Shown here: positions 1 to 64,000 of the stretch, piece by piece
Position numbering within the stretch: position 1 is the first letter of the stretch
Layout of the letters: each line of letters starts with the position of its first letter
Assembly (NCBI GenBank): GCA_965203555.1
Contig: CBDBCY010000004.1
Location: forward strand, 2,026,007 to 2,090,006
Direction of reading: 5' to 3'
DNA from: Acidimicrobiia bacterium
GTDB taxonomy: Bacteria; Actinomycetota; Acidimicrobiia; Spongiisociales; ZC4RG35
Length of the DNA: 64,000 bases
Program-made: the position numbers and the translations under genes
Notes under the pieces: model-generated
Databases searched by the model: none
What the model saw: only the letters and a program-made list of their open reading frames with translations
What the model was told of the DNA's origin: nothing

Positions 1-1905
1 CACGTCCGCATTGGCCAGGGTGGTCACATCTCCAAGCTGCCGCTGTTCGGAGATGTCCTTGAGAAGGCGACGCATGATCTTCCCCGAGCGGGTCTTGGGA
101 AGATCGTGGGTGAAGACGATCGACTTGGGGCTGGCGATCGGCCCGATCACCTGCCTGACGTGGGTCCGCAGTTCCCCTATCAACTGACTATCGCCGGTTT
201 GGGTTCCCCGGAGGGTCACGAAGGCGGCGATGGCCTGCCCGGTGATCTCGTCCTTGCGCCCCACCACGGCCGCCTCGGCGACAGACGGATGGGAGACCAG
301 GGCCGACTCGACCTCGGTGGTGGAGATGTTGTGCCCCGAGACCAACATGATGTCGTCCACCCGGCCCAGCAGCCAGTAGTAGCCCTCCTCGTCCCGTTTG
401 CAGCCGTCCCCGGGGAAGTAACGGCCGGGGAAGCGTGACCAGTAAGTATCGACATAACGATCCGGGTCTCCGTAGATGGTGCGGGCCATGGAAGGCCAGG
501 GCCGGTTGATCACCAGGTACCCACCCCCGCCCAGCGGGACCGAGGCGCCATCGTCGTCCACGACGTCCGCCGATATTCCGGGGAAGGGGAAGGTGGCCGA
601 ACCGGGCTTGGTGGTCACCACTCCCGGAAGGGAAGTGATCATGATGGCGCCGGTTTCGGTCTGCCACCAGGTGTCGACGATGGGACAGTTCTCCCCGCCG
701 ATGTTGCGGTGATACCACATCCAGGCTTCGGGGTTGATAGGCTCGCCCACCGTTCCCAGCACCCGCAACGAAGACATGTCGTGACGAGCGGGGTATTCAT
801 CACCCCATTTCATGAAGGCCCGGATGGCGGTGGGAGCGGTGTAGAAAATGGTGACGCCGTACTCCGCCACGATCGACCACAAACGATCCAAATCGGGATG
901 GTTGGGGGCCCCCTCGTACATGACGCTGGTCGCTCGGTTGGCCAAGGGGCCGTAGACGATGTAGGAGTGGCCCGTCACCCATCCGATGTCCGCCGCGCAC
1001 CAGTAGATGTCATCGTCAGGCTTGAGGTCGAAGACGTAGGAATGGGTGGTCATGACCGAGGTGAGATAGCCGCCCTGGGTGTGGACGATTCCCTTCGGTC
1101 GTCCGGTGGTGCCCGAGGTGTACAGGATGTAGAGGGGATGCTCGGCCCCCAGGCGAGCGGGCTCCAGCTCGGTGGGCTGTCCCTTGACCAGGTCATGCCA
1201 CCAGTGATCCCGGCCTTCGGCCATGTCAACGCGGTTTTCGGTCCTGCGGACCACGACCACCGAGGAAACATCGGGACACCTCTCGAGTGCGACGTCGGTG
1301 TTGTCTTTCAGTGGGACCACGTTCCCGGCTCGCCAGGATCCGTCCTGGGTGATGACCACACGGGCGTCGGCGTCGAGGATCCGATCGGCCAGGGAGTCGG
1401 AAGAGAAACCCCCGAACACCACCGAGTGCACCGCCCCGAGCCGAGCGCAGGCCAGCATGGCCACCGGCAGTTCGGGGATCATGCCCATGTAGATGGCAAT
1501 CCGATCTCCCTTCCTGACCCCCAGGCCCACCAAGGCATTGGCGAACTGGCATACCTGGTTGTAGAGGTCCCGGTAGGTGATGGTGAGAGTGTCGCCGGGC
1601 TCACCGACCCAGTGATATGCCACCTGGTCGCCGTGGTCGGTCAGATGGCGGTCCAGACAGTTATAGGACAGATTGACTTCCCCGTCCTCGAACCACTTGT
1701 AGAAGGGCGGATTCTCGTCGTTGAGAACCTGGGTGGGCTTAGTGAACCAGTCGATCCGTTCGAGAGCCTGGGTCCGCCAGAAATCGAGCCAGGCAGCGTC
1801 GGCCTCGGCGTGGACGCCCTCCCGGGCGTTGGCTTGGGCGGCGAATTCGGCGGAGGGAGGAAAGGTCCTCTCCTCGATCAGCAGGTTCTCCAGGGTTTCC
1901 GCCAT
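1..1905 (-). CDS. acs: Acetyl-CoA synthetase (AMP-forming), 3'-truncated at the window edge
   Basis: The reverse-complement reading gives the N-terminus MAETLENLLIEERTFPPSAEF... and, at the window edge, ...PKTRSGKIMRRLLKDISEQRQLGDVTTLANADV, which is the canonical Acs C-terminus. ATG at 1905 is preceded by GGAG. The 6-frame track has no matching minus ORF because there is no in-window stop. The + strand ORF 709..1968 is the antisense artifact. Confidence 0.9.
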   Translation of the reverse strand, partial: MAETLENLLIEERTFPPSAEFAAQANAREGVHAEADAAWLDFWRTQALERIDWFTKPTQVLNDENPPFYKWFEDGEVNLSYNCLDRHLTDHGDQVAYHWVGEPGDTLTITYRDLYNQVCQFANALVGLGVRKGDRIAIYMGMIPELPVAMLACARLGAVHSVVFGGFSSDSLADRILDADARVVITQDGSWRAGNVVPLKDNTDVALERCPDVSSVVVVRRTENRVDMAEGRDHWWHDLVKGQPTELEPARLGAEHPLYILYTSGTTGRPKGIVHTQGGYLTSVMTTHSYVFDLKPDDDIYWCAADIGWVTGHSYIVYGPLANRATSVMYEGAPNHPDLDRLWSIVAEYGVTIFYTAPTAIRAFMKWGDEYPARHDMSSLRVLGTVGEPINPEAWMWYHRNIGGENCPIVDTWWQTETGAIMITSLPGVVTTKPGSATFPFPGISADVVDDDGASVPLGGGGYLVINRPWPSMARTIYGDPDRYVDTYWSRFPGRYFPGDGCKRDEEGYYWLLGRVDDIMLVSGHNISTTEVESALVSHPSVAEAAVVGRKDEITGQAIAAFVTLRGTQTGDSQLIGELRTHVRQVIGPIASPKSIVFTHDLPKTRSGKIMRRLLKDISEQRQLGDVTTLANADV

Positions 1906-2077
1906 GGTGCGCTCCTTTGTCGTTTCTTGACTCGCTCCCCGAACAGGGGCGCTGAATCCGTTGGATAGGCCGATGATTTCCCGATATGACCATGGTAGGT
2001 GACAAATCGGCCGGTCGCGTTGTTCCCACCCGTGAAGTAACAAGGCAAGTGTTTGTCAACTGCTGCCGGTCTTGGGA

Positions 2078-2449
2078 TTACCACCAGTCCGATCGGTCTG
2101 CTTCATCCTCTCGGATCCGGCGCGTCTGCGCGTCAACTGCAACGACCCTCTCTTCCTGCCGCGCCATCTCCCGGGCGGTCCTGGTTTGCACATTTGCCAC
2201 AGCCTGGTGGGTCCTGGCTTGCTGATCTGCCGTTGCCCGATTCACTTCTACCTGGAGGCCGGTGGCTACTCGGAGGCGCCCTTCATCAGGATCCGCCCGG
2301 TTGGCGCGACGAGCGGGCGGCCTCGTGGGCTCGTCGTGACCGCCTGTTCGCCTCCCGACGGGACGGAACAACAGGTAGACCGCAAGGAAAAGCAGCACTT
2401 GGACCAATGTGAACGTCATCGGCGGAACGCTAGAGATGCGGTGTGACAA
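2078..2449 (-). CDS. Hypothetical small protein, possibly membrane-anchored (internal start MTFTLVQVLLFLAVYLLF...)
   Basis: An ORF between lnt and acs on the same strand with a hydrophobic N-terminal segment. Codon bias is weak and there is no recognisable homology. Confidence 0.2.
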   Translation of the reverse strand: MSHRISSVPPMTFTLVQVLLFLAVYLLFRPVGRRTGGHDEPTRPPARRANRADPDEGRLRVATGLQVEVNRATADQQARTHQAVANVQTRTAREMARQEERVVAVDAQTRRIREDEADRSDWW

Positions 2450-2504
2450 AGAACGACCCGGGACGCCTGCGGCCTCCGGCGGGAGAGGGGCCGAGTTGTT
2501 GCCG

Positions 2505-4019
2505 CTAACGACGGAGGCTGGGATAGCGGTGGCGGAACCGTGAATGGAGCAATTCGCCGATCAATGCCAATATCGACAGAAGCTGCAACCAGTCTCCCAG
2601 CCTGACGTAAAGGGTCGGGCCCTGGTCCGCGGCTCTGGTCTGTGTCTCCCCGATCAGCAGCGCCTCTTCGGCGAGGGGGGTGCGGGGACCGGTTTCCCCG
2701 CCATGTGTTATGAGGGTGGACCGGCCTGTCACCGCCGTGTGGATCAAGGGCATGCCCAGTTCGGCGGCCCGCATGCTGGTGATGCCGATGAACTGGTCCG
2801 AGGCGACCGACCTGGGGTAGCTTTCCTGGCTGGTGGCGAGTATCAGCAGCCCGGCGCCTTCCCGGGCGTTCTCCCGGCCATAACGGGCGAATGATCCTTC
2901 GAAGGAGATCACCGAGCCGAAGAGACCGAAACCCAGGTCCCAAAGTACCGGACCGTCTCCGCGAACCATGTCGCGGGTAGGCAGGTCCGCATGGAGGTTC
3001 TCCACCCACTTGAACCAGGATCTGGCGGGGATGTATTCGCCGTAGGGAACCGGATGCTGTTTGTGATACTCACTGACGATCGTTCCCGTTTGGTCGAACA
3101 CCACGTTGGCGTTGACCCAATCGGTGTCGTTCAGAGGCCGGTCCCCTCCGGCCAGCAGGACGGTGCCGATTCGGGCCGCTTCGGCGCCCATGGCCTCTCC
3201 CACCTCCGGAGCGTTGATGGGATCGGCCGTCCATGAACCGGTTGAACCCTCGGGCCAGATCACCAGGTCCACACTCCCTGGTTCCAGGGTGCGGGTTATC
3301 CGCAGATGGTTCTGATAGGTCTGGTAGCGTTCGTTGGCGCAGTGCGTTCCCGGACACGGGTTGTTGCCCTGCACCACGGCCACCCGGACCACCTCCCCTT
3401 CAACCTGGGGTGGCCACAGAGCGCCGCTCACCAGCAGGAAGACCACCGCCACCGCCACGCCTCCGGCGATGCGGGCGGAGGCCGCCAGTCGGAAGCGGCG
3501 GGAAGTCAGCAGGACCAGGGCGGCGGCGGCAGCGACCATCATTACCGTCCAGCCCGAGGCTCCGATCCAACGCGCTGCACCGCGGGGCGGCGCCCAGGCG
3601 CTCAGGGCATAGCCGGACATTCCCCATTCCAGTCCTCCCAGGGGCCACCGCACCCGGATCCATTCCATCAGCGACCATCCGCCCACCGCCCTGATAAACC
3701 ATCGGGAAGCCGACAGATCGGTGGCCACGGCCATGAAGACGGCGTACAGAGTAGGCCAAACCGACAGGACCACCACGGGGGGTATGAGCGCGATGAATCC
3801 CAGTTCCCCCAGCCAGGGCATGAGGAACCCGAAAAAGCAGAGCCCGAACACGAAACCGGCCAGCACCGCCGACGGAACCGTTTGAAGTCGCCTGGTTTGC
3901 AAAAGGAACAGTGCGATGGCAGGGACGGCTATCCACCACCAGCCCCGAGGCGGGAAAGCCAGTGACAAAGCAACTCCGGCGACGGCCGAGAGCAGGATGG
4001 GAGGGACGCGTTCGGTCAT
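2505..4019 (-). CDS. lnt: Apolipoprotein N-acyltransferase (CN-hydrolase domain)
   Basis: Multi-TM N-terminal region followed by a CN-hydrolase domain (VVRVAVVQGN..., IWPEGSTG, PYGEYIP). The likely start is ATG at 4019 (MTERVPPILLSAVAG...), preceded by AAGGTGGA. The track ORF's upstream 38 aa have no RBS. Confidence 0.85.
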   Translation of the reverse strand: MTERVPPILLSAVAGVALSLAFPPRGWWWIAVPAIALFLLQTRRLQTVPSAVLAGFVFGLCFFGFLMPWLGELGFIALIPPVVVLSVWPTLYAVFMAVATDLSASRWFIRAVGGWSLMEWIRVRWPLGGLEWGMSGYALSAWAPPRGAARWIGASGWTVMMVAAAAALVLLTSRRFRLAASARIAGGVAVAVVFLLVSGALWPPQVEGEVVRVAVVQGNNPCPGTHCANERYQTYQNHLRITRTLEPGSVDLVIWPEGSTGSWTADPINAPEVGEAMGAEAARIGTVLLAGGDRPLNDTDWVNANVVFDQTGTIVSEYHKQHPVPYGEYIPARSWFKWVENLHADLPTRDMVRGDGPVLWDLGFGLFGSVISFEGSFARYGRENAREGAGLLILATSQESYPRSVASDQFIGITSMRAAELGMPLIHTAVTGRSTLITHGGETGPRTPLAEEALLIGETQTRAADQGPTLYVRLGDWLQLLSILALIGELLHSRFRHRYPSLRR

Positions 4020-4049
4020 GGATCCACCTTGTCCTGTCAGGCTACCCGG

Positions 4050-4871
4050 ATGGCGAAACCAAGTATTCTGTGTCCAGTGAACAAGGCCCACATTGGAAGC
4101 GATCTGGAGCTGGCGCTGGCGGTTGCCCGCCACGCGGCGCGGCGGCTGAGGGAGGCCCTGGGCAAAAGCGCCGAAGTGGAATTCAAGGGGCAGGTGGACC
4201 CTGTCACCGAGGTGGATCGGAGGGTGGAAACCGAGATACGACAGATGTTGGAAGCCCAGCGTCCTGCCGACGCCATCGTGGGAGAGGAAGAGGGCGGGAT
4301 TCTCTCTTCACAGGGACGGGCTTGGATCATCGATCCCCTGGACGGCACGGTCAACTTCATACACGGCTTGGCGCCGGTCAGCGTGTCGGTTGCGCTGTGG
4401 GAGAACCGATCTCCGATGGTGGGGGTGGTGATCGAGGCCATCCACCGGGAGGAATTCACCGCGGCGCGTGGCCAGGGAGCTTGGCGGGGCGGCCAGCCGA
4501 TCGCGGTCAGTTCCAACGAACGACTCTCCCAGGCGCTGGTCGGCACCGGTTTCCCCTATGATCGGCAGGAGCGGGCCTTCGAGTACGCCGCATTGCTGGG
4601 GGCGGTTCTCGCCAAATGCCAGGGAGTTAGGCGGAGGGGATCGGCGGCTTTGGATCTCTGCTACGTGGCCGACGGCAGATTCGACGCCTTTTGGGAACAG
4701 GGACTGGCGATCTGGGACGTGGCTGCCGGGATTCTGATCGTTGAGGAGGCAGGGGGTAGGGTAACCGGTCTGGATGGAGGACAGGTCCCATTGGACGGAT
4801 CGATGGTGGTTGCCACCAACGGCGTCATACATGACCCGTTCGGACAGGTGCTGGCCCGGGCGGTGAACTGA
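4050..4871 (+). CDS. Inositol monophosphatase family protein (SuhB/ImpA-like)
   Basis: IMPase motifs: EEEGG, IIDPLDGT, WENRSP..., WDVAAGILIVEEAGG. The start is ambiguous among TTG 4029, ATG 4050 and GTG 4077. The gene is divergent from lnt with only 9 bp between the outermost candidate starts. Confidence 0.8.
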   Translation: MAKPSILCPVNKAHIGSDLELALAVARHAARRLREALGKSAEVEFKGQVDPVTEVDRRVETEIRQMLEAQRPADAIVGEEEGGILSSQGRAWIIDPLDGTVNFIHGLAPVSVSVALWENRSPMVGVVIEAIHREEFTAARGQGAWRGGQPIAVSSNERLSQALVGTGFPYDRQERAFEYAALLGAVLAKCQGVRRRGSAALDLCYVADGRFDAFWEQGLAIWDVAAGILIVEEAGGRVTGLDGGQVPLDGSMVVATNGVIHDPFGQVLARAVN

Positions 4872-4887
4872 TTAGAGCGAAGAGGGA

Positions 4888-6867
4888 GTGACTATGGGAG
4901 AATCCACAGCCCAGATATTCGATTACACCGGGATTACCGCGGAGCGGATCGAGGAAATCAGCGCAGCCGCCGTGGCGGATGCCGAACTCTTGCGGTCGCA
5001 GATTCTGGAAGCCGGACTTCCTCGCACCTTCCGGAACACCCTTGCTCCTCTCGAGAGGGTGGGGGAGGTGTTCAGCACAGCTTTTGGCGAGGCCGGGTTC
5101 ATGGGCTATGTCCACACCGACCCGGAAGCCAGAACGGCGGGTCGCGCCTGCGCCGAGCGGCTCTCGAAGTGGCAAACAGAACTCATCTTCCACCCGGAGC
5201 TTTACCAGGCCGTGGAGGAATTCGCCGGCACCGAAGAGGCGGCTGCCCTGTCGGGAGAACGCGCCCGGTTGCTGGAGTTCGTTCGCAGGGATCTCAAGAA
5301 GGCGGGGCACCATCTTCCGGCCGAGTCCCAGGCGCGCGTCAAGGAACTCACCCAGCGTCTAATCGAACTTGGGGTTGCTTTCTCCCAGAACATCGCGGAA
5401 TACGACGACGCTCTGGAGGTTTCCCGTGAGGACCTGGACGGGTTGCCGGCGTCTTATATCGATTCTCTTCCACCTGCCGAGGGGGAAGGGCGGCTTCGGG
5501 TGACGATGGCCTATCCCCATGTCGTGCCCTTCATGGAAAACGCTCATCGCCGGGACCTGCGCCAGAGCCTCATTAAGAAATTCAACAACCGGGCGGTGGA
5601 CAGCAATCGGCCGATCCTGGAAGAGGCGGTGGCAATCCGCCTGGAAATAGCGTCCCTGTTCGATGAGCCTTCCTGGGCTCATCACCGCCTTTCCGAGCGG
5701 ATGGCCAAAACACCGGAGACAGTGGAGCAGTTTTACGAATTGCTGCTGGCGCCGCTCCGTACCGCTGGTCGCCGCGAGCTCGATCGGATCACGGCAATGC
5801 TCGAAGCCGACAACGAGGAGGGCCCTGCCCAGGTGTGGGATTGGCGGTACTACGACAATCAGATCCGACGGACCGAGTACGGAGTAGACCAGATGGAGGT
5901 GGCGGGGTACTTTCCGCTTTTCCAGGTAGTGGAAGGGATGCTGGATCTCACCGGAGAAGTCTTCGGACTCCGATACCGAGGGGTGGATGCGCCGGTCTGG
6001 CACGAGGATGTGATTACGTATGAGGTCCTCGACCGGGCTTCGGGTGAGCCCATCGCCCACTTCCACATGGACCTGTTTCCCAGAGAGGGCAAGTTCAGTC
6101 ATGCCGCGGCATTCCCCTTGGTGGGAGGGCGTTTACTGGAGGACGGGTCTTACCATCGGCCGCGTTCCTGCATAGTGGCCAATTTCACCCCGCCGCTCGA
6201 GGGAACACAGGCACTGCTGCAGCATTCGGAAGTGGTGACCCTCTTTCATGAATTCGGGCATATCCTCCACCAGATTCTCACTCGCGCCGAACTCGGGCGC
6301 TTCTCGGGATCCAGCACAGAGTGGGATTTCGTGGAGGCGATCAGTCAGATCATGGAGAATTGGACCTGGCAGCCTCAGATCTTGGCGCGGTTCGCCTTCC
6401 ATCATGAAACCGGTGAACCCCTGCCCGCCGAACTCCTGGAGAGGCTCACCGGCGCCCAATTGTTGAATATTGCTATCTCAAAACTTCGCCAGGCGAGCTT
6501 CGGGCAGTTGGACATGGCTCTGCACGGCCCCGACCGTGACAAGGACATCGACGAGATACTGGATCGCACCACCAAGGTGTCGCTCTTTCCCCGGCAGGAA
6601 GGGACCTTTTCACCGGCCAGCTTCGGTCACCTCATGGGTGGATACGACGCTGGGTACTACGGCTATTTGTGGTCGGAGGTGTTCGGGGACGACATGTGGA
6701 GGCGTTTCGAGGAAGAGGGAATCACCAACCCGGCGGTGGGCATGGCTTACCGGCGGGAGGTATTGGAGGTGGGGGGCTCCCGCGACGCGATCGACACGCT
6801 CCGCGCCTTTCTGGGAAGGGAGCCCGACAACAGCGCCTTCCTTCGCAAACTCGGAATTGACGGGTAA
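4888..6867 (+). CDS. M3 family zinc metallopeptidase (oligopeptidase A / peptidyl-dipeptidase Dcp-like)
   Basis: 659 aa with the HEXXH zinc motif in LFHEFGHILHQIL and the M3 family length and architecture. RBS AGAGGGAG precedes the start. Confidence 0.9.
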   Translation: MTMGESTAQIFDYTGITAERIEEISAAAVADAELLRSQILEAGLPRTFRNTLAPLERVGEVFSTAFGEAGFMGYVHTDPEARTAGRACAERLSKWQTELIFHPELYQAVEEFAGTEEAAALSGERARLLEFVRRDLKKAGHHLPAESQARVKELTQRLIELGVAFSQNIAEYDDALEVSREDLDGLPASYIDSLPPAEGEGRLRVTMAYPHVVPFMENAHRRDLRQSLIKKFNNRAVDSNRPILEEAVAIRLEIASLFDEPSWAHHRLSERMAKTPETVEQFYELLLAPLRTAGRRELDRITAMLEADNEEGPAQVWDWRYYDNQIRRTEYGVDQMEVAGYFPLFQVVEGMLDLTGEVFGLRYRGVDAPVWHEDVITYEVLDRASGEPIAHFHMDLFPREGKFSHAAAFPLVGGRLLEDGSYHRPRSCIVANFTPPLEGTQALLQHSEVVTLFHEFGHILHQILTRAELGRFSGSSTEWDFVEAISQIMENWTWQPQILARFAFHHETGEPLPAELLERLTGAQLLNIAISKLRQASFGQLDMALHGPDRDKDIDEILDRTTKVSLFPRQEGTFSPASFGHLMGGYDAGYYGYLWSEVFGDDMWRRFEEEGITNPAVGMAYRREVLEVGGSRDAIDTLRAFLGREPDNSAFLRKLGIDG

Positions 6868-6951
6868 TCATCGCTTTGTCTCCAACCCCTAGAACTTGGC
6901 CGGGGGCCTGATCACTACTGCCCGTTGATCGCCTATGGTCGAGTCGGAGGC

Positions 6952-7653
6952 TCAGGACTCCAATTCGATGCCTCCGAACAGGCAGGTCCCGGTTATCGTG
7001 AGCCGGCCTGCGGCGGTGCCGGGAGACGGTGGGGAACGATCATCGTCGACGCCGCCGAATAAATTGGTGGTTCGAACATCAACGATCCAACCGTCGGGGA
7101 CGCGAATCGAAACGCCGCCGAATACCGCCGTGACGTCCAGGGTGGCTTCGCCGGCGGCGAGGCCCGCGTCCAGCAGGTTTAACTTGGAACCACCGAACAC
7201 GCAGGTAATCCGGCCGCCCGAGAAGTTGTGATCCGTGACTCTTCGTCTGTCTTCTCTGAAGACGGTGGTGACGTCCAATTCGCCCGGTACGGAATTGTCG
7301 TCAAGATAGGGTTCGGGCGCCTGTCGGGCCCTTTTCCTCTTCCGGCTCAACAGCATCTTTGCTCCCACCAGGATCAGGACCACCGGCCAGAACCGCCAGA
7401 TGTCCCCAATGGTGTACTCCCAAACATCCTGTGTATCCAGGAGGAAGAACACGCCCAAGGCGATCAGCACCAGGCCCCCGAACCAGGAGCGGTTCCGTGC
7501 CATGTTCCAGAGTCCCACCGCGATCAGGATGGCGGGCCACCATCCACCCCACGGGATGTTCCAATCGGTGAGATTCTCCAAAAGGAACACGACACCGATG
7601 ACGAGGAACGCCAATCCGACGACAACTCGGCGGCCTCGATCAGATTTTGCCAT
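6952..7653 (-). CDS. LiaF-like (DUF2154/toast-rack) membrane protein
   Basis: N-terminal Trp-rich TM helices (DWNIPWGGWWPAILIAVGLW) and a C-terminal repetitive beta-solenoid segment (FGG...FGG...FGG). The start is ATG 7653 (MAKSDRGRR...) with AAGGAG 8 nt upstream. Confidence 0.6.
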   Translation of the reverse strand: MAKSDRGRRVVVGLAFLVIGVVFLLENLTDWNIPWGGWWPAILIAVGLWNMARNRSWFGGLVLIALGVFFLLDTQDVWEYTIGDIWRFWPVVLILVGAKMLLSRKRKRARQAPEPYLDDNSVPGELDVTTVFREDRRRVTDHNFSGGRITCVFGGSKLNLLDAGLAAGEATLDVTAVFGGVSIRVPDGWIVDVRTTNLFGGVDDDRSPPSPGTAAGRLTITGTCLFGGIELES

Positions 7654-7803
7654 CTCTTCTCCTTGTCTCCTGTTTCTTCCGGCCGATGGTAGGGGAAGCA
7701 GAGCACAACATAATCGGGGGATGACCGCGCGGGCGGACTCGGGCAAGCGCCGTTCTCAACCCCTGCCTTTGCTTGAAGGCAGGCCAAAAAGAGTGGCAAA
7801 ATC

Positions 7804-7847
7804 TTTTGTAAAGGTGTTTGACAAATAGGTTGTAGTGCACTTACACT
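7804..7847 (+). promoter_or_regulatory. Candidate sigma70-type promoter (TTGACA 7818-7823, TACACT 7842-7847) overlapped by inverted repeat TTTGTAAA-N5-TTTGACAAA (7804-7825)
   Basis: An AT-rich patch in an otherwise 65% GC window, sitting 75 bp upstream of the ROK regulator and its operon. The near-palindrome (8 of 9 positions) overlaps the -35 box. Confidence 0.4.
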
Positions 7848-7922
7848 GCAATTTCAAACCCACACGGGAGCCTCCGACCTCCCTTGCCAACGGCCTTTAG
7901 GAGCGAAAGGTATGGAAAGCCA

Positions 7923-9128
7923 GTGATCGAAGAGTCGGGTTCCGGCATGCTTCGACTCCGAAACGGTCAGGCCGTTTTCGACCACTTTGTCGAAGCCGGC
8001 AGCCAAACCATCTCCCGGGCCGAACTTGCCCGCCTGACCGGACTGTCAAAGCCCACGGTGAACGCGCTGGTGTCCGACCTGGAGAAGTCGGGAGTGGTGA
8101 AACTGATTCCCTCCGTCCAGACCCGCGGCCGGATCGGTAGGCCGGCGGCTTCTTACCAATTGGCGGCTGACGCGGCCATGGTGGTGGGTGTCGACATGGG
8201 AGCAACGAAGACCCTGGTGGGAGTCGCGGATCTGCTGGGAGAGGTGATAGCCGTGGAGCGGATCGAGACCGCACCCCACGCAAGGGCGGCGGTTGACGGG
8301 GTGGTGGCCACCACACGTCGTCTGCTGGAGGGCCTTGGGGAGCGGGCTTGCCGGCTCGAGGGCGCCTGTGTAGGAGTTCCGGGCGTCTACCGGCCCGAGT
8401 TGGACCGAGTGGAAATGGCGCCCAACCTGCCGGGGTTCGGGGATCTGGCGATCGCGGCGGAGTTGTCGAGGCAACTGGGGATTCCGGTGAGCATTGAAAA
8501 CGACGTCAATCTGGCCACTGTGGGAGAGGCGAATGCCATGACCGGGGAGGGGGTAAGGGATTTTGCGGCCATCTCGATCGGAACCGGGATCGGTATGGGG
8601 ATGGTCCTGGACGGGGAACTTTATAGAGGCGCCCATGGGGCGGCCGGCGAGATCGGGTCGGTAAAGCTTCCCCGGGTGGGCGGTGACGTGTTTCACGCTC
8701 TCACGCTGGAGGACGTGGCGTCGGCGCCGGCTATCCGCAAACTGTTTCACCGAGCGGTCGAGGCCGGGCATCGTACCGGTTTGAACGGTGACGTCGACGT
8801 GCCCGCCATTTTCTCCGCTTCGGCCCAGGGGGACGAGGCAGCGAGGGCGGCGCTTCGCATAGCGGCCGACTCGGTCGCTTTTGCAACGTCCTACTTCTGC
8901 TGGGTAAATGACCCCGCCCTGGTGGTGTTCGGGGGAGGCGTAGGCGCCAATCCCGTTTTTGTGGAGGCGGTAAGAGCGCGGATCGGACGCTACCTGACGG
9001 TGGTTCCGGAACTGGTGCCTTCCACTATCGGTGGACAAGCCGCATTTTTGGGGGCGGTCTCCACGGCGCTCTCCTCGGTGCACAAGTCGTTGGTCACCAG
9101 GCGACTGGGACGAAGGAGCGGGAGATGA
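7923..9128 (+). CDS. ROK family transcriptional regulator (N-terminal wHTH + sugar-kinase-like domain)
   Basis: HTH segment ISRAELARLTGLSKPTVNALVSDLEKSGVV followed by the ROK fold (MVVGVDMGATKT..., GIGMGMVLDGELYRGAHGAAGEIG). Start uncertain: TTG 7884, GTG 7923 or ATG 7944. Confidence 0.8.
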   Translation: MIEESGSGMLRLRNGQAVFDHFVEAGSQTISRAELARLTGLSKPTVNALVSDLEKSGVVKLIPSVQTRGRIGRPAASYQLAADAAMVVGVDMGATKTLVGVADLLGEVIAVERIETAPHARAAVDGVVATTRRLLEGLGERACRLEGACVGVPGVYRPELDRVEMAPNLPGFGDLAIAAELSRQLGIPVSIENDVNLATVGEANAMTGEGVRDFAAISIGTGIGMGMVLDGELYRGAHGAAGEIGSVKLPRVGGDVFHALTLEDVASAPAIRKLFHRAVEAGHRTGLNGDVDVPAIFSASAQGDEAARAALRIAADSVAFATSYFCWVNDPALVVFGGGVGANPVFVEAVRARIGRYLTVVPELVPSTIGGQAAFLGAVSTALSSVHKSLVTRRLGRRSGR

Positions 9129-10384
9129 AGAACGCGGCGGCCGTCATCGCCGCCGCGGTCGATGCCGACTCTCTGGTCGACCTGGTCCGGGATGCGGTGC
9201 GGATTCCCAGCATCACCGCGGATGAAGGGCGTTTCGCCGATTGGGTGAGAAGCCGGCTGGAAGAGGGTTGCTGGCACGAGGTCGATCAGGTGGAGGTGGA
9301 GCGGGGCCGCCCGAATGTGTATTCACGGGCAGGCGCCGGAGAGCATGGAACCCGGTCCCTGGTGCTGGCCGGGCACCTGGACACTGTCCATGCCGAAGAC
9401 TGGACACAGGAGTGGAGAGGCTCTGATCGTGACGATCCGTTCGCCGGTCAGGTTGTCGACGGGGAGATTTGGGCGAGGGGAGTAACCGACCAGAAGGGAG
9501 GGATCTGCTCCATCATCGAAGCGGTTCGGGCGATCTATCGGGCCGGATACCGACTGAGGGGGTCGGTGATCGGATTGTTCGTATGCGATGAGGAGTCCGG
9601 CCAGCCGGGAAGCGGGGTCTCCCTGGGGATGCGAGCCGCAGTCAAGGAGCTCTTGGAAGGCTCTGGTAGCCCGCCCGACTTTGCGATCTACACAGAGCCC
9701 ACCACCGGCGCCATCTACACCGCCCAGATGGGATTTCTGATAGCCGACATCACCCTGGTGGGCAAGTCTGCCTATTTTGGCAGGCCCGAACTGGGAGTGG
9801 ACGCGCTGAAGGCAGGGCACGCCCTGCTCGGTGCTCTGTGGGATCACAACGAGACGCTGTCTACGGGAGAAGCCCACCACCTGCTGGGAGAGCGGTTCCT
9901 GCTGGTGACCACGGTCGGGTCGGGGGGTAACATCGCCGTGCCCGGAAAGTTCGAACTGTCGCTCATTCAAAAGTTCCTGCCCGGGGATGACCTCGATGCG
10001 GCGGCCACGGCCTTGCGGGAGATCACCGCCGGAGTCGCCGAAGAGCACGGGGTCTGTTCCGAGGTGGTCTTCTCCGCTCCGAGAGATCACTCGGTGGGGG
10101 GTACCCCCGATGAGATATCGGCTAATCATCCGGGTGTGCTTGAGTTGGCCGGCGCCATCGAAGCGACCGGCGGCCGGCAGGCGAGAATCGAAGGAGCGCC
10201 CTACTGGTCGGAGAAACCGATGCTTCGGTCGGCAGGCATTCCAGGCGTCTACTTCGCGGCAGGTGATATCGCCACCTGTCACACACCTTTTGAACGACTA
10301 CCGATAGAGGATTTCGTGTCTTTGACCCGTGCCCTGGCCTACTTCGTGGCGTCGTGGTGCGGGGTGGAGAAGTCCGCAACCTAG
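9125..10384 (+). CDS. M20 family metallopeptidase (ArgE/DapE/dipeptidase-like)
   Basis: M20 signatures (LAGHLDTVH, VTDQKGG, FVCDEESG) and ATGA overlap with the ROK gene. Confidence 0.85.
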   Translation: MKNAAAVIAAAVDADSLVDLVRDAVRIPSITADEGRFADWVRSRLEEGCWHEVDQVEVERGRPNVYSRAGAGEHGTRSLVLAGHLDTVHAEDWTQEWRGSDRDDPFAGQVVDGEIWARGVTDQKGGICSIIEAVRAIYRAGYRLRGSVIGLFVCDEESGQPGSGVSLGMRAAVKELLEGSGSPPDFAIYTEPTTGAIYTAQMGFLIADITLVGKSAYFGRPELGVDALKAGHALLGALWDHNETLSTGEAHHLLGERFLLVTTVGSGGNIAVPGKFELSLIQKFLPGDDLDAAATALREITAGVAEEHGVCSEVVFSAPRDHSVGGTPDEISANHPGVLELAGAIEATGGRQARIEGAPYWSEKPMLRSAGIPGVYFAAGDIATCHTPFERLPIEDFVSLTRALAYFVASWCGVEKSAT

Positions 10385-10392
10385 GAGGAACC

Positions 10393-12597
10393 ATGAAAGG
10401 AACCCGCAAATACAAACGCAATACATCCGCAAGGTGGCTCATAACCGGTCTGGTGGCAGTGCTCAGCCTGGTTGCGGCGGCTTGCGGCGACGATGCCGAG
10501 GGCGAAACCACTACTACCCGGGCCGCCGCCGAAGCCACCACTACCCAAGCACCTGCTACGACGGAAGCTCCTCCAGAGCCTGTGGCGCCGGTTACTCAGG
10601 GGCCTGGTGGTGAGGAGGCTACCGCGTCGGGTGAGATTGTTTTGAGTGGTGATGAGATTGCGCAGGTGCAGTCTGGGGGGTATACGGCGGCTTTGCTTTG
10701 GCATACGGCGGGTGCTTTCACCGATGCGGTGAGTCAGGGTGCTCGGGATGCTTTTGCCGAGTTGGGTATTGAGGTGATTGCCGAGACGAATGCTCAGTTT
10801 GATGCTGCTCAGCAGGCCAATGATGTGGAGACTGTGTTGGCGCAGGATCCTGATGTCATTATCAGTTTGGTGATTGATCCGGTGTCGGGCGCGGAGGCGT
10901 TCCGTCCTGCGGTCGAGGCCGGGGTGCAGTTGGTGTTCTTGAGCAATGTGCCCGAGGGCTATGTGCACGGTGTCGATTATGTGGGGGTGGTGACCGATGA
11001 TCTGGCTGCGATGGGGATGGCGGCTGCGGATTTGTTGGCTGATGCGTTGGGCGGCTCCGGGGAGGTGGGTTTCATCTTTCATGATGCTGCCTATTACGTG
11101 ACCAATCAGCGTGATCAGGCGTTCAAGACTTGGATCGAGCAGCGTTATCCGGGGATCGAGATCGTTTCTGAGCAGGGGTTGGCTGATCCGGCTGCTGCTG
11201 AGGAGATCGCGGCTACGTTGTTGACGCGCAATCCTGATCTTGATGGTATTTATGCGCCGTGGTCGGCTGGTCCGGCCGACGGGGTGTTGGCTGCTTTGCG
11301 GGCGGCTGGTGCTTCTGATGTGGCGGTGGTGACTTTGGATCTGGATACCAATGTTTCGTTGGACTTGGTGGAAGGCGGGAATGTGGTTGGTATCGCGGCG
11401 GATGAGGCGTATGCGCTGGGACGGACCATGGCGTTGGAGGGTGCTTACGGTCTGTTGGGCAAGGACGCTCCTCCGTTTACGGTGGTACCGGCGATCGCAG
11501 TGACCGCTGACAACATCGTGGATGCCTACCGCCGGTCACTGGCCACCGACCCACCTCCCGAAGTCATGGCCGCACTCGGCGAGTCCGTGCCTGTGGCGCC
11601 GGTTACTCAGGGGCCTGGTGGTGAGGAGGCTACCGCGTCGGGTGAGATTGTTTTGAGTGGTGATGAGATTGCGCAGGTGCAGTCTGGGGGGTATACGGCG
11701 GCTTTGCTTTGGCATACGGCGGGTGCTTTCACCGATGCGGTGAGTCAGGGTGCTCGGGATGCTTTTGCCGAGTTGGGTATTGAGGTGATTGCCGAGACGA
11801 ATGCTCAGTTTGATGCTGCTCAGCAGGCCAATGATGTGGAGACTGTGTTGGCGCAGGATCCTGATGTCATTATCAGTTTGGTGATTGATCCGGTGTCGGG
11901 CGCGGAGGCGTTCCGTCCTGCGGTCGAGGCCGGGGTGCAGTTGGTGTTCTTGAGCAATGTGCCCGAGGGCTATGTGCACGGTGTCGATTATGTGGGGGTG
12001 GTGACCGATGATCTGGCTGCGATGGGGATGGCGGCTGCGGATTTGTTGGCTGATGCGTTGGGCGGCTCCGGGGAGGTGGGTTTCATCTTTCATGATGCTG
12101 CCTATTACGTGACCAATCAGCGTGATCAGGCGTTCAAGACTTGGATCGAGCAGCGTTATCCGGGGATCGAGATCGTTTCTGAGCAGGGGTTGGCTGATCC
12201 GGCTGCTGCTGAGGAGATCGCGGCTACGTTGTTGACGCGCAATCCTGATCTTGATGGTATTTATGCGCCGTGGTCGGCTGGTCCGGCCGACGGGGTGTTG
12301 GCTGCTTTGCGGGCGGCTGGTGCTTCTGATGTGGCGGTGGTGACTTTGGATCTGGATACCAATGTTTCGTTGGACTTGGTGGAAGGCGGGAATGTGGTTG
12401 GTATCGCGGCGGATGAGGCGTATGCGCTGGGACGGACCATGGCGTTGGAGGGTGCTTACGGTCTGTTGGGCAAGGACGCTCCTCCGTTTACGGTGGTACC
12501 GGCGATCGCAGTGACCGCTGACAACATCGTGGATGCCTACCGCCGGTCACTGGCCACCGACCCACCTCCCGAAGTCATGGCCGCACTCGGCGGATAA
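10393..12597 (+). CDS. Sugar ABC transporter substrate-binding lipoprotein (PBP type I, RbsB-like) carrying an exact in-frame tandem duplication of its binding domain
   Basis: AGGAGG is followed by ATG 10393. The signal and lipobox read MKGTRKYKRN...LVAAAC. Each repeat unit is a complete periplasmic-binding-protein type I domain. The track start at 10354 is unlikely. Confidence 0.8.
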   Translation: MKGTRKYKRNTSARWLITGLVAVLSLVAAACGDDAEGETTTTRAAAEATTTQAPATTEAPPEPVAPVTQGPGGEEATASGEIVLSGDEIAQVQSGGYTAALLWHTAGAFTDAVSQGARDAFAELGIEVIAETNAQFDAAQQANDVETVLAQDPDVIISLVIDPVSGAEAFRPAVEAGVQLVFLSNVPEGYVHGVDYVGVVTDDLAAMGMAAADLLADALGGSGEVGFIFHDAAYYVTNQRDQAFKTWIEQRYPGIEIVSEQGLADPAAAEEIAATLLTRNPDLDGIYAPWSAGPADGVLAALRAAGASDVAVVTLDLDTNVSLDLVEGGNVVGIAADEAYALGRTMALEGAYGLLGKDAPPFTVVPAIAVTADNIVDAYRRSLATDPPPEVMAALGESVPVAPVTQGPGGEEATASGEIVLSGDEIAQVQSGGYTAALLWHTAGAFTDAVSQGARDAFAELGIEVIAETNAQFDAAQQANDVETVLAQDPDVIISLVIDPVSGAEAFRPAVEAGVQLVFLSNVPEGYVHGVDYVGVVTDDLAAMGMAAADLLADALGGSGEVGFIFHDAAYYVTNQRDQAFKTWIEQRYPGIEIVSEQGLADPAAAEEIAATLLTRNPDLDGIYAPWSAGPADGVLAALRAAGASDVAVVTLDLDTNVSLDLVEGGNVVGIAADEAYALGRTMALEGAYGLLGKDAPPFTVVPAIAVTADNIVDAYRRSLATDPPPEVMAALGG
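10579..12592. repeat. Perfect direct tandem repeat, 2 x 1,011 bp (10579-11589 and 11590-12592), in frame
   Basis: Every line I compared between the two units is identical when offset by exactly 1,011 nt. The unit encodes PVAPVTQGPGGEEATAS...PPEVMAALG(ESV). The first ~880 bp of each unit use T/G-ending codons (ttg, gat, ggt, gct, att), unlike the C/G-ending host bias; the last ~130 bp revert to host usage. Confidence 0.9.
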
Positions 12598-12640
12598 CCT
12601 TCCATGAACAGCTGATCGCATAGGGAAACGGTCGCAAGAG

Positions 12641-13654
12641 ATGAGAGCCCATGTCCTGGCCGGCGTCGCCACCCGGTTGAGGCAGGCATGGGCCAGACAG
12701 AGCGACGACGGCGGGTTTCGACGTTACGTGGTCTATTTGGCCTTCGTTTCGATTCTCGCCGTCTTCGCTCTCATGCTGTGGGACGATGGTTTCCTGAGTT
12801 GGTCGAATCTTTTGAACATCGGCCGCCAGGCAGCGCCGATCGCGGTCATGGCGGTGGGTATGGCCTTCGCCCTGGCCTCGGCGGAGATAGATCTTTCGAT
12901 CGGATCGACCGTGGCGCTCTCCTCGTTGGTTGCCGCAGTAGTGGTCGGCGACCATGGATTCCTCATCGGAGCGCTGGCGGCGGTGGCCGTGGGTGCACTG
13001 GTGGGGCTGGCGAACGGCCTGATCACCGTCAAGATACGGATCCCATCCTTCCTGGTGACGCTGGGGATGCTGGGGATCATCAGCGGGATTGCCCGCAACA
13101 TGAACAATCTGCAGTCGATGCCGATCAGAAACGACGCCTTCTCCGCCCTGTTCGGCGCCGGGTCGCTGGGTCCTGTCTCGTCTTTGGTGATCTGGACCGC
13201 GGTGGCCTTTGCCTTGGGCCACTTTGCACTGCACCATCTGCGGTGGGGAAGGCATGTGCTCGCCACGGGGGCCAATCGGGCGTCGGCCAAAGCGGCCGGC
13301 CTCAATACCGACCGGATTCGGATCAGCGCCCTGGTGGTCAGTTCGGTGGCTGCCTCCTTCGCCGGGGTGCTGCTGGCTGGGCGTCTGGCCATCGGCCGCC
13401 ACGACCTGGGAGAGAACGATCTGCTCACCGTGATTGCCGCGGTGGTGATCGGTGGTACCAGTTTGTTCGGCGGACGCGCGTCCATCGCCGGCGCGGTGAC
13501 GGGCGCCCTGATCATGGCGATGCTCAACAATGGATTGATTCTGATGGGCCTCGAGGTGGCGGACCAGTTGATCGCCCGGGGGCTCATCATCATTGTGGCG
13601 GTGGCTCTGAGCATGAGGGCGCCGTCGGAAAGCGTGGGTGACGATGTTCCTTGA
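12641..13654 (+). CDS. Sugar ABC transporter permease (RbsC/branched-chain-sugar type)
   Basis: Ten-TM-like hydrophobic profile with conserved RbsC-type segments (GIDLSIGS, VIGGTSLFGGR). Confidence 0.85.
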   Translation: MRAHVLAGVATRLRQAWARQSDDGGFRRYVVYLAFVSILAVFALMLWDDGFLSWSNLLNIGRQAAPIAVMAVGMAFALASAEIDLSIGSTVALSSLVAAVVVGDHGFLIGALAAVAVGALVGLANGLITVKIRIPSFLVTLGMLGIISGIARNMNNLQSMPIRNDAFSALFGAGSLGPVSSLVIWTAVAFALGHFALHHLRWGRHVLATGANRASAKAAGLNTDRIRISALVVSSVAASFAGVLLAGRLAIGRHDLGENDLLTVIAAVVIGGTSLFGGRASIAGAVTGALIMAMLNNGLILMGLEVADQLIARGLIIIVAVALSMRAPSESVGDDVP

Positions 13655-14846
13655 ATCTCTGATCGGAAGGAACCGGGCCTTTCTGGAGGCCGCGGTACGG
13701 CTTCACCAGGAAAACCGGATTCCGGCCAACAGTTATGTGCTTGACCTGGACGCGGTGGAGTCGAACGCTCGCCTCATGACAGCTGAGGCTCACCGCCGTG
13801 GCTTGACGGTGTATGCCATGAGCAAACAGGTCGGACGGGCCCCGGGAGCGCTTGACGCGATCACCAGGGGTGGGGCAGACGGTTATGTGGCGGTCGACAT
13901 GGGATGCGCCCGGCCCATTGCCGCCAACGGACACGCAATCGGCAATCTCGGACATCTGGTGCAGATCCCGCGAGCCGAAGCGGCCGAGGCTGCGAGCCTG
14001 GCCCCGGAGTATTGGACCATCTTCTCCCGCAACAAGGCGGTTGAGGCTTCACGGGCAGTAGCAGCCCAGGGACGCAGGCAAAAGGTGCTATTGCGGATTT
14101 GGGAACAGGGCGATGTCTTCTATCCGGGCCACGAGGGCGGGTTTCACCTTGATGAACTCTGCCAGGCGATCGACTTCGTCAACGGTCTGCGGGGATTGCA
14201 ATTCGCAGGACTCACCACCTTTCCGGCCCTGCTTTTTGACGGGGCGGCGAAAAAGGTGAACCCCACTGCCAATGTCGAAACGCTGGCTCGGGGGGTGGAG
14301 GCTGCTCTCGGCCACTTGGGCTCGGGCTTTGCCATCGAAGTCAACGCTCCCGGGACCACCTCCACGGCGGTGCTGGATGTGCTGGCAGAGGTTGGCGCCA
14401 CCCAGGTGGAACCGGGGCACGGCCTAACCGGCACCACCCCTTTGCATGCGGTGGAGGAGCTTCCCGAACAGCCTGCAGTGCTGTACCTGACGGAGGTGGC
14501 CCACGTTCATCAGGGAGTGCCCCTGTGTTTTGGAGGGGGGTTCTATGTGGATCCGGTGTTCGAGCCTTATCCAACCACCGTTGTGGCTGCCGCCGGGCCA
14601 GAGGATGTGAGCCGGCAGCGGGTGCCGATCGACATGCCGGATCCGGCCGGTATCGACTATTACGCGCGGCTCCACCCGGAGGGTCGGGTGCTGCGGGAGG
14701 GCGACACCGTTATCGCCGGCTTCCGCATCCAGGCTTTCGTCACCCGCTCTCTGGTGGTGGGCGTGACCGGCGTCCGCGCCGGCGCCCCGGTGGTGGCCGG
14801 GATCTGGAATGTGGAAGGGGCGCCGGTCTCCTGGGGTGGCGGATGA
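13638..14846 (+). CDS. PLP-dependent alanine-racemase-fold (fold-type III, YhfX-like) enzyme; putative amino-acid or amino-sugar racemase or dehydratase
   Basis: TIM-barrel N-terminal racemase-like segment (YVLDLDAVESNARLM, MSKQVGRAPGALD) and a beta C-terminal domain. It overlaps the permease 3' end and is ATGA-coupled to the downstream ATPase. The start is GTG 13638 or ATG 13644. Confidence 0.55.
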   Translation: MTMFLESLIGRNRAFLEAAVRLHQENRIPANSYVLDLDAVESNARLMTAEAHRRGLTVYAMSKQVGRAPGALDAITRGGADGYVAVDMGCARPIAANGHAIGNLGHLVQIPRAEAAEAASLAPEYWTIFSRNKAVEASRAVAAQGRRQKVLLRIWEQGDVFYPGHEGGFHLDELCQAIDFVNGLRGLQFAGLTTFPALLFDGAAKKVNPTANVETLARGVEAALGHLGSGFAIEVNAPGTTSTAVLDVLAEVGATQVEPGHGLTGTTPLHAVEELPEQPAVLYLTEVAHVHQGVPLCFGGGFYVDPVFEPYPTTVVAAAGPEDVSRQRVPIDMPDPAGIDYYARLHPEGRVLREGDTVIAGFRIQAFVTRSLVVGVTGVRAGAPVVAGIWNVEGAPVSWGGG

Positions 14847-15610
14847 CGGCGCCTGCTCTCTCGGTGCGCAACATGTCCAAGTCGTTTCGGGCCGTGCAGG
14901 CCCTGGACGATGTGTCGTTGGACCTGCGCCCCGGTCGGGTTACGGGACTACTGGGAGACAACGGCGCCGGTAAGTCCACCCTGGTCAAATGCATCGCCGG
15001 GGTGTACCAGGCGGATGCGGGGACGATCAGTATTGATGGAGCCGTCCATCGGATCTCGTCTCCGGATGCGGCGCGCACCCTGGGCGTGGAGACCGTACAT
15101 CAGAATCTTTCGCTGATAGACAGCCTGAATGTGGTGGAGAACCTGTTCTTGAACCGGGAATACACGCGGGGCGGTCGTTTCGGCGCCAGGATCGGCTTCT
15201 TGAACAAGAGGCGAATGCATAGAGAGTGCAAAGCGACCCTGGCCAGGCTCGACATTGCCATTCCCTCGATGCGCCGACCGGTTGGTCTGCTTTCGGGAGG
15301 ACAGCGCCAGGCCATCGCGATCGGCCGGGCAGTGGCATGGGGACAACGGATCGTGCTCTTGGACGAACCCGCTGCCGCCCTGGGAGTGGAACAGGCGCAA
15401 AGGGTCATGGATCTCATTCTTTCCCTGCGAGACGCAAGGGTGGCTGTTCTGCTGATCACTCACAACATGGATCGCGTCACCGCAGTTTGTGACAATGCCG
15501 TAATTCTGCGTCAGGGCCGCAAGGCTGCCGAGGTTGAAGTCAGCCGGGTGAGCAAGGATGACTTGGTGGCCTTCATAACCGGGGCCAAATCTGATCAACA
15601 ACCGGCCTGA
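14843..15610 (+). CDS. Sugar ABC transporter ATP-binding protein (single NBD)
   Basis: Walker A GDNGAGKST, signature LSGGQRQ, Walker B LLDEPAAAL and an H-loop. ATGA overlap with the upstream gene. The track ORF start at 14525 is a wrong upstream extension. Confidence 0.85.
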   Translation: MTAPALSVRNMSKSFRAVQALDDVSLDLRPGRVTGLLGDNGAGKSTLVKCIAGVYQADAGTISIDGAVHRISSPDAARTLGVETVHQNLSLIDSLNVVENLFLNREYTRGGRFGARIGFLNKRRMHRECKATLARLDIAIPSMRRPVGLLSGGQRQAIAIGRAVAWGQRIVLLDEPAAALGVEQAQRVMDLILSLRDARVAVLLITHNMDRVTAVCDNAVILRQGRKAAEVEVSRVSKDDLVAFITGAKSDQQPA

Positions 15611-15668
15611 AGGGACTGCTTCGCTCTACACCCATGACGAGAAGCTGTCTGTCGGAGGCGCCGCTCGG

Positions 15669-16406
15669 ATGGAGGTAATCGTGGAACCGGATGGCGCCGG
15701 CGTTACGCGCACCGCGGCCGACCTGGTGCAGGAGTACCTGTGCGCCACGAGAGAGCCGGCCCTGGGCCTGGCCACCGGCGGGTCCGTTGCAGCCCTTTAC
15801 CGCGAATTGGTGCTCCGATACCGGCAAGGCCGGTTGGATTTTGGCAGGGCGCGGGCCTTTTTGTTGGACGAGTATGTGGGGCTGGGGCGCTCGCATCCGC
15901 AGCGATACGCCAATGTCATTCTGAACCAGTTGGCAAGACATGTCGGCCTCGATCCTCATCGTGTTCGCGGACCCGACGGCGACGCTCCTGATTTGGCGGA
16001 GGAGTGTTCTCGCTACGAGCACCTGGTATGCGGCGCCGGAGTGGGATTGCAGATTCTCGGAGTCGGGCGCAACGGTCACCTGGCTTTCAACGAACCTGGC
16101 TCTTCCCTCGAGTCCCGTACGCGAGTGGTGGAGTTGGCCGAGACCACCAGGGCCGACAACGCCCGGTTCTTTCCCAGTCCCGCAAACGTGCCCTTCCTGG
16201 CCATCACCCAGGGTTTGGCCACCATCAGCCAAGCGGCGCATCTGTTGGTATTGGCCACCGGATCGAACAAGGCTGCAGCTGTGCGGGCAACGCTGGAGGG
16301 AACGGTCACTTCTGCTGTTCCGGCTTCGGCCCTGCGACTCCATCCACGAGTCACGTTGCTCTTGGATCCGCCGGCTGCCCGGCTAACTCGATTCGCTCTG
16401 CCCTGA
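15669..16406 (+). CDS. nagB: Glucosamine-6-phosphate deaminase/isomerase family (NagB/6-phosphogluconolactonase fold)
   Basis: LGLATGGS, AFLLDEYVGL and LQILGVGRNGHLAFNEPGSS motifs; 245 aa. Confidence 0.8.
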   Translation: MEVIVEPDGAGVTRTAADLVQEYLCATREPALGLATGGSVAALYRELVLRYRQGRLDFGRARAFLLDEYVGLGRSHPQRYANVILNQLARHVGLDPHRVRGPDGDAPDLAEECSRYEHLVCGAGVGLQILGVGRNGHLAFNEPGSSLESRTRVVELAETTRADNARFFPSPANVPFLAITQGLATISQAAHLLVLATGSNKAAAVRATLEGTVTSAVPASALRLHPRVTLLLDPPAARLTRFALP

Positions 16407-16432
16407 GACTTCTCACAGGGACTGAATGGCGT

Positions 16433-17224
16433 CTAGCCGCTCGCCTCGGTGGTAGTCGTTGTCGGCTCTTCGGAGTCGGCCTCCTCCGATTCGGTTTCTT
16501 CGGAATCAACCGGGCCCGGCGCCGTCAGATCCCGGCTAACGATGAGGGCCGTTATCTCTTCGTCTCCGATGTACTCGGCGATGATCGCGTCGATGCCTTC
16601 TTTGAAGACCCCGAACGCGGCGTTGAGCCCCACCTGCGCCGCCTGACGCTGCTCGCCGGTGTCAGACGACTGCAACCCGGCCAACATCTCCATTGCAGAT
16701 TCAGCGATCTGGCCAACTGCCGAGACGACGGTCAGGTGTTTTGGCGGGAAATCGCCGGTTGGGGGAACTGAAATAAGGTCGAAGTCAACCCGAGCCGTCT
16801 GGATACTCTCTGCGGCCGCTTCCATCGCCGCTTCGGTATCCGAGAAACTGACATCCGTCTCGGACCGGTTGTCCCAATCGTTGCTGATGCCGATGATCTC
16901 ATTCACCAACCGACTGACTCCCACCTCCGCCGTAAGAAGCTGTTTGAGATAATTCCGGACCACTTCGGCGGGAAACGTGGATGCAGCAGCGGGTGGTTGG
17001 GTAGTGGTGGTCGTGGAAGGCTGAGTGGTGGTCGTGGGTGGTCGGGTGGTGGAAGTCGTGGCCAGGGGGGCGATGGTGGTGGGGGGAGCGGAGGTGGAGA
17101 CCGTGGCCGCGGTGGTGGTACTGGAAGGTGGGGCCTCGACCGGATCCAGCAGGCATGAAGATCCGCCCAGAAAACTCAGGGAGAGGATGAGGAGCAAGAC
17201 GGCAGGTTTACGCATGATCGGCAC
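16433..17224 (-). CDS. Secreted lipoprotein with Thr/Pro-rich linker; paralog 1 of 3 of an uncharacterised family
   Basis: Signal and lipobox (MRKPAVLLLILSLSFLGGSSC), a poly-Thr/Pro linker, and a conserved approximately 170-aa domain (NYLKQLL..NDWDNRS..SFSDTEAA) shared with ORFs 18405-19346 and 19363-20136. Confidence 0.6.
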   Translation of the reverse strand: MPIMRKPAVLLLILSLSFLGGSSCLLDPVEAPPSSTTTAATVSTSAPPTTIAPLATTSTTRPPTTTTQPSTTTTTQPPAAASTFPAEVVRNYLKQLLTAEVGVSRLVNEIIGISNDWDNRSETDVSFSDTEAAMEAAAESIQTARVDFDLISVPPTGDFPPKHLTVVSAVGQIAESAMEMLAGLQSSDTGEQRQAAQVGLNAAFGVFKEGIDAIIAEYIGDEEITALIVSRDLTAPGPVDSEETESEEADSEEPTTTTTEASG

Positions 17225-17711
17225 TATTCACATGGACAGCGGAAAGCCCCAGGCGCCTTCTTGGGCGGGCATTTCCCTGCTGGATTTGTAGGTTGGTTCC
17301 ATGAGTCCGAATATACCCGCAGGGTCACCTGGAGCAAGGTAATAATGGGACTGGGAGAGTCTCTCTCGGCAGGCTTTCTTCCGGTTGGTGGTCCTTCCAC
17401 CACCGACAAGTCCCCTTCCACGACTCCAAACAGGCGTTGTACAACTCAGATCACATGCCGAACACCTCGGTCAGGCGGCGATGCCGAGAGGACGAGGGCT
17501 CGACCGCAAAGCGCCGGGTCTGCACCGTCTGGGACATGAACCAAAGAGTCTCCCAGAGTTGTGACAACAATCACACGCCACCCAATCGTCAACCCGGGGG
17601 AACTCCATCCCGCAACAGACCTCAACTCGACCCCAGCGGCAGGACGTGACGGAATCCGGGTTCTCTCCGGGACCCCAGGCCGGCTGCCGGGAGGAGCTCG
17701 GTCATACCGGG

Positions 17712-17717
17712 TTATAC
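17712..17717 (+). promoter_or_regulatory. Candidate -10 element TATACT, 10 nt upstream of the antitoxin ATG, implying a leaderless transcript
   Basis: There is no SD sequence before ATG 17728. Leaderless TA mRNAs are common in high-GC Gram-positive bacteria. Confidence 0.3.
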
Positions 17718-17727
17718 TACCGCGTAT

Positions 17728-17964
17728 ATGAAAGTTGCGGTGTCGATTCCCGACGCGGTGTTTGAAGCGGCGGAACTACTGGCCAAGCGTCGTCGGTGTT
17801 CACGTTCGAGTTTGTACACGGAAGCCTTGGAAGGCTTGTTGGCAGTTGCTGACCGTGACGAGATCACTGCCCGTTTGGACGCTGTGTACCAAAGTGATCC
17901 TTCAGAGATCGGACCGCTAATGCTGGAGGCACAGCAACGGGCGCTGGACGACGATCATTGGTAA
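17728..17964 (+). CDS. Type II antitoxin, ribbon-helix-helix (MazE/ParD-like)
   Basis: 78 aa beginning with a beta-strand, MKVAVSIPDAVFEAAELLAKRR, typical of the RHH fold. It overlaps the downstream toxin by 7 nt. Confidence 0.7.
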   Translation: MKVAVSIPDAVFEAAELLAKRRRCSRSSLYTEALEGLLAVADRDEITARLDAVYQSDPSEIGPLMLEAQQRALDDDHW

Positions 17965-18329
17965 TCCATAGAGGCGATATTTTCTGGGTCGATTTTCGCC
18001 CGCCGATTGGATCCCAACCGGGATACAGGCGCCCGGTTTTGGTTGTGTCGAGCGAGCAGTTCAACAGAAGCAGAATCGCTACGGTGGTGGCTGTTGTAAT
18101 CACGTCCAATCTGCGTCTTGCCTACGCGCCGGGAAACGTCATGCTGCCGGCCGAGACCTCCGGCCTGGATCGGGATTCCGTTGCAAACGTGTCCCAGATA
18201 GTGACTCTCAACAAGAGTGATCTTTCTCAAAAAGAGGGCCGGGTCGATGACGCGATGATGCGGATGATCGAAAAGGGCTTGGAGTTGGTGCTGGGCCTAT
18301 CGCCGAAGCGGGGACCACGGGTTCCTTAG
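17958..18329 (+). CDS. mazF: Type II toxin, PemK/MazF family endoribonuclease
   Basis: RGDIFWVDF...GSQPGYRRPVLVVS...VVAVVITS is the PemK/MazF signature. The stop codon lies within the 7-bp-stem hairpin CCTTAGC-ccg-GCTAAGG (18324-18340). Confidence 0.8.
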   Translation: MVIHRGDIFWVDFRPPIGSQPGYRRPVLVVSSEQFNRSRIATVVAVVITSNLRLAYAPGNVMLPAETSGLDRDSVANVSQIVTLNKSDLSQKEGRVDDAMMRMIEKGLELVLGLSPKRGPRVP

Positions 18330-18404
18330 CCCGGCTAAGGGTTGGCCGAGAGTCAAAGGCTCAGGTAACAGGAGAAACCGCCCGACTACTGTGGTAGGCG
18401 TCCC

Positions 18405-19346
18405 TCAGGGCAGTAGTTCGCAGGCCAGGTTGTTTTCATTGGTGTCGAGCAAGGCGACGTCGCCGTAAAAGGGGAAGTAGGCGTCGAACCACTCTTGAGC
18501 TTCGGCCTGGGTGGAGAAGTCACTGCAGTTTTTGGTATTGCCCGGGTCCGGCGGGGCCGTACCCAAGGTGGCGCCGGTGGCGGCAGAGGTACTGGAAGTG
18601 GTAGTGGTTTCCTCAGGTGTGGTGACCGGAAAGGAGTCATCGGCCCTGCTGGCTTCGAGCATCTCGATCCCTTCCTCTCCGGTGATGGCGGCCACTCGGT
18701 CGATTACTTGCCCAAAGAGGTCGAACGCAGTCAAAAACCCCGCCAGCACCGCCCTGCGTGCCTCGCCGGTGTCAGGTGAACGTAGCCCGTCAAGCATCTG
18801 CGGGGGGGAATCCACCAGGATGCCCACCGCTGAACTGGCCACGCGGTGCTCATCCCGAAGACCGAATTCGGAGGGCGCCTTTATCAGAACGAAGGTGTCC
18901 TGCAGGCTTTGGGCTCGGGCAACGGTCTCCTCCAAGGCGAGTTCGGTGTCCGAGAATGAGACCCCCGTTTGAGATCTGTTGTCCCAATCGTCGTTGATGT
19001 CCCTGACTTCCATCACAAACCGAGCTATTTCAGCTTGGGCGGCCAGCAATTGCTCCAGATAGTCGAGCGCCACCCGGACAGGGGAAGTTGTCGTGGTGGA
19101 TTCGGGGACCGAGGAAGTGGTGGTGGTCGGCGGCAGGGTGGTGCTTGTGGCCGGGGAGGAATCGGTGGTGGATGTCGATTCGGCAAGGGTAGTGACCGGT
19201 GCGGTGATGGTGGGGGTGGGCGCCAGGGAGTCCTCGGGTTCGAAAAGCGCACATGAAGAAGCCCCACTCACGAGTAACGCCAACCAGGCGGGCCCCAGGA
19301 TGTGGAGATAAGGAAAGCGACTGGAGAGGGTACGGTTAGATGGCAA
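18405..19346 (-). CDS. Secreted lipoprotein paralog 2 with a C-terminal Excalibur-like calcium-binding domain
   Basis: The likely start is TTG 19346 (MPSNRTLSSRFPYLHILGPAWLALLVSGASSC), not the track ATG at 19442, which would add a 45-aa pre-signal. The C-terminus CSDFSTQAEAQEWFD...DTNENNLACE resembles the Excalibur motif. Confidence 0.55.
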   Translation of the reverse strand: MPSNRTLSSRFPYLHILGPAWLALLVSGASSCALFEPEDSLAPTPTITAPVTTLAESTSTTDSSPATSTTLPPTTTTSSVPESTTTTSPVRVALDYLEQLLAAQAEIARFVMEVRDINDDWDNRSQTGVSFSDTELALEETVARAQSLQDTFVLIKAPSEFGLRDEHRVASSAVGILVDSPPQMLDGLRSPDTGEARRAVLAGFLTAFDLFGQVIDRVAAITGEEGIEMLEASRADDSFPVTTPEETTTTSSTSAATGATLGTAPPDPGNTKNCSDFSTQAEAQEWFDAYFPFYGDVALLDTNENNLACELLP

Positions 19347-19362
19347 GTCTTCCCATCCTGTC

Positions 19363-20136
19363 CTATGCGACTCCGGGATGCCACCACTGTGCCTCCACCC
19401 GCCCGATGGCGTCGGAAGCGGCGGCTGTTGTTGTGGTTTCATCGTCGGGACTTTGTAGTGCTCCGGTTCCTACATTTCCCACCATCGAGGCCACCTGCTC
19501 GATCGCGTCGGTGAAGATGTCGAAGACCGCTTCCAGCCGCACCAATGCCGCCCTGCGAGCCTCGCCGGTATCCGCGGACCGTAGTCCGTCCAGCATCTCC
19601 GAGACCATGTCGGGCATCCGGCCGACTGCCGTTGCGGCCATCCGATGTGCTTGTGAAAAGTCGACCCCCGACGGCGCTTCGATCGATGCGAAGGCCTCGA
19701 CCAAATCCCGGGTGCGTTGTACGGCATCCTCCAAGGCGGCTTCAGTATCCGAATAAGAGACAGACCCTCCGGACCGATTGTCCCATTGGTCGTTTACAGA
19801 GCGGACCTGTTCCACCAGCGCCTTTACACCGGTCTCGGCCGAGAGGAGGTCTCGGAGATAATTCGAAGCGGCCTCGGTGGGAAAGGTCGTGGTGGTAGTG
19901 GTGGCCGGCGCAGCAGTGGTCGTTGTTCCAGGCTGGACCGTGGTGGTGGTTACCGTGGCGATGGTGGTTGCCTGGGCCGAAGTGGTGGTCGGTGTCCCCG
20001 CGGCGCCTGCTGAAGTGGTCTCTGGAGCATCTGCCGCATCAGGCGAACATGACGCTCCCAGGGCAGGGAGCAACATGATCGCAACAAGGACACAGGACTT
20101 TCGGAGTGTGACAGAGGAGGTATGCACCGCTCTCAT
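19363..20136 (-). CDS. Secreted lipoprotein paralog 3 (Thr-rich linker plus the conserved family domain)
   Basis: MRAVHTSS...LLPALGASC lipobox, a poly-Thr linker, and the shared SNYLRDLLSAETGV...NDQWDNRS...SYSDTEAA domain. Confidence 0.55.
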   Translation of the reverse strand: MRAVHTSSVTLRKSCVLVAIMLLPALGASCSPDAADAPETTSAGAAGTPTTTSAQATTIATVTTTTVQPGTTTTAAPATTTTTTFPTEAASNYLRDLLSAETGVKALVEQVRSVNDQWDNRSGGSVSYSDTEAALEDAVQRTRDLVEAFASIEAPSGVDFSQAHRMAATAVGRMPDMVSEMLDGLRSADTGEARRAALVRLEAVFDIFTDAIEQVASMVGNVGTGALQSPDDETTTTAAASDAIGRVEAQWWHPGVA

Positions 20137-20213
20137 TCTCTAAAACAGCTTCGCTCCTCCTGAAAATACTCACATGGACGCGCAGAAGATGGGATTGATC
20201 AAGTGGCAGGCGC

Positions 20214-20867
20214 CTACCGGGAGGTCTTACGTTTCCAGGCCTTGGACAGGTAGGGAATGGCTTCGGGGGTCTTGCAGGAGGTCTTTCCGTGGTCGACCTC
20301 GACTTTCCCTATCCGTCGCGCCGCCTGTATCGCCGCCCGACGCAAATGCGGGTTCCGACAGCCGATGGCAATCAAAGCGCCGTTCATGGAGTGCCGCACC
20401 CGGTTGGCTGCCCGCGAGATATAGTGTTCTATGTGAATCAAGCGGCCGCTGAAGTAGTCGTCGGGCAAGCCGCCCTTGGCGTCCAAGGCCTGGGAGGCTA
20501 CCAGTGACCACCCGGTGGCGCCCACCCATTCATCTTCGGGGTCGGCAGTCCATTCCTGGGCGAAATCGTCTCTCAGGGAGGTTCGACCGACCAGCGACGC
20601 CAGGGCGTCGGCCAGAACGTAATTGTCGACATCCATGATCCTTTGGCGAATAATCTTGGCGGTGATCCGAGACGGATCATCCACCATGGTGGCCAAAACT
20701 CGCGCATCGTGGTTGCCGGACATCCACAGCTCTTGCGCCAATCGAGAATTGGGAGCCAGTCGTTTGGCAACTTTCCGCAGATTGGCGTAGCTGACTCCGA
20801 ACAGCGGCGCCTGCACGCCATGACGAGGATAGACCTTGCGATTCTGGGCGGTCCCGAGCACTTCCAA
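20214..20867 (-). CDS. DNA alkylation repair enzyme (AlkD-like HEAT-repeat glycosylase family)
   Basis: YANLRKVAKRLA...LAQELWMSGNHDARVLA matches the AlkD/AlkC HEAT-like repeat family. The first canonical start is TTG 20867. The open in-frame stretch upstream still encodes conserved-looking AlkD-like residues (AVISSALYDETLAELEV) and follows a GGAGGAG, so the true start may lie upstream and be non-canonical. Confidence 0.65.
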   Translation of the reverse strand: MEVLGTAQNRKVYPRHGVQAPLFGVSYANLRKVAKRLAPNSRLAQELWMSGNHDARVLATMVDDPSRITAKIIRQRIMDVDNYVLADALASLVGRTSLRDDFAQEWTADPEDEWVGATGWSLVASQALDAKGGLPDDYFSGRLIHIEHYISRAANRVRHSMNGALIAIGCRNPHLRRAAIQAARRIGKVEVDHGKTSCKTPEAIPYLSKAWKRKTSR

Positions 20868-21050
20868 CTCGGCCAGTGTCTCGTCATAAAGGGCGGATGA
20901 AATGACAGCGGGCGACAGGGTGTCTCCTCCAATGGTTGGCCTCGGTCTCGGTCCAGTTTAAGGTCCACGCGAAAATCTATCTATCTGTGACGGGCCTAAG
21001 GCTGAAGCACGCTCTTACCATTCCAGAGAAGTGGCTGAAAGGAGCCTGAT

Positions 21051-22223
21051 ATGAGCAACTTGACCGCGGCGGCTGATGCCGTCCTTGACGGGGTGACATC
21101 GGGAAGCCCACGGGTACCCGGCGTCGTGGCTTTGGCAACCAACCGTGACGGCAATATCTACGAAGGCGCGAGAGGGGTCCGCTCTCTTGGCAACGGCGCG
21201 GCGATGACCACCGACACCATTTGCGCGATCTTCTCGACCACCAAGGCCATCGGTGGTACCGCCTGCCTGCAGTTGGTGGAGGAAGGCCGGCTCGACCTTG
21301 ACGCACCGGCCAAGAACTACACCCCCGACATAGGGGAACTGCAGGTACTGGACGGTTTCGACGACAACGGGGACCCGATGCTCCGGCCCCCGAAACGTGA
21401 TGTGACAACCAGGATGCTGCTCCTCCACACCGCAGGCCTGTCCTACTTTTTCTTCAACGAAACATACAATCGGTTGGCGCAGGACCACGGCCAGGTCAGC
21501 CCGGTCACCTCTTCCAAGGAATCCCTTATGACGCCCCTGCTTTTCGATCCGGGAGATCAGTGGGAGTACGGAACGAATATCGACTGGGCCGGTCAGGTGG
21601 TGGAAGGGATCACCGGCAAGCGCCTGGGCGAGGTGATGCAGGAGCGGATCTTCGAACCCCTGGGGATGGATTCCACGTCCTTTGACCTGAGCGATGAGAT
21701 GCGGAGTCGGATGGCTTTGATACATCACCGGGGCGACGACGGAGAGTTGACGCCTCTCGACTTCGAGTTGCCGCCGGATCCCGAGGTGCACATGGCCGGT
21801 CACGGCTTGTACTCGACCGTTGAGGACTACATGAAGTTCATTCGTATGTGGCTGAACGACGGCATGGGTCCCGGCGGGCAGGTCCTCGCCAGGGAGACCG
21901 TGGAGATGGCAGTCCAGAACGGGTTGGGAGAGATGAAGATCAAGGGTCTTCCCGCAGTGGACCCGTTTCTCACCAACTACGCCGAGTTCTTCCCCGGCAT
22001 GCCCAAGTCCTGGGCGTTGAGCTTCATGATCAATGACGAGGAGGCTCCGACCGGCCGGCCGGCGGGCGCTCTGGCCTGGGCGGGCCTGGCCAACCTCTAC
22101 TACTGGATCGATCGCCAGAACGATGTTGGGGGTTTCTGGGCCACCCAGATCTTCCCGTTCGCCGATGGGACATCGGTTGGCGGTTTCATGGACTTCGAGA
22201 CCGCGATCTACAACAACCTGTAG
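21051..22223 (+). CDS. Serine hydrolase of the beta-lactamase/class-C esterase family
   Basis: S-x-x-K motif in FSTTKAIGG; approximately 390 aa; RBS AAAGGAG. Confidence 0.85.
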
Positions 22224-22340
22224 GGAGACCTGCACAAGCTCACATTGATTAAAGAGATGGCTCCCCAGGTCATGCCGGGAGCCATCTCCTCATAAAACCC
22301 TCTTGAGTTGTGGCCGACTGCGTCCCTGTGGGGAACCCGG

Positions 22341-23287
22341 CTAGCGGTAGCCGCCGCCTCGCCGGAGGCTGTCGAGCGTTACGGCGATGATCAGTATGGC
22401 GCCGCGGACTACCGACTGCCAGTAGATCTGCACTTGCAGGAGGATCAGTCCGTTCTGGACGACCCCGATTATCAACAGTCCCAGGAGGGTTCCCAAAAGG
22501 CCTCCCCGTCCTCCGCTCAGGGCGATGCCGCCCAGCAGTACTGCGGCGATGATGTCCAACTCGGCGCCGTTCAGGGCGCTTGGCAGGGCCGTTCCGCTCT
22601 GGGAAGTGAGCATCAGACCCGCCAACCCCGCCAGGCAGGCCTGGGCCACGTAGGTCCAGCCTCGCAGGCGGTCGACCCTGATGCCGACGTTGCGGCAAGC
22701 TTCGCTGTTTCCGCCCACGGCGTAGAGGTGATTGCCTGCCACGGTGAATCGCATGAAGCACATTCCCAGCACCACCACCGCCAGGAACAACCAGACGGTT
22801 ATGGGGGCTCCCAGCCAGGACCCTCTTCCCAGTTCGCTCCACGCGTTGACCCCGATCACGATGTTGTCGCCGCCCGTGGAAACGAAGGCCAAGCCCCGAT
22901 AGAAGAGCAGGGTTCCCAGGGTGGCGATGATCGGGTTGATTCTGAACTTGACGATCAACAGGGCATTGAACGCGCCCAGCACTCCTGCGGCGGCTACTCC
23001 CAACACACCAACCAGGACGCTGTTGACGTCCAGGGTGATCAGGCTGGCAGTGACCATACCCGCCACTGCCGCCACTGCCGCCATGGACAGGTCCAATCCT
23101 CCGGCGATCATCACCACCGTCAGACCGATAGCGATCAGACCTCTGATAGAAATGGCCTGTCCGATATTGATGAAGTTGCGGGTCGTGAAGAAAAACTCGG
23201 ACTGCCAACTGAATAGGGCAATCATCAACAACAGGGTGATGAGCAGACCGATCAGCGTCCAGTTGTCCTGCCTCTTGAAAACCGAGA

Positions 23288-23291
<4 letters not shown>
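22341..23291 (-). CDS. Sugar ABC transporter permease (RbsC-like)
   Basis: MISVFKRQDNWTLIGLLITLLLMIALF... with a polytopic profile. The start at 23291 overlaps the ATPase stop (ATGA). Confidence 0.85.
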
Positions 23292-24061
<770 letters not shown>

Positions 24062-24089
24062 ACCTCTCTACCGATAAGGAAGGGAGGTA

Positions 24090-24122
24090 CTCGGCGTACG
24101 AACCGGGGCTCGAAACGCCGAG
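24090..24122 (-). other. Intercistronic stem-loop (8-bp perfect stem CTCGGCGT/ACGCCGAG, 17-nt loop) between the binding-protein and ATPase genes
   Basis: It lies in the 85-bp gap of the minus-strand operon. Such hairpins commonly stabilise the upstream binding-protein transcript segment. Confidence 0.35.
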
Positions 24123-24146
24123 TCCTCTTTTGTTAGTTGGCTGTCT

Positions 24147-26180
24147 CTATCCGGGATAGAGGTCGAAGACGTTGTCCCGGGTTACGGGTGAGACCGAGGG
24201 TATTAGCCGTTCGGGAACGGTCTTTCCTTCGATCAGGTCGACGATGGCCGGCACCAGGTAGGTCCCGTAGCGCTCGGGGAAGTAGGAGATGGTGGCTTTG
24301 AACACAGACTCCTCGTCAGAGCGCTCCCGCAAATCCACCAGCGCCTCGTCGGAGGCGCCCAGGCTGGCAGCGGCCGCGTGACCCAGGTAGCCACTCTGCT
24401 CCAAAGCCAGCGCGCAGTCCACGCCGGGCTGGTCGCTGTGGCCGAAGCACAGCACGTGCTGTGCGCCGGGGTTGGCAGTCGCCCAGGTGGTCACGTTGGG
24501 AAGGGTGTCGGTCAGGCCCTCGGTGGGGATGTCGTGGATGTTCTCGTCCGGGATGTCGAACGATTCCCGCACGCCGTCTCGGGCGCCGTCGGCGCGGGCC
24601 TTGTGGACCGGCACATCCGGAGTCCACACCAACAGCAGATGGGTGTCCTCGGGCGCCCAACCCTGCTCTTGGGCGAAGCCGGCCAGATATCGGCCGGCCT
24701 CCAGCGCCGCGTTGTAGTTGTCCGGGCCGAAGGCCACGCATCCGGGGTGGGGTCCGTCGTAGGAGACACATGGAATCCCGGCGTCGTGGAAGATGCCGGC
24801 GATCAGTTCTTCGGTGCCGGCGATCCAGTTGGCGAAGATCACTCCGTCAACCTCTTGGGTTACCAGCAGGTTGGAGCACTCCACGGTCCGCTCCTGGTCG
24901 TAGGCGTTGTCGCAGTAGACGATCTCCACGCCCATCTCGGCGGCGATGGCGTTGATGTTGTCGGTCACGCTGTCCGTAAACGGGATACCCGACAGGCCGT
25001 CGCCGTAACCGATCCTGAACGCTCCGGAAGCTTCTCGAATCACGGCTTCGTACTCATCCTCCTCAGCCATGGCTGCTTCGTCCAGTTCGCCTCCCGGATA
25101 CAGTTCCTCGACGTTGTCACGGGTGACAGGCTCCACCGAGGGGATGATCCTCTCGGGCAGGTCGGTGCGGTCTTCAATGAGATCGACGATGATGGGCACC
25201 AGATACTGTCCGTAACGCTCGGGGAAGTATGAGATAGTGGCCTTGAACACAGACTCGTCATTGCCACGCTCGCGCAGCTCCACGAGGGCTTCAGTGGATG
25301 CACCGGTTCCCGCGGCCGCGGCGTTGCCCAAGAAGCCGTTCTGTTCCAGGGCCAATCCGCAGTCGACGCCGGGCTGGTCGCTGTGGCCGAAGCACAGCAC
25401 ATGCTTGGCATCGGGGTTGGCGATCGACCAGGTGGTCACGTTGGGCAGTGTGTCGGTCAGGCCCTCGGTGGGAATGTCGTGGATGTTCTCGTCCGGGATG
25501 TTGAACGACTCCCGCACGCCGTCGGTGGCGCCGTCGGCCCGAGCCTTGTGGACCGGCACGTCCGGGGTCCACACGAGCAGCAGCTCAGTCTCTTCGGGCG
25601 CCCATCCCTGCTCAAGGGCGTACTGCGCCAGGAAGCGACCGGCGGCTACTCCGGCCTCGTAGTTGTCGGGGCCGAAGGCCACGCATCCGGGGTGGGGGCC
25701 GTCGTAGGAGACGCATGGAATCCCGGCATCGTGGAAGATATTGGAGATCAGTTCTTCGGTGCCGGCGATCCAGTTGGCGAAGATCACTCCGTCGACTTGT
25801 TGGGTTACCAGCAGGTTGGAGCATTCCACGGTCCGCTCCTGGTCGTAGGCGTTGTCGCAGTAGACGATCTCCACGCCCATCTCGGCGGCGATGGCGTTGA
25901 TGTTGTCGGTCACGCTGTCGGTAAATGGAATTCCCGACAGTCCGTCACCGTAACCGATCTTCCACGGTTGTTCGGCCGGGCGGATCACGGCTTCGTAGGG
26001 GCCGGAAGGCGCCTCTGGCTCCTCCTCCATTACCTCATCTTCGGGGGCCTCTTCAACCGCGGCGGCCGTGGTCTCCGGGGCGGCGGTGGTGCCAGGAGCC
26101 TCATCCTCGTCTCCCCCGCAGGCGGCCACCAATAGGGCAATGACCGCCACTCCAACTATCAGCTTGCGTGACATTCTCAA
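24147..26180 (-). CDS. ABC transporter substrate-binding lipoprotein with an internal, diverged tandem duplication of the binding domain
   Basis: MRMSRKLIVGVAVIALLVAAC lipobox. Two approximately 315-aa halves are about 85-90% identical (...IGYGDGLSGIPFTDSVTDNINAIAAEMGVEIVYCDNAYDQERTVECSNLLVTQ... appears twice). At the DNA level, blocks of 20-36 nt are identical about 950 bp apart. Confidence 0.8.
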   Translation of the reverse strand: MRMSRKLIVGVAVIALLVAACGGDEDEAPGTTAAPETTAAAVEEAPEDEVMEEEPEAPSGPYEAVIRPAEQPWKIGYGDGLSGIPFTDSVTDNINAIAAEMGVEIVYCDNAYDQERTVECSNLLVTQQVDGVIFANWIAGTEELISNIFHDAGIPCVSYDGPHPGCVAFGPDNYEAGVAAGRFLAQYALEQGWAPEETELLLVWTPDVPVHKARADGATDGVRESFNIPDENIHDIPTEGLTDTLPNVTTWSIANPDAKHVLCFGHSDQPGVDCGLALEQNGFLGNAAAAGTGASTEALVELRERGNDESVFKATISYFPERYGQYLVPIIVDLIEDRTDLPERIIPSVEPVTRDNVEELYPGGELDEAAMAEEDEYEAVIREASGAFRIGYGDGLSGIPFTDSVTDNINAIAAEMGVEIVYCDNAYDQERTVECSNLLVTQEVDGVIFANWIAGTEELIAGIFHDAGIPCVSYDGPHPGCVAFGPDNYNAALEAGRYLAGFAQEQGWAPEDTHLLLVWTPDVPVHKARADGARDGVRESFDIPDENIHDIPTEGLTDTLPNVTTWATANPGAQHVLCFGHSDQPGVDCALALEQSGYLGHAAAASLGASDEALVDLRERSDEESVFKATISYFPERYGTYLVPAIVDLIEGKTVPERLIPSVSPVTRDNVFDLYPG

Positions 26181-26327
26181 CCTTTCTCTCTTTCAACTGT
26201 GATGGTGACGAAAATGGTCTTCGTCAAACCGGAGTCAGGTACACCGCCGTATGACGGTATACCACCATTTCCGGTCAGAAAAATAGCCTAACCCCGCCTA
26301 TCCCTCAAAAGCCAACCTTGACGTTCA

Positions 26328-27627
26328 CTATTTTGGCCGCGAAATGCCTTCGGCATATTCGACCATGCTGGCGTTGACGGGATCTTCAAATTGAAATTCA
26401 CCAGGTTGCAGAGTGGCGACATCAACAGGCTGTCCTCCCCGAATTACCTCCCGCACCCGGCGAATGTGGCTTATGTCAGAGAGGGGGTTTCCCTCCGTAA
26501 TGAGAAGATCGGCCGCCTTCCCCTCCGCGAGAGTGCCGGTGAGGTGGTGCACGCCGAGGCGGCGACTTCCTTCCCGGGTGGCAGCCGTGAGGACTTGCGC
26601 CGGTGTGAGCCCGGACTTTGTCAACATCTGCAATTCGTCGTGGAGGCTGAAACCGGGGATCAAGTATGGCCAGGGCGCGTCGGTCCCCACGACGATGGGC
26701 ACGCCGGCTTCATAGAACTTGGGGATGACCCTTTGGATCTCTGCAACCGCCGCCATTCGGCCCCGGGATCCTTGCGGATCGTGCCGGTGGGGGAAGGCAT
26801 CCCAGCACTCACGAATCTTGTCGGGCACCCACCGCAGCCGCGGATCGGGCCGGGAGGCGAAGTGGCTGAGACGAGCCAGGCGATCCCAGACGATGACAGT
26901 GGGACATAGCGCCGTGTTCGCCTCGATCAGTGCTTTCGTTATGTCCTCCAGATCAGCCAGATGGGTGCCGTCGAGGGGGTGAATGATCCCGCTCAGGTGC
27001 TGAAGTTCGGCCACGCCCGCCCCGGCGGCTTCCAGCGCGTTCACCTCTCCCAGGTGGGCGACTACCGGCACCCCGTTTCTTCTCCCCGCTGCCACGGCCG
27101 CCTTGACCTGCTCCAGGTCCAGGTGAACGTAGAGCTTGATCTCGTTTACCCCGGCGGCGGCCAGCAGGTCGATCTTGGCGGCCACCGCCTCGGGATCGGC
27201 GTGGCCTTCTCCGAGGCGAGGCCAGTTGACGTGCTCACCGTCCAGAACCGGGCCGCAGCAGCGCACCCGGGGAGTCGGCCGGGGGTCGGCCGCAAGTCGG
27301 CTACGCAGCCCCAGTATCCAGTCAAGGTCGTTGCCGATGTCCCGCACCGTGGTCACACCGGCAGCCAGGAGAGCGGGAACCATCCACGAGGCCATGTGAA
27401 TGTGGGCATCGATCAGCCCGGGCATGAGGGTGCATCCCGGAAAGACCATACGGTCGACGTCACCTGGCAGGGTCCTGGCATCCGCCACTCCTTCGATCTT
27501 GCTCCCTGATATCACCAGGGCCTTCCCCGATTGAGGCTCGGAATCCGGTGGATTCCACACCAGGTCTGGAACCAGCGCCAAGCGCGGTGAGCGTGGGTGT
27601 TGGGAGGGAGGAGATCGATGTTGCATG
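26328..27627 (-). CDS. Metal-dependent amidohydrolase family protein
   Basis: PGLIDAHIHM (the HxH metal motif), VVAHLGE and VGTDAPW segments. The track ORF extends to 28265, but the first approximately 210 aa are low-complexity read-through. The start is ATG 27627 or more likely GTG 27515 (MISGSKIEG...), where codon bias begins. Confidence 0.75.
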
Positions 27628-27707
27628 CAGTGGACCCGGTTGTCAGCGAGATTTACCCTACCGGATGAGGACCGCAGAAGCCAGCCTCGCCCTAGCCTTC
27701 TGAGACA

Positions 27708-28487
27708 ATGACTGACGACCAACTCTCCTTGGGGGCGGGACTCTCGGGGCGCGGGGTGATAGTCACCGGCGCAGCCAGCGGGATCGGACGAGCGACTGCT
27801 CGTCTCGCCGCGGCTTGCGGGGCCCGGGTGTGTGGGGTGGACCTGAACGGTCCGGCCTTGCGGGCGGAGAAGGAGCAATGGGACGATCCCGGTCGTCATC
27901 TGGCAGTGGAGATCGACTTGACCGGCGACGATGCTCCTCACACGGTGGTTGAGACCGTGCTGGAGGAGTTCGGCGACCTGTGGGGACTGGTCCACTGCGC
28001 GGGAGTGCTGGTCCGCCGATCCAGCCCTGCCGAGGTGACCCGACAGGAATGGGATCTCCAGCACAGCGTGAACCTGAAAGCCTCCTTCTTCATCAACCAG
28101 GCAGTGGGCGAGGCGCTGAAAGCCCGCGGCGGGGGTGGGCGTATGATCACTCTCAGTTCGCAAGGGTGGTGGACGGGCGGAAGCCATGGTGCGGTGGTCT
28201 ATTCCGCTTCGAAGGGGGGCATCGTCTCCATGTGCCGCGGTCTGTCCACCTCTTACGCTCCCCACGGGATCATGGTGAACTCCATCGCGCCCGGGGTGGT
28301 GGACACCCCCATGCTGGGGATTGGACTAACTGAGGCCGATCTCGAGGCGATCGCCGCCTCCTGCCCCATGGGAAGATTGGCGAGGCCTGAGGAGATCGCC
28401 CAGGTTGCGGTGTTCCTGCTGTCCGCCCATGCCAGCTACATCTCGGCCGCCACCATCAATGTCAGCGGTGGTCTGCTCTTTTACTGA
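27708..28487 (+). CDS. Short-chain dehydrogenase/reductase (SDR)
   Basis: TGAASGIGRATA Rossmann motif and the YSASKGG catalytic motif; 259 aa. It is a paralog of the partial SDR at 63433. Confidence 0.85.
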   Translation: MTDDQLSLGAGLSGRGVIVTGAASGIGRATARLAAACGARVCGVDLNGPALRAEKEQWDDPGRHLAVEIDLTGDDAPHTVVETVLEEFGDLWGLVHCAGVLVRRSSPAEVTRQEWDLQHSVNLKASFFINQAVGEALKARGGGGRMITLSSQGWWTGGSHGAVVYSASKGGIVSMCRGLSTSYAPHGIMVNSIAPGVVDTPMLGIGLTEADLEAIAASCPMGRLARPEEIAQVAVFLLSAHASYISAATINVSGGLLFY

Positions 28488-28600
28488 TCCGGTCGTCGGC
28501 CAACCGACAAATACATCAGCAGGGGAGGACCAACCTGGGATTCTTCCCTATAGTCGGGGCTGTTGGATTACAGATAGAGGACAAGTCAAGGAGGGCACTC

Positions 28601-30061
28601 ATTACTGCTAAAAACACAAGTTTACGTGGAGGGGTAGGCCGGACCGACATAACCCCGCCCGTTCCCGCGGACCTGGTCGGATATGTACGCCGTTGGCGGC
28701 CTGCCATCGAGGTGCGATCTCCGCTGACGGCCACCGCCTTGGTGCTGGAGTCCGAGACCGAGCGAGTGGCGATACTGGGAATAGACCTGGCCATTCTCAA
28801 CCCCGAATACGCCACCATGATCCGGGAGATGATCGCCGAAGCGATCGACACGCGCCCCGAGTCGGTACTGTTGAATGTGAGCCACACCCATGCCGGGCCG
28901 CACACCCCCGGGCGCGTGAAGCTGGGAGGCCTGCTGGATGAGATCAGGCCTTCCGAGCAGGCCTATGCGGAGATACTTCCACACCAGATGGTCTCCGCGG
29001 CCCTGATCGCTGCGGAGAACACGGTGCCGGTGAGAGTGGGTTCGACCAGCACCGAGGTGCAGGGATTGACGGTGAACCGCCGCGAGCGGGTGCAAGGCGT
29101 GGAGGGGACGGTCGGGTCGCTAAACACCATCCTGGGCTGGAATCCCGACGGTCCGATCGACCGGGATGCGGGGGTGATCAGGGTCGACCGCCAGGACGGT
29201 TCGCCCCTGGCGGTGGTGGTGAGTTTCGGCTGCCACCCGGTGGTGGTGGGGCCCGAGGACCCGGCTATCAACCCCGACTTCCCCTGGCCGCTGCGAGACG
29301 CCGTGGAAGAGGCCACCGGGGCGATGTGCGTGTTCCTGCAGGGCGCCGGTGGGAATGTCCTGCCCTTGCAGGCGTTCATACCCGACCCCGCCGCGGGGGT
29401 GGAGTTCGGCGAGAAACTGGCGGCGGAGGCGCTGCACGCCATGGCTGGCATCGAAACGTTTGAAACTGAAATCGAGCGCCATGATTACGGTTCGGTCACT
29501 CCCATCGTCCTCTACCGGGTGGTGAGGGCCGAGAACCAGCCTCCCCAGGAGTTGGCCGTGGCTTCCACCGTGGTGGACCTGCCGCTCAAGAGAGTGCCCT
29601 CGATCGAAGAAGTGCAGGCCGAGCGGGATCACTACCGAGGCAACCTGGAGAAAGCGAAAGAGGCAGGCCTCGGACCCGAGGAACTCAATCCCATCCAATA
29701 CCACATCAGCTGGGCGGAAGCGGCGATCGCCCAGTTGGAGGAGGCCCCCTATGACCGGGTCCCGGCCTTCATTCAGGCGATCAGGATTGGAGACACCGCC
29801 ATCGTTGCCATCCCCGGGGAAGCTTTTGCCGAGATCGCCCTGGCCATCAGGGACCGGTCCCCCACAGACCGGGCCAGCACTCTCTTCTCCGGATACTCCA
29901 ACGGGGTTATTTCATACCTGCCCAGCGCCGCTGAGTACCCTCATGGTGGTTACGAGGTGGACTATGCCCACCATAGTTACGGTTTGATCGAACAGGTAGC
30001 CCCCGAGACGGAGGCGATCCTGGTTGAGGCAGGAGTGGCGATGCTCGAGGAGTTGTGGTAA
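28601..30061 (+). CDS. Neutral/alkaline ceramidase-like hydrolase (ceramidase N-terminal domain family)
   Basis: The LNVSHTHAGP motif matches the GxSHTHxGP ceramidase signature. The conserved N-terminus (VGRTDITPPVPADLVGY) lies upstream of the track's GTG at 28712, and no ATG/GTG/TTG occurs in frame between 28481 and 28711. AAGGAGG (28588-28594) is followed 6 nt later by ATT 28601, so an ATT start is inferred. Confidence 0.65.
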   Translation: MTAKNTSLRGGVGRTDITPPVPADLVGYVRRWRPAIEVRSPLTATALVLESETERVAILGIDLAILNPEYATMIREMIAEAIDTRPESVLLNVSHTHAGPHTPGRVKLGGLLDEIRPSEQAYAEILPHQMVSAALIAAENTVPVRVGSTSTEVQGLTVNRRERVQGVEGTVGSLNTILGWNPDGPIDRDAGVIRVDRQDGSPLAVVVSFGCHPVVVGPEDPAINPDFPWPLRDAVEEATGAMCVFLQGAGGNVLPLQAFIPDPAAGVEFGEKLAAEALHAMAGIETFETEIERHDYGSVTPIVLYRVVRAENQPPQELAVASTVVDLPLKRVPSIEEVQAERDHYRGNLEKAKEAGLGPEELNPIQYHISWAEAAIAQLEEAPYDRVPAFIQAIRIGDTAIVAIPGEAFAEIALAIRDRSPTDRASTLFSGYSNGVISYLPSAAEYPHGGYEVDYAHHSYGLIEQVAPETEAILVEAGVAMLEELW

Positions 30062-31080
30062 TGGTTCGGATGCGGATGAACCAGGCGGTGGCTGCCGCCC
30101 TGGGTGATGAGATGCGCGAAGACCCCAGCGTGGTGGTGTTCGGGGAAGACGTGGCGGCCGCCGGAGGGCCGTTCAAGACTTCGGACGGGCTGTTGGAGGA
30201 GTTCGGGCCCCTACGGGTTCGGGACACTCCCATCTCCGAGATGGGGTTCCTCGGCATGGCCGTAGGCGCCGCGGCCTCCGGTCTTCGCCCGGTGGCCGAA
30301 ATCATGTTTATCGAGTTCTTGGGGGTGGCGCTCGACCAGGTGGTGACGGAAGCTGCCAAATTCCACTTCCTTTCGAACGGGGTGTTCACATGCCCGATGG
30401 TGGTGCGGGCTTCGATCGGCGCCGGCTTGGGTTTCGGGTGCCAGCACTCTCAGACGTTTGAGAACTGGATGAGTCATGCCCCTGGGCTGAAGATGGCGGT
30501 CGTGTCCGGACCCCAATCCGCCTACGGGTTAATGCGATCGGCCATCCGGGATCCCAATCCGGTGGTGGTGCTGGAACCGCGGGCTCTCTACGGTGGCCGC
30601 GCCCAGGTGACTATCGGGGAGGAGGGGATCATTCCGCTGGGGGAAATCGCCAGGGTCCGGGAAGGCGACGACGTGACCATCATCACCGCAGGGGCGATGC
30701 TGCGGGTGGCCATGGCCGCCGCCAAGGCTTCGGATGACTGGTCGGCGGAGGTGATCGACCTTCAAACTCTTATCCCCTGGGATCGTGAGGGAGTCGTTTC
30801 GGCAGTGCGGCGGACCGGTCGGTTGGTGATCGTGGAGGAAAGCCCCTACACCTCCGGTTGGGGGACGGAAATCTCCTCCTACGTCGGCTCGCGTTTGTTC
30901 GGCGAACTCAGGGCGCCGGTGCTTCGGGTCACATGCCCCGATGTTCCCGTGCCGTTCGGGAGAGAACTGGAGTTGCGCTACATGCCGAACAAGGAGTACG
31001 TAACAGAGCAGATCGATCAACTGATGGCCACCGGCCGGGTACCCGACCCCTGGTGGGTGGGAGAAGGGAGCAGCGTCTGA
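30061..31080 (+). CDS. 2-oxoacid (pyruvate/acetoin/branched-chain) dehydrogenase E1 component, beta subunit
   Basis: Transketolase-like beta subunit (VVVFGEDV..GGPFKTSDGL, RDTPISEMGF). The TAATG overlap with the upstream ceramidase-like gene places the start at 30061. It precedes the alpha subunit. Confidence 0.85.
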   Translation: MVRMRMNQAVAAALGDEMREDPSVVVFGEDVAAAGGPFKTSDGLLEEFGPLRVRDTPISEMGFLGMAVGAAASGLRPVAEIMFIEFLGVALDQVVTEAAKFHFLSNGVFTCPMVVRASIGAGLGFGCQHSQTFENWMSHAPGLKMAVVSGPQSAYGLMRSAIRDPNPVVVLEPRALYGGRAQVTIGEEGIIPLGEIARVREGDDVTIITAGAMLRVAMAAAKASDDWSAEVIDLQTLIPWDREGVVSAVRRTGRLVIVEESPYTSGWGTEISSYVGSRLFGELRAPVLRVTCPDVPVPFGRELELRYMPNKEYVTEQIDQLMATGRVPDPWWVGEGSSV

Positions 31081-32072
31081 TGGGCGACGGAACGAAGATG
31101 GAACGCCGTTTGGCTTTGGCTGACGACCGGGTGGCGCGCTACGAGCGGATGGTGGAGATACGCGCTTTCGAGGATCGGGTGCAGGGCCTCTTTGCCGAGG
31201 GACTGGTGCATGGCACTACTCATACCGCCCAGGGACAGGAAGCGGTGGCGGTGGGCATTGCCGCCGTGGCTCGCACCACCGATACGGTCACCTGCACCTA
31301 CCGGGGACATGGCATGGGATTGGCCCTCGGAATGACCCCTGAGTTGATCCTGGGAGAGATCATGGGTCGGGAGATGGGATGCATCGGCGGCATCGCCGGT
31401 TCCATGCATCTCGTCGACCGGGAACTGGGCCTGCTTCCTACTTTCGCCATCATCGGCGCCGGTATTCCGGTGGCGGCGGGGGCGGCTCTGACCGCCCAGG
31501 TGAAGGGAACCGATGATGTGGCGATCGGAGTGTTCGGCGACGGGGCGTCCAATATCGGCGCCTTCCATGAAGGTCTGAACCTGGCCGCTATCTGGAATCT
31601 GCCGGTGGTGTTCATCTGCGAGAACAACCAGTACGGCGAGTACAGCCGGATCAACCTGACCACGCCCATCGACGATCTGGCCGACCGGGCCGTCTCCTAC
31701 GGGATCCCTGGAGTCATGGTGGATGGGCAAGATCCCGACAAGACGGTGGTGGCGGTGAGCGATGCTCTGGAGAGGGCGCGGTCCGGCGAAGGTCCGACCC
31801 TGCTCGAGATGAAGACCTACCGTTACGCCGGGCACTCCCGGGCCGACAAGGCCGAGTACCGACCCGAGGGCGAGTTCGAGCGCTGGTACCAGCGGGATCC
31901 GATCAACACCTTCCGGGCAAGACTGGAATCAGAGGGCCTGCTGGCCGAAGGGCAGGCTGCCGAAATCGACCGGCAGGTGGCAGCCCGCATAGAGGCGGCG
32001 GTGGAGACCGTGAAAACAAGTCCCCCTGCCGGTGTCGATGCGATGTTCCGGAACATCTACGCGCCCGCATAG
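31080..32072 (+). CDS. 2-oxoacid dehydrogenase E1 component, alpha subunit (TPP-binding)
   Basis: TPP motif GDGASNIG...NN, YRGHGMG and the phosphorylation-loop-like region YRYAGHS. The ATG overlaps the beta stop (TGATG). Confidence 0.85.
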   Translation: MGDGTKMERRLALADDRVARYERMVEIRAFEDRVQGLFAEGLVHGTTHTAQGQEAVAVGIAAVARTTDTVTCTYRGHGMGLALGMTPELILGEIMGREMGCIGGIAGSMHLVDRELGLLPTFAIIGAGIPVAAGAALTAQVKGTDDVAIGVFGDGASNIGAFHEGLNLAAIWNLPVVFICENNQYGEYSRINLTTPIDDLADRAVSYGIPGVMVDGQDPDKTVVAVSDALERARSGEGPTLLEMKTYRYAGHSRADKAEYRPEGEFERWYQRDPINTFRARLESEGLLAEGQAAEIDRQVAARIEAAVETVKTSPPAGVDAMFRNIYAPA

Positions 32073-32089
32073 AAAGGATGTACTAACCG

Positions 32090-32326
32090 ATGCAGTTTGA
32101 GGTGAAGATGCCCAGGCTGGGCGAGACAGTGGACGAAGTGGTGCTTCTGGAGTGGATGGTCGAGGTGGGCGACGAGGTGGAGGAGGACACCGAACTTGCC
32201 TTGGTCGAAACTGACAAGGTGGAGACCGAGGTGCCTTCTCCCGTGGCGGGAACCGTGATCGACATACTGGTGGAAGAGGACGCCGAAGTCGTCACCGGAG
32301 AGGTGATCTGCGTCATTGAGACGTAG
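32090..32326 (+). CDS. Stand-alone lipoyl (biotin/lipoyl attachment) domain protein, 78 aa
   Basis: MPRLGETVDEVVLLEWMVEVGDEV...ETDKVETEVPSPVAGTV is an E2-type lipoyl domain with the lipoyl-lysine in ETDKV. No catalytic acyltransferase domain follows. Confidence 0.75.
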   Translation: MQFEVKMPRLGETVDEVVLLEWMVEVGDEVEEDTELALVETDKVETEVPSPVAGTVIDILVEEDAEVVTGEVICVIET

Positions 32327-32369
32327 CCGTCAGGCTTTGCCTCGGGGGTTGGGGATGGCGACGCAGGCG

Positions 32370-32450
32370 ATTTCCACCCGCGACGCCGGGAGGCGATAGC
32401 CGAGCCTGATCCGTCGAGGGGCCCCGATCCCTCGGCGCGCGGGTGGAAAT
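32370..32450 (+). other. Structured intergenic element: 13-bp perfect inverted repeat ATTTCCACCCGCG / CGCGGGTGGAAAT enclosing a 55-nt GC-rich segment with a nested stem (CGAGGG/CCCTCG)
   Basis: It sits immediately after the lipoyl-domain gene and about 160 bp upstream of the purine permease gene. There is no U-tract. Confidence 0.4.
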
Positions 32451-32608
32451 TGGCCCCTAAAGGCCGATTAGGGCGCCGGGGAGGGCGAATTCAACCCGGT
32501 CGGCGTGGAAAAAACCACCGTTGGCGCTCCGAAATTCCGCTCTGTGGGAATAGCATGAGGAGTGGCTAGTTGTCAAATCAGTGGACAACATTGTGGAAGG
32601 AGGTGGAA

Positions 32609-33928
32609 ATGGAAGGTTTAGATACCTATTTCCGAATCTCAGAGCGCGGTTCCTCGGTAGGCACCGAGGTCCGCGCGGGCATCACCACATTCCTGGTGAT
32701 GGCCTATATATTGTTCGTAAACGCCTTGATTCTCGGCGACGCGGGTCTCGATCCTGCTGCCGTGGCAGCCGGGACGGCGCTGGTAGCCGCCATCATGACG
32801 ATCGCGATGGGGGTTTTCTCCAACTACCCGATCGCCATGGCGGCCGGTCTCGGGCTCAACGCAGTGGTGGCCTACAGCCTGACGGCCCAGGGCCTCTCGA
32901 TAGAGGGAGCAATGGGCGTCATAGTTTGGGAGGGTGTCATAGTCACCGTCCTCGTCTTGTTTGGCCTGCGGGAAGCCGTGATGGCAGCTATACCGACCAG
33001 CCTCAAGTACTCGATCGGGGTGGGCATAGGCCTCTTCATCCTGTTCATCGGGTTGGTCAACGGCGGGCTGGTCCACGGAGAAGGGGGCACGATCGTAGAG
33101 TTCGTGTTTCCCACCGAAGCCGGTCAGGGGGTGACCTTGATCGGGGTACTGATCGGTGTGGTTCTGGTGGCGCGCAAGGTCAAGGGGGCGATGATCATCA
33201 CGATCGTGGCAACCACCGTCGTGGCCCTGATTGCAGGGGTTGCCAGCGTGCCGGACAGTATCGCGGCATCCGTGAGCCTCGAGACCCTCTGGGGCTTCGA
33301 CCTCGGCAACTCGTTTGCGGAACTCGGCTTCCTGTCAGCGATCTTGGCAATCTTCACGCTGATGCTTGCCGACTTCTTCGATACGATGGGCACCGCCACT
33401 GCCATCGTCGAGCAGGCAGGATTGACCGATGAGGAAGGCAAGATCCCTCGTCTCAAAAGCCTCCTGCTGGTGGACTCGCTCGGCGCCGCGCTCGGCGGCG
33501 TGGCCGGAGTCAGCTCGAACACGAGCTACATCGAGAGCTCGGCGGGGGTGGCAGAAGGAGGAAAGACCGGTCTCACGTCCGTGGTCACGGGGATACTCTT
33601 CCTGATCGCCATTGTCCTGTCGCCGCTGGCCGGGATCGTCCCGGCACAGGCGACTGCACCGGTGCTGATCCTCATCGGGTTCCTCATGGTCGGGTTGCTC
33701 AAGCACATCGACTTTACGGACATGGAAGAAGGATTGCCGGCGCTGCTGGCCATCATTCTCATGCCCTTGACGTACTCGATCACAGTCGGGATAGCGGCCG
33801 GGTTTGTGACGCACACGCTGATCAAGGTGGTGAGGGGCAAGTCGAGCGAGATTCACGTTTTGATGTGGATAGTCTCGATTGCCAGCCTGGTCTACTTTGC
33901 CAGCGACTGGATCGAGCTGTTCATCTAG
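32609..33928 (+). CDS. Purine (adenine/guanine/hypoxanthine) permease, NCS2/AzgA (COG2252) family
   Basis: GGAAGGAGG followed by ATG 32609, then MEGLDTYFRISERGSSVGTEVRAGITTFLVMAYI, which is the characteristic AzgA/PbuG N-terminus. Polytopic profile. Confidence 0.85.
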   Translation: MEGLDTYFRISERGSSVGTEVRAGITTFLVMAYILFVNALILGDAGLDPAAVAAGTALVAAIMTIAMGVFSNYPIAMAAGLGLNAVVAYSLTAQGLSIEGAMGVIVWEGVIVTVLVLFGLREAVMAAIPTSLKYSIGVGIGLFILFIGLVNGGLVHGEGGTIVEFVFPTEAGQGVTLIGVLIGVVLVARKVKGAMIITIVATTVVALIAGVASVPDSIAASVSLETLWGFDLGNSFAELGFLSAILAIFTLMLADFFDTMGTATAIVEQAGLTDEEGKIPRLKSLLLVDSLGAALGGVAGVSSNTSYIESSAGVAEGGKTGLTSVVTGILFLIAIVLSPLAGIVPAQATAPVLILIGFLMVGLLKHIDFTDMEEGLPALLAIILMPLTYSITVGIAAGFVTHTLIKVVRGKSSEIHVLMWIVSIASLVYFASDWIELFI

Positions 33929-34059
33929 CCCCGTCCGGTTAGTTATATGTACGAGAGAGCGCTTCCCGGCGCTCTCTCGTATTTCACATGCCGTGTATCC
34001 ACCAGTAGCTGTATACAACGTTCCGGCAAATAGCGGACCTGCCAAAGGAGAACCTGGGA

Positions 34060-35076
34060 ATGGATAGCTTCGTCCGGGGCCTTCCAAAGACCGAGTTGCA
34101 CATTCACATCGAGGGGACGCTCGAGCCGGAGATGATGTTTGAGATGGGGGAGCGCAACGGTGTGGCGTTGCCTTTCGGGTCTGTCGAAGAGGTGAGAGCA
34201 GCCTACGAGTTCGACGATCTCCAGTCTTTCCTCGACATCTATTACCAAGCTGCCGAGGTACTGCAAACCGAGGATGACTTCGCCCGGTTGATGGCGGCCT
34301 ACCTGAGAAAGGCGGCATCCGACGGGGTGCGGCATGCGGAGATCTTCTTCGACCCCCAGACGCACACCGAGCGCGGTATCGGCATCGGGACGGTTATTCG
34401 GGGATTGGCGCGTGGACAACAAGAAGTAGCGGATGTGTCCTCGACCCTGATCCTGTGTTTCCTGCGTCATCTGCCGCCTGAATCGGCTGTCGAGGTGTTC
34501 GAGCAAGCCCGACCGTTCCTCGATTACCTCCAGGGGGTAGGACTCGATTCGGGCGAGTTGGGCAATCCTCCCGAGTTGTTCGCCGAGGCCTACCGCCGCG
34601 CCGTCGAGGCAGGCTTGAGGCCGGTCGCCCACGCCGGCGAGGAGGGCCCGGCGGAATACATCTGGTCGGCTCTCGACGTATTAGGTGTGGAGCGGATCGA
34701 CCACGGGGTGCGCGCCGGAGACGACCCGACCCTGGTGGACAGGTTGATTAGGGAGCAGATTCCCCTGACCGTGTGTCCCCTCTCGAACCAAAAGCTCCAG
34801 GTGTTTCCCGATCTTCGAGACCACAATCTCAAGGAGTTGATGGATGCCGGAGTGCTGGTCACCGTCAACTCCGACGATCCTTCCTACTTCGGTGGTTACG
34901 TCGGAGATAACTACCTCGGTATCGCATCGGCCCTGGATCTATCCCGTGACGATCTGATCCAGCTAGCCCGCAATTCGGTGACAGCCTCCTTCCTGCCCGA
35001 GGGTCGGAAAGAGGCTCTCCAGAGGGAGATCACCGACTACATCATCTCCTCTTGGCCTGGATCCACCCAAGGGTGA
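34060..35076 (+). CDS. Adenosine/adenine deaminase family protein
   Basis: [12 protein letters not shown] metal-binding motif, SLDL...HAGE and the C-terminal TVNSDDP segment. Confidence 0.85.
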
Positions 35077-35387
35077 ACTTGTTACCCGACAGAGCAAGAA
35101 CGTCGTCCGGGCTCGCTCCTTTTCTGACATGCTTGAACGGAGCCTGCGCCGCTACCAGAACAGGGCCAGGAAGGCGGGCCAGGTCTGAATCCTGGGCCGC
35201 GTGAACGCAAGTCGATCTACCTTTTCGTAAAGCTTCTGGTCGGAGACCCTCACCGGGAACTGCTTTGCAAAGGTATCGTGCTCCCCCGTCGCATAACCGG
35301 ACAACGCGTGGGTGCGTTTCTTTAGACACAGATGTGGTTGTGTACTACAATTCGGGTGAAGATGGCTGAACACGGGAGGTTGTCATA

Positions 35388-35663
35388 GTGAAAGCTGTTC
35401 AACGAACGGCGCTGCGGGAGGCAGGGTTTACCGAGGCTCAGACAAATGCCTTGGCCATAGCACTCGAGCCGTTTGCAACCAGGGAAGACCTGAGGAGCAT
35501 GGTGGAAGAGTTGCGTCATGACGTGGAAGAGTTGCGTCATGACGTGGGGGTGTTGCGTCATGATATGGGAGTGTTGCGTAATGATTTGCGGTGGATGAAG
35601 TGGGTAGGTGGCGCTATCGGCGTAGCGGTGCTGACCGAAATGGTCAGTAGCCTCTTTCTTTGA
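35388..35663 (+). CDS. Small coiled-coil, C-terminally membrane-anchored protein (DUF1640-like)
   Basis: GTG start after GGGAGG. It encodes MKAVQRTALREAGFTEAQTNALAIALEP..., then heptad repeats (VEELRHD x2, VGVLRHD, MGVLRND), then a C-terminal hydrophobic helix WVGGAIGVAVLTEMV. Confidence 0.55.
   Translation: MKAVQRTALREAGFTEAQTNALAIALEPFATREDLRSMVEELRHDVEELRHDVGVLRHDMGVLRNDLRWMKWVGGAIGVAVLTEMVSSLFL
35502..35585. repeat. 21-bp tandem repeat x4 (GTGGAAGAGTTGCGTCATGAC x2 plus two degenerate units) encoding heptads
   Basis: Read directly from the sequence. It lies inside the DUF1640-like CDS. Confidence 0.85.
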
Positions 35664-35839
35664 AGCAAAGTCGGTTTCGAATCTGTCTGCGCTGTTTCCG
35701 TGCGTCTAGTACGCGCTTCGGCAGTCCGCTTTCTGCCGGAAGAGCGACTCTGGCGAATACGGCCCGAATATGACTTACCCTTACATCATGACGTCCCCGG
35801 CGTGACAGGCCGGGTGGCATTACCCAAGAGAGGTGGACC

Positions 35840-36250
35840 ATGGAAGCTTTGTTGATTATCGGTCGGATTATGTTCTCGTTGATTTTCCTGGGGGCGGGGA
35901 TAGGACACCTTGCTCAACCCGGCGCCACCGCCGGGTATGCGGCGTCGCGGGGAGTTCCTGCCGCCGGGTTGCTGGCCCGGGTCTCGGGTGTGCTCATCGC
36001 CGCAGGCGGTCTCGGGGTCATTTTGGGGGTGTGGATGGACCTGGCCGCGCTCGGACTGGCGGTGTACGTGTTGCTGGCCGCCTTCATGGTCCATCACTTC
36101 TGGTCCGACGAAGAGCCGACCAAGACCGCCGAGATGTCGATGTTCATGAAGAACCTATCTATCTGTGGTGCCGGACTGATCCTCTTCGCCATGTCCGCGA
36201 CCGGCGCCGACATGGGCTGGGAACTGGGAACACGCCTGTTCAATCTCTGA
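35840..36250 (+). CDS. DoxX family membrane protein
   Basis: 136 aa with four TM helices and the DoxX-type GAGIGHL...HHFW pattern. Confidence 0.75.
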   Translation: MEALLIIGRIMFSLIFLGAGIGHLAQPGATAGYAASRGVPAAGLLARVSGVLIAAGGLGVILGVWMDLAALGLAVYVLLAAFMVHHFWSDEEPTKTAEMSMFMKNLSICGAGLILFAMSATGADMGWELGTRLFNL

Positions 36251-36331
36251 GATACGCGTTCTTCGGACAGCGGTAGGAAGGATTGTCCGCCTATTATCAG
36301 CCGGAGGAATCGAACACGGGAGGCGGCAAAA

Positions 36332-36616
36332 GTGAAAGCAGTCCAACGGACGGCCCTGCGGGAGGCGGGATTCGCCGAGCCTCAGATGAATGCGTTGGCC
36401 ATGGCTCTAGAGCCGCTGGCAACCAAGGAAGACTTAAAGGGCGTCGTAGAGGTGATTCGCTATGACCTGGAAGCGATTCGTAATGACTTGCGATGGATTA
36501 AAATGGGTAGGAGGAGCCGTCGGCATCGCGGTGCTGGCCGAACTGGTCGGCGGTCTCTTTTCTTAGAGGGGTTCGGATCCCGAACGGCGGCTAATAGGAA
36601 GCCGTGGGATCTTTGA
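36332..36616 (+). pseudogene. DUF1640-like paralog disrupted by a +1 frameshift in an A-run (TTAAAATGGG)
   Basis: The N-terminal 60 aa are about 75% identical to the 35388 gene, and the upstream region (GAACACGGGAGG...GTGAAAGC) is also conserved. After RNDLRWIK the frame yields an Arg-rich tail. Deleting one A restores WVGGAVGIAVLAELVGGLFS*, the TM anchor. Confidence 0.5.
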
Positions 36617-36640
36617 CCAGGCTCCTGTAGGATTCTGAAG

Positions 36641-37732
36641 GTGGGCACCAACCAATCCCCGCTAAAAGTTGCCGTAATCGGTGCCGGTTGGTGGGCGGTG
36701 GAGAACCACCTTCCCGTGCTGGCGTCCCGTCCCGACGTGGAAATCCGGGCTGTCTGTCGCAAGGGCGCTGCGGAAGTACAAGCGGTAGCAGAACGGTTCG
36801 GCGCGCCGGTGGCGACCGAAGATCATGAACTCCTGCCCTGGGACGAGCTGGATGCGGTGGTGGTTTCATCGCCGCACAGCCTTCACCACGAGCACACCAT
36901 GGCCGCCCTGGACCAGGGACTGCATGTGATGTGCGAAAAGCCGCTGGCGATCACTGGCGCAGATGCCTTCGATATGGTTACTAGGGCGGACGAACAGGGG
37001 TTGGTGTTACTTGTTCCGCACGGATGGCAGTTCTTTCCCCAGGCTGCGGTTGCCCGTCAATGGATCAAAGCAGGTCGCATCGGCCGTTTGGAGCATGTCG
37101 TCGCCCAGATGGCGTCTCCCGCTCGGGGCCTTTTTTCCGGCGAAGAGGACTCTATCCCAGGCGCGGAGAGCCCACCCGAGCCATCCACCTGGGTGGGGAA
37201 GGAGGGCGGGTACGCCTACGGGCAACTGAGCCACCTCTACTCATTGGTGTTCTGGCTGACCGGCTTGGTTCCCACCGAGGTGATGGGGGCAGTCAGTCCC
37301 GGCCCGGCAGGAAGCGACATGTATGACGCCTTTCTGTCTACCACCCGCCAGGGTCCTCTCATCTCTGTGTCCGGAGGAGCGGGCGTGCCGACCTCCCAGC
37401 GGCATCACATGGAGGTGCGGGTATTCGGAACTGAAGGAGTGGTGATCGTGGACCTGGAGCGGGACCGCATAGAGGTGGTCCGTGAGGACGGAGACGACTA
37501 CTCCTTTCCCCTGATGAGAGGCGCGGCCATCTATCCGGGGACGCTACCGGTGCACGCCTTCTGCGATCTGGCGTTGGGCTACCTCGACGCCGTAAACCAC
37601 GGCGATGCGGTTGCGTCCGCCCTTGGCATTGCGGTGATCGAAGCGGCTCTTCGCTCTGCCCGCACCCGCCGCTCGGAGCCGGTTTCTGCTGCGCTCAGTG
37701 CAGCAGAAGCAAAGGGGATAAGACTGGATTAG
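36641..37732 (+). CDS. Gfo/Idh/MocA family NAD(P)-dependent oxidoreductase
   Basis: N-terminal Rossmann KVAVIGAGWWAVENHLP and the Gfo/Idh/MocA C-terminal domain. Confidence 0.85.
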   Translation: MGTNQSPLKVAVIGAGWWAVENHLPVLASRPDVEIRAVCRKGAAEVQAVAERFGAPVATEDHELLPWDELDAVVVSSPHSLHHEHTMAALDQGLHVMCEKPLAITGADAFDMVTRADEQGLVLLVPHGWQFFPQAAVARQWIKAGRIGRLEHVVAQMASPARGLFSGEEDSIPGAESPPEPSTWVGKEGGYAYGQLSHLYSLVFWLTGLVPTEVMGAVSPGPAGSDMYDAFLSTTRQGPLISVSGGAGVPTSQRHHMEVRVFGTEGVVIVDLERDRIEVVREDGDDYSFPLMRGAAIYPGTLPVHAFCDLALGYLDAVNHGDAVASALGIAVIEAALRSARTRRSEPVSAALSAAEAKGIRLD

Positions 37733-37933
37733 CTGGGCCACCCTGCGAATACTCCTCGGTTCACGTCAAACCAGGCAATAACGCACGGCGACTCTTCTCT
37801 TTAGGATCTACTTGCCCGCCGTCTGCCTCCACGGACAACGCCGAACAACCGGCCACACCTGGATTGGAAGACGCAGGATTCGCTGAAAAAAATCTGTCTC
37901 GACCCGGCGAGGCAATGATTCTCAACCTAGCAT

Positions 37934-37959
37934 GATCATTAAATGATCGGGTCATATGA
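37934..37959 (+). promoter_or_regulatory. Two AT-rich palindromes: GATCATTAAATGATC (37934-37948) and TCATATGA (37952-37959)
   Basis: They lie 35-60 bp upstream of the 37992 CDS in a GC-rich genome and are candidate operator sites. Confidence 0.35.
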
Positions 37960-37991
37960 TGATCCGAGTAGTGAAGAATAGAAGGTGTGCA

Positions 37992-38771
37992 ATGTCAATG
38001 GTTCTTCCTCCCGACGAACGCCCGCTCCTGGTCTGTCGCGTCGACTGTCCGCCCCCTCTCCAAGAGGAGCTTGACGGCTGGACTGCCTGGCACTTTGACG
38101 ACTTCGGCCGTCACTACGCGGTGTTGGGGGCGTCCAGCTACAAGATCATTCGCGACTTTGATCCTGAGACAGGACTCCCCGCGGCATTTAACGCTTCCCA
38201 GGCCACCCGTTTCATTCCATACGTGGCCACCAATATTCCGGACATGCATGCTTGGATCGGAAGCGAGGTGGTAACAGGAGGGTTGGATGAGCCCACCTTG
38301 GAACGCGAGTCGCAGTATCCGTCACTGGAGCAGGAGCCGTTCAACGGGACCATGATGACCATTTCCAAGGTGATTGGAGCCTTGGGCAGGGATCAAGTGG
38401 GAAGCGGCGGCTGTGTTGTCGAACGCTTTGAAGTTGGTCCCGAACATGAAGAGGAGTTTGACGAGTGGCTTGATGGTCCACATCTCGCCAGCTACGCAGA
38501 ACTGGACGGATGGGTGAGGATTCGCACCTTCCGGGGAGATCGGACAGCTGACTACGCCTTTCCCTGGAACCGTTACCTGGGTAAAGGAAATCGCATGCTC
38601 TGGTGCGAGTTGAAGGCGGACGTGGACCCCAAAGAGTTTGTTCGACGTCCCGAATACAACGAGATTCTGAAGGACTCGCTGCGATGGGATTCGGTGCTGC
38701 CTTACATCACCCGCGAAGCTTGCGAGGAATTCATCGTTCGCGACCTGTCGCAAATCCCTTCGGCAGTCTGA
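37992..38771 (+). CDS. Hypothetical protein with two internally repeated approximately 100-aa domains; paralog of 42136..42861
   Basis: GAAGG RBS then ATG 37992. Internal repeat: LLVCRVDCPPPLQEELDGWTAWHFDDF versus CVVERFEVGPEHEEEFDEWLDGPHL. It shares ERFEV..EEFDEW... and DSLRWD..L.YI.RE with the 42136 gene. Confidence 0.6.
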   Translation: MSMVLPPDERPLLVCRVDCPPPLQEELDGWTAWHFDDFGRHYAVLGASSYKIIRDFDPETGLPAAFNASQATRFIPYVATNIPDMHAWIGSEVVTGGLDEPTLERESQYPSLEQEPFNGTMMTISKVIGALGRDQVGSGGCVVERFEVGPEHEEEFDEWLDGPHLASYAELDGWVRIRTFRGDRTADYAFPWNRYLGKGNRMLWCELKADVDPKEFVRRPEYNEILKDSLRWDSVLPYITREACEEFIVRDLSQIPSAV

Positions 38772-38867
38772 CATTGGGGACACAGCTACCGACTAATGCC
38801 GGGTCATAATCACTGTCTCGTAGAACGGGGCAGTGCGAGAAACTGCTAAGGAAAGGAAGATCAAGCA

Positions 38868-40268
38868 ATGAGATTAAGCAAGGAAATGGAGATAATCCGG
38901 CGGGCGAAGCAGGCCGGAATGTCCCGACGAGAGTTCATCCGGTTGGGCGGCACCGCGGCTGCCGCCGCGGCCTTCCTGGCGGCGTGTGGCGACGACACCG
39001 TCGAAACCACGGCCGCTGCCACCACGACGGCTGCCCCCGCCACCACGGCGGCGCCGGCCACTACCGCCGCGCCAACCACCACGGCGGCGCCCGACGCCGA
39101 CGAGGTCGGCGGCGAGATCACCCTTTGGGCATGGGGCGCCGGCTTCGAAGGAGAGGTAATTCAACAGCGCATCGACTACTTCAACAGCAAGTATCCGAAT
39201 GTGCAGGTCAACTGGGAGCCGCTGGCTGCCAACGGTTACGAGGAGTACCCACAACTTCTGGCCCGGTTTGCCGCTGGAAATGCGCCGGATGTCATGAGGA
39301 TGCTCAACTTCCAGTTGACGCAGCTCACCGCTGAGGGTGAGGCGCTTCTCCAAGTGGACGACTACATCGCAAGGGACGCCGAAGAGTTGAATATGGGCGA
39401 CTTTATCCCCACCACTGTTGAAGGCGCCAAGGTCGACGGAAAGATGTACGGACTGCCCGATAACACTGAGCCGTATGTCATTTACTACAACCGGGACGCC
39501 TTTAACGCGGCAGGACTGGAAGATCCGCAGGTGCTCTTCCAAAACGGCGAGTGGAACGAGGAAGCGTTCACAAATTCCATCGATACGCTGGTGGACAACG
39601 GGATGCGCTTCGGGGTGTCCTTCGAGTCTTGGAACTACGATACGTTCTGCTTCATGGGTGGAGGGACGATTCTCAACGAGAACCTGGAACCCACCATCCA
39701 TCAGGGCGCCAGTCCCCAGATGCTCGGCTATTTCGCCAAGCTCATCGAAGACGGCAAGTCTCCCAATCCCGTGGTGGCTGGAGGAGCTCACTTGGAGGCC
39801 TTCCGCAACCAGCAGACCGGCATGTACCTCATGGGTCCGTGGTGGTACGGAGCCCTGGCGGGCACCCTGGATTTCGACTACGACGTGACCGCCCTCCCGA
39901 GTTTCAACGGAGTGCGGGCCGGGAAACTCGAGTTGGGAACCATCTCGATTTCCTCCCAGTCGAAGAATCCCGAAGCTGCATGGGCTTTCACCAAGACCAT
40001 CACCGATACCAGAGGACTGGAGATATGGAGCCAGGTTGCCACGCCGACTCGTCGGAGCGCCTTGGAGGCCGCCGGTTTCAACGACGTGCAGTGGAAGAAG
40101 GACGCGGTCGCCATGGTAGAGGCCGGGACGTGGACGCCGTTCACCACGCAGGGCTTCGCGGTCGACACCGCATGCGCCGCCGCATTGGACCTGTTGTGGG
40201 CCGGTGAAGCCACCGCCGAGGAAGCGACCCAGGATGCGGCGAACAGAATCACGGAAGCACTGGCGTAA
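38868..40268 (+). CDS. Carbohydrate ABC transporter substrate-binding protein (family 1, CUT1), Tat-lipoprotein
   Basis: Twin-arginine motif SRREFIRLGG plus lipobox FLAAC, a Thr/Ala linker, and the family-1 binding-protein body (ITLWAWGAG..., PDVMRM). Confidence 0.85.
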   Translation: MRLSKEMEIIRRAKQAGMSRREFIRLGGTAAAAAAFLAACGDDTVETTAAATTTAAPATTAAPATTAAPTTTAAPDADEVGGEITLWAWGAGFEGEVIQQRIDYFNSKYPNVQVNWEPLAANGYEEYPQLLARFAAGNAPDVMRMLNFQLTQLTAEGEALLQVDDYIARDAEELNMGDFIPTTVEGAKVDGKMYGLPDNTEPYVIYYNRDAFNAAGLEDPQVLFQNGEWNEEAFTNSIDTLVDNGMRFGVSFESWNYDTFCFMGGGTILNENLEPTIHQGASPQMLGYFAKLIEDGKSPNPVVAGGAHLEAFRNQQTGMYLMGPWWYGALAGTLDFDYDVTALPSFNGVRAGKLELGTISISSQSKNPEAAWAFTKTITDTRGLEIWSQVATPTRRSALEAAGFNDVQWKKDAVAMVEAGTWTPFTTQGFAVDTACAAALDLLWAGEATAEEATQDAANRITEALA

Positions 40269-40277
40269 CTAGCCTGG

Positions 40278-41246
40278 GTGACGACCATCACCAACCTAAA
40301 AACTGTCAGAGCGAATGCGGGGGACCCGCTGGTCGAGTCTCCCGCATTCAAGAAGCCAAGGGTGCGATGGAGGCGTAAAAGCACCCTGATTGCGTATGCC
40401 TTTCTGGCGCCATGGATCGTTGGTCTGGCAGTGTTTTACCTGGGGCCGGTGGCAACCTCGGCCGTTCTGTCGTTTACCGATTACAACATCATCTCGCCGG
40501 CGGAGTTCACCGGCTTCGACAACTACGAGAAGATGATCACCGATGGGGAATTCGTGCAAGCCCTGAAAGTGACCCTCTATTACACGGCCTTCTTCTTGTT
40601 GATGTACGTTGTCCTCTCGCTGTTCGTGGCCATTCTGGCCAACCGGCCGGGACGGGGAACCGCCCTGTTCCGGTTGATCGTCTTCCTTCCGTCTCTGATC
40701 CCGTTGTTCGCGGCCGCCGTCCTGTGGGGGTGGATATTCAACACCGACTTCGGGCTGATCAACTACCTGTTGGAGCAGGTGGGCCTCCCCCGGCAGGGGT
40801 TTTTCCAGGATCCCCAGCAGGCATTGCCCCTGGTGGGAATGCTGACCTTCTGGTCGATCGGATCGGCCTTTCTGGTCTATCTATCAGGGTTGCAGTCGAT
40901 CCCTGTACACCTCTATGAGGCGATCACTGTCGACGGGGCGTCAGGCATCCGTCGGTTCTGGCACATCACCCTCCCGATGCTCAGCCCGGTCATCTTGTTC
41001 AATCTCATCATCGGAATCGTGCTTTCGTTCCAGGTTTTCGACATCGCCTGGGTCCTGACTGACGGCGGCCCGGCCAATCGCACGCTCTTTTGGGTGCTGT
41101 TGATTTTCCGCCGGGCCTTCCAAGACTTCCAAATGGGATATGCGTCGGCGCTGTCGTGGGTCCTGTTCATCGTCGTCGCGGGCGTGACCGGACTGATCTT
41201 TCGCACGTCCCGGTGGTGGGTCCACTACGAGGGAAGGGCCCAGTGA
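40278..41246 (+). CDS. Carbohydrate ABC transporter permease (MalF/UgpA-like)
   Basis: EAA-type motif region and a 6-TM profile. The start is GTG 40278 or GTG 40362. Confidence 0.8.
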   Translation: MTTITNLKTVRANAGDPLVESPAFKKPRVRWRRKSTLIAYAFLAPWIVGLAVFYLGPVATSAVLSFTDYNIISPAEFTGFDNYEKMITDGEFVQALKVTLYYTAFFLLMYVVLSLFVAILANRPGRGTALFRLIVFLPSLIPLFAAAVLWGWIFNTDFGLINYLLEQVGLPRQGFFQDPQQALPLVGMLTFWSIGSAFLVYLSGLQSIPVHLYEAITVDGASGIRRFWHITLPMLSPVILFNLIIGIVLSFQVFDIAWVLTDGGPANRTLFWVLLIFRRAFQDFQMGYASALSWVLFIVVAGVTGLIFRTSRWWVHYEGRAQ

Positions 41247-42136
41247 CTGCCTCTGGAACGGCGCTTCGTCCGGTTCCCACCGGGAACCTGGCTCAACGTT
41301 TGCAGCGGCGGCGCAAGGCCCTGTGGTACCTGAGCATGGTGTTCATAGGTTTGGTCATGATCCTTCCCGTCTACTACATGATCTACCTGGCCTTCTCCGA
41401 ACTCGGGAAGGAGTTCGTCTTCCCGCCCGGGTTCTTGCCGGACCCGATCAAATTCGAGAACGTGCTCAAGGCGCCGGAGGGTACGGCAACCCCTCTCTGG
41501 GGATACGCAAAGAACAGCCTCCTGTACGCGGGGCTGGGCACCCTGGGAGCGTTGGTTGCGGAGTCGATGGCAGGCTTTGCCCTGGCCCGGATGCGCTTTC
41601 CGGGCCGTAACGTCATTTTCGCCCTCACGGTGGGCATGCTGATCATGCCTTTCGTCGCCACCATCATCCCCAAGTTCCTGCTGTTCAGCAGAGTCGGGTT
41701 GGTGGACACCTACTGGGCACTGATCCTGCCCTGGTGGTTCGGAGGGTCGCCGTACGGGATATTCCTGATGCGCCAGTTCTTCCTGACCATTCCACGGGAA
41801 TTCGATGAAGCCGCACTGATCGACGGCGCCGGGCCGTGGAGAACCATGTGGCTGGTGCTCATGCCCCAGGCGGTTCCGGTGCTGGTGGCCCTGGGCATGC
41901 TGCACTTCGCCTACTTCTGGAATGACCTGCTGGGGCCACTGGTGTTCTGCCAGACACGGGCCTGCAAGACCCTGCCCCAGGGCATCCTGGCCAACTACCA
42001 GGCGACCTGGGATCCGCAGTGGGCGATGTTCATGATGTCCACGGTGCTGATGGTGCTGCCGGTGGCGGTGGTGTTCATCCTGGCTCAACGGCGGTTCAAG
42101 CAGGGATTCTTGTTCTCGGGACTGGGGGGACGGTGA
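41243..42136 (+). CDS. Carbohydrate ABC transporter permease (MalG/UgpE-like)
   Basis: GTG start overlapping the upstream stop (GTGA). Polytopic profile with DEAALIDGAG in the EAA loop. Confidence 0.85.
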   Translation: MTASGTALRPVPTGNLAQRLQRRRKALWYLSMVFIGLVMILPVYYMIYLAFSELGKEFVFPPGFLPDPIKFENVLKAPEGTATPLWGYAKNSLLYAGLGTLGALVAESMAGFALARMRFPGRNVIFALTVGMLIMPFVATIIPKFLLFSRVGLVDTYWALILPWWFGGSPYGIFLMRQFFLTIPREFDEAALIDGAGPWRTMWLVLMPQAVPVLVALGMLHFAYFWNDLLGPLVFCQTRACKTLPQGILANYQATWDPQWAMFMMSTVLMVLPVAVVFILAQRRFKQGFLFSGLGGR

Positions 42137-42861
42137 TGCCGCTGCACCTCGGCGCCGTGCTCATTGCCCGGGCTTGGCCGCAACGGCACGCGCTCGAGGA
42201 GTTCGATCGGTGGCAGCAGACCAAGCATCTGGTCGACCTTGTGGCATTGCCGGGTGTCCGCCGGGTCAGCTACTACGCCACCCGGACGGCCGGCGTCCCC
42301 CAGGCCTGGCAGGGGAGCGGCAACCGGATGGCGGCTTACTGGGGCGAGGATCTGGAGGGGCTCAACCGTTGGATGTCCGATCCGGGCCTGGCGGAGGCCA
42401 TCGAAGACGGCAGCCAATTCTTCGATTCGTTCAACGAGTTGGACGACAGCACCTACACGGGGAACGTCTACCAACTCGGACCCAGATGGCCGGGAGATCC
42501 GGAGCCATCGTTGCAGGGGTGTCTTCTAATGCAACGATTCGAAGTGACCGATCACGAGAAAGAAGAATTCGACGATTGGATCATCCGCAAGCACCTGCCG
42601 GCCCTGCGCAGCATCCCGGGATGGCGGTGGGTCCAATGGGGCAAGGCGGTGAGGGGTCTTCCCGTGCAGTACTACAACTCCCCGGGCAATCGGGTGGTGC
42701 TGGCGGAATTGGATCACCCGACGGCGCCTGATCTGACTTCCGGACCTGTAGACCGCGTCTTGGCCGATTCGCTCAGGTGGGATCGCCGCCTCAACTACAT
42801 CCGCCGAGAGGTTGACGAGCGGGTCGCTTCTTTCGACAAACCTGTGGGGGCATCCGCATGA
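42136..42861 (+). CDS. Hypothetical two-domain protein, paralog of 37992..38771
   Basis: The ATG overlaps the permease stop (GTGATG). It shares QRFEVTDHEKEEFDDWIIRKHLP and DSLRWDRRLNYIRREV with the 37992 protein. Confidence 0.6.
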   Translation: MPLHLGAVLIARAWPQRHALEEFDRWQQTKHLVDLVALPGVRRVSYYATRTAGVPQAWQGSGNRMAAYWGEDLEGLNRWMSDPGLAEAIEDGSQFFDSFNELDDSTYTGNVYQLGPRWPGDPEPSLQGCLLMQRFEVTDHEKEEFDDWIIRKHLPALRSIPGWRWVQWGKAVRGLPVQYYNSPGNRVVLAELDHPTAPDLTSGPVDRVLADSLRWDRRLNYIRREVDERVASFDKPVGASA

Positions 42862-44075
42862 GTTTTGTAACCATGGAGAACGTTTGGAAGGTGTACCTCG
42901 ACGGTACGGTGGCGGTCGAGAGCCTCGATCTCAGCGTCGAAGAGGGCGAATTGATGGTGCTGGTAGGACCGTCGGGTTGTGGAAAGTCATCCATTCTGAG
43001 GATGATCGCCGGCCTTGAGGAGATATCGGCGGGTTCGCTCTACATCGGAGGGGAACTGGTGAACGAGGTCTCTCCCGACAAGCGCAACATCGCCATGGTC
43101 TTCCAGAACTACGCGCTCTATCCCCATATGACGGTGGCCGAGAACATGGGGTTCAGCCTGAGGCTCCAGCACGTGGCCAGGGCCATCCGGGACCGGGTGG
43201 TGGGTGAGACCGCCAACGTGCTGAGCTTGAGCGAATTGTTGAAACGGCAGCCGGCGCAACTGAGCGGAGGCCAACGGCAAAGAGTGGCGATGGGACGCGC
43301 CATGGTGCGGGATCCGCGGGTCTTCCTCCTGGATGAGCCCCTCTCGAATCTCGACGCCAAGCTGCGCACGCAGATGCGAACGGAGGTGCGGGAACTGCAG
43401 CGCCGTCTCGGTGCGACCATGATCTATGTAACCCACGACCAGGTCGAAGCCATGACCATGGCCGACCGGATCGCGGTGCTGCGGCGGGGTGTGCTGCAAC
43501 AGGTGGGGACACCCCGAGAGCTCTACTGGGAGCCCGCCAACCTTTTCGTGGCGGACTTCATCGGCTCACCCGCCATGAATCTGCTCCAGGGCACGCTGGA
43601 AGTTGACGGCGACCGAGTCAGCATTCTGTACGGCGAGGGATTGACATTCGAACTGCCCTCGCGGCTGCGGACCGGTCGGACGCGGTCCGATGCTCAGGGG
43701 AAGGAAGTAATCCTCGGTGTGCGGCCGGAGCACTTCGCCGTGGCCCACAACGGATCGGAACGGGGGATTCCCGTGAAGGTGCGGTTTTCCGAGGTACTGG
43801 GGTCGGAGACCCTGGTGCATGTCGATGTGCCCGCGCCAACCGTGGTGACCGAAGGGCTTCGCGAGATAGCCCAGGACATCGACGACACGGTGTTGAGTCA
43901 ATTGGAGATGTCCAAGGAAAGCCGATTCGTCGTCAAGCTGAACGGAGACCGCCCGGTGGAATCGGGAGCGCAACTGCAGATCGTTCCCGACGAGGACTGC
44001 CGTCTTTACTTCTTCGATCCACAGTCGCCTGCAACGCCCGCCTGGTCGTTGAAACCCAAGGAGGATGATTTATGA
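42858..44075 (+). CDS. Carbohydrate ABC transporter ATP-binding protein (MalK/MsiK/UgpC-like with C-terminal TOBE domain)
   Basis: Walker A GPSGCGKSS, signature LSGGQRQRVA and Walker B FLLDEPLSNLD; approximately 405 aa. Confidence 0.9.
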   Translation: MSFVTMENVWKVYLDGTVAVESLDLSVEEGELMVLVGPSGCGKSSILRMIAGLEEISAGSLYIGGELVNEVSPDKRNIAMVFQNYALYPHMTVAENMGFSLRLQHVARAIRDRVVGETANVLSLSELLKRQPAQLSGGQRQRVAMGRAMVRDPRVFLLDEPLSNLDAKLRTQMRTEVRELQRRLGATMIYVTHDQVEAMTMADRIAVLRRGVLQQVGTPRELYWEPANLFVADFIGSPAMNLLQGTLEVDGDRVSILYGEGLTFELPSRLRTGRTRSDAQGKEVILGVRPEHFAVAHNGSERGIPVKVRFSEVLGSETLVHVDVPAPTVVTEGLREIAQDIDDTVLSQLEMSKESRFVVKLNGDRPVESGAQLQIVPDEDCRLYFFDPQSPATPAWSLKPKEDDL

Positions 44076-45091
44076 GTGACTCGAAGCTCTCGAAGCTTGC
44101 TCTCGGCTGCTACCCGCTCGGCGGTGGGTATGGGAATCTGGAGTTGGAGACGGCACGAGCCACCGTGGATGCCGCCTTGGATGCCGGCTGGACGTTCTTC
44201 GACACGGCCGAGGGATATCTCGACTCCGAGGTGAGGCTGGGACAGTTCTTGGCAGGACGCCGTGATCAGGTGTTCCTGGCCACCAAGGTGTTTCCCAACG
44301 AGCCCTATACCTACGAAAACATGAGGGTCTCCTTGAACAACAGCTTGAGGAAACTGCGCACGGACCGGGTTGATCTTCTCCAGTTGCACGGTCCCCCGGA
44401 CTGGGTGATCACCTTCGACGACGCGCCTTCAATGGCCGAGGTGGGAGAGTCCCTGGCTCGATTGGTAGAAAGCGGTGATGTCCTCAAAGTGGGGGTCTGC
44501 AACCTCCCCGTTTCTCTGATGGAGGAACTCTCCACCACTGTCCAACTCTTCTCCACCCAGAACCTGTGGTCGCTCTACGATCAGGTCGGCACGGACGACG
44601 GGATCCACCTGCCGGTGGGTGAGTCCATCATTCCCTGGTGCCGCGACAACAGTGTGCATGTCTTTGCCTTCAGTCCGCTGGCTCGAGGTCTGTTGGCCGA
44701 CGGATTGTCGCCCGACCGCACCTTTCCGACCCACGACGAGCGGTATTACCTGCCCCGCTTCCAGCCCGACGTCTACCCCGACTGGGCGCGCCTTTCCAAT
44801 CGGCTGGAGGGATGGGCGCGGGACAACGGTCGCACCCTGGTGCAGTTGGCGGTGGCTTGGACCCTGGCCACTCCCGGAGTCACTTCCACCCTGATCGGCG
44901 CGAAGACGCCGCGCCACATCGAGGCCATGGCCGGCGCCGATGAATGGGAGATGTCGGAGAGCGACCTGGCGGAAATCGACGACATCATCGCCACGCTCCC
45001 ACCCAGAGCGGCCGCAGCCCTATCCATCGTCTGGGACCACTTTCCCGAAAATGCGGTCCGGGCCATGGCCGATCGTCGACACGGGCGGTAG
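44072..45091 (+). CDS. Aldo/keto reductase
   Basis: AKR fold signatures (FFDTAEGY, LATKV, LQLHGPPD); ATGA overlap. Confidence 0.85.
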   Translation: MSDSKLSKLALGCYPLGGGYGNLELETARATVDAALDAGWTFFDTAEGYLDSEVRLGQFLAGRRDQVFLATKVFPNEPYTYENMRVSLNNSLRKLRTDRVDLLQLHGPPDWVITFDDAPSMAEVGESLARLVESGDVLKVGVCNLPVSLMEELSTTVQLFSTQNLWSLYDQVGTDDGIHLPVGESIIPWCRDNSVHVFAFSPLARGLLADGLSPDRTFPTHDERYYLPRFQPDVYPDWARLSNRLEGWARDNGRTLVQLAVAWTLATPGVTSTLIGAKTPRHIEAMAGADEWEMSESDLAEIDDIIATLPPRAAAALSIVWDHFPENAVRAMADRRHGR

Positions 45092-45319
45092 CTGGAAACG
45101 CCACCCGTCACAGCCATGATCCGATAATTGTGTGTCAAGCGGATTGTCTATGTGACTCGGTATGGGGGATGTCTACCTTTGAGGGTGGCTCTCGCGTCAG
45201 CGAGGCCTTCTCCGTTACCCACCCTTTTCAGACTCGCGGCTGGACTCAAGCGTAACGTGTCATGCGGTGCGAGAGTGATAGTACTTCTGCGCATTGCCTA
45301 CTTGACCTGGCGTTTCAAT

Positions 45320-45342
45320 CTACTCTAACATTGTTAGAGTAG
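45320..45342. terminator. Hairpin CTACTCTAAC-att-GTTAGAGTAG (10-bp stem) between convergent genes
   Basis: A perfect inverted repeat between the end of the + strand AKR gene and the stop of the minus-strand gene at 45344. There is no U-tract. Confidence 0.4.
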
Positions 45343-45343
45343 G

Positions 45344-46846
45344 TTATAGCCCGGGTGTTTGAGGTTCGTGTTCCGTTAGTACCCAATATGCCTGTGGGTC
45401 CTGCCGTGAGCTTCCCACCCACTTGACCAACCCAGCGGTCTGCAAGGTTTTGATGTGACGTAGAACGGTGGGTCGGGAATGGAAGGTGGCGGCCATGATC
45501 TCGCCCGTGGAGAGCCGGGTTGCTACCCGTAATAGCTGCAGCACTTGTCGAGCGGTCTGCGGCAGTGCTTCCTCCACACCCTTGACGGTGGTGCGGGCGA
45601 GCAAAGTAACGTGAACCGAGGATGATCTCTGTTCAAAAACGGGATCAACCAGGCCCTCCCTCCGCATCCGGTCGAACATGCGGCGTATTCCTTCTCCCAA
45701 CTCTTGGCCGAACCGCATGTCTGCACATACGCGGGCTATATTGGGGTTCCGGGCGTACCGCATCACTTCACGAGGATCGGCGCTGTTGGCGAGACCAGGA
45801 AAGCGCCCCGGGCTGTGCACTTCGATTCGGTTGTCGAATATCTCGAATCGAATGTGGTCTCCGGACATGCTGTATGAGCGGTGCACGACCGCATTCACAA
45901 GCGCTTCGCTCCACACCTCGGTGGGGATGATCGGCACAGTCTCGAATCGGCCCCGGTGTCCGAAGGCTTCCCGGGAAGGCATGAGGCTCTTTATGGAACG
46001 ACGGGCCTCTTCGATCTGACCGAGCAGAGACCCGTCAACCTGCCGATCAGTCTCCAGTTGCTGTCCGCGGCCGACCCCACGGGCATTGCCCCGGTATCTC
46101 AAGATACGCACCCGAGCCTGGGGGAACCAGGCTTGGGGCGTGATTCCGAATAGCAACACTGCGGCGACTGTGATCTGTCCGGCCCGGTCCACGAGTCCTC
46201 TTGCGGTAAGAAGTCGCTCTCCATTCCCGGATCCCAATGCCGAAGCCCAGGATGTCATGGCGCCGGGGTCCAGGTCGGCCTGGGAGGCGTCAGGTATCGG
46301 CGTTGCTTCGTAAATGCTCTGTCCCTTGTCATGCAGCAATTCCCGCCGCTGATCGAACCGGAGCTTTCGGGTTTCGTCGCCCACTCGAAGAAATACCTCG
46401 TCGGCGACCGTGGCATGAACCACGTTCGACTTCCTGATCCGGAATACCAACAGATGATCTCTCTGCCCGGATTGGTTGACACATGCCAGCAGTTCGGTGG
46501 AAATGGGGACCACAGGTACGGTGAAGTCGATTGCGGCCTGCTGCCAGGATGAAAGCAGCCTCGGACCGGAGTGGTAAATTCCGACGACGCAGCTCCTTTC
46601 GACTCCTTCAGAGCGGTCTTTGCTAAGACCAACCACCACGATTCCCCCGTCAGCATTGGCGAACGCCACCAGAGTGTTGGCCAGATCTCTCGCGGCGACA
46701 CGCGGGCCTTTGCGCTCGAACCATTGGCTTTCGGGAACCTGGCAAAGCAACGTGCCGCATCGAGATTCGTCGGCGATTAGTGCTTGTTCAGCGGCGGCGG
46801 TGGTCACTAGGTCGGTGATCTCTCTCAAGAAAGCCAGTCTGGACAA
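45344..46846 (-). CDS. Schlafen/AlbA_2-like ATP-binding protein with HATPase_c_4 and C-terminal winged-HTH (putative transcriptional regulator, often misannotated as RecG-like)
   Basis: AlbA_2 motif WFERKG...LVAFANADGGIVVVGL, HATPase_c_4-like EALVNAVVHRSYSMSGDHIRFEIFDNRIEVHSPG, and a C-terminal HTH (LSTGEIMAATFHSRPTVLRHIKTLQTAGLV). TTG start. Confidence 0.7.
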   Translation of the reverse strand: MSRLAFLREITDLVTTAAAEQALIADESRCGTLLCQVPESQWFERKGPRVAARDLANTLVAFANADGGIVVVGLSKDRSEGVERSCVVGIYHSGPRLLSSWQQAAIDFTVPVVPISTELLACVNQSGQRDHLLVFRIRKSNVVHATVADEVFLRVGDETRKLRFDQRRELLHDKGQSIYEATPIPDASQADLDPGAMTSWASALGSGNGERLLTARGLVDRAGQITVAAVLLFGITPQAWFPQARVRILRYRGNARGVGRGQQLETDRQVDGSLLGQIEEARRSIKSLMPSREAFGHRGRFETVPIIPTEVWSEALVNAVVHRSYSMSGDHIRFEIFDNRIEVHSPGRFPGLANSADPREVMRYARNPNIARVCADMRFGQELGEGIRRMFDRMRREGLVDPVFEQRSSSVHVTLLARTTVKGVEEALPQTARQVLQLLRVATRLSTGEIMAATFHSRPTVLRHIKTLQTAGLVKWVGSSRQDPQAYWVLTEHEPQTPGL

Positions 46847-46850
46847 CTAT

Positions 46851-46869
46851 ACTATAAACTTTTTATAGT
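46851..46869. promoter_or_regulatory. AT-rich inverted repeat ACTATAAA-ctt-TTTATAGT immediately upstream of the Schlafen-like gene start
   Basis: It sits directly upstream of the TTG start in a strikingly AT-rich 40-bp patch, a candidate operator. Confidence 0.35.
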
Positions 46870-47063
46870 AGATTACACCAACCCCGTCCTTATGTGATGG
46901 TGCCTCCCAAGCCTCTATTACCTCGACGGATGGCGCCCCACATGTTCGTAACAAGCGACATCGAAGGCTCTCCCAAGGCGCCATCAGCCCTGCGAGACGG
47001 TGAAACGGTTGCTCATCACTGAACCAACTCAGGTCGATTCAGCCAGTGGGGCCAGACCGCGCT

Positions 47064-49337
47064 TTACGGTTGGTTGGCGGCCCCAGGGGTGGGGTTGTCA
47101 ACGGTTTGAAAGTCGCCGGTGGCGTCGGGCAGGCGGGCGTAGCTGTGATCCGCGGGAGATTGGCCTTCGCTCCAGTCGACACTGGAGACGAGGGCGCCGT
47201 CCAGCAGCCAGATTCCCAGTTCCTCGTCTCCGCCCAAGGCGAAGCCGGGCCAGCCGTCCTTGTCCAACCTGAACTGCACGTACCCGCCCGGTTGGATGCT
47301 GGCGCCGACCGGGAAGGAGACCCGCTTGGCGGCGTCGGTGAGGCTGTCGGCCACCACAAAGCCGTCGAGCGACACCGGATGGGACAGCGGGTTGTGCAAC
47401 TCGAACCAGTCCAGGGGGTCACCCTTGGCAGCCACCTCGTTGATGACCAGGCCGACCTGCGGAGGAGGGTCGGGGTCCGGTGCCTGCGGGACGTCGCCAC
47501 CGGTCGACGGCGGACGCCCGAAAACGCCGGAGAAGGCGCCGGCCACCGTGGAGCCGGGCGTCGTCCCCGCCTTCGACAGTTCCAGTGTGCCCTCGGTGAA
47601 GGGCGAGAAGGCGTCCGGCGCCGCGGCTCCAGCCGGGATGGACCACGTCCCCCCGGCGATGGCGTCCTCGCCAATGAGCAGCCTGGCGCCCTCGGCCAAG
47701 CGATCGAGGTCCATGGTCAGCGTCATTCCGGTGAGGGAACCGTCGTCGTTGAACCTGATGACGGTGACGGACCCGGGCCTATCGACGTCCGGTAGCAGGC
47801 TGCTCTCCTCCGGGCTGGAGTGGCCGGCCAGAACTGCCATGCCCTCCCCCGAATCCTCGGAGCCGTTCAGCAGCAGGTTGCTGATCGTCCCCTCCCCCCA
47901 AGGCTCGGAACTCAGGTTGCTTCCCCAAGTCGTCTCGAAGACGATTTCCAGGGTGCCCGACCCGGCGTCCGGCGGGGCGGATGTCTCCGACTCGGGCCAC
48001 TCGGGCGGACTGGGTATGAGGTCCGCCAGTATCTCGCCTCTCCGCTTCAGGATGAACTTGCGCACCCGCTCCGTGTCGGCGGAGGCCTCCTCTCTGGCCT
48101 CCGGTAGAGCGTGCCGCTGCACGATGGCGGCCATTTGGTCCACAACGGCCAGCAGTTCCTCCTCGTTCCAGGCGATGCCCAGGATCTCCTCCAGGCGGGC
48201 GGTGTATTTGCCCCGCCAATCGGGATGGTTGTAAAGGCGGTTGGGGATGGCCGTGAGGGCCAGCACCGACGGGGGCGGGTCGCTGATGTTGTCGAAGGGA
48301 TTGGGGTCGTCCTTCAGGTGGAAGGTGTCGTCGACGCCCCACGGTATGAACACGAACGGCCCGTCTGGCTCACGGTAGAAGTGATAGTTGTTGCGGTTGC
48401 CGGCGTACCCGTCCCAGTGTCCCACCAGCACCTCCGTCGCCCAAAAGGAGAGGAACCGGTCCAGGTCCGCGATCTCGCCCAGCGCCTCCAGGCCGGCGTC
48501 GGACGGGTCCTGCAGGGCTGCCACCACCGCGTCTATGTCCGACCAGTCGGCAACGTCTTCGTTGGTCTTCTTCTCGATGGTGCCGCGAAACTCCGGCGTG
48601 AAGTCGCTTACCGTGCCTTCGTACAGGTTGCCCTCGGCGCTATCGAAGTGCCGGGACAGAAACGGCGCCTTGATTTCTTCGACATGGACGTACAGTCCCA
48701 GATCCTTCCCGTTCACCGACACGGTGGCGAAGTTGCAGCGCGGCGCGGGAATACCGGCGGCGGCGAACACCCGGTACGACAGGCAGGTGTTGACCATGGA
48801 GGGGTCCTGGATGCTGTTGTTCAGGGTCATCCGCTTCATGATCCCGCCGAGGGACCGGCCGTCCACGTACTTGTCGAACCGCAGCTTCAGGGACGGCTTG
48901 GTGTCGCTCTGGGAGCCGACGAACCCCTTCTTGCGAATCCCGATGTCGGTGTGGGTCTCGCCGTCCACGGTGACGGTGCCGGAAAACCAGGTGTAGATAT
49001 CGGCAAAGGGCCGGGAGAGGCCGAATTCCTCGATCTCCGCCATCACGTCCTCCAGCGTCCGGGTCTGGTGGCGCAGGGTGTCCCAGTCCTCGCCGGCGAT
49101 TTCGATGCTGATGTCCAGCACGCGGTCCAGGGCGAAGTAGGCATCGCCGGGGAAGGTGGTGGTGGCGCCAGAGGTGGTGGTGTCGGAGGTGTCCGCCACC
49201 GTTGAGGTGGTACCGGCAGGGGATACGTCGGCGTCGTCGGTCTCGTCCCCGCAGGCAACCGCAATCATCACGGCCGCCGCCAGCACCATGGTTAGTCGCC
49301 GGTACACAATCCTCAGGGTATCGGACCACGGTCCCAA
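47064..49337 (-). CDS. CotH-kinase-family protein with C-terminal lamin-tail domain; secreted lipoprotein
   Basis: Lipobox MVLAAAVMIAVAC, then a CotH-like core (SVNGKDLGLYVHVEEIKAPFLSRHF..GNLYEG; WDGYAGNRNNYHFY) and an LTD-like C-terminus (VINEV...DWFELHN...DGF). The start could be TTG 49337, GTG 49307 or ATG 49289. Confidence 0.7.
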   Translation of the reverse strand: MGPWSDTLRIVYRRLTMVLAAAVMIAVACGDETDDADVSPAGTTSTVADTSDTTTSGATTTFPGDAYFALDRVLDISIEIAGEDWDTLRHQTRTLEDVMAEIEEFGLSRPFADIYTWFSGTVTVDGETHTDIGIRKKGFVGSQSDTKPSLKLRFDKYVDGRSLGGIMKRMTLNNSIQDPSMVNTCLSYRVFAAAGIPAPRCNFATVSVNGKDLGLYVHVEEIKAPFLSRHFDSAEGNLYEGTVSDFTPEFRGTIEKKTNEDVADWSDIDAVVAALQDPSDAGLEALGEIADLDRFLSFWATEVLVGHWDGYAGNRNNYHFYREPDGPFVFIPWGVDDTFHLKDDPNPFDNISDPPPSVLALTAIPNRLYNHPDWRGKYTARLEEILGIAWNEEELLAVVDQMAAIVQRHALPEAREEASADTERVRKFILKRRGEILADLIPSPPEWPESETSAPPDAGSGTLEIVFETTWGSNLSSEPWGEGTISNLLLNGSEDSGEGMAVLAGHSSPEESSLLPDVDRPGSVTVIRFNDDGSLTGMTLTMDLDRLAEGARLLIGEDAIAGGTWSIPAGAAAPDAFSPFTEGTLELSKAGTTPGSTVAGAFSGVFGRPPSTGGDVPQAPDPDPPPQVGLVINEVAAKGDPLDWFELHNPLSHPVSLDGFVVADSLTDAAKRVSFPVGASIQPGGYVQFRLDKDGWPGFALGGDEELGIWLLDGALVSSVDWSEGQSPADHSYARLPDATGDFQTVDNPTPGAANQP

Positions 49338-49351
49338 CCAGGTTATCCGGC

Positions 49352-49379
49352 CCGAAGCCGGACTCCGACCCGGGTTCGG
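49352..49379 (-). terminator. Imperfect GC-rich hairpin (CCGAAGCCGG ... CCGGGTTCGG) downstream of the isomerase gene
   Basis: It lies in the 100-bp gap between the stop at 49440 and the CotH-like start. There is one mismatch in the 10-bp stem. Confidence 0.3.
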
Positions 49380-49439
49380 CTCACCGCACGGCGCCCGGGG
49401 GAGCAGCTACCGGGGGACCCAGCTTTCAGAATAAGGGTC

Positions 49440-50300
49440 TTACCCCGAGTCGGCCAGGGCCTGGCGGATCTGGTCGCGGACGTAGATCGTCTCGCACAGG
49501 TTGTCGACCCTGTCGCAGCCCCACTTCTGCATCCACACGTACTCGGCGGCTATGAAGCCCTCATAGCCCTGATCGACCAGCCGACGAACCAGACGTTGGA
49601 TGTCGATCGTTCCCTCATAGGAGATGGCCTGCATCACTTCCGGCGCCGCCTGGCGGACCTGGTGGTGCCTCGAGATCGGCAAGAGGGTCTCGATGCGCTC
49701 CTGGGAGATGCCCTGGTAGACGAAGTGGGCAAAGTCGAGGCAGACCTTCAGGCCTGGGACCTCTGCGACGAGTTGAGCCGTTACCTCGGGAGTCTCGGTG
49801 ATGGAGCCGATGTGCGGCTCGAAACCCAGTTCCAGCCCTGCGTCCTGTGCCACCTCCACCCGCCAGGCCAGCTCCTCCACCGCCAAGTCCCAGTCGCGGG
49901 CTGGATCGCGATCCTGGAATGGACAGCCCGGCAGGATGGTCAATCCCGGAGACTCCAGCACCAGGGTGAACTCGATGAAGCGGCGGAAGTCCTCTCGGGC
50001 CTTGTCGCGAACCTCGGCGGACGGATTGTTCGGCGCCGCCGACTGCACGTCGAACACTGGCCTGAAGTCGGTGATCACGATGGGAAAGACGTCCGCCACC
50101 GCCAACCCGTGATCGTCGGCCATCGCCTTTATCCGTCGGCCGACGCCGGTGGGATCGGCGATGACGTCCTCGGCGGAATTGTTGGGATTTCCCGAGAAGA
50201 CGGCAACGTCCACCGCGTCGAACTCCAGTCCCTTGATCAGGGCAAGGTTCACGTTGTACGGCAGGAGCGGGAAGGAATAGTCGGCGCAGGAAAGCCGCAT
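49440..50300 (-). CDS. Sugar phosphate isomerase/epimerase (xylose-isomerase-like TIM barrel)
   Basis: MRLSCADYSFPLL N-terminus after AAAGGAAC; Xyl-isomerase-like TIM family pattern. The track start at 50471 is an unlikely extension. Confidence 0.8.
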   Translation of the reverse strand: MRLSCADYSFPLLPYNVNLALIKGLEFDAVDVAVFSGNPNNSAEDVIADPTGVGRRIKAMADDHGLAVADVFPIVITDFRPVFDVQSAAPNNPSAEVRDKAREDFRRFIEFTLVLESPGLTILPGCPFQDRDPARDWDLAVEELAWRVEVAQDAGLELGFEPHIGSITETPEVTAQLVAEVPGLKVCLDFAHFVYQGISQERIETLLPISRHHQVRQAAPEVMQAISYEGTIDIQRLVRRLVDQGYEGFIAAEYVWMQKWGCDRVDNLCETIYVRDQIRQALADSG

Positions 50301-50356
50301 GGCAGTCGTTCCTTTCGTCATCGGGATGTAGCGTGCTATTAAAGTTAGGCCGACCG

Positions 50357-51775
50357 ATGAGTCGCCCCTCCCCAGACCGCCCACCTCGTATCGGCCAGTT
50401 GTCGGTTTACTTCGGACTCTTCGACGCGGCGATGCCCCCCGAGTTCCGCCGCGACCGGGAAGCACTGGCAAACCGCTTCACCGAGTTCCTTTCCGCCGGC
50501 GGGGACGTTGTCTTTCCCGGTCTGGTGGACTCCGAGGAAGCGGGACGCCGGGCGAATGACGTGTTTGCCGCCGAGCAGGTGGACGTGGTGGTGTTCGTTC
50601 CGGCCATGGCTGCCCCGCCCAGCTACGGCTGGGAGGCCATCTCCGGTCTGGGCATCCCGGTCATCTCGGTGGCGGCCCAGGAGCTCACCTCGATACCCGA
50701 TGTGTACACCACCGAGGAGGGGACGCAGCGGAGCACCCTGGTGGGCCTGGTGATGTTCACCAACGTCATGGCCCGGGAGGGAAAGCCCATGGTGACATTG
50801 GTGGGGCGGTTGGAGTCGGAGGAATTCGCCGCGGAGGTGGCGCAGACCGTACGGGCGGCCGCCCTGGCGAAACGCCTGCAAGGTGCGCGGGTGGGCGCCA
50901 TCGGGGCTCCGATCGGGGGGTATCTGGACGTGGAGGCCACCCCCGAGGAAGTCGACGGCTTGGGATTGGAGATGGTCTCGATATCGAGGGAGGAACTGAA
51001 CGCGGCTTTTGCCGGAGCATCCCAGGAGAGCGTTGGGGAACTCGTTGACGGTCTGCGGGACAGATTCGATACCGACCGGACTCCCGACGAGACCCTTCAG
51101 CGGTCCGCCCGGCTGGCCGTAGCCCTTCGGGACATCTGCGAACGAAACGACCTGGTGGGGGGGACGGTGAACTGCCACGGCGACATGTTCCGCTGGAACC
51201 CGGAGGTGGGGATCACGGCCTGTCTGGGGGTGACCTGTCTGACCGAGGCGGGAACGCCCCTTTCCTGCACCGGCGACCTTCCCGCCGGTATCGCCCTGGT
51301 GATCGGGAAGGCCGTGGCGGGAGGGTCCCTGTACTGCGAGGTCTACGGGGTCGACTTCGAAGGAGACTGGGTGCTGCTGGCCAACGGCGGCGAGAGCGAT
51401 GTCTCGATGGCCGATACATCCCGGCCGATCACCCTCCTGCCCGAGGACCACTACATGGGTGAGCAGGGTCCGGGCACCGCCATCGTGTTCTCCCTGCCCA
51501 CCGGGCCCGCCACCCTGCTGAGCATGTCTCCCATCGCGGGGGCCGAGGGAGGTTGGGCGTTGGTGGTGGGCGAGGGGGAGATCATCGGTTCGCGGCACGA
51601 GTCGATCGAGGGCCCCAACGGGATGTTCCGCTTCTCCTCGGGTCCTGCGTCCGAGGCCTTCCAGCGGTTCTGCAACGCCGGCGCCACTCATCACAGCGCC
51701 CTGACCCCCGGCCACCACCTCCGGACGCTTCGGATGATGGCGGAGTGGATAGGCTTCGAGGTCCGGGCGGTCTGA
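50357..51775 (+). CDS. L-arabinose/L-fucose isomerase family protein (AraA-like)
   Basis: N-terminal RIGQLSVYFGLFD, the approximately 475-aa length and the C-terminal beta-barrel domain typical of AraA/FucI-like isomerases. Divergent from the 50300 gene. Confidence 0.65.
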   Translation: MSRPSPDRPPRIGQLSVYFGLFDAAMPPEFRRDREALANRFTEFLSAGGDVVFPGLVDSEEAGRRANDVFAAEQVDVVVFVPAMAAPPSYGWEAISGLGIPVISVAAQELTSIPDVYTTEEGTQRSTLVGLVMFTNVMAREGKPMVTLVGRLESEEFAAEVAQTVRAAALAKRLQGARVGAIGAPIGGYLDVEATPEEVDGLGLEMVSISREELNAAFAGASQESVGELVDGLRDRFDTDRTPDETLQRSARLAVALRDICERNDLVGGTVNCHGDMFRWNPEVGITACLGVTCLTEAGTPLSCTGDLPAGIALVIGKAVAGGSLYCEVYGVDFEGDWVLLANGGESDVSMADTSRPITLLPEDHYMGEQGPGTAIVFSLPTGPATLLSMSPIAGAEGGWALVVGEGEIIGSRHESIEGPNGMFRFSSGPASEAFQRFCNAGATHHSALTPGHHLRTLRMMAEWIGFEVRAV

Positions 51776-51914
51776 TACCGGCCTCTGCCCGGGGACTCTC
51801 CCCGCCAATTAACTCTCTTCCCCACCGAAGCGCCGGAGGGTCTGTGCTCTACCATTACCTAATAGGGTTTTCTTGCAGAAGCAGGGGCTGAGAGGTCCCG
51901 GAACAGGAGAAGTG

Positions 51915-53039
51915 ATGCGCATATCCAAAGTAACTCCAATCTCGGTCGCCTATCCCGAGCCCAACGATTCGGGCGCCACCCGGCACCTCACCTTTTGCCG
52001 GATCGAGACCACCGATGGGACCGTGGGCTGGGGAGAGGCCATAACCATGTGGCCGGAGGCGTGCCGGGCCACCGAGCAGATCATCTCAGGGATGGGAGAT
52101 CTCATCGTGGGAAGAGACGTGGCCGACAACATCGCCATCTGGCGGGAGTTGCGCAAACACGCCTGGTGGTATGGATATCGCGGCGGGATTTCTCACTTCG
52201 CCCTCTCGGCGATCGACCTGGCCCTGTGGGACCTGAAGGGGAAGGACCTGGGACAGTCGGTTCTCAAGATGATGGGCGGGCCCGTCCGGGAGTCGCTGCC
52301 GGCCATTGCCAGCACGCACGCCTTCCTGACCATGGACGAGGAGATCGAAAAACACGGACGGTGGGTGCAGGAAGACGGTTACCGGGGGGTGAAGATCGGA
52401 TTGGGCAAGGCGGGGATAACCCGCCTGGGTTACGACGCCAACCGGGACATCGAATTCATGCGCCGTCTCCGGGAGGCGGTGGGCCCCGACGCCTGGATCA
52501 TGCTGGACCGCGGCGTCAATTGCACCTGGGACCTGGAACACGCCATCCGACTGATCAACGCATGGGAAGAGTACGGATTGCGGTGGATGGAGGAGCCCTT
52601 CGAGCCCCGCGAATACATCAACTACCAGAGACTCCGAGTCGCCGTGAACACCATGCTGGCCTGGGGAGAGCGGGAGTGGGACGAGGACGGCTACCGCGAG
52701 GTGATCGGCACCGGCAACGCCGACGTGTTGGGAGTCGACCCCGGTCGCGTCGGGGGGATCACCGGCGCCCTGCGGATCATTCGCCTGGTGGAAGACGCAG
52801 GAGTGTGGTTCAACGCCCATGCGTGGAGCGGCGCACCGGTGACCGCCGCCAGCCTGGCGCTGTCGTTCAGCACGAACCGATGCCTGCTGTTCGAGTTCAA
52901 GCCCATCGAGAACCCGATGCAGCATGAACTGGTCACCAACCCCTTCGTCCATGATCGGGGCACCGTCGGCATCCCGCCGGAGCGACCCGGTCTGGGCATC
53001 GACGTGCAGGAGAAAGTGATCCAAAAGTATCGGCTGTGA
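51915..53039 (+). CDS. Enolase-superfamily enzyme, mandelate racemase/muconate lactonising (sugar-acid dehydratase-like)
   Basis: MRISKVTPISVAYPE...GWGEA capping domain, KIGLGK and the metal-ligand D/E/D pattern (MLDRG..., WMEEP, EREWDEDG). AGGAGA then ATG 51915. Confidence 0.85.
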   Translation: MRISKVTPISVAYPEPNDSGATRHLTFCRIETTDGTVGWGEAITMWPEACRATEQIISGMGDLIVGRDVADNIAIWRELRKHAWWYGYRGGISHFALSAIDLALWDLKGKDLGQSVLKMMGGPVRESLPAIASTHAFLTMDEEIEKHGRWVQEDGYRGVKIGLGKAGITRLGYDANRDIEFMRRLREAVGPDAWIMLDRGVNCTWDLEHAIRLINAWEEYGLRWMEEPFEPREYINYQRLRVAVNTMLAWGEREWDEDGYREVIGTGNADVLGVDPGRVGGITGALRIIRLVEDAGVWFNAHAWSGAPVTAASLALSFSTNRCLLFEFKPIENPMQHELVTNPFVHDRGTVGIPPERPGLGIDVQEKVIQKYRL

Positions 53040-53086
53040 TCTTGGCGGCGTGCTGAGGTTCCGATTGGTTCCAACATGGCGCCGGG

Positions 53087-53947
53087 TCAGGCGCCGCAGA
53101 CGACCTCTATGTAGGCGGTGATTTCTCGGAACGTGACCACCCCCAGGGCGCGATTGGTCTCATTGGTGAGCACCAGGTAACGATGGCCCAGCTCGGCCAT
53201 GACGCCCAGGGCCTCGCTGATTGGCGTACCGGGGGCGGCGGCGGCGATCTGGTGGTTCATCCAGTCGCCCACGGGCTGGTCCTCAAGGTCCTCCACTCGG
53301 CAGGCGATCTTCCAGAAAATGTCGTACTCGGTCAACTCGCCGATCACCGCCCCTCGGTGGTTGACCACCGACACCAACCCGGTTTGCGCGGAGATCATGG
53401 CCTCGATGGCGACAGACAGAGAATCGTCGGCTGTGACCAGCAGCGGCTCGTGGGCGGACAGCCCGGTGAGGTCCACGAAGTGCAGATTGTGCTCCGGGGA
53501 CAGGTCGGGGCCCAGGTCGCTTTGGGATTCCAGGAAGGCCGCCGCCATCCGAACCAGGTCATAATGGGTGACGCTGCCCAGAAGGTCGCCGTCGGGGCTG
53601 GTCACGGGCAGGTTCCGGAACCGGTGGGCGTTCATAAGGCGCAGCGCGTCGATGGCCGAGGCGTCGTGGTCGATCACCATCGGGTCAACGGTCATGAAGT
53701 TGTCAACCGGGGCGTCCCACATGTCGGGAGATCGCACCACATGGTTGGTGATGTCTCGCTCGGTGAAGATCCCGGCCAGCCCGCCTCCGTGGGTGACCAC
53801 CGCGCACCCCGTGCGCTGGGCAGCCATGGCCGCCACCACCTTGCGAACCCGGCGGCCGCTGGGAACCAAGACGTTTGACGACAGCTTCATGCGCGACAGA
53901 GGCATTCTTTCGAAGTGCTGCACGATGTTGATGCTTGTCACGGTCAT
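53087..53947 (-). CDS. CBS-domain protein (four CBS motifs)
   Basis: Repeated CBS-pair pattern (VVTHGGGLAGIFTERDI, FRNLPVTSPDGDLLGSVTHYDL, LVSVVNHRGAVIGELTEYDI, RYLVLTNETNRALGVVTFREI). Confidence 0.8.
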   Translation of the reverse strand: MTVTSINIVQHFERMPLSRMKLSSNVLVPSGRRVRKVVAAMAAQRTGCAVVTHGGGLAGIFTERDITNHVVRSPDMWDAPVDNFMTVDPMVIDHDASAIDALRLMNAHRFRNLPVTSPDGDLLGSVTHYDLVRMAAAFLESQSDLGPDLSPEHNLHFVDLTGLSAHEPLLVTADDSLSVAIEAMISAQTGLVSVVNHRGAVIGELTEYDIFWKIACRVEDLEDQPVGDWMNHQIAAAAPGTPISEALGVMAELGHRYLVLTNETNRALGVVTFREITAYIEVVCGA

Positions 53948-54017
53948 ATCCTCCGTTTCCGGCGACGTTCTCTAGCCTAGCCCGAATTCGCCGTTTGGGC
54001 CGGGGCGGCCCGGTCGT

Positions 54018-54630
54018 TCAGCGGCGCATCACCTTGGGAGCGACGGTGCCGAACTCCGACGGAAGTTTCAACACGGTCACGCCGCATTCCCGCATGATCT
54101 GGACTTTCTCCGCCGCCGACTCCCCGACGGTCGACACGATGGCCCCGGCGTGGCCCATCTTACGACCCTTGGGGGCGGTGAGGCCTGCGATGTAGGCCAC
54201 CACCGGTTTGTGCATGTGGTCCCGGGCGTACAGGGCCGGCTTGGGCCTCCTGCGGCCCTCCGATTTCGCCCACCATCACCACCGCTTCGGTCTGGTTGTC
54301 AAGCTCGAACAGCTTCAGGTGGTCGAGGAACGAGCTGCCATTAATGGGATCGCCGCCGATGCCGACACTGGTGCTGACCCCGATGCCGACCGCTTTGAGC
54401 TGAGATGCCGCCTCGTAGCCGAGCGTTCCCGACCGGCTGATGATTCCGATCGAGCCCCGCCGGTAGATGTGTCCGGGCATGATGCCCATCATGGCCCGGC
54501 CCGGGCTGATCACGCCGGCGCCGTTGGGGCCGATCAGGCGCATCCGGCGAGCGTGCCGGTAGCGGCGAAGGTAACGCTTGACTTTCAGCATGTCCTGGAT
54601 GAGGTCGGCGGCGGCCTGGGAGCCTTCGCC
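54018..54630 (-). pseudogene. sucD: Succinyl-CoA synthetase alpha subunit (sucD) remnant: N-terminally truncated and frameshifted
   Basis: The two minus-strand pieces (54160-54663 and 54018-54215) match the SucD middle (RLIGPNxxGVIxPG...GIVSRSGTLxYEA...VGIGGDPxNGS) and C-terminus ([24 protein letters not shown]). Removing 1 nt in the GCCGGCCC run near 54205 restores ...[23 protein letters not shown].... The first approximately 115 aa, which hold the CoA-binding Rossmann domain, are absent, and there is no sucC. Confidence 0.6.
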
Positions 54631-54723
54631 GGTCGGTGCTGGCGGATCGGCTTGATGGGCCACACGGCTCGGCTTGACAACGTGTCGCGGGTGCTGGCCG
54701 CCTTGGACGAAGTGCTGGTGTAG
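54590..54723 (+). pseudogene. C-terminal fragment (about 40 codons) of a class-V aminotransferase (serine-pyruvate/alanine-glyoxylate type)
   Basis: ...[38 protein letters not shown] matches the conserved AGXT-family C-terminus (GGLGPLAGKIWRIGLMG...RVL.AL). Upstream in the same frame there is no homology. It abuts the sucD remnant on the opposite strand. Confidence 0.4.
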
Positions 54724-54819
54724 ATCCAGAGGAGGCGGATTTAGGCGGGTTGCATCGCGCCGCTCCTCCCACCGGGCGGTTGACTAAAGGGCGTCCGAGA
54801 AAGGGCCGGTTGTTCGGCG

Positions 54820-55677
54820 TCAGCGTTCCGTCTTGTACGGATTGAGGAGGTCGGTGAGGGTGTCGCCGAGGAGGGTGAAGACCAGCACCGTTATGAATAT
54901 GGCGCTTCCCGCTCCCAACGCCAGGTAGGGATTGGTGGAGACCAGGGTCTTGCCGGCCAGCAGCATGGCGCCCCAGGACGGGGCGGGAGGCTGAGCGCCC
55001 AGACCCAGGAAACTGAGGGCGGCTTCGGTTAGCACCGCGGTGGCGAAGGTGAGAGTGAACTGCACCAGGATGATCGAGGTCAGGTTGGGCAGGAGCGACC
55101 GCTGCATCAGATATACATGACTGGCGCCCAAGGCTCTGCCCGCGGTGATGAATTCGCTCTCTTTGAGGGAGAGGGCCATTCCTCGCACCAGACGGGCGAA
55201 GCGGGGGATCTGGACTATCCCGATGGCAATGATGGTATTGCGCAGATTGGTTCCCAGCACCGCCACCATGGCCATGGCCAGGATGATGGGGGGAAACGCC
55301 AGCAAGCCGTCGGTGGTGCGCATCATTATGGTGTCGGTGAGCTTCCCGAAGTACCCGCTGACCACGCCCATCGGCACCCCGAACACCACCGCGATGGCGG
55401 TGGAGGCAAAGCCCACGTACAGGGAGACTCGCGACCCGTGGATGAGACGACTGAAGATGTCCCTTCCTATCGAGTCGGTGCCAAGCCAGAACTGTGCGGT
55501 GGGCAACTCGAAGGGATAGGCGACCACTTCGGTGGCGCCGTAAGGCGCCAGGAGATCGGCGAACAGCGCGGTCAGCACCAGTAGCGCCACCATGCTGAGC
55601 GTGAAGAGGTGGAGGGGATTGCGGACGATCCTCCTCCAGATCTTGCGTCTCTCCGAGAACTGTGCGGCAGATGTCAT
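54820..55677 (-). CDS. Peptide/nickel ABC transporter permease (DppC/OppC-like)
   Basis: N-terminal RRIVRNPLHLF...; ABC-2 type permease with the conserved EAA loop. Confidence 0.85.
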   Translation of the reverse strand: MTSAAQFSERRKIWRRIVRNPLHLFTLSMVALLVLTALFADLLAPYGATEVVAYPFELPTAQFWLGTDSIGRDIFSRLIHGSRVSLYVGFASTAIAVVFGVPMGVVSGYFGKLTDTIMMRTTDGLLAFPPIILAMAMVAVLGTNLRNTIIAIGIVQIPRFARLVRGMALSLKESEFITAGRALGASHVYLMQRSLLPNLTSIILVQFTLTFATAVLTEAALSFLGLGAQPPAPSWGAMLLAGKTLVSTNPYLALGAGSAIFITVLVFTLLGDTLTDLLNPYKTER

Positions 55678-55699
55678 ATCCGGGTTGGTCCTTGTGCGC

Positions 55700-56647
55700 T
55701 CATGAACGGGCGATCCTCGGGTCGAGCCAGGAATAGGTCAGGTCCACCAGCAGGTTGACGATCACGAAGGTGGCGGCCGAGACCAGCACGGCTATCTGAA
55801 CCACGTCGAACGCCCGGGTGAGGATGGACTGGATCATAAGCCATCCCAACCCCGGCCAAATGAAGATCTGCTCGATAACCACCATCCCTCCCACCAGCAA
55901 TCCGAAGTTGACGCCCACCTCGGTGACCAGCGGGATGGCGGCGTTCCGGAAGGCATGCCAGTAGTTGACCCGACGCTCCGTCAGGCCCTTGGCGCGGGCG
56001 GTGCGCACGTAGTCGGCGCTGAGCACTTCCAACATCCCTGCTCTCATGAACCGGGTCAGCCGGGCGGCGGTCACCGACGCGATGGTGAGCACCGGCATTA
56101 TCAGTTGACTGAGGTGCTTGACGGGATCTTCTCCAAAGGGAACGTACCCCCCGGGAGGTAGAAGGGGGAACACTTCCGCCAGCAGGATGAGCAAGCCGAT
56201 TCCCATCACATAGGTGGGCATGCTGAACCCCAGGGTGGTGAACACCCGGGCGATGTGGTCCACCCATGTCCCTTCCCGGATGGCCGAGATCATCCCCAGG
56301 GGCACGGCCACAATCACGGCCAGGAGTATGGAGAGAGCAGCCAGTTCCAAGGTTCTCCCCAAGGCGGGAAAGACCAGGCTGGACACCTCGGCGTAGCCGT
56401 GAGTAATCGACTTCCCGAAGTCGCCGCGGGCCAGGTTCCCCATCCAGCGCAGGTATTGGACGTGGGTGGGGTCGTTGAGGCCCAACTCCTCTCGGAGTGC
56501 TTCGTAGTCCTCCGGTGAGGCGTCGAGGCCGAGTGTCATGGCGGCGGGGTCGCCTGGGACCAGCCGGAAGATCACGAACACGGCGGTCGAGACGATCCAC
56601 ATGACCAGGATCCCGTGCAACAGGCGGCGGGCAACGTATCTGGTCAT
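55700..56647 (-). CDS. Peptide/nickel ABC transporter permease (DppB/OppB-like)
   Basis: MTRYVARRLLHGILVMWIVSTAVF...; 315 aa. The track ORF extends to 57487 through the ATPase gene in another frame and is rejected. Confidence 0.85.
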   Translation of the reverse strand: MTRYVARRLLHGILVMWIVSTAVFVIFRLVPGDPAAMTLGLDASPEDYEALREELGLNDPTHVQYLRWMGNLARGDFGKSITHGYAEVSSLVFPALGRTLELAALSILLAVIVAVPLGMISAIREGTWVDHIARVFTTLGFSMPTYVMGIGLLILLAEVFPLLPPGGYVPFGEDPVKHLSQLIMPVLTIASVTAARLTRFMRAGMLEVLSADYVRTARAKGLTERRVNYWHAFRNAAIPLVTEVGVNFGLLVGGMVVIEQIFIWPGLGWLMIQSILTRAFDVVQIAVLVSAATFVIVNLLVDLTYSWLDPRIARS

Positions 56648-57654
56648 GATCGAGCGCTCCAGTGGCTTTCGGCGCCCGGGTAATGGCAGGCCACCAAGCT
56701 GTCGGAGACAGGCGCCAATGGGGGGTCCTGTTCGACGCAGAGTTGGTCGCCTCGCCAGCACCGGGTTCTGAACCGGCAGCCGGAGGGCGGATCGAGGGGA
56801 TTGGGCAGGTCGCCGGTGAGAATTATCCGTTCCCGGGTCTGTCGACCCTGGGCGGCGGAGATGTCGGGGATCGCCGACAGGAGGGCGATCGTGTAGGGAT
56901 GCTGGGGGGAGTTGAAAACCGCGTCCCGGGGGCCTTCTTCCACGATCCGGCCGAGGTACATGACCGCCACGCGATCGGAGACCTGGCCCACCACCGACAG
57001 ATCGTGGGCGATGAACAGATACGCCAGGCCGAGTTCGGTTTGCAGGTCTTCCAGCAAGTTGAGAATCTGGGCCTGGATGGAGACGTCCAGCGCCGACACC
57101 GGTTCGTCCAGCACCAGAAGAGAGGGCTCCAGGGCCAGGGCTCGGGCGATGGCGATCCGCTGTCGCTGACCGCCGGAGAACTCGTGGGGGAACCGGCGCA
57201 GGGAGTCGGGTGGCAACTGGACCAGGGACAGCAGTTCCGGGATCTTTTTGCTGGCCACCTTTTTGGAGATGCCATGGATCCGGAAAGGCTCGTACAGGAT
57301 CTGGCGGACTCTGAACCGGGGATTGAGGGAGGCGTAGGGATCCTGGAAGACGATCTGCATCTCCTGGCGCAGGGGACGCATCTGTTGGTGATCGAAGTGG
57401 GTGATGTCCTCTCCCGCGAAACTCACAGTTCCGGCAGAGGGTTCCAGCAGTCGGATGATGGTCCTTCCCAGGGTGGACTTGCCGCACCCCGACTCACCCA
57501 CCAGCCCCAGAGTTTCACCAGGCTTGATGGACAGGGTGACGTCCTCCACCGCCACCAGGGTGGTGGCCTTCTGGGCGCCGCTGCGTCGGATGTGGTAACT
57601 GGTGGTGATGTCCCGGATGTCGAGAATCGGCTTCCGGGCGGCGGCGGTGTTCAT
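56644..57654 (-). CDS. Peptide ABC transporter ATP-binding protein (DppF/OppF-like)
   Basis: Walker A GESGCGKST, signature FSGGQRQR and the C-terminal oligopeptide-ABC extension with Cys residues; ATGA overlaps. Confidence 0.85.
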   Translation of the reverse strand: MNTAAARKPILDIRDITTSYHIRRSGAQKATTLVAVEDVTLSIKPGETLGLVGESGCGKSTLGRTIIRLLEPSAGTVSFAGEDITHFDHQQMRPLRQEMQIVFQDPYASLNPRFRVRQILYEPFRIHGISKKVASKKIPELLSLVQLPPDSLRRFPHEFSGGQRQRIAIARALALEPSLLVLDEPVSALDVSIQAQILNLLEDLQTELGLAYLFIAHDLSVVGQVSDRVAVMYLGRIVEEGPRDAVFNSPQHPYTIALLSAIPDISAAQGRQTRERIILTGDLPNPLDPPSGCRFRTRCWRGDQLCVEQDPPLAPVSDSLVACHYPGAESHWSARS

Positions 57655-58661
57655 GTTGCTCTCCCGGTGAGCCAGGATGCCGCCTCCTCGGTGAAGTGAC
57701 AGGCTGCCTGGTGTCGGGTTCCCACTTCCAGCAGCCGCGGGGAGTCGGATCGGCAGACCGAACGCTCCCCTCCGACGGCGCACCGGGGATGGAAGGGGCA
57801 TCCCGGGGGGACGTTGGCCATATCGGGAGGCTGGCCGGGAATGGAGTAGAGTTTCGTCCTCTTTTGCGTGATCGAAGGAATGGAAGCCAGCAGTCCGATC
57901 GTGTAGGGGTGCCGTGGCCGGGAGAAGATGTCGCCGATGCGCCCTTCCTCCACGATCCGACCGGCGTACATCACTATCACCCGGTCGGCAATCTGGGAGA
58001 CCAGCCCCAGGTCGTGGGTGATCAGGATGGAAGCCGCCCCCGTCTCCTGGCGGGCTGCCTTGAGGGTTTCGATCACCTGCGCCTGGATGGTCACGTCCAG
58101 GGCGGTGGTGGGCTCGTCGGCGATCAGCAGCTTGGGCCGGTTGGCCATGGCCATGGCGATCATGGCCCGCTGGCGCATACCGCCCGAGTACTCGTGGGGA
58201 AACTGGTTGTAGCGCCGTTCCGGCTGCGGGATCCCCACCATGTCCAGCAATTCGATGCCGCGCCGGCGGTGATTGGACCTGGAATCGGAAGGATTGTGGG
58301 TCCACAGAGCTTCCCGCAGTTGCTCCCCCACCTTGATAACCGGGTTCAAAGAGGTCATGGGATCCTGGAACACCATGGAGATCTCCTGTCCCCGGATCGC
58401 GCGGAGGGCTTCCGTGGACAGGGGCAACAAGTCCTGCCCCTCGAAGAGAGCCCTTCCACCGGTTATCTCCCCGGGGGGTTTGGGGATGAGTCCCAGGATG
58501 CTCAGCACCGTCACCGTCTTGCCGGATCCGGACTCGCCGACTATTCCGAGGGTCTCCCCGGTGTTGAGGGAGAAACTCACGCCATTGACGGCATTGATCA
58601 ACTGATCATGGGTGTTGAACCGGACTGAAAGGTTCTCGACGGTTAGCAACGGAACTGGCAT
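57651..58661 (-). CDS. Peptide ABC transporter ATP-binding protein (DppD/OppD-like)
   Basis: LLTVENLSVRF..., Walker A GESGSGKT, signature YSGGMRQR. Confidence 0.85.
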   Translation of the reverse strand: MPVPLLTVENLSVRFNTHDQLINAVNGVSFSLNTGETLGIVGESGSGKTVTVLSILGLIPKPPGEITGGRALFEGQDLLPLSTEALRAIRGQEISMVFQDPMTSLNPVIKVGEQLREALWTHNPSDSRSNHRRRGIELLDMVGIPQPERRYNQFPHEYSGGMRQRAMIAMAMANRPKLLIADEPTTALDVTIQAQVIETLKAARQETGAASILITHDLGLVSQIADRVIVMYAGRIVEEGRIGDIFSRPRHPYTIGLLASIPSITQKRTKLYSIPGQPPDMANVPPGCPFHPRCAVGGERSVCRSDSPRLLEVGTRHQAACHFTEEAASWLTGRAT

Positions 58662-58762
58662 CGGGATTGAAAGATACCTTGCTGGGCGAGGTTTGGGCGG
58701 TAGGAGAGGAGGGGCGGGGACGCCGAAGCGCCCCCGTTCTCCTCAGTTTGCGTTAGCGGAAC

Positions 58763-60649
58763 CTAGTTCTCTGACAGGTAGACGTCGGTGAGGTACAGGG
58801 TTCCTTGAGTGTGCGAAATGAAGCCGTGGACATTGGGACTGTGGGGTATGGGGTTCAGTCGCCCTCCGAGGACGATCTGGGGTTGTTCCTCCATGGCCCA
58901 CTCCTGCAACTGGTATATGGCTTCCTTGTACTCGATGTTGGAGGCGATGGATCGGGCACTGGCCAGCAACTCGAAGAACTCGGGCTTGTGGTCGATCCAT
59001 CCCATGGTCTCAACGAAGAGCTTGTTGTAGGGATGGTTCAGCAAGTCGTACTCGTCCGGCTTGGGCACCATTGCGCACTGGGCCAGGTCGTACAGGCCAA
59101 GCTGGTCAGGATCATTCGTATGCGTGGGGAGCGTTCTGTCAACATAGGTCGCCACATCCATGATGTTCAGCTCGATCTGGATGTTCAAGCCGGTTTTCAG
59201 TTGCTCCTGAACGGCCTCGGCCAGCCAGGTGTGCTCGATGTTAGTAGCGCAAACTATCATCTCCCCGCCGTCGAAGCCGTCGGCATACCCCGCACTCGCG
59301 AGAAGGGCCTTCGCTCCCTCGACGTCAGGAGCGTTGTATGAGGCCGCGTCCGGGTTGAAGAACTGCGCGTTGCTCTCCATGGGGTTGGAAATAACCTGCA
59401 TGTGGCCCAGCAGGGTTCGTTGCAGCGCAGGGCGATCAATCGCCATGCTGACCGCCTGGCGCACCAGGGGATTCGACCAGATGTCCCTGCGGGTGTTGAC
59501 GTGGAAGTGATACAGGCCGGTGTTCCCCGATGGAGGACTGGCGATTACCATGCCCGCTTCGCTGAGGGCTGCCAACTCGGGCAACGGACCCTGGGCCAGC
59601 ATGTGGACCTCGCCGGATCGAAGCTGAAGCGACTGGACGTTCTCATCAGGAACGGTGACGTACTCGATCCTGTCCAGGTAAGCCTCGCCCCAGTAGTCGG
59701 GGTTGCGCTCTATGACAACCTTTTGGTTTTTCTCCCAGGACACGAACCTGTACGGACCGGTGCCGGTAGGCGTCGCGTTCAAGTCGATGTCCTCGGCAGG
59801 CGATATATACACGTCGATCAGCGTGCTGTGCAATATGCGATCCGGCTCTGAGAGTCGAACCTCCACGGTGAGGTCGCCAGTCGCTACGACTTCCGCGACT
59901 CGAGTCAGCAAGGAAGCTGTCCTTCCCGCCCCGGGCTCCTGCGCGCGTTCGATTGAGCGAACAACGTCAACGGCGTCCAGATCCGAGCCGTCGTGAAAGA
60001 CCACGTCCGGACGAATATGGAATTCATGCGTCAGACCGTCTTCTGAGACATTCCAGTGAGTGGCCAGCAAAGGCCTGATCTCGTAGGTGTTCAGGTCGAA
60101 CTCAACCAGGGTTTCATACATGTTGGTGACGACGTTGCGGCCAGCTGTGGATCCGTACCGGTTGGGATGCATTTGGTTTGGATCGGCCGTTTGGGCGATG
60201 ACGAGAGTCCCACCACGGGGAATCATCTCCTCTTCCATCGCCATGGTGGCTTCTTCCAACTCCTGTTCGGCCATGGCGGCTGCCTCTTCGGCTTCGGCTA
60301 CCATCGCTTCGGCTTCGGCTGCCTTAGCTTCGGCTTCGGCTGCCTTAGCTTCGGCTTCGGCCAATGCTTCCATGGCTGCTTCGTCCCCTTCTTCGGCGGC
60401 CATCTTCGTGTCTTCCAGTTCCGCCATGGCCTCATCCAGGGCAGCTTGCGCCTCGGCAGCTTCCGCGGCCGCGGCCGCGGCTTCGGCCGAGGCGGTTTCG
60501 GCTGCCGCCTGTGCCTCGGCTGCCTGTGCTTCGGCTGCGGCGCGGGCTGCTGCTTCGGCTTCGGCTGCGGCCTCGGCTTCCGAAGTGTCCTCCCCACAGG
60601 CCGTTGCAACCAGGGCCAGAATGGCCAGCATCGCGAGTAGTTTCTTCAT
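58763..60649 (-). CDS. ABC transporter substrate-binding lipoprotein, family 5 (peptide/nickel, DppA-like), with an approximately 130-aa Ala/Glu-rich linker
   Basis: ATG 60649 (MKKLLAMLAILALVATAC) after AAAGGAG. It then has about 130 aa of AEAEAAAKAAEAEA-type low complexity before a typical family-5 binding-protein body. Confidence 0.85.
   Translation of the reverse strand: MKKLLAMLAILALVATACGEDTSEAEAAAEAEAAARAAAEAQAAEAQAAAETASAEAAAAAAEAAEAQAALDEAMAELEDTKMAAEEGDEAAMEALAEAEAKAAEAEAKAAEAEAMVAEAEEAAAMAEQELEEATMAMEEEMIPRGGTLVIAQTADPNQMHPNRYGSTAGRNVVTNMYETLVEFDLNTYEIRPLLATHWNVSEDGLTHEFHIRPDVVFHDGSDLDAVDVVRSIERAQEPGAGRTASLLTRVAEVVATGDLTVEVRLSEPDRILHSTLIDVYISPAEDIDLNATPTGTGPYRFVSWEKNQKVVIERNPDYWGEAYLDRIEYVTVPDENVQSLQLRSGEVHMLAQGPLPELAALSEAGMVIASPPSGNTGLYHFHVNTRRDIWSNPLVRQAVSMAIDRPALQRTLLGHMQVISNPMESNAQFFNPDAASYNAPDVEGAKALLASAGYADGFDGGEMIVCATNIEHTWLAEAVQEQLKTGLNIQIELNIMDVATYVDRTLPTHTNDPDQLGLYDLAQCAMVPKPDEYDLLNHPYNKLFVETMGWIDHKPEFFELLASARSIASNIEYKEAIYQLQEWAMEEQPQIVLGGRLNPIPHSPNVHGFISHTQGTLYLTDVYLSEN
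60288..60363. repeat. 21-bp tandem repeat (CTTCGGCTTCGGCTGCCTTAG x2 plus partial units) within the Ala/Glu-rich linker coding region
   Basis: Read directly from the sequence; on the coding strand it encodes (A-E-A-E-A-K-A)n. Confidence 0.85.
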
Positions 60650-60805
60650 CTTGATCGCTCCTTTGTTGTCGGACATGTCCATCAGTATCGCGACTGTAAT
60701 AGCTAGACTAGAACTCTTCAATAGTCACAACCATCTGAAAAGTAAAAGAATTCTTTGCAAAACCGTTAATAGCCCTGCCCCTTTGCCAGGTAAGACCTAT
60801 AGAAG

Positions 60806-61171
60806 ATGTTTAAGATGGGTAACGGCAAGCCTATGTCTGACTTTCTGAAGCGCCCCCGACTTCCCGCTGGCATTGACGGGTCTCGGCTTGATCTGTGGGA
60901 GGAGTTCCGGCGACGGCCCTTCGGCCAGCATTCACCTGATCTGCAGGCGCTGTTGGACTACATGCGGGGTGGTCCGATCACTGGCAAGTTTTTCCTGAAG
61001 CTGACCGGCCCTCATTCGGAGTGGACCCTGGCGCGGTTCAGCACCACCTACCCATTGACCACCGAAACTCTGCCCGAGCATGTCTTCACCACCATCGAAG
61101 ACGCCGAGTATTTTGTGTTCCGCCGCCGCTGGGAGGAGATGTTCGGCGCCGACCCGGGAGCGGAGTCGTGA
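60806..61171 (+). CDS. Small protein (121 aa), candidate small subunit of the downstream DMFase-like amidase
   Basis: GC3-rich coding bias from about 60833 onward, and the stop overlaps the downstream GTG start (GTGA), which indicates translational coupling. No homology is recognisable by eye. The start could be ATG 60806, 60815 or 60833. Confidence 0.45.
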   Translation: MFKMGNGKPMSDFLKRPRLPAGIDGSRLDLWEEFRRRPFGQHSPDLQALLDYMRGGPITGKFFLKLTGPHSEWTLARFSTTYPLTTETLPEHVFTTIEDAEYFVFRRRWEEMFGADPGAES

Positions 61172-63396
61172 GCGTCAAGGCCGCGGTCATGGGATATGCG
61201 GACCGCCAGAGCCTGCGGCCGGGAGAGCGCATCGAGTTCAAGGTGAGCGCGTTGGGCCCGGAGACCTACCGGGCGGACATCGTGCGGTTGATCGCTCCGG
61301 AAGTGGGTCTGGGCGACGACTGCCCGGACTTCTGCGAGATTGAACTCCACACCGAGGTTTGCGGTGACTATCCCACGGAGTGGCAGCCCATGCATCCCGG
61401 TTCGGCGGTGCGGGTCCCGGGGGGTCTTCCCCTGGATGAGGGAGTGACCCTCAGCGCCAACATCTTTCCCACCTTGATCGAGGCGGGTCGGCAGGCCATC
61501 CTGGGAACCTACAGTCCCACCGACGATTCGGGCCTCAGCCTGATCCTGGAGGACGGGGCTCTCGCTCTGGTGGTGGGAAGCGGGGGGTCCACGGCCATCG
61601 TGACCAGTTCGATTACCCCGGTGGAGCACCGTTGGACGGCGGTGGCCGTCACCTATGAGCCTGACGCCGGCACGGTGGAATTCCATGCCCGGGGAATGGA
61701 GACCCATCGCCTCGAATCTTCACTGTCATCCCGGGAGAGGATGGAAGGGGCGGCGCCCGGAGCATCGGGAGGAAGCCACTTCCACATAGGGGCCGCCCGA
61801 GCCGTGGATGACCGCGGCGTGGAGCACACCGCGCTCTGTTTCAACGGCCGGGTCGAAAGGCCCCGGGTCTACGCCCGGTTGCTGGACCATGAAGACATCT
61901 CCCGTCTGTCGGCGGTGACCGGTCCGGCGCCGGTTGCAGGAGCGTATGCAGACTGGGACCTCTCCATCGGTATCGACACCGATTCGGTCACCGACGTGTC
62001 GGGCAACGGCCGTCACGGAGAGACGGTAAACCTGCCCACCCGCGCGGTGGGAGGCTCCAACTGGGCGGGTGAGACCGACAACTGGCAACTACGGACCGAG
62101 CAGTACGGCGCCATCCACTTCCACGACGACGACGTCGATGACGCCCGGTGGCGGACCAGTTTCGCCCTGGTGGTACCCGAGGACTGGAAGAGCGGATGCT
62201 ATGCGGCCCGCCTTCGGGCCGACGACGCCGAGTTCTACGTGCCCTTCGTGGTGCGGCCGACTCCCGGCAAGGAGGCCGATGCGGTGTTGCTGCTGTCCAC
62301 CGCCACCTACGGCGCCTACGCCAACCTGAGGCTTCGGGTCGTCTTCCCATGGAACGAGTTGATCCACGGTCGCCTGACGGTGCTGGACGACACCGATCTG
62401 CTGATGCTCCGGTTTCCCGAGATCGGCTCCTCCACCTACGACAGCCACACCGACGGGAGCACCGTTGTCTATGCCTCGATGCGGCGCCCGGTCACCAATT
62501 TCCGCCCCAAGGGCCGCATCTACAAGTTCTGCCAGGACATGCTGCTGGTCTCCTGGCTCGAGGAGGACGGATACGACTTCGACGTGATCACCGACGAGGA
62601 CGTGCACCGCGAGGGCCTGTCTGCCCTGGAGCCCTATCGGGTGGTCATCACCAGTTCCCATCCCGAGTACTTCAGCACCCGGATGTTCGACGCCACCGAG
62701 GACCATGTCAGGCAGGGAGGACGGATGATGTACCTGGGAGGCAACGGCTGGTACTGGGTGATCGGTTATCACCCCACCCGCTCGGGAATAGTGGAGGTCC
62801 GCCGGCCCGACGCTCCCCGGCTGTGGGCGGCCGACGTCAGCCAGGGTCATCTCTCGTTCACCGGAGAGCGAGCCGGTACGTGGTCATGGGCGGGCCGTCC
62901 CCCCGAGACCTTCCTGGGAGTGTGTTTCATCACCCAGGGCTTCGACGAGTGTTCCTATTACCGACGCACCGAGGCCTCCGACGATGAGCGCGCTGCCTTC
63001 ATTTTCGAGGGCGTCGACGACGAGCTCATCGGAGACTTCGGCCTGTTGATGGGAGGAGCGGCAGGATATGAGATCGACCGGGCGGACTACCTTATGGGGA
63101 CCCCGCGGCATGCGCTGGTTTTGGCGTCGTCGGAGGGCCATTCCAACCTCTACGACTTGATGGTCACCTCACTGGTCGATACTTTGCCGCCCACCAATCC
63201 CGATGATCCCGACCGGATCCGTGCCGACATAGTGTTCTACGAGACCCCCGGTGGCGGTGCGGTGTTCTCGGTGGGCTCGATTGCCTGGTCGGGAAGCCTC
63301 AGCGCCGCACGGTACGACAACAACGTGGCGGCGGTCAGCCGTAACGTCCTCAACCGCTTCCTGGATCCCGAGCCCTTCCAGATGCCCGCCGAATGA
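61168..63396 (+). CDS. N,N-dimethylformamidase large (beta) subunit family protein
   Basis: Approximately 743 aa in a multi-domain beta-rich arrangement (RIEFKVSALGPETYRADIVRLIAPEV...), whose length and domain order fit the DmfA2-like family. The start is GTG 61168 (coupled) or ATG 61189. Confidence 0.6.
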   Translation: MSVKAAVMGYADRQSLRPGERIEFKVSALGPETYRADIVRLIAPEVGLGDDCPDFCEIELHTEVCGDYPTEWQPMHPGSAVRVPGGLPLDEGVTLSANIFPTLIEAGRQAILGTYSPTDDSGLSLILEDGALALVVGSGGSTAIVTSSITPVEHRWTAVAVTYEPDAGTVEFHARGMETHRLESSLSSRERMEGAAPGASGGSHFHIGAARAVDDRGVEHTALCFNGRVERPRVYARLLDHEDISRLSAVTGPAPVAGAYADWDLSIGIDTDSVTDVSGNGRHGETVNLPTRAVGGSNWAGETDNWQLRTEQYGAIHFHDDDVDDARWRTSFALVVPEDWKSGCYAARLRADDAEFYVPFVVRPTPGKEADAVLLLSTATYGAYANLRLRVVFPWNELIHGRLTVLDDTDLLMLRFPEIGSSTYDSHTDGSTVVYASMRRPVTNFRPKGRIYKFCQDMLLVSWLEEDGYDFDVITDEDVHREGLSALEPYRVVITSSHPEYFSTRMFDATEDHVRQGGRMMYLGGNGWYWVIGYHPTRSGIVEVRRPDAPRLWAADVSQGHLSFTGERAGTWSWAGRPPETFLGVCFITQGFDECSYYRRTEASDDERAAFIFEGVDDELIGDFGLLMGGAAGYEIDRADYLMGTPRHALVLASSEGHSNLYDLMVTSLVDTLPPTNPDDPDRIRADIVFYETPGGGAVFSVGSIAWSGSLSAARYDNNVAAVSRNVLNRFLDPEPFQMPAE

Positions 63397-63432
63397 TCTC
63401 GGGCTTCGGATCCGAAGAAGCCGCCGATGGGT

Positions 63433-64000
63433 GGGGACAGGCATGACCGCACCGGACTGGTCGCTGGGCGCCGGTCTCCGGAACCAGGCGGTGCTGGTGA
63501 CCGGAGCGGCGAGCGGCATCGGAAAGGCGACCGCCCGGACCATGGCGGCCCTGGGCGCCAGGGTGGCGGCATTGGACGTTCAGGAGACGGTGCGGGAAGT
63601 GGTGGGGGACTTGGAGGACCCCGGCCGGCACCTGCCGGTGGTCTACGATCTGGCTGACAGCGGGTCGATGCCGTCGTTGGTGGCCGACATCGAGGCGCGG
63701 CTGGGCCCGCTGTGGGCGCTGGCTCATGTGGCGGCCTACCTGCGGCGCAAGGAGTTGGGCGATGTGACCGAAGAGGACTGGGACGCTCAGCTGGATGTGA
63801 ACCTGAAGGGTTCATTCTTTCTCAACAAGGCGGTTGGAGAGGCGATGATCGCCACCGGCAGAGGGGGGCGCATCATCAACTTCACGTCCGGAGCTTGGCT
63901 GAGCGGACCGGTGCATGGCAGCCACATCTACGTGGCCAGCAAGGGGGGTGTGGTCTCCATGACCCGGGGGTTTGCCCGGGCCTACGGGCCACATGACATT
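63433..64000 (+). CDS. Short-chain dehydrogenase/reductase (SDR), 3'-partial at the window edge
   Basis: VLVTGAASGIGKATA and YVASKGG motifs. It is a paralog of the 27708 SDR (the shared N-terminus is SLGAGL...TGAASGIG.ATAR). It is absent from the ORF track because it has no in-window stop. Confidence 0.8.

Follow-up and report, generated by a model that had tools for sequence, protein, structure and literature searches.

The window, a stretch of 64,000 nucleotides from an Acidimicrobiia genome, raises the question of what is broken down by an operon in which the gene for a fold-type-III PLP enzyme lies between the permease and ATPase genes of a sugar importer. All seven genes that a sequence-only reading had placed at positions 7923-16406 were confirmed, on the plus strand and in the order it gave: regulator, M20 peptidase, binding protein, permease, PLP enzyme, ATPase and NagB (Table 1). 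The 4-nt coupling overlaps it described hold for two junctions, ROK/M20 and YhfX/ATPase (both ATGA), whereas the permease and YhfX genes overlap by 11 nt and the remaining junctions are gaps of 8, 43 and 58 nt. The operon is real and widely conserved, and it most likely converts an amino sugar to fructose-6-phosphate with an extra step carried out by a YhfX-family enzyme.

Table 1. Features of the operon and its upstream region (positions in the window).
Feature	Position	Strand	Details
Promoter-like site TTGACA-18-TACACT	7818-7847 (element 7805..7847)	+	consensus scan
ROK-family regulator	7923..9128	+	401 aa; winged-helix domain and ROK sugar-binding domain
M20 metallohydrolase, ArgE/DapE deacylase type	9125..10384	+	419 aa
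Peripla_BP_4 sugar-type (CUT2) substrate-binding lipoprotein	10393..12597	+	two tandem binding domains
ABC permease, ribose/arabinose type (BPD_transp_2)	12641..13654	+	337 aa
YhfX-family fold-type-III PLP enzyme (Ala_racemase_N and YhfX-like_C)	13644..14846	+	400 aa
ABC ATPase, single nucleotide-binding domain	14843..15610	+	255 aa
NagB glucosamine-6-phosphate deaminase, short non-allosteric B. subtilis type	15669..16406	+	245 aa

Whether the operon is conserved as a unit, on which the sequence-only reading had made its pathway depend, could be answered directly. It is: among 18 full-length loci with full flanks from sponge- and coral-associated Acidimicrobiia, 15 hold all seven genes in order. 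In a metagenome set of 80 loci with YhfX proteins 47-75% identical, 41 of 53 loci showed the permease-YhfX-ATPase core with YhfX directly between the other two, and the same arrangement was found in another actinobacterial family (L043). Because it recurs across so many genomes, it is no chance neighbourhood, and the insertion of the PLP gene between permease and ATPase, previously thought unusual, is present as described but is ancient and conserved. No member of the module is as constant as YhfX; the other roles change family. Counting against an amino-sugar pathway, some 40% of the metagenome loci with good flanks lack both a hydrolase and a deaminase in the neighbourhood of YhfX.

The racemase or dehydratase fold proposed for the PLP enzyme was borne out, and profile searches place the protein in the YhfX family (Pfam YhfX-like_C 75 bits, Ala_racemase_N 52 bits). 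Its sequence matches E. coli YhfX (b3381, PDB 4KBX) with an E value of 1e-69, and its predicted structure (pLDDT 93) superimposes on 4KBX with a TM score of 0.90; Lys61 in an MSKQ motif is the presumed PLP lysine. Among characterised folds the closest are D-threonine aldolases (TM about 0.66-0.70), with beta-hydroxyaspartate aldolase and D-Ser dehydratases also among the nearest and alanine racemases farther away (about 0.60). The position aligned with the second catalytic base of Alr, which we take to be Tyr255 in E. coli, is F, Y, I or L across the family, which gives no support to a racemase mechanism of the classical two-base kind. That the protein could be a housekeeping alanine racemase (Alr/DadX) lying by chance inside a transporter operon is suggested by the Ala_racemase_N match and by the name 'alanine racemase' given to homologues in several database records. 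This reading, which the sequence-only reading had seen as fatal to its pathway, was rejected and has next to no chance of being right, as it is already contradicted on several sides: no NCBIfam model matched the protein, alr included, its C-terminal domain is YhfX-like_C rather than of the Alr type, the catalytic Tyr position is not conserved, a canonical Alr (216 bits) is encoded elsewhere in the genome, and the orthologous loci show a sugar-uptake context and no cell-wall context. Our literature search found no paper that assigns a function to YhfX or a reaction to any member of its family. The operon context offers a concrete route to working out the role of this family, which has no assigned function even in E. 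coli.

The importer is a monosaccharide-type CUT2 system. Its binding-protein gene contains an in-frame tandem duplication with exact copies of 1004 nt at 10578-11581 and 11589-12592 (period 1011 nt), and the product therefore has two binding domains, matched twice by Peripla_BP_4 (239 bits). The duplication is real, with junction contigs and two- to threefold depth in independent runs. A strong Shine-Dalgarno sequence precedes the ATG at 10393, and the signal peptide is followed by the lipobox VAAAC. The permease matches BPD_transp_2 (114 bits) and, below their cut-offs, AraH (182 bits) and RbsC (163 bits). The ATPase (ABC_tran 101 bits) aligns with the YtfR, AraG and RbsA models over their first half only and is a single-domain protein, whereas ribose-type importers usually have two such domains fused.

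The last gene of the operon encodes a near-canonical glucosamine-6-phosphate deaminase, the only Glucosamine_iso gene in the genome. It scores 224.7 bits against TIGR00502 (cut-off 236.9), matches 2BKV with an E value of 8e-53, and keeps Asp72, His143 and Glu148, presumably catalytic, as well as Arg172 and Lys208, which we assume to be the phosphate ligands known from E. coli NagB; Asp141 is replaced by Asn. The retention of all these residues (positions as assumed here) speaks against the earlier suggestion that this protein might act on a non-phosphorylated substrate. The M20 hydrolase (Pfam Peptidase_M20 85.8 bits; NCBIfam TIGR01910 148 bits, below its cut-off of 217.6) carries the motifs GHLDTV, GVTDQKGG, CDEESG, YTEPT and CHTPFE, has DapE and ArgE as its best PDB matches and is proposed to be the N-deacylase of the operon. 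Against this role, ArgE/DapE-type M20 enzymes usually take N-acyl amino acids and not N-acyl sugars. No NagA above cut-off was found in the genome. The operon itself encodes no kinase, as had been stated before; however, operons of relatives carry ROK or PfkB kinases, the former without a helix-turn-helix (312-324 aa), and a stand-alone ROK kinase is present elsewhere in the window's genome (G000:C4:2963575).

The relatives show how far the partners of YhfX can be exchanged. The deaminase is either NagB or, at the same operon position, a two-SIS protein whose highest scores (131-224 bits) are to NagB-II or the GlmS isomerase domain; in place of M20 there may be a PTE, PIG-L, CE4, amidase or esterase protein, and some relatives have an APC permease instead of the ABC importer. 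One distant relative adjoins a GH2 exo-beta-D-glucosaminidase. The Thermococcus route for chitin deacetylates first, using a PIG-L deacetylase, an exo-beta-glucosaminidase, a GlcN kinase and the SIS-type deaminase GlmD. Our scheme would likewise place deacetylation before phosphorylation, followed by deamination of GlcN-6-P by NagB or an SIS enzyme, and PIG-L, GH2 glucosaminidase and SIS deaminases all occur in relatives; on the other hand, the Thermococcus route has no PLP enzyme and the relatives' SIS proteins reach only 28-45 bits against the GlmD model.

Canonical GlcNAc catabolism (NagC/ROK, NagK or PTS, NagA, NagB) shares with the operon a ROK-family regulator, a de-N-acylation and a kinase step, and a terminal GlcN-6-P deaminase with catalytic and phosphate-binding residues kept. 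It differs in using NagA, for which the window's operon and genome have the M20 hydrolase instead, in lacking a PLP enzyme, which it does not need, and in its kinase, absent from this operon; moreover, the window's operon has a CUT2 ABC importer whose binding protein is doubled. An ordinary GlcNAc or glucosamine (chitin/chitosan) operon, with M20 replacing NagA and YhfX as an accessory outside the carbon flux, would fit the missing NagA, the final position of NagB, the glucosaminidase beside the distant relative and the host sponges, reported and here assumed to contain chitin. We nevertheless regard it as improbable: YhfX stays inside the transporter genes while every other role swaps family, and a kinase and a deaminase alone suffice for the GlcN route. 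In addition, one genome (G067) holds an SIS-type operon alongside a canonical NagA, which makes a plain GlcNAc route an improbable role for the module.

Since NagB keeps its catalytic and phosphate-binding residues, we favor a route in which an amino sugar is led to glucosamine-6-phosphate and YhfX adds a previously undescribed step. The operon probably serves the catabolism of an imported amino sugar under repression by the ROK protein, and the sugar would be N-acylated at uptake; an amino-sugar substrate, suggested already by the sequence-only reading, remains the best reading. In the proposed scheme, the doubled binding lipoprotein, the one permease and the single-domain ATPase would import the sugar, and the M20 hydrolase would cut off the N-acyl group to give the free amine. 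A sugar kinase acting in trans, either the stand-alone ROK kinase or possibly the ROK regulator itself, would form the 6-phosphate. By acting on this amine, YhfX would turn the intermediate into glucosamine-6-phosphate, from which NagB would release ammonia and fructose-6-phosphate. For YhfX, our first-ranked guess, itself doubtful, is C2 epimerisation, turning mannosamine(-6-P) into the corresponding glucosamine form; counting against it, the genome yielded no sialidase, NanE or AGE that would hint at a mannosamine source. As a second guess, YhfX might act at C3 of a 3-O-substituted glucosamine (muramic acid, for instance) by beta-elimination followed by re-addition. An amino sugar derived from peptidoglycan, one of the substrates named by the sequence-only reading, may also be what the operon takes up.

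A different chemistry would follow if the substrate were an amino sugar in oxidised form, as in the ong pathway for N-acetyl-glucosaminate (GlcNAc1A). M20 would then deacylate an N-acyl amino-sugar acid as OngB does, and YhfX, like OngC, would serve as a dehydratase (deaminating) or aldolase for the D-beta-hydroxy-alpha-amino acid so formed, to yield a keto-deoxy acid, or glycine and erythrose(-4-P). The aldolases and dehydratases nearest to YhfX in fold, the N-acyl amino acids that are normal substrates of ArgE/DapE-type M20 enzymes, and the APC amino-acid permeases and PTE-type hydrolases of relatives are in line with this; the PTE family includes sugar-lactone-phosphate lactonases. The ong pathway (OngB, OngC, KdgK) of Pseudoalteromonas prydzensis degrades the oxidised chitin monomer GlcNAc1A and pairs a D-aminoacylase with a fold-type-III PLP deaminase that has D-Ser deaminases and D-Thr aldolases as distant relatives (PMC9537276). 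An N-deacylase and a fold-type-III PLP enzyme for an amino-sugar-derived substrate are thus common to both, OngC being likened to YhfX by its description, but OngB is a D-aminoacylase of the amidohydrolase type where the operon has M20, an SSS symporter does the transport, and the pathway ends in KDG/KDG-6-P via KdgK, with a RidA protein and without NagB (PMC9537276). We consider such a route unlikely here. It would leave the GlcN-6-P deaminase without a role, although NagB and the SIS NagB-II-like protein, which are unrelated, interchange at one position; the associated kinases are ROK-type sugar kinases, no KDG kinase is identifiable beside YhfX (PfkB matched KDG-kinase models weakly, far below cut-offs), and KDPG aldolase (PF01081) was not found in the 95%-complete genome. 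Furthermore, in a weak alignment YhfX has T-F-P where the DTA-like protein encoded in the same genome has its histidine-containing motif. The earlier glucosaminate reading is weakened accordingly, above all by the deaminase exchange and the missing KDPG aldolase.

In E. coli, YhfX also lies within a putative uptake and catabolic cluster, yhfZY-yhfX-yhfW-php-yhfUTS, and PTE (Php-like) hydrolases likewise stand beside YhfX in soil relatives of the window's operon. However, E. coli-type YhfX forms a separate, well-supported clade, and its partners are YhfT/U, Php, the mutase YhfW, the fold-type-I PLP protein YhfS and PRD/PTS parts, with no ABC importer, M20, ROK or NagB. As this cluster directly adjoins frlABCDR, breakdown of a glycated amino acid (Amadori/Heyns) comes into view: the conjugate would be imported and phosphorylated, a NagB/SIS deglycase would split it into amino acid and hexose-6-phosphate, glycated peptides would be trimmed by M20, and the amino-acid part would fall to YhfX. 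Some relatives indeed pair YhfX with an APC permease, a PfkB weakly resembling fructoselysine kinase, or AP_endonuc_2 proteins, and deglycation of N-substituted glucosamine-6-P would chemically equal the NagB reaction. Even so, this part of the sequence-only reading has lost ground and now appears rather remote, as the SIS proteins that score up to 224 bits as NagB-II/GlmS reach only about 26 bits against FrlB, the window's NagB is close to the equivalog cut-off with its catalytic residues kept, the importer is of a monosaccharide class, and the PIG-L and CE4 de-N-acetylases of relatives point to N-acetyl sugars.

The regulator gene (Pfam ROK 137 bits; HTH_24/MarR_2 at residues 30-78 of a longer frame) has a GTG start that is conserved in relatives, and its product lacks the zinc-binding Cys motif in an alignment with the in-operon kinases of relatives. 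The promoter-like site in Table 1 was the single one in a consensus scan of the region. Overlapping its -35 hexamer, an imperfect inverted repeat, TTTGTAAA-GGTG-TTTGACAAA, at 7805-7825 is a candidate ROK operator. This block of promoter and palindrome upstream of the ROK gene is kept in the six closest genomes, whereas the flanking DNA diverges. Contigs from an RNA library match five of the seven operon genes at 99% or more, a weak hint that the operon is expressed.

All seven co-directional genes lie in the position and order proposed from the sequence alone, as ORF listing and profile searches bore out (see table). The 4-nt coupling overlaps proposed along with them are present as ATGA at the ROK/M20 and YhfX/ATPase junctions, whereas the permease and YhfX genes overlap by 11 nt. 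The single promoter-like site of the region, TTGACA-18-TACACT at 7818-7847, is overlapped at its -35 hexamer by the imperfect palindrome TTTGTAAA-N4-TTTGACAAA. In an alignment with the six closest genomes, this block is kept while the DNA on either side diverges; alignment with these genomes also backs the GTG start of the ROK gene at 7923. RNA-library contigs cover parts of five operon genes, although contigs alone are no proof of transcription, strand or level, and uncovered parts of the region do not count as evidence of silence. Upstream, on the - strand at 6952-7746, a gene for a LiaF-like membrane protein (LiaF-TM and LiaF-like_C) diverges from the ROK gene, with its start facing the operon promoter region; it is kept beside the operon in the closest relatives.

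Genes of the YhfX-containing operon and of a paralogous CUT2 locus in the window
Product	Position	Strand	Locus	Basis
ROK protein with N-terminal winged helix	7923-9128	+	operon	ORF listing, profile searches
M20 hydrolase, ArgE/DapE type	9125-10384	+	operon	ORF listing, profile searches
Peripla_BP_4 lipoprotein	10393-12597	+	operon	ORF listing, profile searches
BPD_transp_2 permease	12641-13654	+	operon	ORF listing, profile searches
Ala_racemase_N + YhfX-like_C protein	13644-14846	+	operon	ORF listing, profile searches
Single-domain ABC ATPase	14843-15610	+	operon	ORF listing, profile searches
NagB	15669-16406	+	operon	ORF listing, profile searches
406-aa ORF without Pfam match	21015-22235	-	paralogous CUT2 locus	
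Permease	22341-23387	-	paralogous CUT2 locus	
Single-domain ATPase	23288-24061	-	paralogous CUT2 locus	
Doubled binding protein, 677 aa	24147-26180	-	paralogous CUT2 locus	
Amidohydrolase	26328-28265	-	paralogous CUT2 locus	

Based on Pfam searches, the PLP protein combines YhfX-like_C (75.2 bits, cut-off 27; YhfX family PF21279) with Ala_racemase_N (52.4 bits, cut-off 24.1), and it matches the E. coli YhfX structure 4KBX at E 1e-69 over residues 1-390. AlphaFold predicts the same fold (pLDDT 93; TM 0.90 to 4KBX). The next structural neighbours are D-threonine aldolases and a beta-hydroxyaspartate aldolase (TM 0.65-0.70), followed at greater distance by decarboxylases, alanine racemases (TM ~0.60) and D-serine dehydratases.

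Alanine racemase (Alr/DadX) was considered as an identity and rejected. No NCBIfam family, and hence no alr model, was matched at E 1e-5, and a canonical Alr (216 bits) is encoded elsewhere in the same genome (G000:C4:187742). In an hhalign alignment with a probability of only 83%, the PLP lysine aligns (window K61 with Alr K34) and F296 falls at E. coli Alr position 255, where we take the tyrosine to be the second catalytic base, opposite the PLP lysine; across 22 YhfX family members this position holds F, Y, I or L. The protein is therefore a YhfX family member and not an alanine racemase, and its chemistry is not readable from homology. A bona fide alanine racemase with cell-wall context had been named in the sequence-only reading as fatal to its pathway; what we found is a YhfX-like_C domain in place of the Alr C-terminal domain, and orthologous loci that are sugar-uptake operons rather than cell-wall or housekeeping contexts.

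Invariant in the family are H104, E256, H259, E284, H287, D338, Y339, Y340, R361 and R368. Comparison by hhalign with the genome's own D-Thr-aldolase-like proteins aligned the N-terminal barrel alone (probabilities 87% and 12%) and placed no metal or base residues in YhfX. A full-text literature search found no study assigning a function to YhfX: the structure of the E. coli protein is solved, its reaction not assigned in the literature found. Nor did the search return a functional study on yhfS/T/U/W, on fold-type-III amino-sugar epimerases or on PLP with mannosamine. An atlas look-up gave nothing beyond automatic names (‘alanine racemase’) and YhfX-like clusters.

The YhfX family is small and patchy, with 642 clusters at 50% identity, and is carried by 4/401 sampled Actinomycetota genomes, the window's genome included. 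The proteins nearest to the window's YhfX are encoded in metagenome-assembled genomes of Acidimicrobiia that live with sponges, Candidatus Spongiisociaceae among them, and the window stretch occurs in sequencing runs of sponge, coral and marine metagenomes. Full flanks are available for 18 related loci, and in 15 of these the seven genes recur in unchanged order, so the conservation as a unit on which the proposed pathway had been made to depend was indeed found. A profile-guided scan of metagenome contigs added 80 further loci, mostly from soil and sediment, with YhfX proteins 47-75% identical to that of the window. YhfX stands directly between the CUT2 permease and the ATPase in 41 of the 53 metagenome loci with labelled neighbours on both sides; this unusual location among the transporter genes is therefore an ancient, conserved one. 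In a tree whose backbone is without resolution, the window protein groups with proteins of NagB-linked operons in a clade with good support, and E. coli-type YhfX forms a clade of its own.

Across these lineages, YhfX is the constant element, with all other roles taken by different, unrelated families. For transport, some loci have a CUT2 ABC importer and others a permease of the APC (amino-acid) type. The hydrolase is an M20, PTE (Php-like), PIG-L or CE4 polysaccharide deacetylase protein, an amidase, or an esterase or alpha/beta hydrolase, and some loci have none (L060, L112). In relatives, the kinase is either a ROK protein that lacks a DNA-binding domain (312-324 aa) or a PfkB protein, often translationally coupled to YhfX. 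The deaminase role falls to NagB in the marine clade and, at the identical operon position, to a protein with two SIS domains in the soil versions and in genome G067; one distant relative's locus carries a diverged NagB-like gene. NagB and the NagB-II/GlmS-type SIS proteins have only one reaction in common, in which glucosamine-6-phosphate and fructose-6-phosphate plus ammonia are converted into each other; that the two replace one another at a single place in the operon is the strongest single argument for a route ending at this reaction. A glycated amino acid of the Amadori type had also been suggested as the substrate, and the frl operon beside the yhf cluster of E. coli does hint at an Amadori or Heyns pathway. 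However, this is not favoured by the SIS proteins, whose best matches are NagB-II or the GlmS isomerase domain (131-224 bits), as against ~26 bits for FrlB. Moreover, frl and gfr pathways use a FrlB- or GfrE/F-type SIS deglycase and an FrlD-type kinase, whereas the deaminase of the window operon is NagB and no SIS gene is present there.

In the surroundings of more distant YhfX loci we found regulators, transposases and unrelated transporters, and no further recurrent partner except AP_endonuc_2 (xylose-isomerase-like) and GFO_IDH_MocA oxidoreductase genes, which lie beside the YhfX module in two otherwise unlike loci (L117:217-1865, L026:1256-3354) and might serve as an optional branch off the pathway. 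One distant YhfX relative (35% identical; locus L045, genome G298) lies near a GH2 exo-beta-D-glucosaminidase with an Ig_GlcNase domain (L045:5453-10724). It is located two genes downstream of the GH2 gene, past a 351-aa protein of no known family, and is followed by transposase genes.

The window encodes a short NagB of the kind known from B. subtilis (2BKV, E 8e-53), without the C-terminal allosteric region; it scores just under threshold in both TIGR00502 (224.7 bits, cut-off 236.9) and NF001684 (273 bits, cut-off 326). Aligned with E. coli NagB (E. coli numbering), it keeps Asp72, His143 and Glu148, which we take to be catalytic, as well as Arg172 and Lys208, presumably the phosphate ligands; Asp141 is replaced by Asn, as in 2BKV. 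With these residues kept, a phosphorylated substrate would be expected, and the suggestion that NagB acts on a non-phosphorylated one was not borne out.

The M20 hydrolase (Peptidase_M20, 85.8 bits in Pfam) carries the motifs HxD (GHLDTV), D (GVTDQKGG), DEE (CDEESG), E (YTEPT) and H (CHTPFE), whose residues are, by analogy, the probable metal ligands. Its best match is TIGR01910 (148 bits, cut-off 217.6); all equivalogs (ArgE, DapE, YgeY and others) score far under their cut-offs. The ROK protein combines HTH_24/MarR_2 with a ROK domain (137 bits, Pfam) and lies far under cut-off in the NagC and Mlc equivalog models. Since its DxGxT and ENDVN motifs are kept, residual kinase activity of this regulator is possible. 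Zinc-binding cysteines, usually placed after GxxGExG, were found neither after GAAGEIG of the window protein nor in the operon-linked ROK kinases of relatives. The group without this motif comprises the window protein and ROK proteins at L124:4603-5556, L117:7089-8027 and L109:643-1617, and the window regulator and the operon-linked kinases may form a distinct zinc-less ROK subgroup. The ROK kinases beside YhfX score about equally, and far under cut-off, in the glucokinase, ManNAc-kinase, allose-kinase and GlcNAc-kinase models and thus give no pointer to the substrate.

With YhfX constant while the transporter, kinase, hydrolase and glucosamine-6-phosphate deaminase families are swapped, the choice of substrates narrows: what is indicated is a sugar with a free amine, probably carrying a phosphate and a single step removed from glucosamine-6-phosphate. 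The most economical reading is a scheme of five steps, in which sugar import would be followed by N-deacylation via M20, by phosphorylation, here through a kinase supplied in trans, by a YhfX reaction requiring the free amine and giving glucosamine-6-phosphate, and finally by deamination through NagB. A kinase and a deaminase are enough for glucosamine itself; YhfX would therefore have to resolve the difference between the imported sugar and glucosamine. If the operon served plain GlcNAc or GlcN and YhfX were only an accessory, it would be difficult to explain why YhfX is the invariant core of the module. Furthermore, G067 has the SIS version of the operon plus a canonical NagA, which argues for a substrate other than plain GlcNAc.

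Two YhfX reactions could fit the five-step scheme. PLP chemistry at the amine-bearing carbon would fit a C2 epimerisation from the mannosamine to the glucosamine series, and kinship with beta-hydroxy-amine aldolases and dehydratases would allow elimination and re-addition at C3, by which, for example, the lactyl ether of muramic acid might be removed. We infer both, and no precedent for either was found in the fold class.

The genome (3.4 Mb, 95% complete) contains no NagA above cut-off, no Glucosamine_iso gene besides the operon NagB, and no BadF-type kinase; one stand-alone ROK kinase is encoded elsewhere. With its only NagB in the operon and NagA not found, the operon is probably the symbiont's main route for amino sugars from the host or surrounding community. 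No sialidase (BNR_2) or AGE was found in the genome, and its one NanE match is weak (28 bits, within a 415-aa frame), so it gives no support for sialic acid as a source of mannosamine; this is no argument against uptake of ManNAc set free by other organisms.

The pairing of a deacylase with a fold-type-III PLP deaminase is known from the ong pathway for oxidised chitin monomers (PMC9537276). An ong-like pathway would agree with the structural neighbours of YhfX, with its APC and PTE partners, and with the preference that M20 enzymes have for N-acylated amino acids. It leaves unexplained, however, the NagB/SIS exchange and the ROK kinases, and KDPG aldolase was not found in the genome. In gene content, the ong (GlcNAc1A) cluster comprises an OngB-type amidohydrolase D-aminoacylase, the OngC deaminase, KdgK and RidA, whereas the window operon is without amidohydrolase, PfkB or RidA.

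The operon reads as amino-sugar catabolism with a PLP step not previously described. New here are the exchange of NagB and NagB-II at a fixed operon position, the apparently intact phosphate site of NagB, and structural neighbours of YhfX that are aldolases, not racemases. It is conceivable, though somewhat doubtful, that the YhfX family is the first fold-type-III PLP enzyme acting on amino sugars, e.g. a mannosamine-6-phosphate 2-epimerase or a PLP-dependent muramic-acid-6-phosphate etherase, and defines a route to glucosamine-6-phosphate that deacylates first and then reshapes the free amine, is widespread in soil and marine bacteria, and also explains the orphan E. coli yhf cluster. Confirmation of a YhfX substrate one step off glucosamine-6-phosphate would give PLP chemistry a new type of reaction and amino-sugar catabolism a further branch, one relevant to the turnover of microbial and host amino sugars in soil, in the ocean, and in the holobionts of sponges and corals.

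The binding protein and permease are those of a CUT2 (ribose-type) sugar importer (Peripla_BP_4, 239 bits; BPD_transp_2, 114 bits). The best PDB sequence matches of the binding protein are sugar-binding proteins and give no lead to an amino-sugar ligand. Two features were absent from the sequence-only reading. The ATPase (255 aa) is half the usual size for ribose-type importers: its matches to the RbsA, AraG and YtfR models cover their first halves only, and it is not a fused double-domain protein (~500 aa). In addition, the binding-protein gene contains an exact in-frame tandem duplication of 1004 nt (10578-12592). A 67-nt contig across the copy junction was found in independent sequencing runs, in which the unit is also covered 2-3 times as deeply as the flanking DNA. 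This establishes the duplication as real; its copy number may vary between cells. Between 10500 and 12500, the gene shows a coding-strand GC skew of ~+0.27 and an AT skew of ~-0.29, unlike its neighbours.

The same in-frame doubling, with a period of 1008-1017 nt, occurs in seven related genomes (L002, L005, L010, L016, L017, L018, L019), whereas the close relatives L001, L004, L007 and L013 have a single copy. The doubled copies are 91.5-100% identical within a genome and 70-92% between genomes, which, together with the single-copy relatives, suggests repeated homogenisation (concerted evolution) or recurrent duplication and collapse. In this operon type, binding-protein doubling is thus seen outside the sponge clade as well: four soil loci (L059, L061, L095, L119) show two successive binding-protein matches, fused or separate, 52-60% identical to that of the window. 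The window also has, on the - strand at 21015-28265, a paralogous second CUT2 locus.

Follow-up and report, generated by a model that had tools for sequence, protein, structure and literature searches.

Among the described systems, the closest in architecture is GlnPQ, from Lactococcus lactis and other Gram-positive bacteria, in which substrate-binding domains (SBDs) arranged in tandem serve one translocator (PMC8025302, PMC11331510). The SBDs of GlnPQ are fused to the transmembrane domain, are of the amino-acid-binding type, and differ from each other in sequence, specificity and affinity. The gene described here lies in a window of 64,000 nucleotides (the whole stretch of DNA that was analysed) and resembles GlnPQ in having two complete SBDs in series, in one polypeptide and outside the membrane; it differs in having its own signal peptide (putative) and a separate permease gene, in belonging to the Peripla_BP_4 family, and in the lack of any DNA difference between its two domains. 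As for homologues of the same family, an SBD-SBD arrangement with a similarly placed linker occurs in P0013-P0018 and in loci L068, L079 and L080 (Anaerolineae and Bauldia MAGs), but their halves are ~50-63% identical and, unlike those of the window gene, display neither homogenisation nor polar synonymous skew.

In Gram-positive surface proteins of the alpha C / Rib family and the like, in-frame repeats are identical in nucleotides, vary in copy number and are homogenised by recombination. The window gene shares with this family the nucleotide-identical in-frame repeats, the variation of copy number among strains and the homogenisation; however, the alpha C / Rib units are structural modules of adhesins or antigens with ~80 residues, often associated with immune evasion, whereas here the unit is the complete ligand-binding protein of a transporter, has 337 codons and is usually present in exactly two copies, and the polar strand skew sets it further apart.

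Regarding this skew, strand-asymmetric C>T and A>G gradients are known from vertebrate mitochondrial DNA. In yeast, the mutation clusters formed at resected double-strand breaks have a single-switch 5'-C / 3'-G pattern, the signature of bidirectional resection accompanied by deamination of single-stranded DNA (PMC6786661). The window gene is similar in that one strand is depleted of C (and A) on the 5' side, and of G (and T) further 3', with a polarity that always has the sense expected of 3' single-stranded tails; yet the yeast clusters and the mitochondrial gradients are single events or concern a whole genome, while here the pattern would be an equilibrium composition built up in the course of evolution, restricted to a 1-kb repeat and copied to each of its copies, for which a mutational origin is proposed. 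The literature searched yielded GlnPQ, OpuA and the yeast resection clusters, and in it nothing was found on identical tandem duplications of substrate-binding proteins (SBPs) or on polar skew of repeats.

The doubled gene and its surroundings

The host is an Acidimicrobiia bacterium, a sponge-associated actinobacterium, and most of its relatives are sponge symbionts. The doubled gene (Table 1) starts with the ATG at 10393, preceded by an AGGAGG ribosome-binding site at ~10381-10386, and the last base of its stop codon is 12597; the product has 734 aa, and not the 735 of a preliminary description of this DNA, and an identical protein was also called on an independent contig. As read from the translation, its N-terminus comprises a basic n-region, a hydrophobic stretch and the sequence LVAAAC, with residue 31 (10483-10485) as the putative lipobox Cys; an Lnt-like gene is present in the window at 2505-4133. 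In the tether, third-position usage is roughly host-like until ~10551.

Table 1. Coordinates of the doubled gene, its parts and the other genes discussed; K3 is the fraction of G or T at third codon positions (background 0.483 ± 0.045)
Feature	Position	Strand	Remarks
ROK-family regulator	7884-9128	+	N-terminal HTH; opens the conserved cluster
M20-family peptidase/amidohydrolase	9125-10384	+	
Two-domain CUT2-type (Peripla_BP_4) substrate-binding lipoprotein gene	10393-12597	+	734 aa plus stop
Putative signal peptide	10393-10485	+	lipobox-like LVAAAC; read from the translation
Thr/Ala/Pro-rich tether	10486-10577	+	lipid anchor to domain 1; non-repeated
Copy 1 of the 1,004-bp unit	10578-11581	+	linker of ~35-45 residues and complete PBP fold
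Junction AGTCCGT	11582-11588	+	7 nt; homologous to the junctions of 12 other genomes
Copy 2 of the unit	11589-12592	+	identical to copy 1
Pre-unit segment	10390-10551		K3 0.35
G/T-rich segment, unit 1	10552-11493	+	K3 0.85, A3 ~0
A/C-leaning 3' segment, unit 1	11494-11586	+	K3 0.29
G/T-rich segment, unit 2	11587-12504	+	K3 0.85; begins at most 2 nt from the start of copy 2
A/C-leaning 3' segment, unit 2	12505-12594	+	K3 0.27
BPD_transp_2 permease of ABC importer	12641-13654	+	
YhfX-like protein	13638-14846	+	alanine-racemase-N fold
ABC ATPase	14843-15610	+	255 aa; ATGA overlap with upstream stop
NagB-like protein	15669-16406	+	Glucosamine_iso family
Peripla_BP_4 lipoprotein gene of an unrelated operon	24147-26180	-	945-nt in-frame duplication; two PF13407 stretches

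The two copies align over 1,004 nt with 0 mismatches and, because the 7-nt junction separates them, the period is 1,011 nt, which corresponds to 337 codons and stays in frame. The duplication had been reported as an exact one of 1,011 bp: the frame and the identity of the copies stand, while the identity extends over 1,004 bp and 1,011 is valid only as the period, so that the duplication is not entirely clean. Together with its flanks, the junction reads GGC GAG TCC GTG (Gly-Glu-Ser-Val), with GAG in place of the terminal GGA Gly codon.

In agreement with the two-domain binding lipoprotein proposed at the outset, a profile search assigned two stretches of the product to PF13407, with 239 bits where the cut-off is 35.1; besides, 29 PDB sequences match the unit, the best being 3g1w (E = 3e-20), and these matches span both lobes (unit residues ~37-318, for example by 5hqj). 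The duplicated part is the whole mature portion of the protein, namely a flexible linker followed by a complete two-lobed binding fold of the sugar type. AlphaFold2 gave a poor model of the protein with its two domains (pLDDT 63, pTM 0.40); at this low confidence, the model contains two alternating beta-alpha folds, and low-confidence tethers at residues 29-74 and 365-401.

As for the genomic context, the gene is the third of a conserved cluster whose order is ROK regulator, M20 hydrolase, SBP, permease, YhfX-like protein, ATPase and NagB-like protein; the start of the first open reading frame may be later than listed, given that the proteins of the relatives have 356-401 aa. These seven genes are syntenic in all the relatives examined, the order of permease and ATPase included, and neither integrase nor transposase genes were found inside the cluster. 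The NagB-like, M20 and YhfX-like neighbours suggest, by their family assignments, a substrate of the amino-sugar or sugar-amine type.

The window contains a second doubled binding-protein gene, at 24147-26180, with copies at ~25051-25995 and 24226-25050 that are 83% identical over 825 nt. The preliminary description rightly saw in it the same architecture in a diverged form, and hence a lineage that tolerates a doubled binding protein. Its exact tracts are clustered and the copies are mosaic, the longest exact tract having 95 nt against at most 67 in 2,000 shuffles; in its orthologues the halves are near-identical (L082, an exact match of 845 nt; L084, 1 mismatch in 842 nt), and polarity is weak in this family.

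Distribution of the duplication and likeness of its copies

The copies were measured at 15 loci, the window included. The other 14 carry two or three tandem copies (three in L064). In all of the 15 loci but one, the copies mismatch at 0-3 sites per ~1 kb; the exception is L020, a MEGAHIT assembly, with mismatches at 85 of 1002 sites. Tandem copies are present in the complete long-read chromosomes OY762464.1, OZ242000.1 and OY760694.1; the short-read contigs L007, L013 and L025 stop after the first 55-65 nt of a second copy, as a true repeat would make them do, and L015 contains the junction. A junction of the form ...ALG-Glu-(0-2 residues)-linker is common to 13 genomes, namely the window (counted with L087 as one genome), L001, L002, L005, L008, L009, L010, L012, L017, L018, L019, L020 and L024; L017 has a clean 1,008-nt duplication that begins at the Glu codon of the linker. 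The flanking proteins of these 13 genomes are 61-91% identical, and the units of different genomes are 87-97% identical in amino acids and 69-93% in nucleotides. Since the junction is common to genomes diverged to roughly genus level, the duplication is old; the very recent event envisaged before does not fit this distribution, nor the strain substitutions described below. Of two scans of JGI metagenome contigs for the junction pattern, the first gave 0 matches and the second gave 2, both in unrelated genes.

Within the species, a comparison of 22 kb gives 98.87% identity between strain L087 and the window, and no difference separates the two copies of L087 from each other (1004/1004). All five unit substitutions between L087 and the window (5/5) appear in both copies, at the paired window sites 10755/11766, 10758/11769, 11365/12376, 11442/12453 and 11556/12567; with outgroups that contradict each other, these changes have no assignable direction. 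The presence of each strain difference in both copies directly demonstrates that concerted evolution is still under way. Copy number shifts among close relatives: L003 has two copies and L023 one, at 97% amino acid identity, and L064 has three against one in L076. Likeness within genomes above that between genomes, a shared junction, substitutions carried by all the copies and changes of copy number are the features by which concerted evolution is recognised, and each is found here. On these sequence comparisons, homologous recombination demonstrably continues between the copies and keeps them identical, in the form of gene conversion, unequal crossing-over or both; the same recombination also moves the copy number among 1, 2 and 3 in close relatives. 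The doubling is very probably genuine, old and concertedly evolving.

Across the loci the period is 1008, 1011, 1017 or 1029 nt, and the junctions fall into two classes, Glu-type and Met-type, so that the gene may have been doubled more than once at the outset. Taken further, the same observations could mean that duplications occurred independently and recently in each lineage, selection letting through only those that were in frame and comprised the whole domain, which would make long-term concerted evolution unnecessary; single-copy relatives are indeed interspersed among the doubled ones, and the right breakpoint is limited to the last codons anyway. Such recurrence is improbable, because 13 genomes have one and the same Gly-to-Glu change at the junction codon and, after it, a homologous linker, the within-species comparison catches homogenisation as it happens, and the mosaics of L020 and of 24147-26180 resemble partial conversion. 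Finally, an assembly artefact (a single-copy gene expanded, or two strains chimerically joined), which had been considered for this locus, is barely credible even though exact 1-kb tandem repeats classically trouble assemblers and L004, the closest relative by sequence, has one copy in its SPAdes assembly: the structure, with its specific, in-frame and conserved junction, recurs in 13 genomes from varied projects and assemblers, in independent long- and short-read assemblies that include complete long-read chromosomes and that of another strain, the copies of some genomes truly differ, at 1-3 sites, and short-read contigs break in the second copy.

Third-position skew of the unit

Compared with 32 other genes of the window, the doubled gene uses TTG for 71% of Leu (18% in the others), and the frequencies of GAT (82% vs 29%), GGT (44% vs 15%), GCT (41% vs 10%) and AAT (88% vs 24%) are likewise displaced. 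Its codon-usage distance to the background is 0.75, with no other gene exceeding 0.39, which makes the unusual usage stronger than the preliminary description had it; of the checks recommended there, GC3 by itself (0.62 vs 0.73 ± 0.07) understates the anomaly, the relevant axis being keto/amino and not GC. The G/T-rich part of the unit has A3 ~0 across ~300 codons, and it is not followed by a return to host usage over the last ~130 bp, as first thought: the final segment has ~93 bp and leans in the opposite way, to A/C (Table 1). The SBP_bac_1 (38868-40268) and SBP_bac_5 (58763-60721) genes of the window have ordinary codon usage. The E. coli Chi sequence (GCTGGTGG) is absent from the unit.

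Over all the loci, the polarity index is bimodal: it is at least 0.43 in 31 loci, among them 19 of the 19 that are multi-copy, and at most 0.21 in 46, of which 0 are multi-copy, in a statistic that ignores kinship, the polar loci falling in ~3 clades. The direction is from keto-rich 5' to amino-rich 3' in 31 of 31 polar loci, and the lowest index of any locus is -0.19; along the unit, the K-fraction goes in every polar locus from at least 0.8 down to at most 0.21. At four-fold sites of unit codons 1-40, A is ~0 and C is usually low (0-0.29), and at those of codons 291-334 of L018 both G and T are 0; counts at four-fold and two-fold sites taken together give a 5' segment poor in C (and A) and a 3' segment poor in G (and T), on the same strand. 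The switch lies at about codon 290 in the clade of the window and at about codon 40 in that of L002 and L017, and it is diffuse in L064, where a gradient extends along the unit. Along most of the unit, the bias of close relatives is the mirror image: between K-type and M-type relatives, 97-98% of the amino acids and yet only 48-49% of the codons are identical, against 64-73% in the flanking genes. Codon positions 1 and 2 shift likewise in the weakly constrained ends of the unit, altering amino acids, and a sign test on the replacements between K-type and M-type (7 vs 1, with 7 ties) is only suggestive. Diverged two-domain homologues, with halves 56-63% identical in amino acids, have no polarity. 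Twelve polar loci look single-copy, three of them being long-read chromosomes (L021, L023 and L040), and these must be explained by recent loss or, for the short-read ones, by collapse. Replication orientation was considered as the cause of the difference between K-type and M-type and rejected; the GC and TA skews of the flanks are ~0 to +0.1 in both, and never reversed.

In our reading the odd codons are not foreign, and we tentatively hold, at even confidence, that the skew is linked to recombination in its origin. Bidirectional 5'-to-3' resection would expose 3' single-stranded tails, and C>T and A>G damage on these tails would write a G/T-rich 5' part and an A/C-rich 3' part; the skew would then be a trace that has built up as recombination between the copies homogenised them. 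This version, based on deamination of single-stranded DNA, is possible but rather doubtful. More broadly, either the 3' tails or a strand-specific repair of the heteroduplex could bias transitions towards keto bases on the invading strand, with gene conversion fixing the result, a proposal that deserves the same reserve. The skew ends at the borders of the unit although resection should expose the flanks too, so the model holds only with heteroduplex or repair that does not reach beyond the repeat.

The polar skew could instead be selected and not mutational, whether through GT-rich 3' tails, strand-specific heteroduplex repair, or less intrastrand structure in DNA or mRNA. RecA reportedly pairs GT-rich single-stranded DNA preferentially, a result attributed to Tracy and Kowalczykowski (1996), and the actinobacterial NucS acts on G-T, G-G and T-T mismatches; the keto/amino axis suits both specificities. 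The skew is extreme, it is tied to homogenised repeats, and its confinement to the unit is easier to obtain if the process is limited to heteroduplex formed between copies. Against selection, positions 1 and 2 also shift, which fits a pressure on DNA composition but does not distinguish biased mutation from biased repair or selection, and the unit has no E. coli-type Chi; on the whole, this reading is possible but rather doubtful.

High expression of the gene is a quite improbable source of the skew. SBPs are often very highly expressed, so that translational codon selection might be invoked, or else transcription-associated mutation, which is known to favour C>T and A>G on the non-template strand. 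However, the first ~54 codons of the very same transcript have normal usage and each unit has the opposite skew at its 3' end, the mirror-image usage of close relatives is not what expression would give, the three other SBP genes of the window are ordinary, and the single-copy orthologues of 46 genomes have no polarity.

The horizontal origin advanced in the preliminary description, that is, a mosaic segment acquired and duplicated so recently that its copies had no time to diverge and retain the codons of the donor, is very improbable. It would account for the 0 differences between copies, for a codon usage far from the rest of the window and for the sharp boundaries of the skew; but the junction is common to deeply diverged genomes and strain substitutions occur in both copies, the operon is syntenic in a cluster devoid of mobile-element genes, and SBP identity orders the genomes about as the flanking genes do. 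Moreover, the strand-polar skew, from G/T to A/C, reverses within the unit and flips between proteins that are 97% identical in amino acids (48% identical codons), which no donor-wide usage does.

Maintenance of two domains and significance

As the preliminary description had recognised when it offered recency or selection, a perfect 1-kb repeat requires explaining. Recombination of the RecA type at such repeats should also frequently delete a copy, and the persistence of two copies across many species, despite this expected deletion, points to selection for the two-domain protein, which we consider rather probable. A single lipid anchor would carry the two identical domains one after the other for the service of one translocator, which would double the capture capacity per anchored molecule while leaving the stoichiometry of the operon unchanged; a functional advantage of the two identical domains is likely on these grounds. 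As a whole, the explanation that joins a real, old and homogenised duplication, a selected two-domain protein and a skew left as the footprint of recombination is probably the best one for this locus.

In conclusion, an apparent signal of artefact or horizontal transfer becomes a clean natural case of concerted evolution of a 1-kb coding domain in bacteria, one that spans from within-species to genus-level divergence and concerns two binding-protein families of the same symbionts. Because short-read assemblies collapse or break at the gene, its copy number is systematically under-reported. If the skew is mutational or driven by repair, it would offer a read-out, from sequence only, of the polarity of recombination and of its initiation sites, which the switch point would mark; if this is true, recombination alone can recode ~300 codons faster than the proteins diverge, and caution is due with "foreign codon usage", which can arise in situ. 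As for the biology of these organisms, the persistence of perfect repeats that are prone to deletion points to a benefit, and would make the tandem binding protein a design principle of nutrient capture for monoderm symbionts.

The duplicated gene for a probable lipoprotein and its cluster

The gene for the duplicated substrate-binding protein (SBP) starts at an ATG with AGGAGG upstream, and its 734-aa product opens with basic and hydrophobic residues up to LVAAAC, followed by a Thr/Ala/Pro-rich tether and by two units. Self-comparison at a period of 1,011 nt confirmed the exact in-frame tandem duplication that the preliminary description had placed at 10579-12592: the copies are identical over 1,004 nt, with no mismatches, and the seven-base spacer between them, AGTCCGT, matches neither flank. 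Because the period (1,004 + 7 nt) equals 337 whole codons, the reading frame is preserved. Both units match Peripla_BP_4 (PF13407), in two stretches with 239 bits summed, and solved CUT2-type sugar-binding proteins align to both lobes of each unit (best 3g1w, E = 3e-20). The AlphaFold2 model is poor (pLDDT 63); two folds of alternating beta-alpha type can be seen in it, and the tethers, residues 29-74 and 365-401, are of low confidence.

Features of the window and their positions (nt)
Feature	Position	Strand	Remark
ROK regulator	7884-9128		SBP cluster
M20 hydrolase	9125-10384		SBP cluster
Antisense ORF	10381-11082	-	233 aa; within the repeat
SBP gene	10393-12597	+	SBP cluster, between M20 hydrolase and permease
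SBP copy 1	10578-11581	+
Antisense ORF	11536-12093	-	185 aa; within the repeat
Spacer	11582-11588
SBP copy 2	11589-12592	+
Paired substitutions	10755/11766, 10758/11769, 11365/12376, 11442/12453, 11556/12567		window vs L087
BPD_transp_2 permease	12641-13654		SBP cluster
YhfX-like protein	13638-14846		SBP cluster
ABC ATPase	14843-15610		SBP cluster
NagB-like protein	15669-16406		SBP cluster
Dispersed direct repeats	16813-16913, 18923-19023, 19722-19822		three members of ~101 nt, 63-71% identity
Second duplicated gene	24147-26180	-	Peripla_BP_4 lipoprotein
Small ORF	35388-35663	+	91 aa
Tandem repeat in this ORF	35502-35584		21-nt period; codes VEELRHD-like heptads
ORF between the small ORFs	35840-36250	+	136 aa; reads like a membrane protein
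Small ORF, paralogous to the first	36332-36616	+	94 aa; 77% nt identity over 179 nt; 944 nt apart
SBP_bac_1 gene	38868-40268	+	codon usage ordinary
In-frame tandem repeat in SBP_bac_1 gene	39006-39093		period 18 nt; predicted low-complexity tether
CotH-kinase-like protein	47064-49337	-	with lamin-tail domain
SBP_bac_5 gene	58763-60721	-	codon usage ordinary
In-frame tandem repeats in SBP_bac_5 gene	60266-60580		periods 21/42/6 nt; predicted low-complexity tether
N,N-dimethylformamidase beta-subunit-like protein	61021-63396	+	family also adjoins the second-gene orthologue in L083

Copy number, age and concerted evolution

As for the relatives, a protein search returned ten sequences of 725-745 aa, 78-92% identical to the SBP protein, each with halves identical or one residue apart over 334-338 aa, together with single-domain relatives of ~405-440 aa and a remoter two-domain group with diverged halves. 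A locus scan with one genome per species gave 78 loci, nearly all from Acidimicrobiia MAGs and many labelled as sponge associates (Ca. Poriferisodalis, Poriferisocius, Spongiisociaceae, Aldehydirespirator). Two or three tandem units occur in 14 of the loci fetched from other genomes (L numbers), which with the window makes 15 measured at the DNA level; within a genome the units have no mismatches in 11 of the 15, 1-3 in three (L002, L017, L064) and 85 in L020. L064 (OZ244822.1, 4014-7081, Ca. Aldehydirespirator sp.) carries three units in tandem, each 1,029 nt long, the second identical to the third and the first differing at 2 positions. Copy number shifts among near relatives: two in L003 vs one in L023, at 97% amino acid identity, and three in L064 vs one in L076. 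In L020 (JAJEIM010000003.1, 2992-5002), a MEGAHIT assembly, the 85 differences over 1002 sites form a mosaic of blocks, some G/T-type and others C-rich, and the locus is either a truly de-homogenised pair or a strain chimera.

The assembly artefact considered in the preliminary description is contradicted by these multi-copy loci, several of which are complete long-read chromosomes; moreover, three short-read contigs end 55-65 nt inside the second copy and a fourth spans the junction, and breaking there is the behaviour of a real repeat in a de Bruijn assembler. A very recent origin does not hold either. A homologous junction is found in 13 genomes (the window and L087 counted as one), in which the final Gly codon (GGA) of copy 1 gives way to Glu (GAR) and, after 0-2 more codons, the end of the N-terminal tether recurs; L017 has a clean 1,008-nt duplication, from the junction Glu codon through the penultimate Gly. 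These genomes are distant, with flanking proteins 61-91% identical and units 87-97% identical in amino acids and only 69-93% in nucleotides. Taken together, the comparisons argue that the duplication is neither recent nor artefactual. L003, L025 and L064 belong to another junction class (…ALG-Met…), so the duplication may have been founded more than once.

An independent scaffold, L087, codes for exactly the same 734-aa product; over 22 kb it shares 98.87% identity with the window and, on this sequence evidence, represents a second strain of the same species. Its copies are identical to each other at 1004 of 1004 positions, and the ten positions at which its SBP gene differs from that of the window are five substitutions, each at equal offset in both copies. 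Their presence in both copies rules out separate evolution of the copies and is direct evidence of ongoing concerted evolution. Recombination across perfect 1-kb repeats is expected to delete one copy often; that two copies are kept in many species suggests that the two-domain protein is probably under selection.

The second duplicated gene, which the preliminary description correctly gave the same architecture in diverged form, sits in a separate cluster, whose other members include amidohydrolase, ATPase and permease genes. Its in-frame duplication of 945 nt has copies 83% identical over 825 nt, with an exact tract of 95 nt vs a maximum of 67 among 2,000 shuffles. Near-identical halves prevail among its orthologues, which were compared down to 52% identity; in nucleotides, the match is exact over 845 nt in L082 and has 1 mismatch over 842 nt in L084 and 11 mismatches over 853 nt in L083. 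Concerted behaviour thus holds generally in at least two SBP families of the group, and the second gene of the window is a partly de-homogenised mosaic. Polarity of the kind described below is weak in this family.

The skew at codon third positions

Regarding codon usage, the preliminary description was right that it is unusual; the anomaly is not on the GC axis, with a GC3 of 0.62 vs 0.73 +/- 0.07. Third positions are 85% G or T in 10552-11493 and 11587-12504 (A almost absent, C 5-25%), fall to 27-29% in the final ~30 codons of each unit, and are 35% G or T in codons 1-54 of the gene; the background fraction of G or T (K3) is 48.3 +/- 4.5% over 32 other window genes, with no 100-codon window above 64%. 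The codon-usage distance to background is 0.75, vs at most 0.39 for any other gene, three other SBP genes included. The edges of the skew follow the unit borders: one is no more than 2 nt from the start of copy 2, and another precedes the copy-1 identity boundary by ~26 nt. Where sense third positions are G/T, aligned antisense codons begin with C or A and cannot be stops, so the long antisense ORFs are a by-product of the skew and not evidence of genes.

Every duplicated lineage is polar, with 80-100% G/T at the 5' end of the unit and 0-21% at the 3' end. The switch lies at about codon 290 in the clade of the window vs about codon 40 in L002, L013, L014, L017, L018 and L024, where the bulk of the unit is ~75-85% A/C, with T at 1-6% of four-fold sites; in L064 the fraction declines smoothly from 1.0 to 0.0 in each unit. 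The polarity index, K3(codons 1-40) - K3(codons 291-334), has a bimodal distribution: 31 loci, with 19 of 19 multi-copy loci among them, reach 0.43 or more, and 46 loci, with no multi-copy locus among them, stay at 0.21 or below, the association statistics ignoring phylogeny. Two-domain homologues with diverged halves (56-63% amino acid identity) have no polarity; the skew thus tracks homogenised repeats, not architecture or family. Twelve polar loci are single-copy. Three are long-read chromosomes, presumably after recent copy loss, and nine are short-read MAGs (L004, L006, L011, L014, L016, L028, L030, L067, L076), in which the assembler may have collapsed the copies; the duplication is probably under-reported in public short-read MAGs.

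The skew changes fast: between L019 (G/T type) and L018/L013 (A/C type) the protein is 97-98% identical and codons at conserved residues are only 48-49% alike, vs 64-73% in flanking genes. Codon positions 1 and 2 move in the skew directions at the weakly constrained unit ends, with the core unmoved, and amino acid replacements between the types lean the same way (7 vs 1, 7 ties), which suggests that the pressure is on DNA composition and not on codon choice at the tRNA level.

Possible origin of the skew and known analogues

Relative to the host, on the same strand, the 5' part of the unit is depleted of C and A and the 3' part of G and T, the pattern that C>T and A>G changes give when they hit the top strand on the 5' side of a point and the bottom strand on its 3' side. 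In vertebrate mitochondrial DNA these changes are the classic spectrum of single-strand damage. The geometry is exactly the "5'C to 3'G single-switch" of yeast, where both break ends are resected 5' to 3', the 3' single-stranded tails are deaminated, and the reverse switch order is absent or very rare (PMC6786661). Given both matches, the recombination that homogenises the copies may also write the skew, and conversion would then carry each change into all copies. Resection should expose the flanks too and the skew stops at the unit borders, so the relevant events must be inter-copy heteroduplex only. Selection or repair bias may instead produce the skew: RecA prefers GT-rich tails, and the actinobacterial NucS acts on G-T, G-G and T-T mismatches, not on A-C. 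The horizontal acquisition proposed in the preliminary description is unlikely: the gene order of the cluster is conserved in all relatives examined, no mobility genes lie inside it, SBP identity orders the genomes about as the flanks do, and no donor usage reverses within a gene. An expression-linked skew was rejected because the transcript begins with normal usage, the 3' ends lean the opposite way and close relatives are mirror images; replication orientation was rejected as well, since both types have weak flank skews with a common sign.

Concerning known systems, the nearest functional analogue is GlnPQ, with two tandem substrate-binding domains (PMC8025302, PMC11331510); these are fused to a membrane domain, of another SBP class and of differing specificity. 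The SBP protein is not of the GlnPQ type on fusion, class or specificity, and by analogy it could plausibly work like tandem binding domains. Gram-positive surface proteins carry identical long repeats, an evolutionary likeness; here, unlike those, a whole binding protein of 337 codons forms the unit, which as a rule is present exactly twice and has a polar skew.

In conclusion, the preliminary interpretation stands in that the duplication is real and probably selected, and not in its being recent, foreign or artefactual. Tandem binding domains and concerted evolution of repeats are known; no description of polar skew in repeats was found in the literature searched, and this unexplained compositional signature is possibly new. 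Its importance would grow if homogenised duplications in bacteria turn out to share the skew in general.

Follow-up and report, generated by a model that had tools for sequence, protein, structure and literature searches.

Why is a gene resembling those of ceramidases joined to the two E1 subunits of a 2-oxoacid dehydrogenase (OADH) and to a free lipoyl domain, with neither an E2 core nor an E3 beside them? The question is raised by four forward-strand genes in a 64,000-nucleotide stretch of Acidimicrobiia DNA (hereafter, the window). They encode a neutral-ceramidase-like zinc hydrolase (CER; 486 aa, positions 28601..30061), recognised by Pfam, fold and conserved residues; an E1-beta subunit (339 aa, 30061..31080; Pfam Transket_pyr and Transketolase_C); a TPP-binding E1-alpha subunit (330 aa, 31080..32072; E1_dh, 265 bits); and a stand-alone lipoyl carrier with a VETDKV lysine motif (LIP; 78 aa, 32090..32326; Biotin_lipoyl, 79.7 bits). 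An earlier note on this DNA took these genes to be one tightly linked unit, and this is borne out. The CER stop codon TAA (30059-30061) overlaps the E1-beta ATG at 30061 in the sequence TAATG, and the E1-beta TGA (31078-31080) overlaps the E1-alpha ATG at 31080 in TGATG. These overlaps are as the note described, but the gap between E1-alpha and LIP is 17 nt rather than the claimed 18 bp, since E1-alpha ends with TAG at 32070-32072 and LIP begins with ATG at 32090. The note also spoke of a "fusion" of the hydrolase to the TPP enzyme; the link between CER and E1-beta is one of translational coupling, not of fusion.

The hexamer TATAGT upstream of CER (28549..28554, forward strand) is likely the -10 promoter box of the operon: ATAGT is invariant across 11 aligned relatives, while the flanking sequence is divergent. 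A Shine-Dalgarno sequence, AAGGAGG (28588..28594, forward strand), was read 6 nt 5' of the CER start codon and is kept in relatives. This start codon is ATT; one of the aligned relatives has ATG at that place, and the others have ATC or ATT. The alignment and the spacing from AAGGAGG together indicate that position 28601 is the correct start.

CER is confidently predicted to have the neutral-ceramidase fold. Pfam Ceramidase_alk matches its N-terminal part only (38.6 bits), a profile search matched the neutral ceramidases 4wgk and 2zws, and neutral ceramidases are the sole PDB structural neighbours of its AF2 model (pLDDT 92.5; TMq 0.65). Every CER residue aligned to a ceramidase zinc or catalytic position is invariant, and H95, H97, R160, H212, E407, Y439 and Y451 show no variation in 64 homologues. 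The ceramidase C-terminal domain is absent, and CER scores 19.8 with the NCBIfam ceramidase equivalog, whose cut-off is 1200. Short CER-like proteins make up a very large family, with 5,468 clusters at E<=1e-30. Distant members of it are encoded in amino-sugar clusters beside NagA-like amidohydrolases, without lipoyl genes, and plasmid-borne distant members are likewise paired with an amidohydrolase.

The catalytic motifs of E1 and LIP are all present. E1-beta scores 312.8 with NCBIfam PRK09212, under the cut-off of 321, and its DTPISE and QHSQ motifs align to Thermus thermophilus E1-beta. E1-alpha scores 322 with TIGR03182 (cut-off 394), has invariant GDG...NN and YR.aGHS motifs, and finds its closest solved structure in human PDH E1-alpha. 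The beta-then-alpha order to which the note had drawn attention is real and marks a clade: E1-alpha relatives with at least 54% identity all have this order and a free LIP, and those with 51% identity or less are all alpha-then-beta. Neighbours of the beta-alpha-LIP loci are MR_MLE, SDR, DAP_DH_C, CoA_transf_3, LacI, HpcH and PTE genes. LIP itself is a genuine free lipoyl domain, as had been proposed. In NCBIfam it matches the lipoyl domains of E2 best, at 81 bits, whereas no BCCP model gives more than 35 bits. Free orthologues occur in all lineages examined, and all Actinomycetota and Chloroflexota versions are 76-80 aa long.

We evaluated conservation of the linkage using 51 CER loci, each representing a species and having no less than 8 kb on each side. 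A lipoyl-domain gene lies within 10 kb of CER in 41/51 loci, which is far above the few percent that we estimate as background, assuming a few lipoyl genes per 3-4 Mb genome; E1 lies within the same distance in 36/51. The linkage is thus conserved across phyla, and CER, E1 and LIP are a real recurring module in several of them, not chance neighbours. We found no published characterisation of this module in the literature. Its layout varies: E1-beta, E1-alpha and free LIP in Actinomycetota; free LIP immediately adjoining CER in Chloroflexota; and E1-alpha, E1-beta, full E2 and E3, followed by CER, in Paenibacillus. The direct OADH neighbour of CER differs among the three phyla (E1-beta in the window, a stand-alone E2 catalytic domain or LIP in Chloroflexota, E3 in Paenibacillus). 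CER also co-occurs with two E1 clades, namely the beta-alpha clade in Actinomycetota and an alpha-beta clade (42-47% identity) in Paenibacillus and locus L073, which argues for a functional rather than an inherited linkage. The tie is not obligatory, however, but at the level of the pathway, since, of nine long beta-alpha-LIP loci, only about 3-4 have CER on their contig. In addition, neither LIP nor E1 is near CER in nine of the 51 loci; one of them, L171, otherwise has the same regulon.

Using E. coli, Paenibacillus, Chloroflexota and Acidimicrobiia seeds, tblastn found no E2 catalytic domain, E3, LipA, LipB or AceE-type E1 in the 64-kb window, which also contains no LplA gene. Nor does an E2 or E3 gene follow the lipoyl gene in any of 15 close relatives, so the syntenic E2/E3 pair that would have made this an ordinary OADH locus was not found there. 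The absence of E2 and E3 holds for the window and for the Actinomycetota arrangement, where all loci examined lack the E2 catalytic domain, but not for the system as a whole. A stand-alone E2 catalytic domain lies beside the module in Chloroflexota (often; 234 aa) and in a marine lineage, and the Paenibacillus cluster has full E2 and E3; counted together, the stand-alone or fused domain is present in Chloroflexota, L088/L169 and Paenibacillus. Family III CoA-transferase (CoA_transf_3) is almost confined to E1-bearing Actinomycetota loci (14/15), and its distribution is complementary to that of the E2 catalytic domain. In the lineage of the window, the module most probably draws on E2 and E3 acting in trans; an ordinary LipB-LipA pair adjoins the housekeeping E2 in Acidimicrobiia.

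CER loci always lie in a carbohydrate or sugar-acid catabolic island, and we recognised no sphingolipid-metabolism genes among their annotated neighbours. Among the genes of the regulon are a sugar ABC transporter, LacI, GFO/IDH/MocA, AP_endonuc_2, enolase-superfamily dehydratases, SDRs, lactonases, RhaM, a CitE/HpcH-type lyase, MaoC and family III CoA-transferase. Within the window, the conserved direct neighbour of CER is an SDR oxidoreductase (27708..28487, forward; adh_short_C2, 176 bits) that is 45-53% identical to the CER-adjacent SDRs of Dactylosporangium, L032, L037 and L047, and 27% identical to that of Paenibacillus. On the reverse strand are an Amidohydro_1-family hydrolase (26328..27500, start approximate; 78.5 bits), which has the same position in nine close relatives, and a sugar-type ABC transporter (22341..26180). 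The transporter's permease (22341-23387), ATPase (23288-24061) and fused double binding protein (24147-26180) match Pfam BPD_transp_2, ABC_tran, and Peripla_BP_4 with Peripla_BP_6.

The rest of the recurrent set lies 20-30 kb downstream (49.4-53.0 and 58.8-64 kb), with one member at 36.6 kb, a GFO/IDH/MocA oxidoreductase recognised by Pfam (36641..37732, forward; 34-38% identical to the L081 and L083 cluster copies). An AP_endonuc_2-like sugar isomerase or dehydratase (49440..50300, reverse) resembles a Dactylosporangium cluster gene (tblastn, 34.5% identity, E 5e-48). It is followed on the forward strand by an L-arabinose/fucose-isomerase-like protein (50357..51775; Arabinose_Iso_C), 51.5% identical to the product of the gene divergent from CER in L083, and by an enolase-superfamily acid-sugar dehydratase (MR_MLE; 51915..53039), 53% and 52% identical to the Dactylosporangium and L082 cluster copies. 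The best NCBIfam matches of this dehydratase are gluconate/galactonate, rhamnonate and galactarate dehydratases, all under cut-off. Finally, Pfam recognises an SBP_bac_5 binding protein (58763-60724, reverse), a DMFase-like amidase (60940-63396, forward) and a second SDR (63443 to the window end at 64000, forward), a trio whose linkage to CER recurs in Dactylosporangium L081 and in Acidimicrobiaceae L171. Apart from the window, MR_MLE dehydratases occur within 10 kb in 30 of 46 E1-bearing loci, and directly follow LIP or precede E1 in L090, L091, L094, L097, L114 and L076. HpcH/DUF6986 lyase and MaoC hydratase genes follow CER in Chloroflexota, and HpcH and MaoC precede SDR-CER in Dactylosporangium. 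Recurrent amide or amine genes in these clusters are DAP_DH_C (amine-dehydrogenase family), the DMFase-like amidase and Amidohydro_1.

We therefore propose, at about even odds (roughly 0.5), that the four genes form the oxidative-decarboxylation module of a conserved, uncharacterised catabolic pathway for a sugar acid, possibly an amino-sugar acid. The earlier note's idea of an uncharacterised keto-acid decarboxylation onto a free lipoyl carrier fits the linkage and the free LIP, with its context now revised to a sugar-acid regulon. After uptake, the sugar would be oxidised to an acid by GFO/SDR enzymes and lactonases, and the acid converted to a 2-keto-3-deoxy acid by the enolase-superfamily dehydratase. 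Judging by its neighbours, the alpha2beta2 E1 would decarboxylate this 2-oxo acid and reductively acylate the 78-aa LIP. The acyl group might then pass to CoA through an E2 catalytic domain, here borrowed from a housekeeping E2, or leave as the free acid, to be activated again by the family III CoA-transferase. MaoC hydratase and CitE/HpcH-type lyase could convert the 3-hydroxyacyl thioester to acetyl-CoA and an aldehyde, and housekeeping E3 would re-oxidise LIP. CER is predicted to be an active cytoplasmic zinc amidohydrolase of the same pathway, most likely stripping the N-acyl group from an amino-sugar-type intermediate; action on the lipoyl arm itself seems less likely. There are points against this route. 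Decarboxylation ahead of C-C cleavage has no obvious advantage over known aldolase routes, and acetoin-type cleavage of an alpha-hydroxy-ketone sugar matches the adjacent SDR equally well. Moreover, Chloroflexota loci with LIP, CER, lyase and hydratase have no E1 within 10 kb, and some (L042, L044, L048) also lack the E2 catalytic domain, which a simple E1-to-LIP-to-E2 scheme does not explain.

These Chloroflexota loci are relevant to a different possibility: the acyl group might stay tethered to LIP while acyl-S-lipoyl-LIP serves as the substrate of MaoC and of the enlarged CitE/HpcH-DUF6986 lyase, with CER replacing the E2 core as an off-loading acyl-dihydrolipoyl hydrolase or transferase. 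LIP is the OADH component that nearly always adjoins CER. In Chloroflexota it does so directly, with or without the E2 catalytic domain and with no E1 nearby, and in four loci 76-174 nt separate the two genes; Actinomycetota loci have no E2 catalytic domain at all. CitE-type lyases act on carrier-bound thioesters, citryl-ACP staying tethered in citrate lyase, and AcoC of acetoin dehydrogenase has a hydrolase-fold catalytic domain. However, CER is kept alongside full E2 and E3 in Paenibacillus and alongside stand-alone E2 domains, so it is not simply an E2 substitute. The residues that it has in common with ceramidases are of amidase type, not those of a known thioesterase, there is no CER-LIP fusion among the best 150 family representatives, and nine loci, including L171, have CER with neither LIP nor E1. 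We therefore regard a tethered intermediate as rather improbable. The same tight LIP-CER adjacency could mean that CER is a lipoamidase or, running backwards, a lipoyl/octanoyl amidotransferase, with LIP being charged or regulated by it. Lipoyl-lysine is an N-acyl amide, the type of bond cut by ceramidases, and the neutral ceramidases catalyse the reverse reaction, a condensation, too. Conservation is complete at the CER residues aligned to the ceramidase amidase machinery, and the window lacks LipB, LplA and LipA genes. Nevertheless, we consider this role very improbable: we know of no ceramidase fold acting on proteins, distant members of this large family occur in amino-sugar clusters without lipoyl genes, Acidimicrobiia already have a LipB-LipA pair, and it is not obvious why a catabolic operon would require a lipoamidase.

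A more conventional explanation is that E1 is an ordinary pyruvate or acetoin dehydrogenase paralogue that, in sugar clusters, disposes of released pyruvate or hydroxy-ketone, and that CER, standing in no particular relationship to E1 and LIP, is one more hydrolase of the pathway (its substrate being, e.g., a lactone or a 2,4-diketo-3-deoxy acid). Non-phosphorylative deoxy-sugar routes yield pyruvate, PDH E1 models are the families that E1 matches best, human PDH E1 is the solved structure closest to its alpha subunit, the adjacent SDR is of butanediol-dehydrogenase type, and CER is often missing from the contig of E1. On the other hand, E1 scores under both PDH equivalog cut-offs, its clade is distinct in gene order and free LIP, and CER repeatedly adjoins or is translationally coupled to OADH parts, in three phyla and beside E1 of two clades. 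For the E1-only paralogues of Haloferax, pyruvate and 2-oxoglutarate were reported as excluded (table in PMC8305020). On balance, we find this explanation unlikely and prefer the proposed sugar-acid decarboxylation module.

Among known systems, CER shares its catalytic-domain fold with neutral ceramidases (P. aeruginosa CerN, 2ZWS; human ASAH2, 4WGK; TMq 0.65), including aligned positions of the His/His/Glu/Tyr zinc site and the catalytic Arg and Tyr. It is only 15-19% identical to them, however, is shorter (486 aa versus roughly 650-690 aa), and lacks the C-terminal Ig-like domain and signal peptide; its setting is cytoplasmic and carbohydrate-related. A free lipoyl domain beside E1 genes has a precedent in the OADHC2 and OADHC3 clusters of Haloferax volcanii, which, like the window module, have E1-alpha and E1-beta genes, and reportedly an unattached lipoyl domain with no E2 or E3. 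These clusters are archaeal and ordered alpha-beta, unlike the window's beta-alpha, and to our knowledge neither a ceramidase-like partner nor a sugar-acid context has been reported for them. The E1 genes of the two clusters are oadhAB2 and oadhAB3, and pyruvate and 2-oxoglutarate are excluded as their substrates (PMC8305020).

The acetoin system (AcoA/AcoB/AcoC/AcoL and butanediol dehydrogenase) has in common with the module a heterotetrameric TPP E1 related to PDH E1, an upstream SDR dehydrogenase and transfer of the acyl group to a lipoyl arm. AcoC illustrates that something other than a canonical E2 core can serve as the off-loading domain. The module differs in its beta-alpha order, its free rather than fused lipoyl domain, its lack of AcoL and its sugar-acid context, and the AcoC model NF011457 matches the lipoyl part only (51 bits versus a cut-off of 307). 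In the quinocarcin glycolyl unit pathway (QncN/QncL/QncM), a TPP enzyme resembling E1 splits a ketose derived from a sugar, and the C2 unit is loaded oxidatively onto a lipoyl arm and then a carrier; that system, unlike the module, is biosynthetic and has its lipoyl domain fused to an acyltransferase. Canonical PDH and BCKDH resemble the module in the fold and motifs of E1, in the lipoyl-lysine motif and presumably in the chemistry of reductive acylation, and the Paenibacillus CER cluster is, like them, a full E1-alpha, E1-beta, E2 and E3 operon. The window differs from them in its reversed gene order, its E1 scores under the PDH equivalog cut-offs, and its lack of an E2 core, of any peripheral subunit-binding domain, and of E3. 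Lipoyl and E2 catalytic domains on different proteins do work in trans in corynebacterial and mycobacterial OdhA-AceF, an actinobacterial precedent. In that arrangement a full E2p carries the lipoyl domains, and what is orphaned is a catalytic domain joined to E1o, whereas in the window module the orphan part is the lipoyl domain.

Five genes on the forward strand lie between 27.7 and 32.3 kb of the window. An SDR gene (27708-28487) is followed by the gene for CER, a 486-aa ceramidase-like zinc hydrolase that carries the N-terminal part of the neutral-ceramidase domain (28601-30061), by E1-beta (30061-31080) and E1-alpha (31080-32072), the two subunits of a TPP-dependent dehydrogenase, and by LIP, a stand-alone lipoyl carrier protein of 78 aa (32090-32326). 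The earlier note had described TAATG and TGATG overlaps and then a gap of 18 nt; the overlaps are as claimed, but the last spacer is 17 nt in the sequence. The start of CER that it proposed, at 28601, is right, because the aligned start codons of ten relatives all follow AAGGAGG. The codon at 28601 is ATT, itself preceded by a strong AAGGAGG, and its counterpart is ATG in one relative (L024) and ATC or ATT in the nine others. A mechanical ORF list instead places the start at GTG 28712, but this would cut off the conserved N-terminus GVGRTDITPP. It thus appears that CER is initiated at a non-canonical codon, and the conservation of such a codon suggests that the operon's first gene is translated at a deliberately low or a regulated level. 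A TATAGT at 28549, 47 nt before the CER start, is invariant among the aligned relatives and looks like a candidate -10 box of the CER-E1-LIP operon. A scan for promoter and terminator consensus sequences gave no match above shuffled expectation, an Rfam search of the whole window gave no match, and the predicted fold of the 240-nt spacer 3' of LIP is not significant (z = -1.9).

It might seem that CER is a coincidental neighbour of an ordinary 2-oxoacid dehydrogenase (OADH) locus, an outcome for which the earlier note had allowed. Conservation of the linkage rules this out. In a scan of one genome per species, we collected 80 loci, each encoding a relative of CER (38-95% identity). Fifty-one of them have 8 kb or more of flanking sequence on each side, and within 10 kb of CER a lipoyl-domain gene occurs in 41 of these and E1 in 36; by our own estimate, chance would account for CER-lipoyl linkage in a few percent. 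The median distance between CER and LIP is 2.3 kb over all 56 LIP-containing loci. Within Actinomycetota, the loci come from sponge-associated Acidimicrobiia (the window's lineage), Poriferisocius, Planktophila/Nanopelagicales, Dactylosporangium and Ilumatobacteraceae, and beyond this phylum from Chloroflexota/Limnocylindrales and Paenibacillus contaminans.

The OADH component that CER adjoins, or to which it is translationally coupled, differs among three phyla, and two different E1 clades are linked to CER. Actinomycetota loci have E1-beta, E1-alpha and free LIP, with the E2 catalytic domain (E2cat) and E3 absent nearby. In Chloroflexota and allies, free LIP directly adjoins CER and E1 is absent within 10 kb; at least 11 of these loci encode a stand-alone E2cat of 234-235 aa, with its DHR..DG motif intact, beside LIP or CER, and an HpcH/DUF6986 lyase and a MaoC hydratase come after. 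P. contaminans has an IclR gene followed by MR_MLE, E1-alpha, E1-beta, full E2, E3, CER and SDR, and its CER overlaps the end of E3.

Split E2 proteins, i.e., a stand-alone E2cat of 234-248 aa that lacks lipoyl and subunit-binding domains and is encoded beside a free lipoyl protein, were seen in L041, L045, L046, L049, L054, L057, L059, L060, L062, L068 and L069 (e.g., L049:9244-9948), and also at L088:12058-12804 (-) and L169:10001-10747. The last two, from one marine lineage, encode a 248-aa E2cat adjoining E1-beta, E1-alpha and LIP, and appear to be genuine; they also lie beside corrinoid-methyltransferase genes (URO-D/MtaA-like, B12-binding, RACo and pterin-binding) and Iso_dh. A further Acidimicrobiia candidate for a stand-alone E2cat, P0152, was rejected as an artefact of a frameshifted housekeeping AceE-Lpd-E2-LipB-LipA cluster. 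In such a cluster on Acidimicrobiia contig_25624 (L168:7783-10732), Lpd and E2 are in pieces, apparently owing to frameshifts in a long-read assembly, and protein databases then contain such fragments in the guise of 'stand-alone E2 catalytic domains'.

The E1 proteins have the Pfam domains E1_dh, Transket_pyr and Transketolase_C. The TPP motif GDG...NN and GHS are invariant in E1-alpha, and DTPISE and QHSQ of E1-beta align to 1um9_B, so the pair carries the TPP motif and the predicted catalytic Glu and His of a heterotetrameric, PDH/BCKDH-type E1. Both subunits score below the PDH E1 equivalog cut-offs (E1-alpha, 322.2 against 393.85 for TIGR03182; E1-beta, 312.8 against 321 for PRK09212). 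Among solved structures, human PDH E1 is nearest to E1-alpha and a Thermus 2-oxoacid dehydrogenase E1 to E1-beta, and an exact-sequence look-up found no record of the E1-alpha sequence. LIP matches Biotin_lipoyl with 79.7 bits, and VETDKV, conserved across orthologues, would provide the lipoylatable Lys in a DK[AV] turn. Motif and scores favour a lipoyl over a biotin carrier. A glycine-cleavage H protein was likewise rejected (22.9 against a cut-off of 115.85 for TIGR00527, with a partial match to Pfam GCV_H), as was AcoC, whose model NF011457 covers only LIP residues 4-77 with 51.5 bits against a cut-off of 307. The module does not qualify as PDH E1 equivalogs, AcoC/AcoL or GcvH.

Searches of the 64-kb window by tblastn with E. 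coli, Paenibacillus, Chloroflexota and Acidimicrobiia seeds found no E2cat, E3, LipA, LipB or AceE-type E1, and a dedicated E3 gave no match within these 64 kb. An E2 core with a peripheral subunit-binding domain was found neither in the window nor in any Actinomycetota CER locus; an E2 catalytic core is present in the Chloroflexota, L088/L169 and Paenibacillus versions of the system. Ordinary Acidimicrobiales E2 proteins have a catalytic domain that shares 55-60% identity with the E2cat of L088 and L169, which makes it plausible that the window's organism uses its housekeeping E2 in trans.

We defined a clade of E1 proteins by E1-alpha identity of at least about 54%, beta-then-alpha gene order, a free lipoyl gene of about 78 aa and a sugar-acid neighbourhood, and the window's E1 has all of these features. 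So do all 13 metagenome loci at 54% E1-alpha identity or more, as far as their contigs extend, except that the gene order of L095 is LIP, E1-beta, E1-alpha. Metagenome matches to E1-alpha at 54-72% identity are all beta-then-alpha with free LIP, next to MR_MLE, SDR, DAP_DH_C, CoA_transf_3, LacI, HpcH, PTE and sometimes CER; those at 51% or less all show the usual alpha-then-beta arrangement, and a full E2 often comes next. The plasmid collection contains no member of the beta-alpha clade (best match, 48%).

CER resembles neutral ceramidases in its catalytic domain. Its AF2 model (pLDDT 92.5) matches the P. aeruginosa (2zws) and human (4wgk) enzymes in Foldseek at E ~1e-27, TMq 0.65 and 15-19% identity, and no other PDB fold was convincing in that search (next best TMq at most 0.15). 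In a profile alignment, H95, H97, R160, H212, E407, Y439 and Y451 of CER, which are invariant in 64 homologues, align to His97, His99, Arg160, His204, Glu411, Tyr448 and Tyr460 of PaCDase, which we take to be its zinc ligands and catalytic residues. Neutral ceramidases share this fold and these residues with CER, but their Ig-like C-terminal domain and secretion signal are not found in it. CER ends at 486 aa, with a target-normalised TM of only ~0.5, and its N-terminus enters the first strand directly, with neither a hydrophobic leader nor a signal peptide. The Pfam PF04734 N-terminal model scores 38.6 (cut-off 32.1) and covers only positions 4-209 of 509, and the NCBIfam ceramidase equivalog NF041649 scores 19.8 against a cut-off of 1200. 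CER is probably not a bona fide neutral ceramidase.

The short CER-like family is very large; at 50% identity and E<=1e-30 it forms 5,468 clusters. We found no fusion of CER to LIP or E1 in the best 150 of its 27,631 representatives, only three tandem CER-CER proteins of 880-952 aa. The plasmid collection contains only distant CER-like genes (25-30% identity), which sit in amino-sugar clusters beside NagA-like amidohydrolases. In several freshwater Planktophila/Nanopelagicales loci, CER is accompanied by a divergent paralogue of 28-29% identity that has no Pfam match and is convergent with or adjoins it (L052:11428-12891 (-); also L056, L063, L065, L067, L071, L072 and L077).

The annotated neighbourhoods of CER are carbohydrate or sugar-acid catabolic islands. 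They contain Peripla_BP_4 ABC transporters, LacI, GFO/IDH/MocA, AP_endonuc_2, SDRs and one or two enolase-superfamily dehydratases; PTE, Amidohydro_2 or SGL lactonases, RhaM and isomerase-like proteins; family III CoA-transferase, CitE/HpcH lyase, MaoC hydratase and PrpD-like proteins; and DAP_DH_C (amine-dehydrogenase family), a DMFase-like amidase with SBP_bac_5 and occasionally a P450. The window holds the same sugar gene set, divided in two: a divergent Amidohydro_1 gene and sugar ABC transporter at 22.3-27.5 kb and GFO at 36.6 kb, then AP_endonuc_2-like, isomerase-like and MR_MLE genes at 49.4-53.0 kb and SBP_bac_5, a DMFase-like gene and a second SDR at 58.8-64 kb. Identity to the cluster genes of Dactylosporangium and Poriferisocius is 50-54%, but lower for GFO (34-38% to the copies in L081 and L083) and for the AP_endonuc_2-like gene (34.5% to that of Dactylosporangium). 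Naming of the neighbours by NCBIfam gave no equivalog-level match for any pathway enzyme.

Several further features of the window deserve mention. The product of 24147-26180 (-) is a 677-aa periplasmic binding protein with two modules (Peripla_BP_4 and Peripla_BP_6), at 85-90% identity in close relatives. Just downstream of LIP, a purine/xanthine-family permease and an adenosine deaminase (32609-35076) appear to form a separate unit, preceded at 32520-32610 by a conserved leader (AATAGCATGAGGAGTGGC...GTTGTC...ACAAC...GGAAGGAGGTGG) that has no Rfam match and could be a promoter, an operator or an unrecognised leader element. A 781-aa CotH-kinase protein with a lamin-tail domain and the adjoining Schlafen/AlbA_2-HATPase_c_4-wHTH regulator (45344-49406 (-)) lie between the halves of the sugar regulon and may together be an inserted element. 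Finally, in three distantly related Actinomycetota (window 58763-64000; Dactylosporangium L081:16500-21434; Acidimicrobiaceae L171:15109-19414) the CER regulon is accompanied by a DMFase-like amidase, an SBP_bac_5/Opp-type transporter and an SDR, a recurrence which hints that the pathway substrate is an N-containing glycoconjugate. The window's amidase has an N-terminal ConA-like lectin domain.

Given the carbohydrate context, ceramide is an unlikely substrate of CER. A role in sphingolipid metabolism was also rejected: no sphingolipid-metabolism genes were recognised among annotated neighbours, and CER is cytoplasmic. The simplest role for CER is N-deacylation of an amino-sugar-type intermediate, given that its residues are of the amidase type, that the clusters also encode amine and amide enzymes, and that its distant homologues have the contexts described above. 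The earlier note had proposed an uncharacterised route, and our best proposal, to which we assign a probability of about one half, is that the CER-E1-LIP module performs the oxidative-decarboxylation step of a sugar-acid pathway. An enolase-type dehydratase would yield a 2-keto-3-deoxy acid, which E1 would decarboxylate while acylating the free lipoyl carrier. The acyl group would pass to CoA via E2cat, in cis in some phyla and in trans here, or alternatively would be hydrolysed off and converted to a CoA ester by a CoA-transferase. MaoC hydratase and a CitE-type lyase would then split a 3-hydroxyacyl thioester, and housekeeping E3 would recycle the carrier. This scheme fits the complementary distributions of E2cat and CoA_transf_3 across loci, as well as the finding that MR_MLE often lies next to E1 or LIP.

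A different possibility is that CER acts on the carrier rather than on a sugar. The constant adjacency of CER and LIP, most striking in Chloroflexota loci without E1 and E2cat, leaves room for a carrier-directed role, although we consider it improbable that CER off-loads the lipoyl arm, and a lipoamidase or amidotransferase activity seems very improbable indeed. It is also conceivable, if doubtful, that catabolism is tethered to protein throughout. E1 would load a sugar-derived acyl group onto LIP as a true acyl carrier, MaoC hydratase and an enlarged CitE/HpcH-DUF6986 lyase would work on the lipoyl-bound thioester, and CER would be a new kind of off-loading or servicing enzyme for the lipoyl arm, replacing the E2 core. 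If true, lipoyl chemistry would here spare CoA in a way without earlier description.

The conservation of the module is solid; the E1 substrate and the role of CER are what we infer. If the sugar-acid proposal is correct, the module belongs to an uncharacterised, taxonomically broad carbohydrate catabolic route, in which a free lipoyl carrier takes the place of an E2 core as the partner of OADH-type E1, and which ranges over sponge-symbiont Acidimicrobiia, abundant freshwater acI/Planktophila, soil actinomycetes, Chloroflexota and a Paenibacillus. It would then give a testable functional context to E1-only OADH paralogues, which are an acknowledged open issue in haloarchaea (PMC8305020). The same would apply to stand-alone lipoyl proteins, to stand-alone E2 catalytic domains and to the short ceramidase-fold hydrolases that pipelines label 'neutral ceramidase', and the metabolism of uncultured symbionts and of freshwater plankton would be reconstructed better. 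Because the members examined have carbohydrate contexts, that label may be misleading for the short family.

Full-text literature searches found no description of a ceramidase-like/E1/free-lipoyl gene combination. Among the closest precedents are the E1-only clusters of Haloferax, which reportedly include an unattached lipoyl domain. The haloarchaeal literature gives their substrate as unknown (PMC8305020). The actinobacterial OdhA/AceF split of E2 functions is another close precedent, as is the acetoin dehydrogenase system AcoABCL; in the latter, however, the lipoyl domain of AcoC is fused to a catalytic domain and AcoL is also present, whereas the window has neither.
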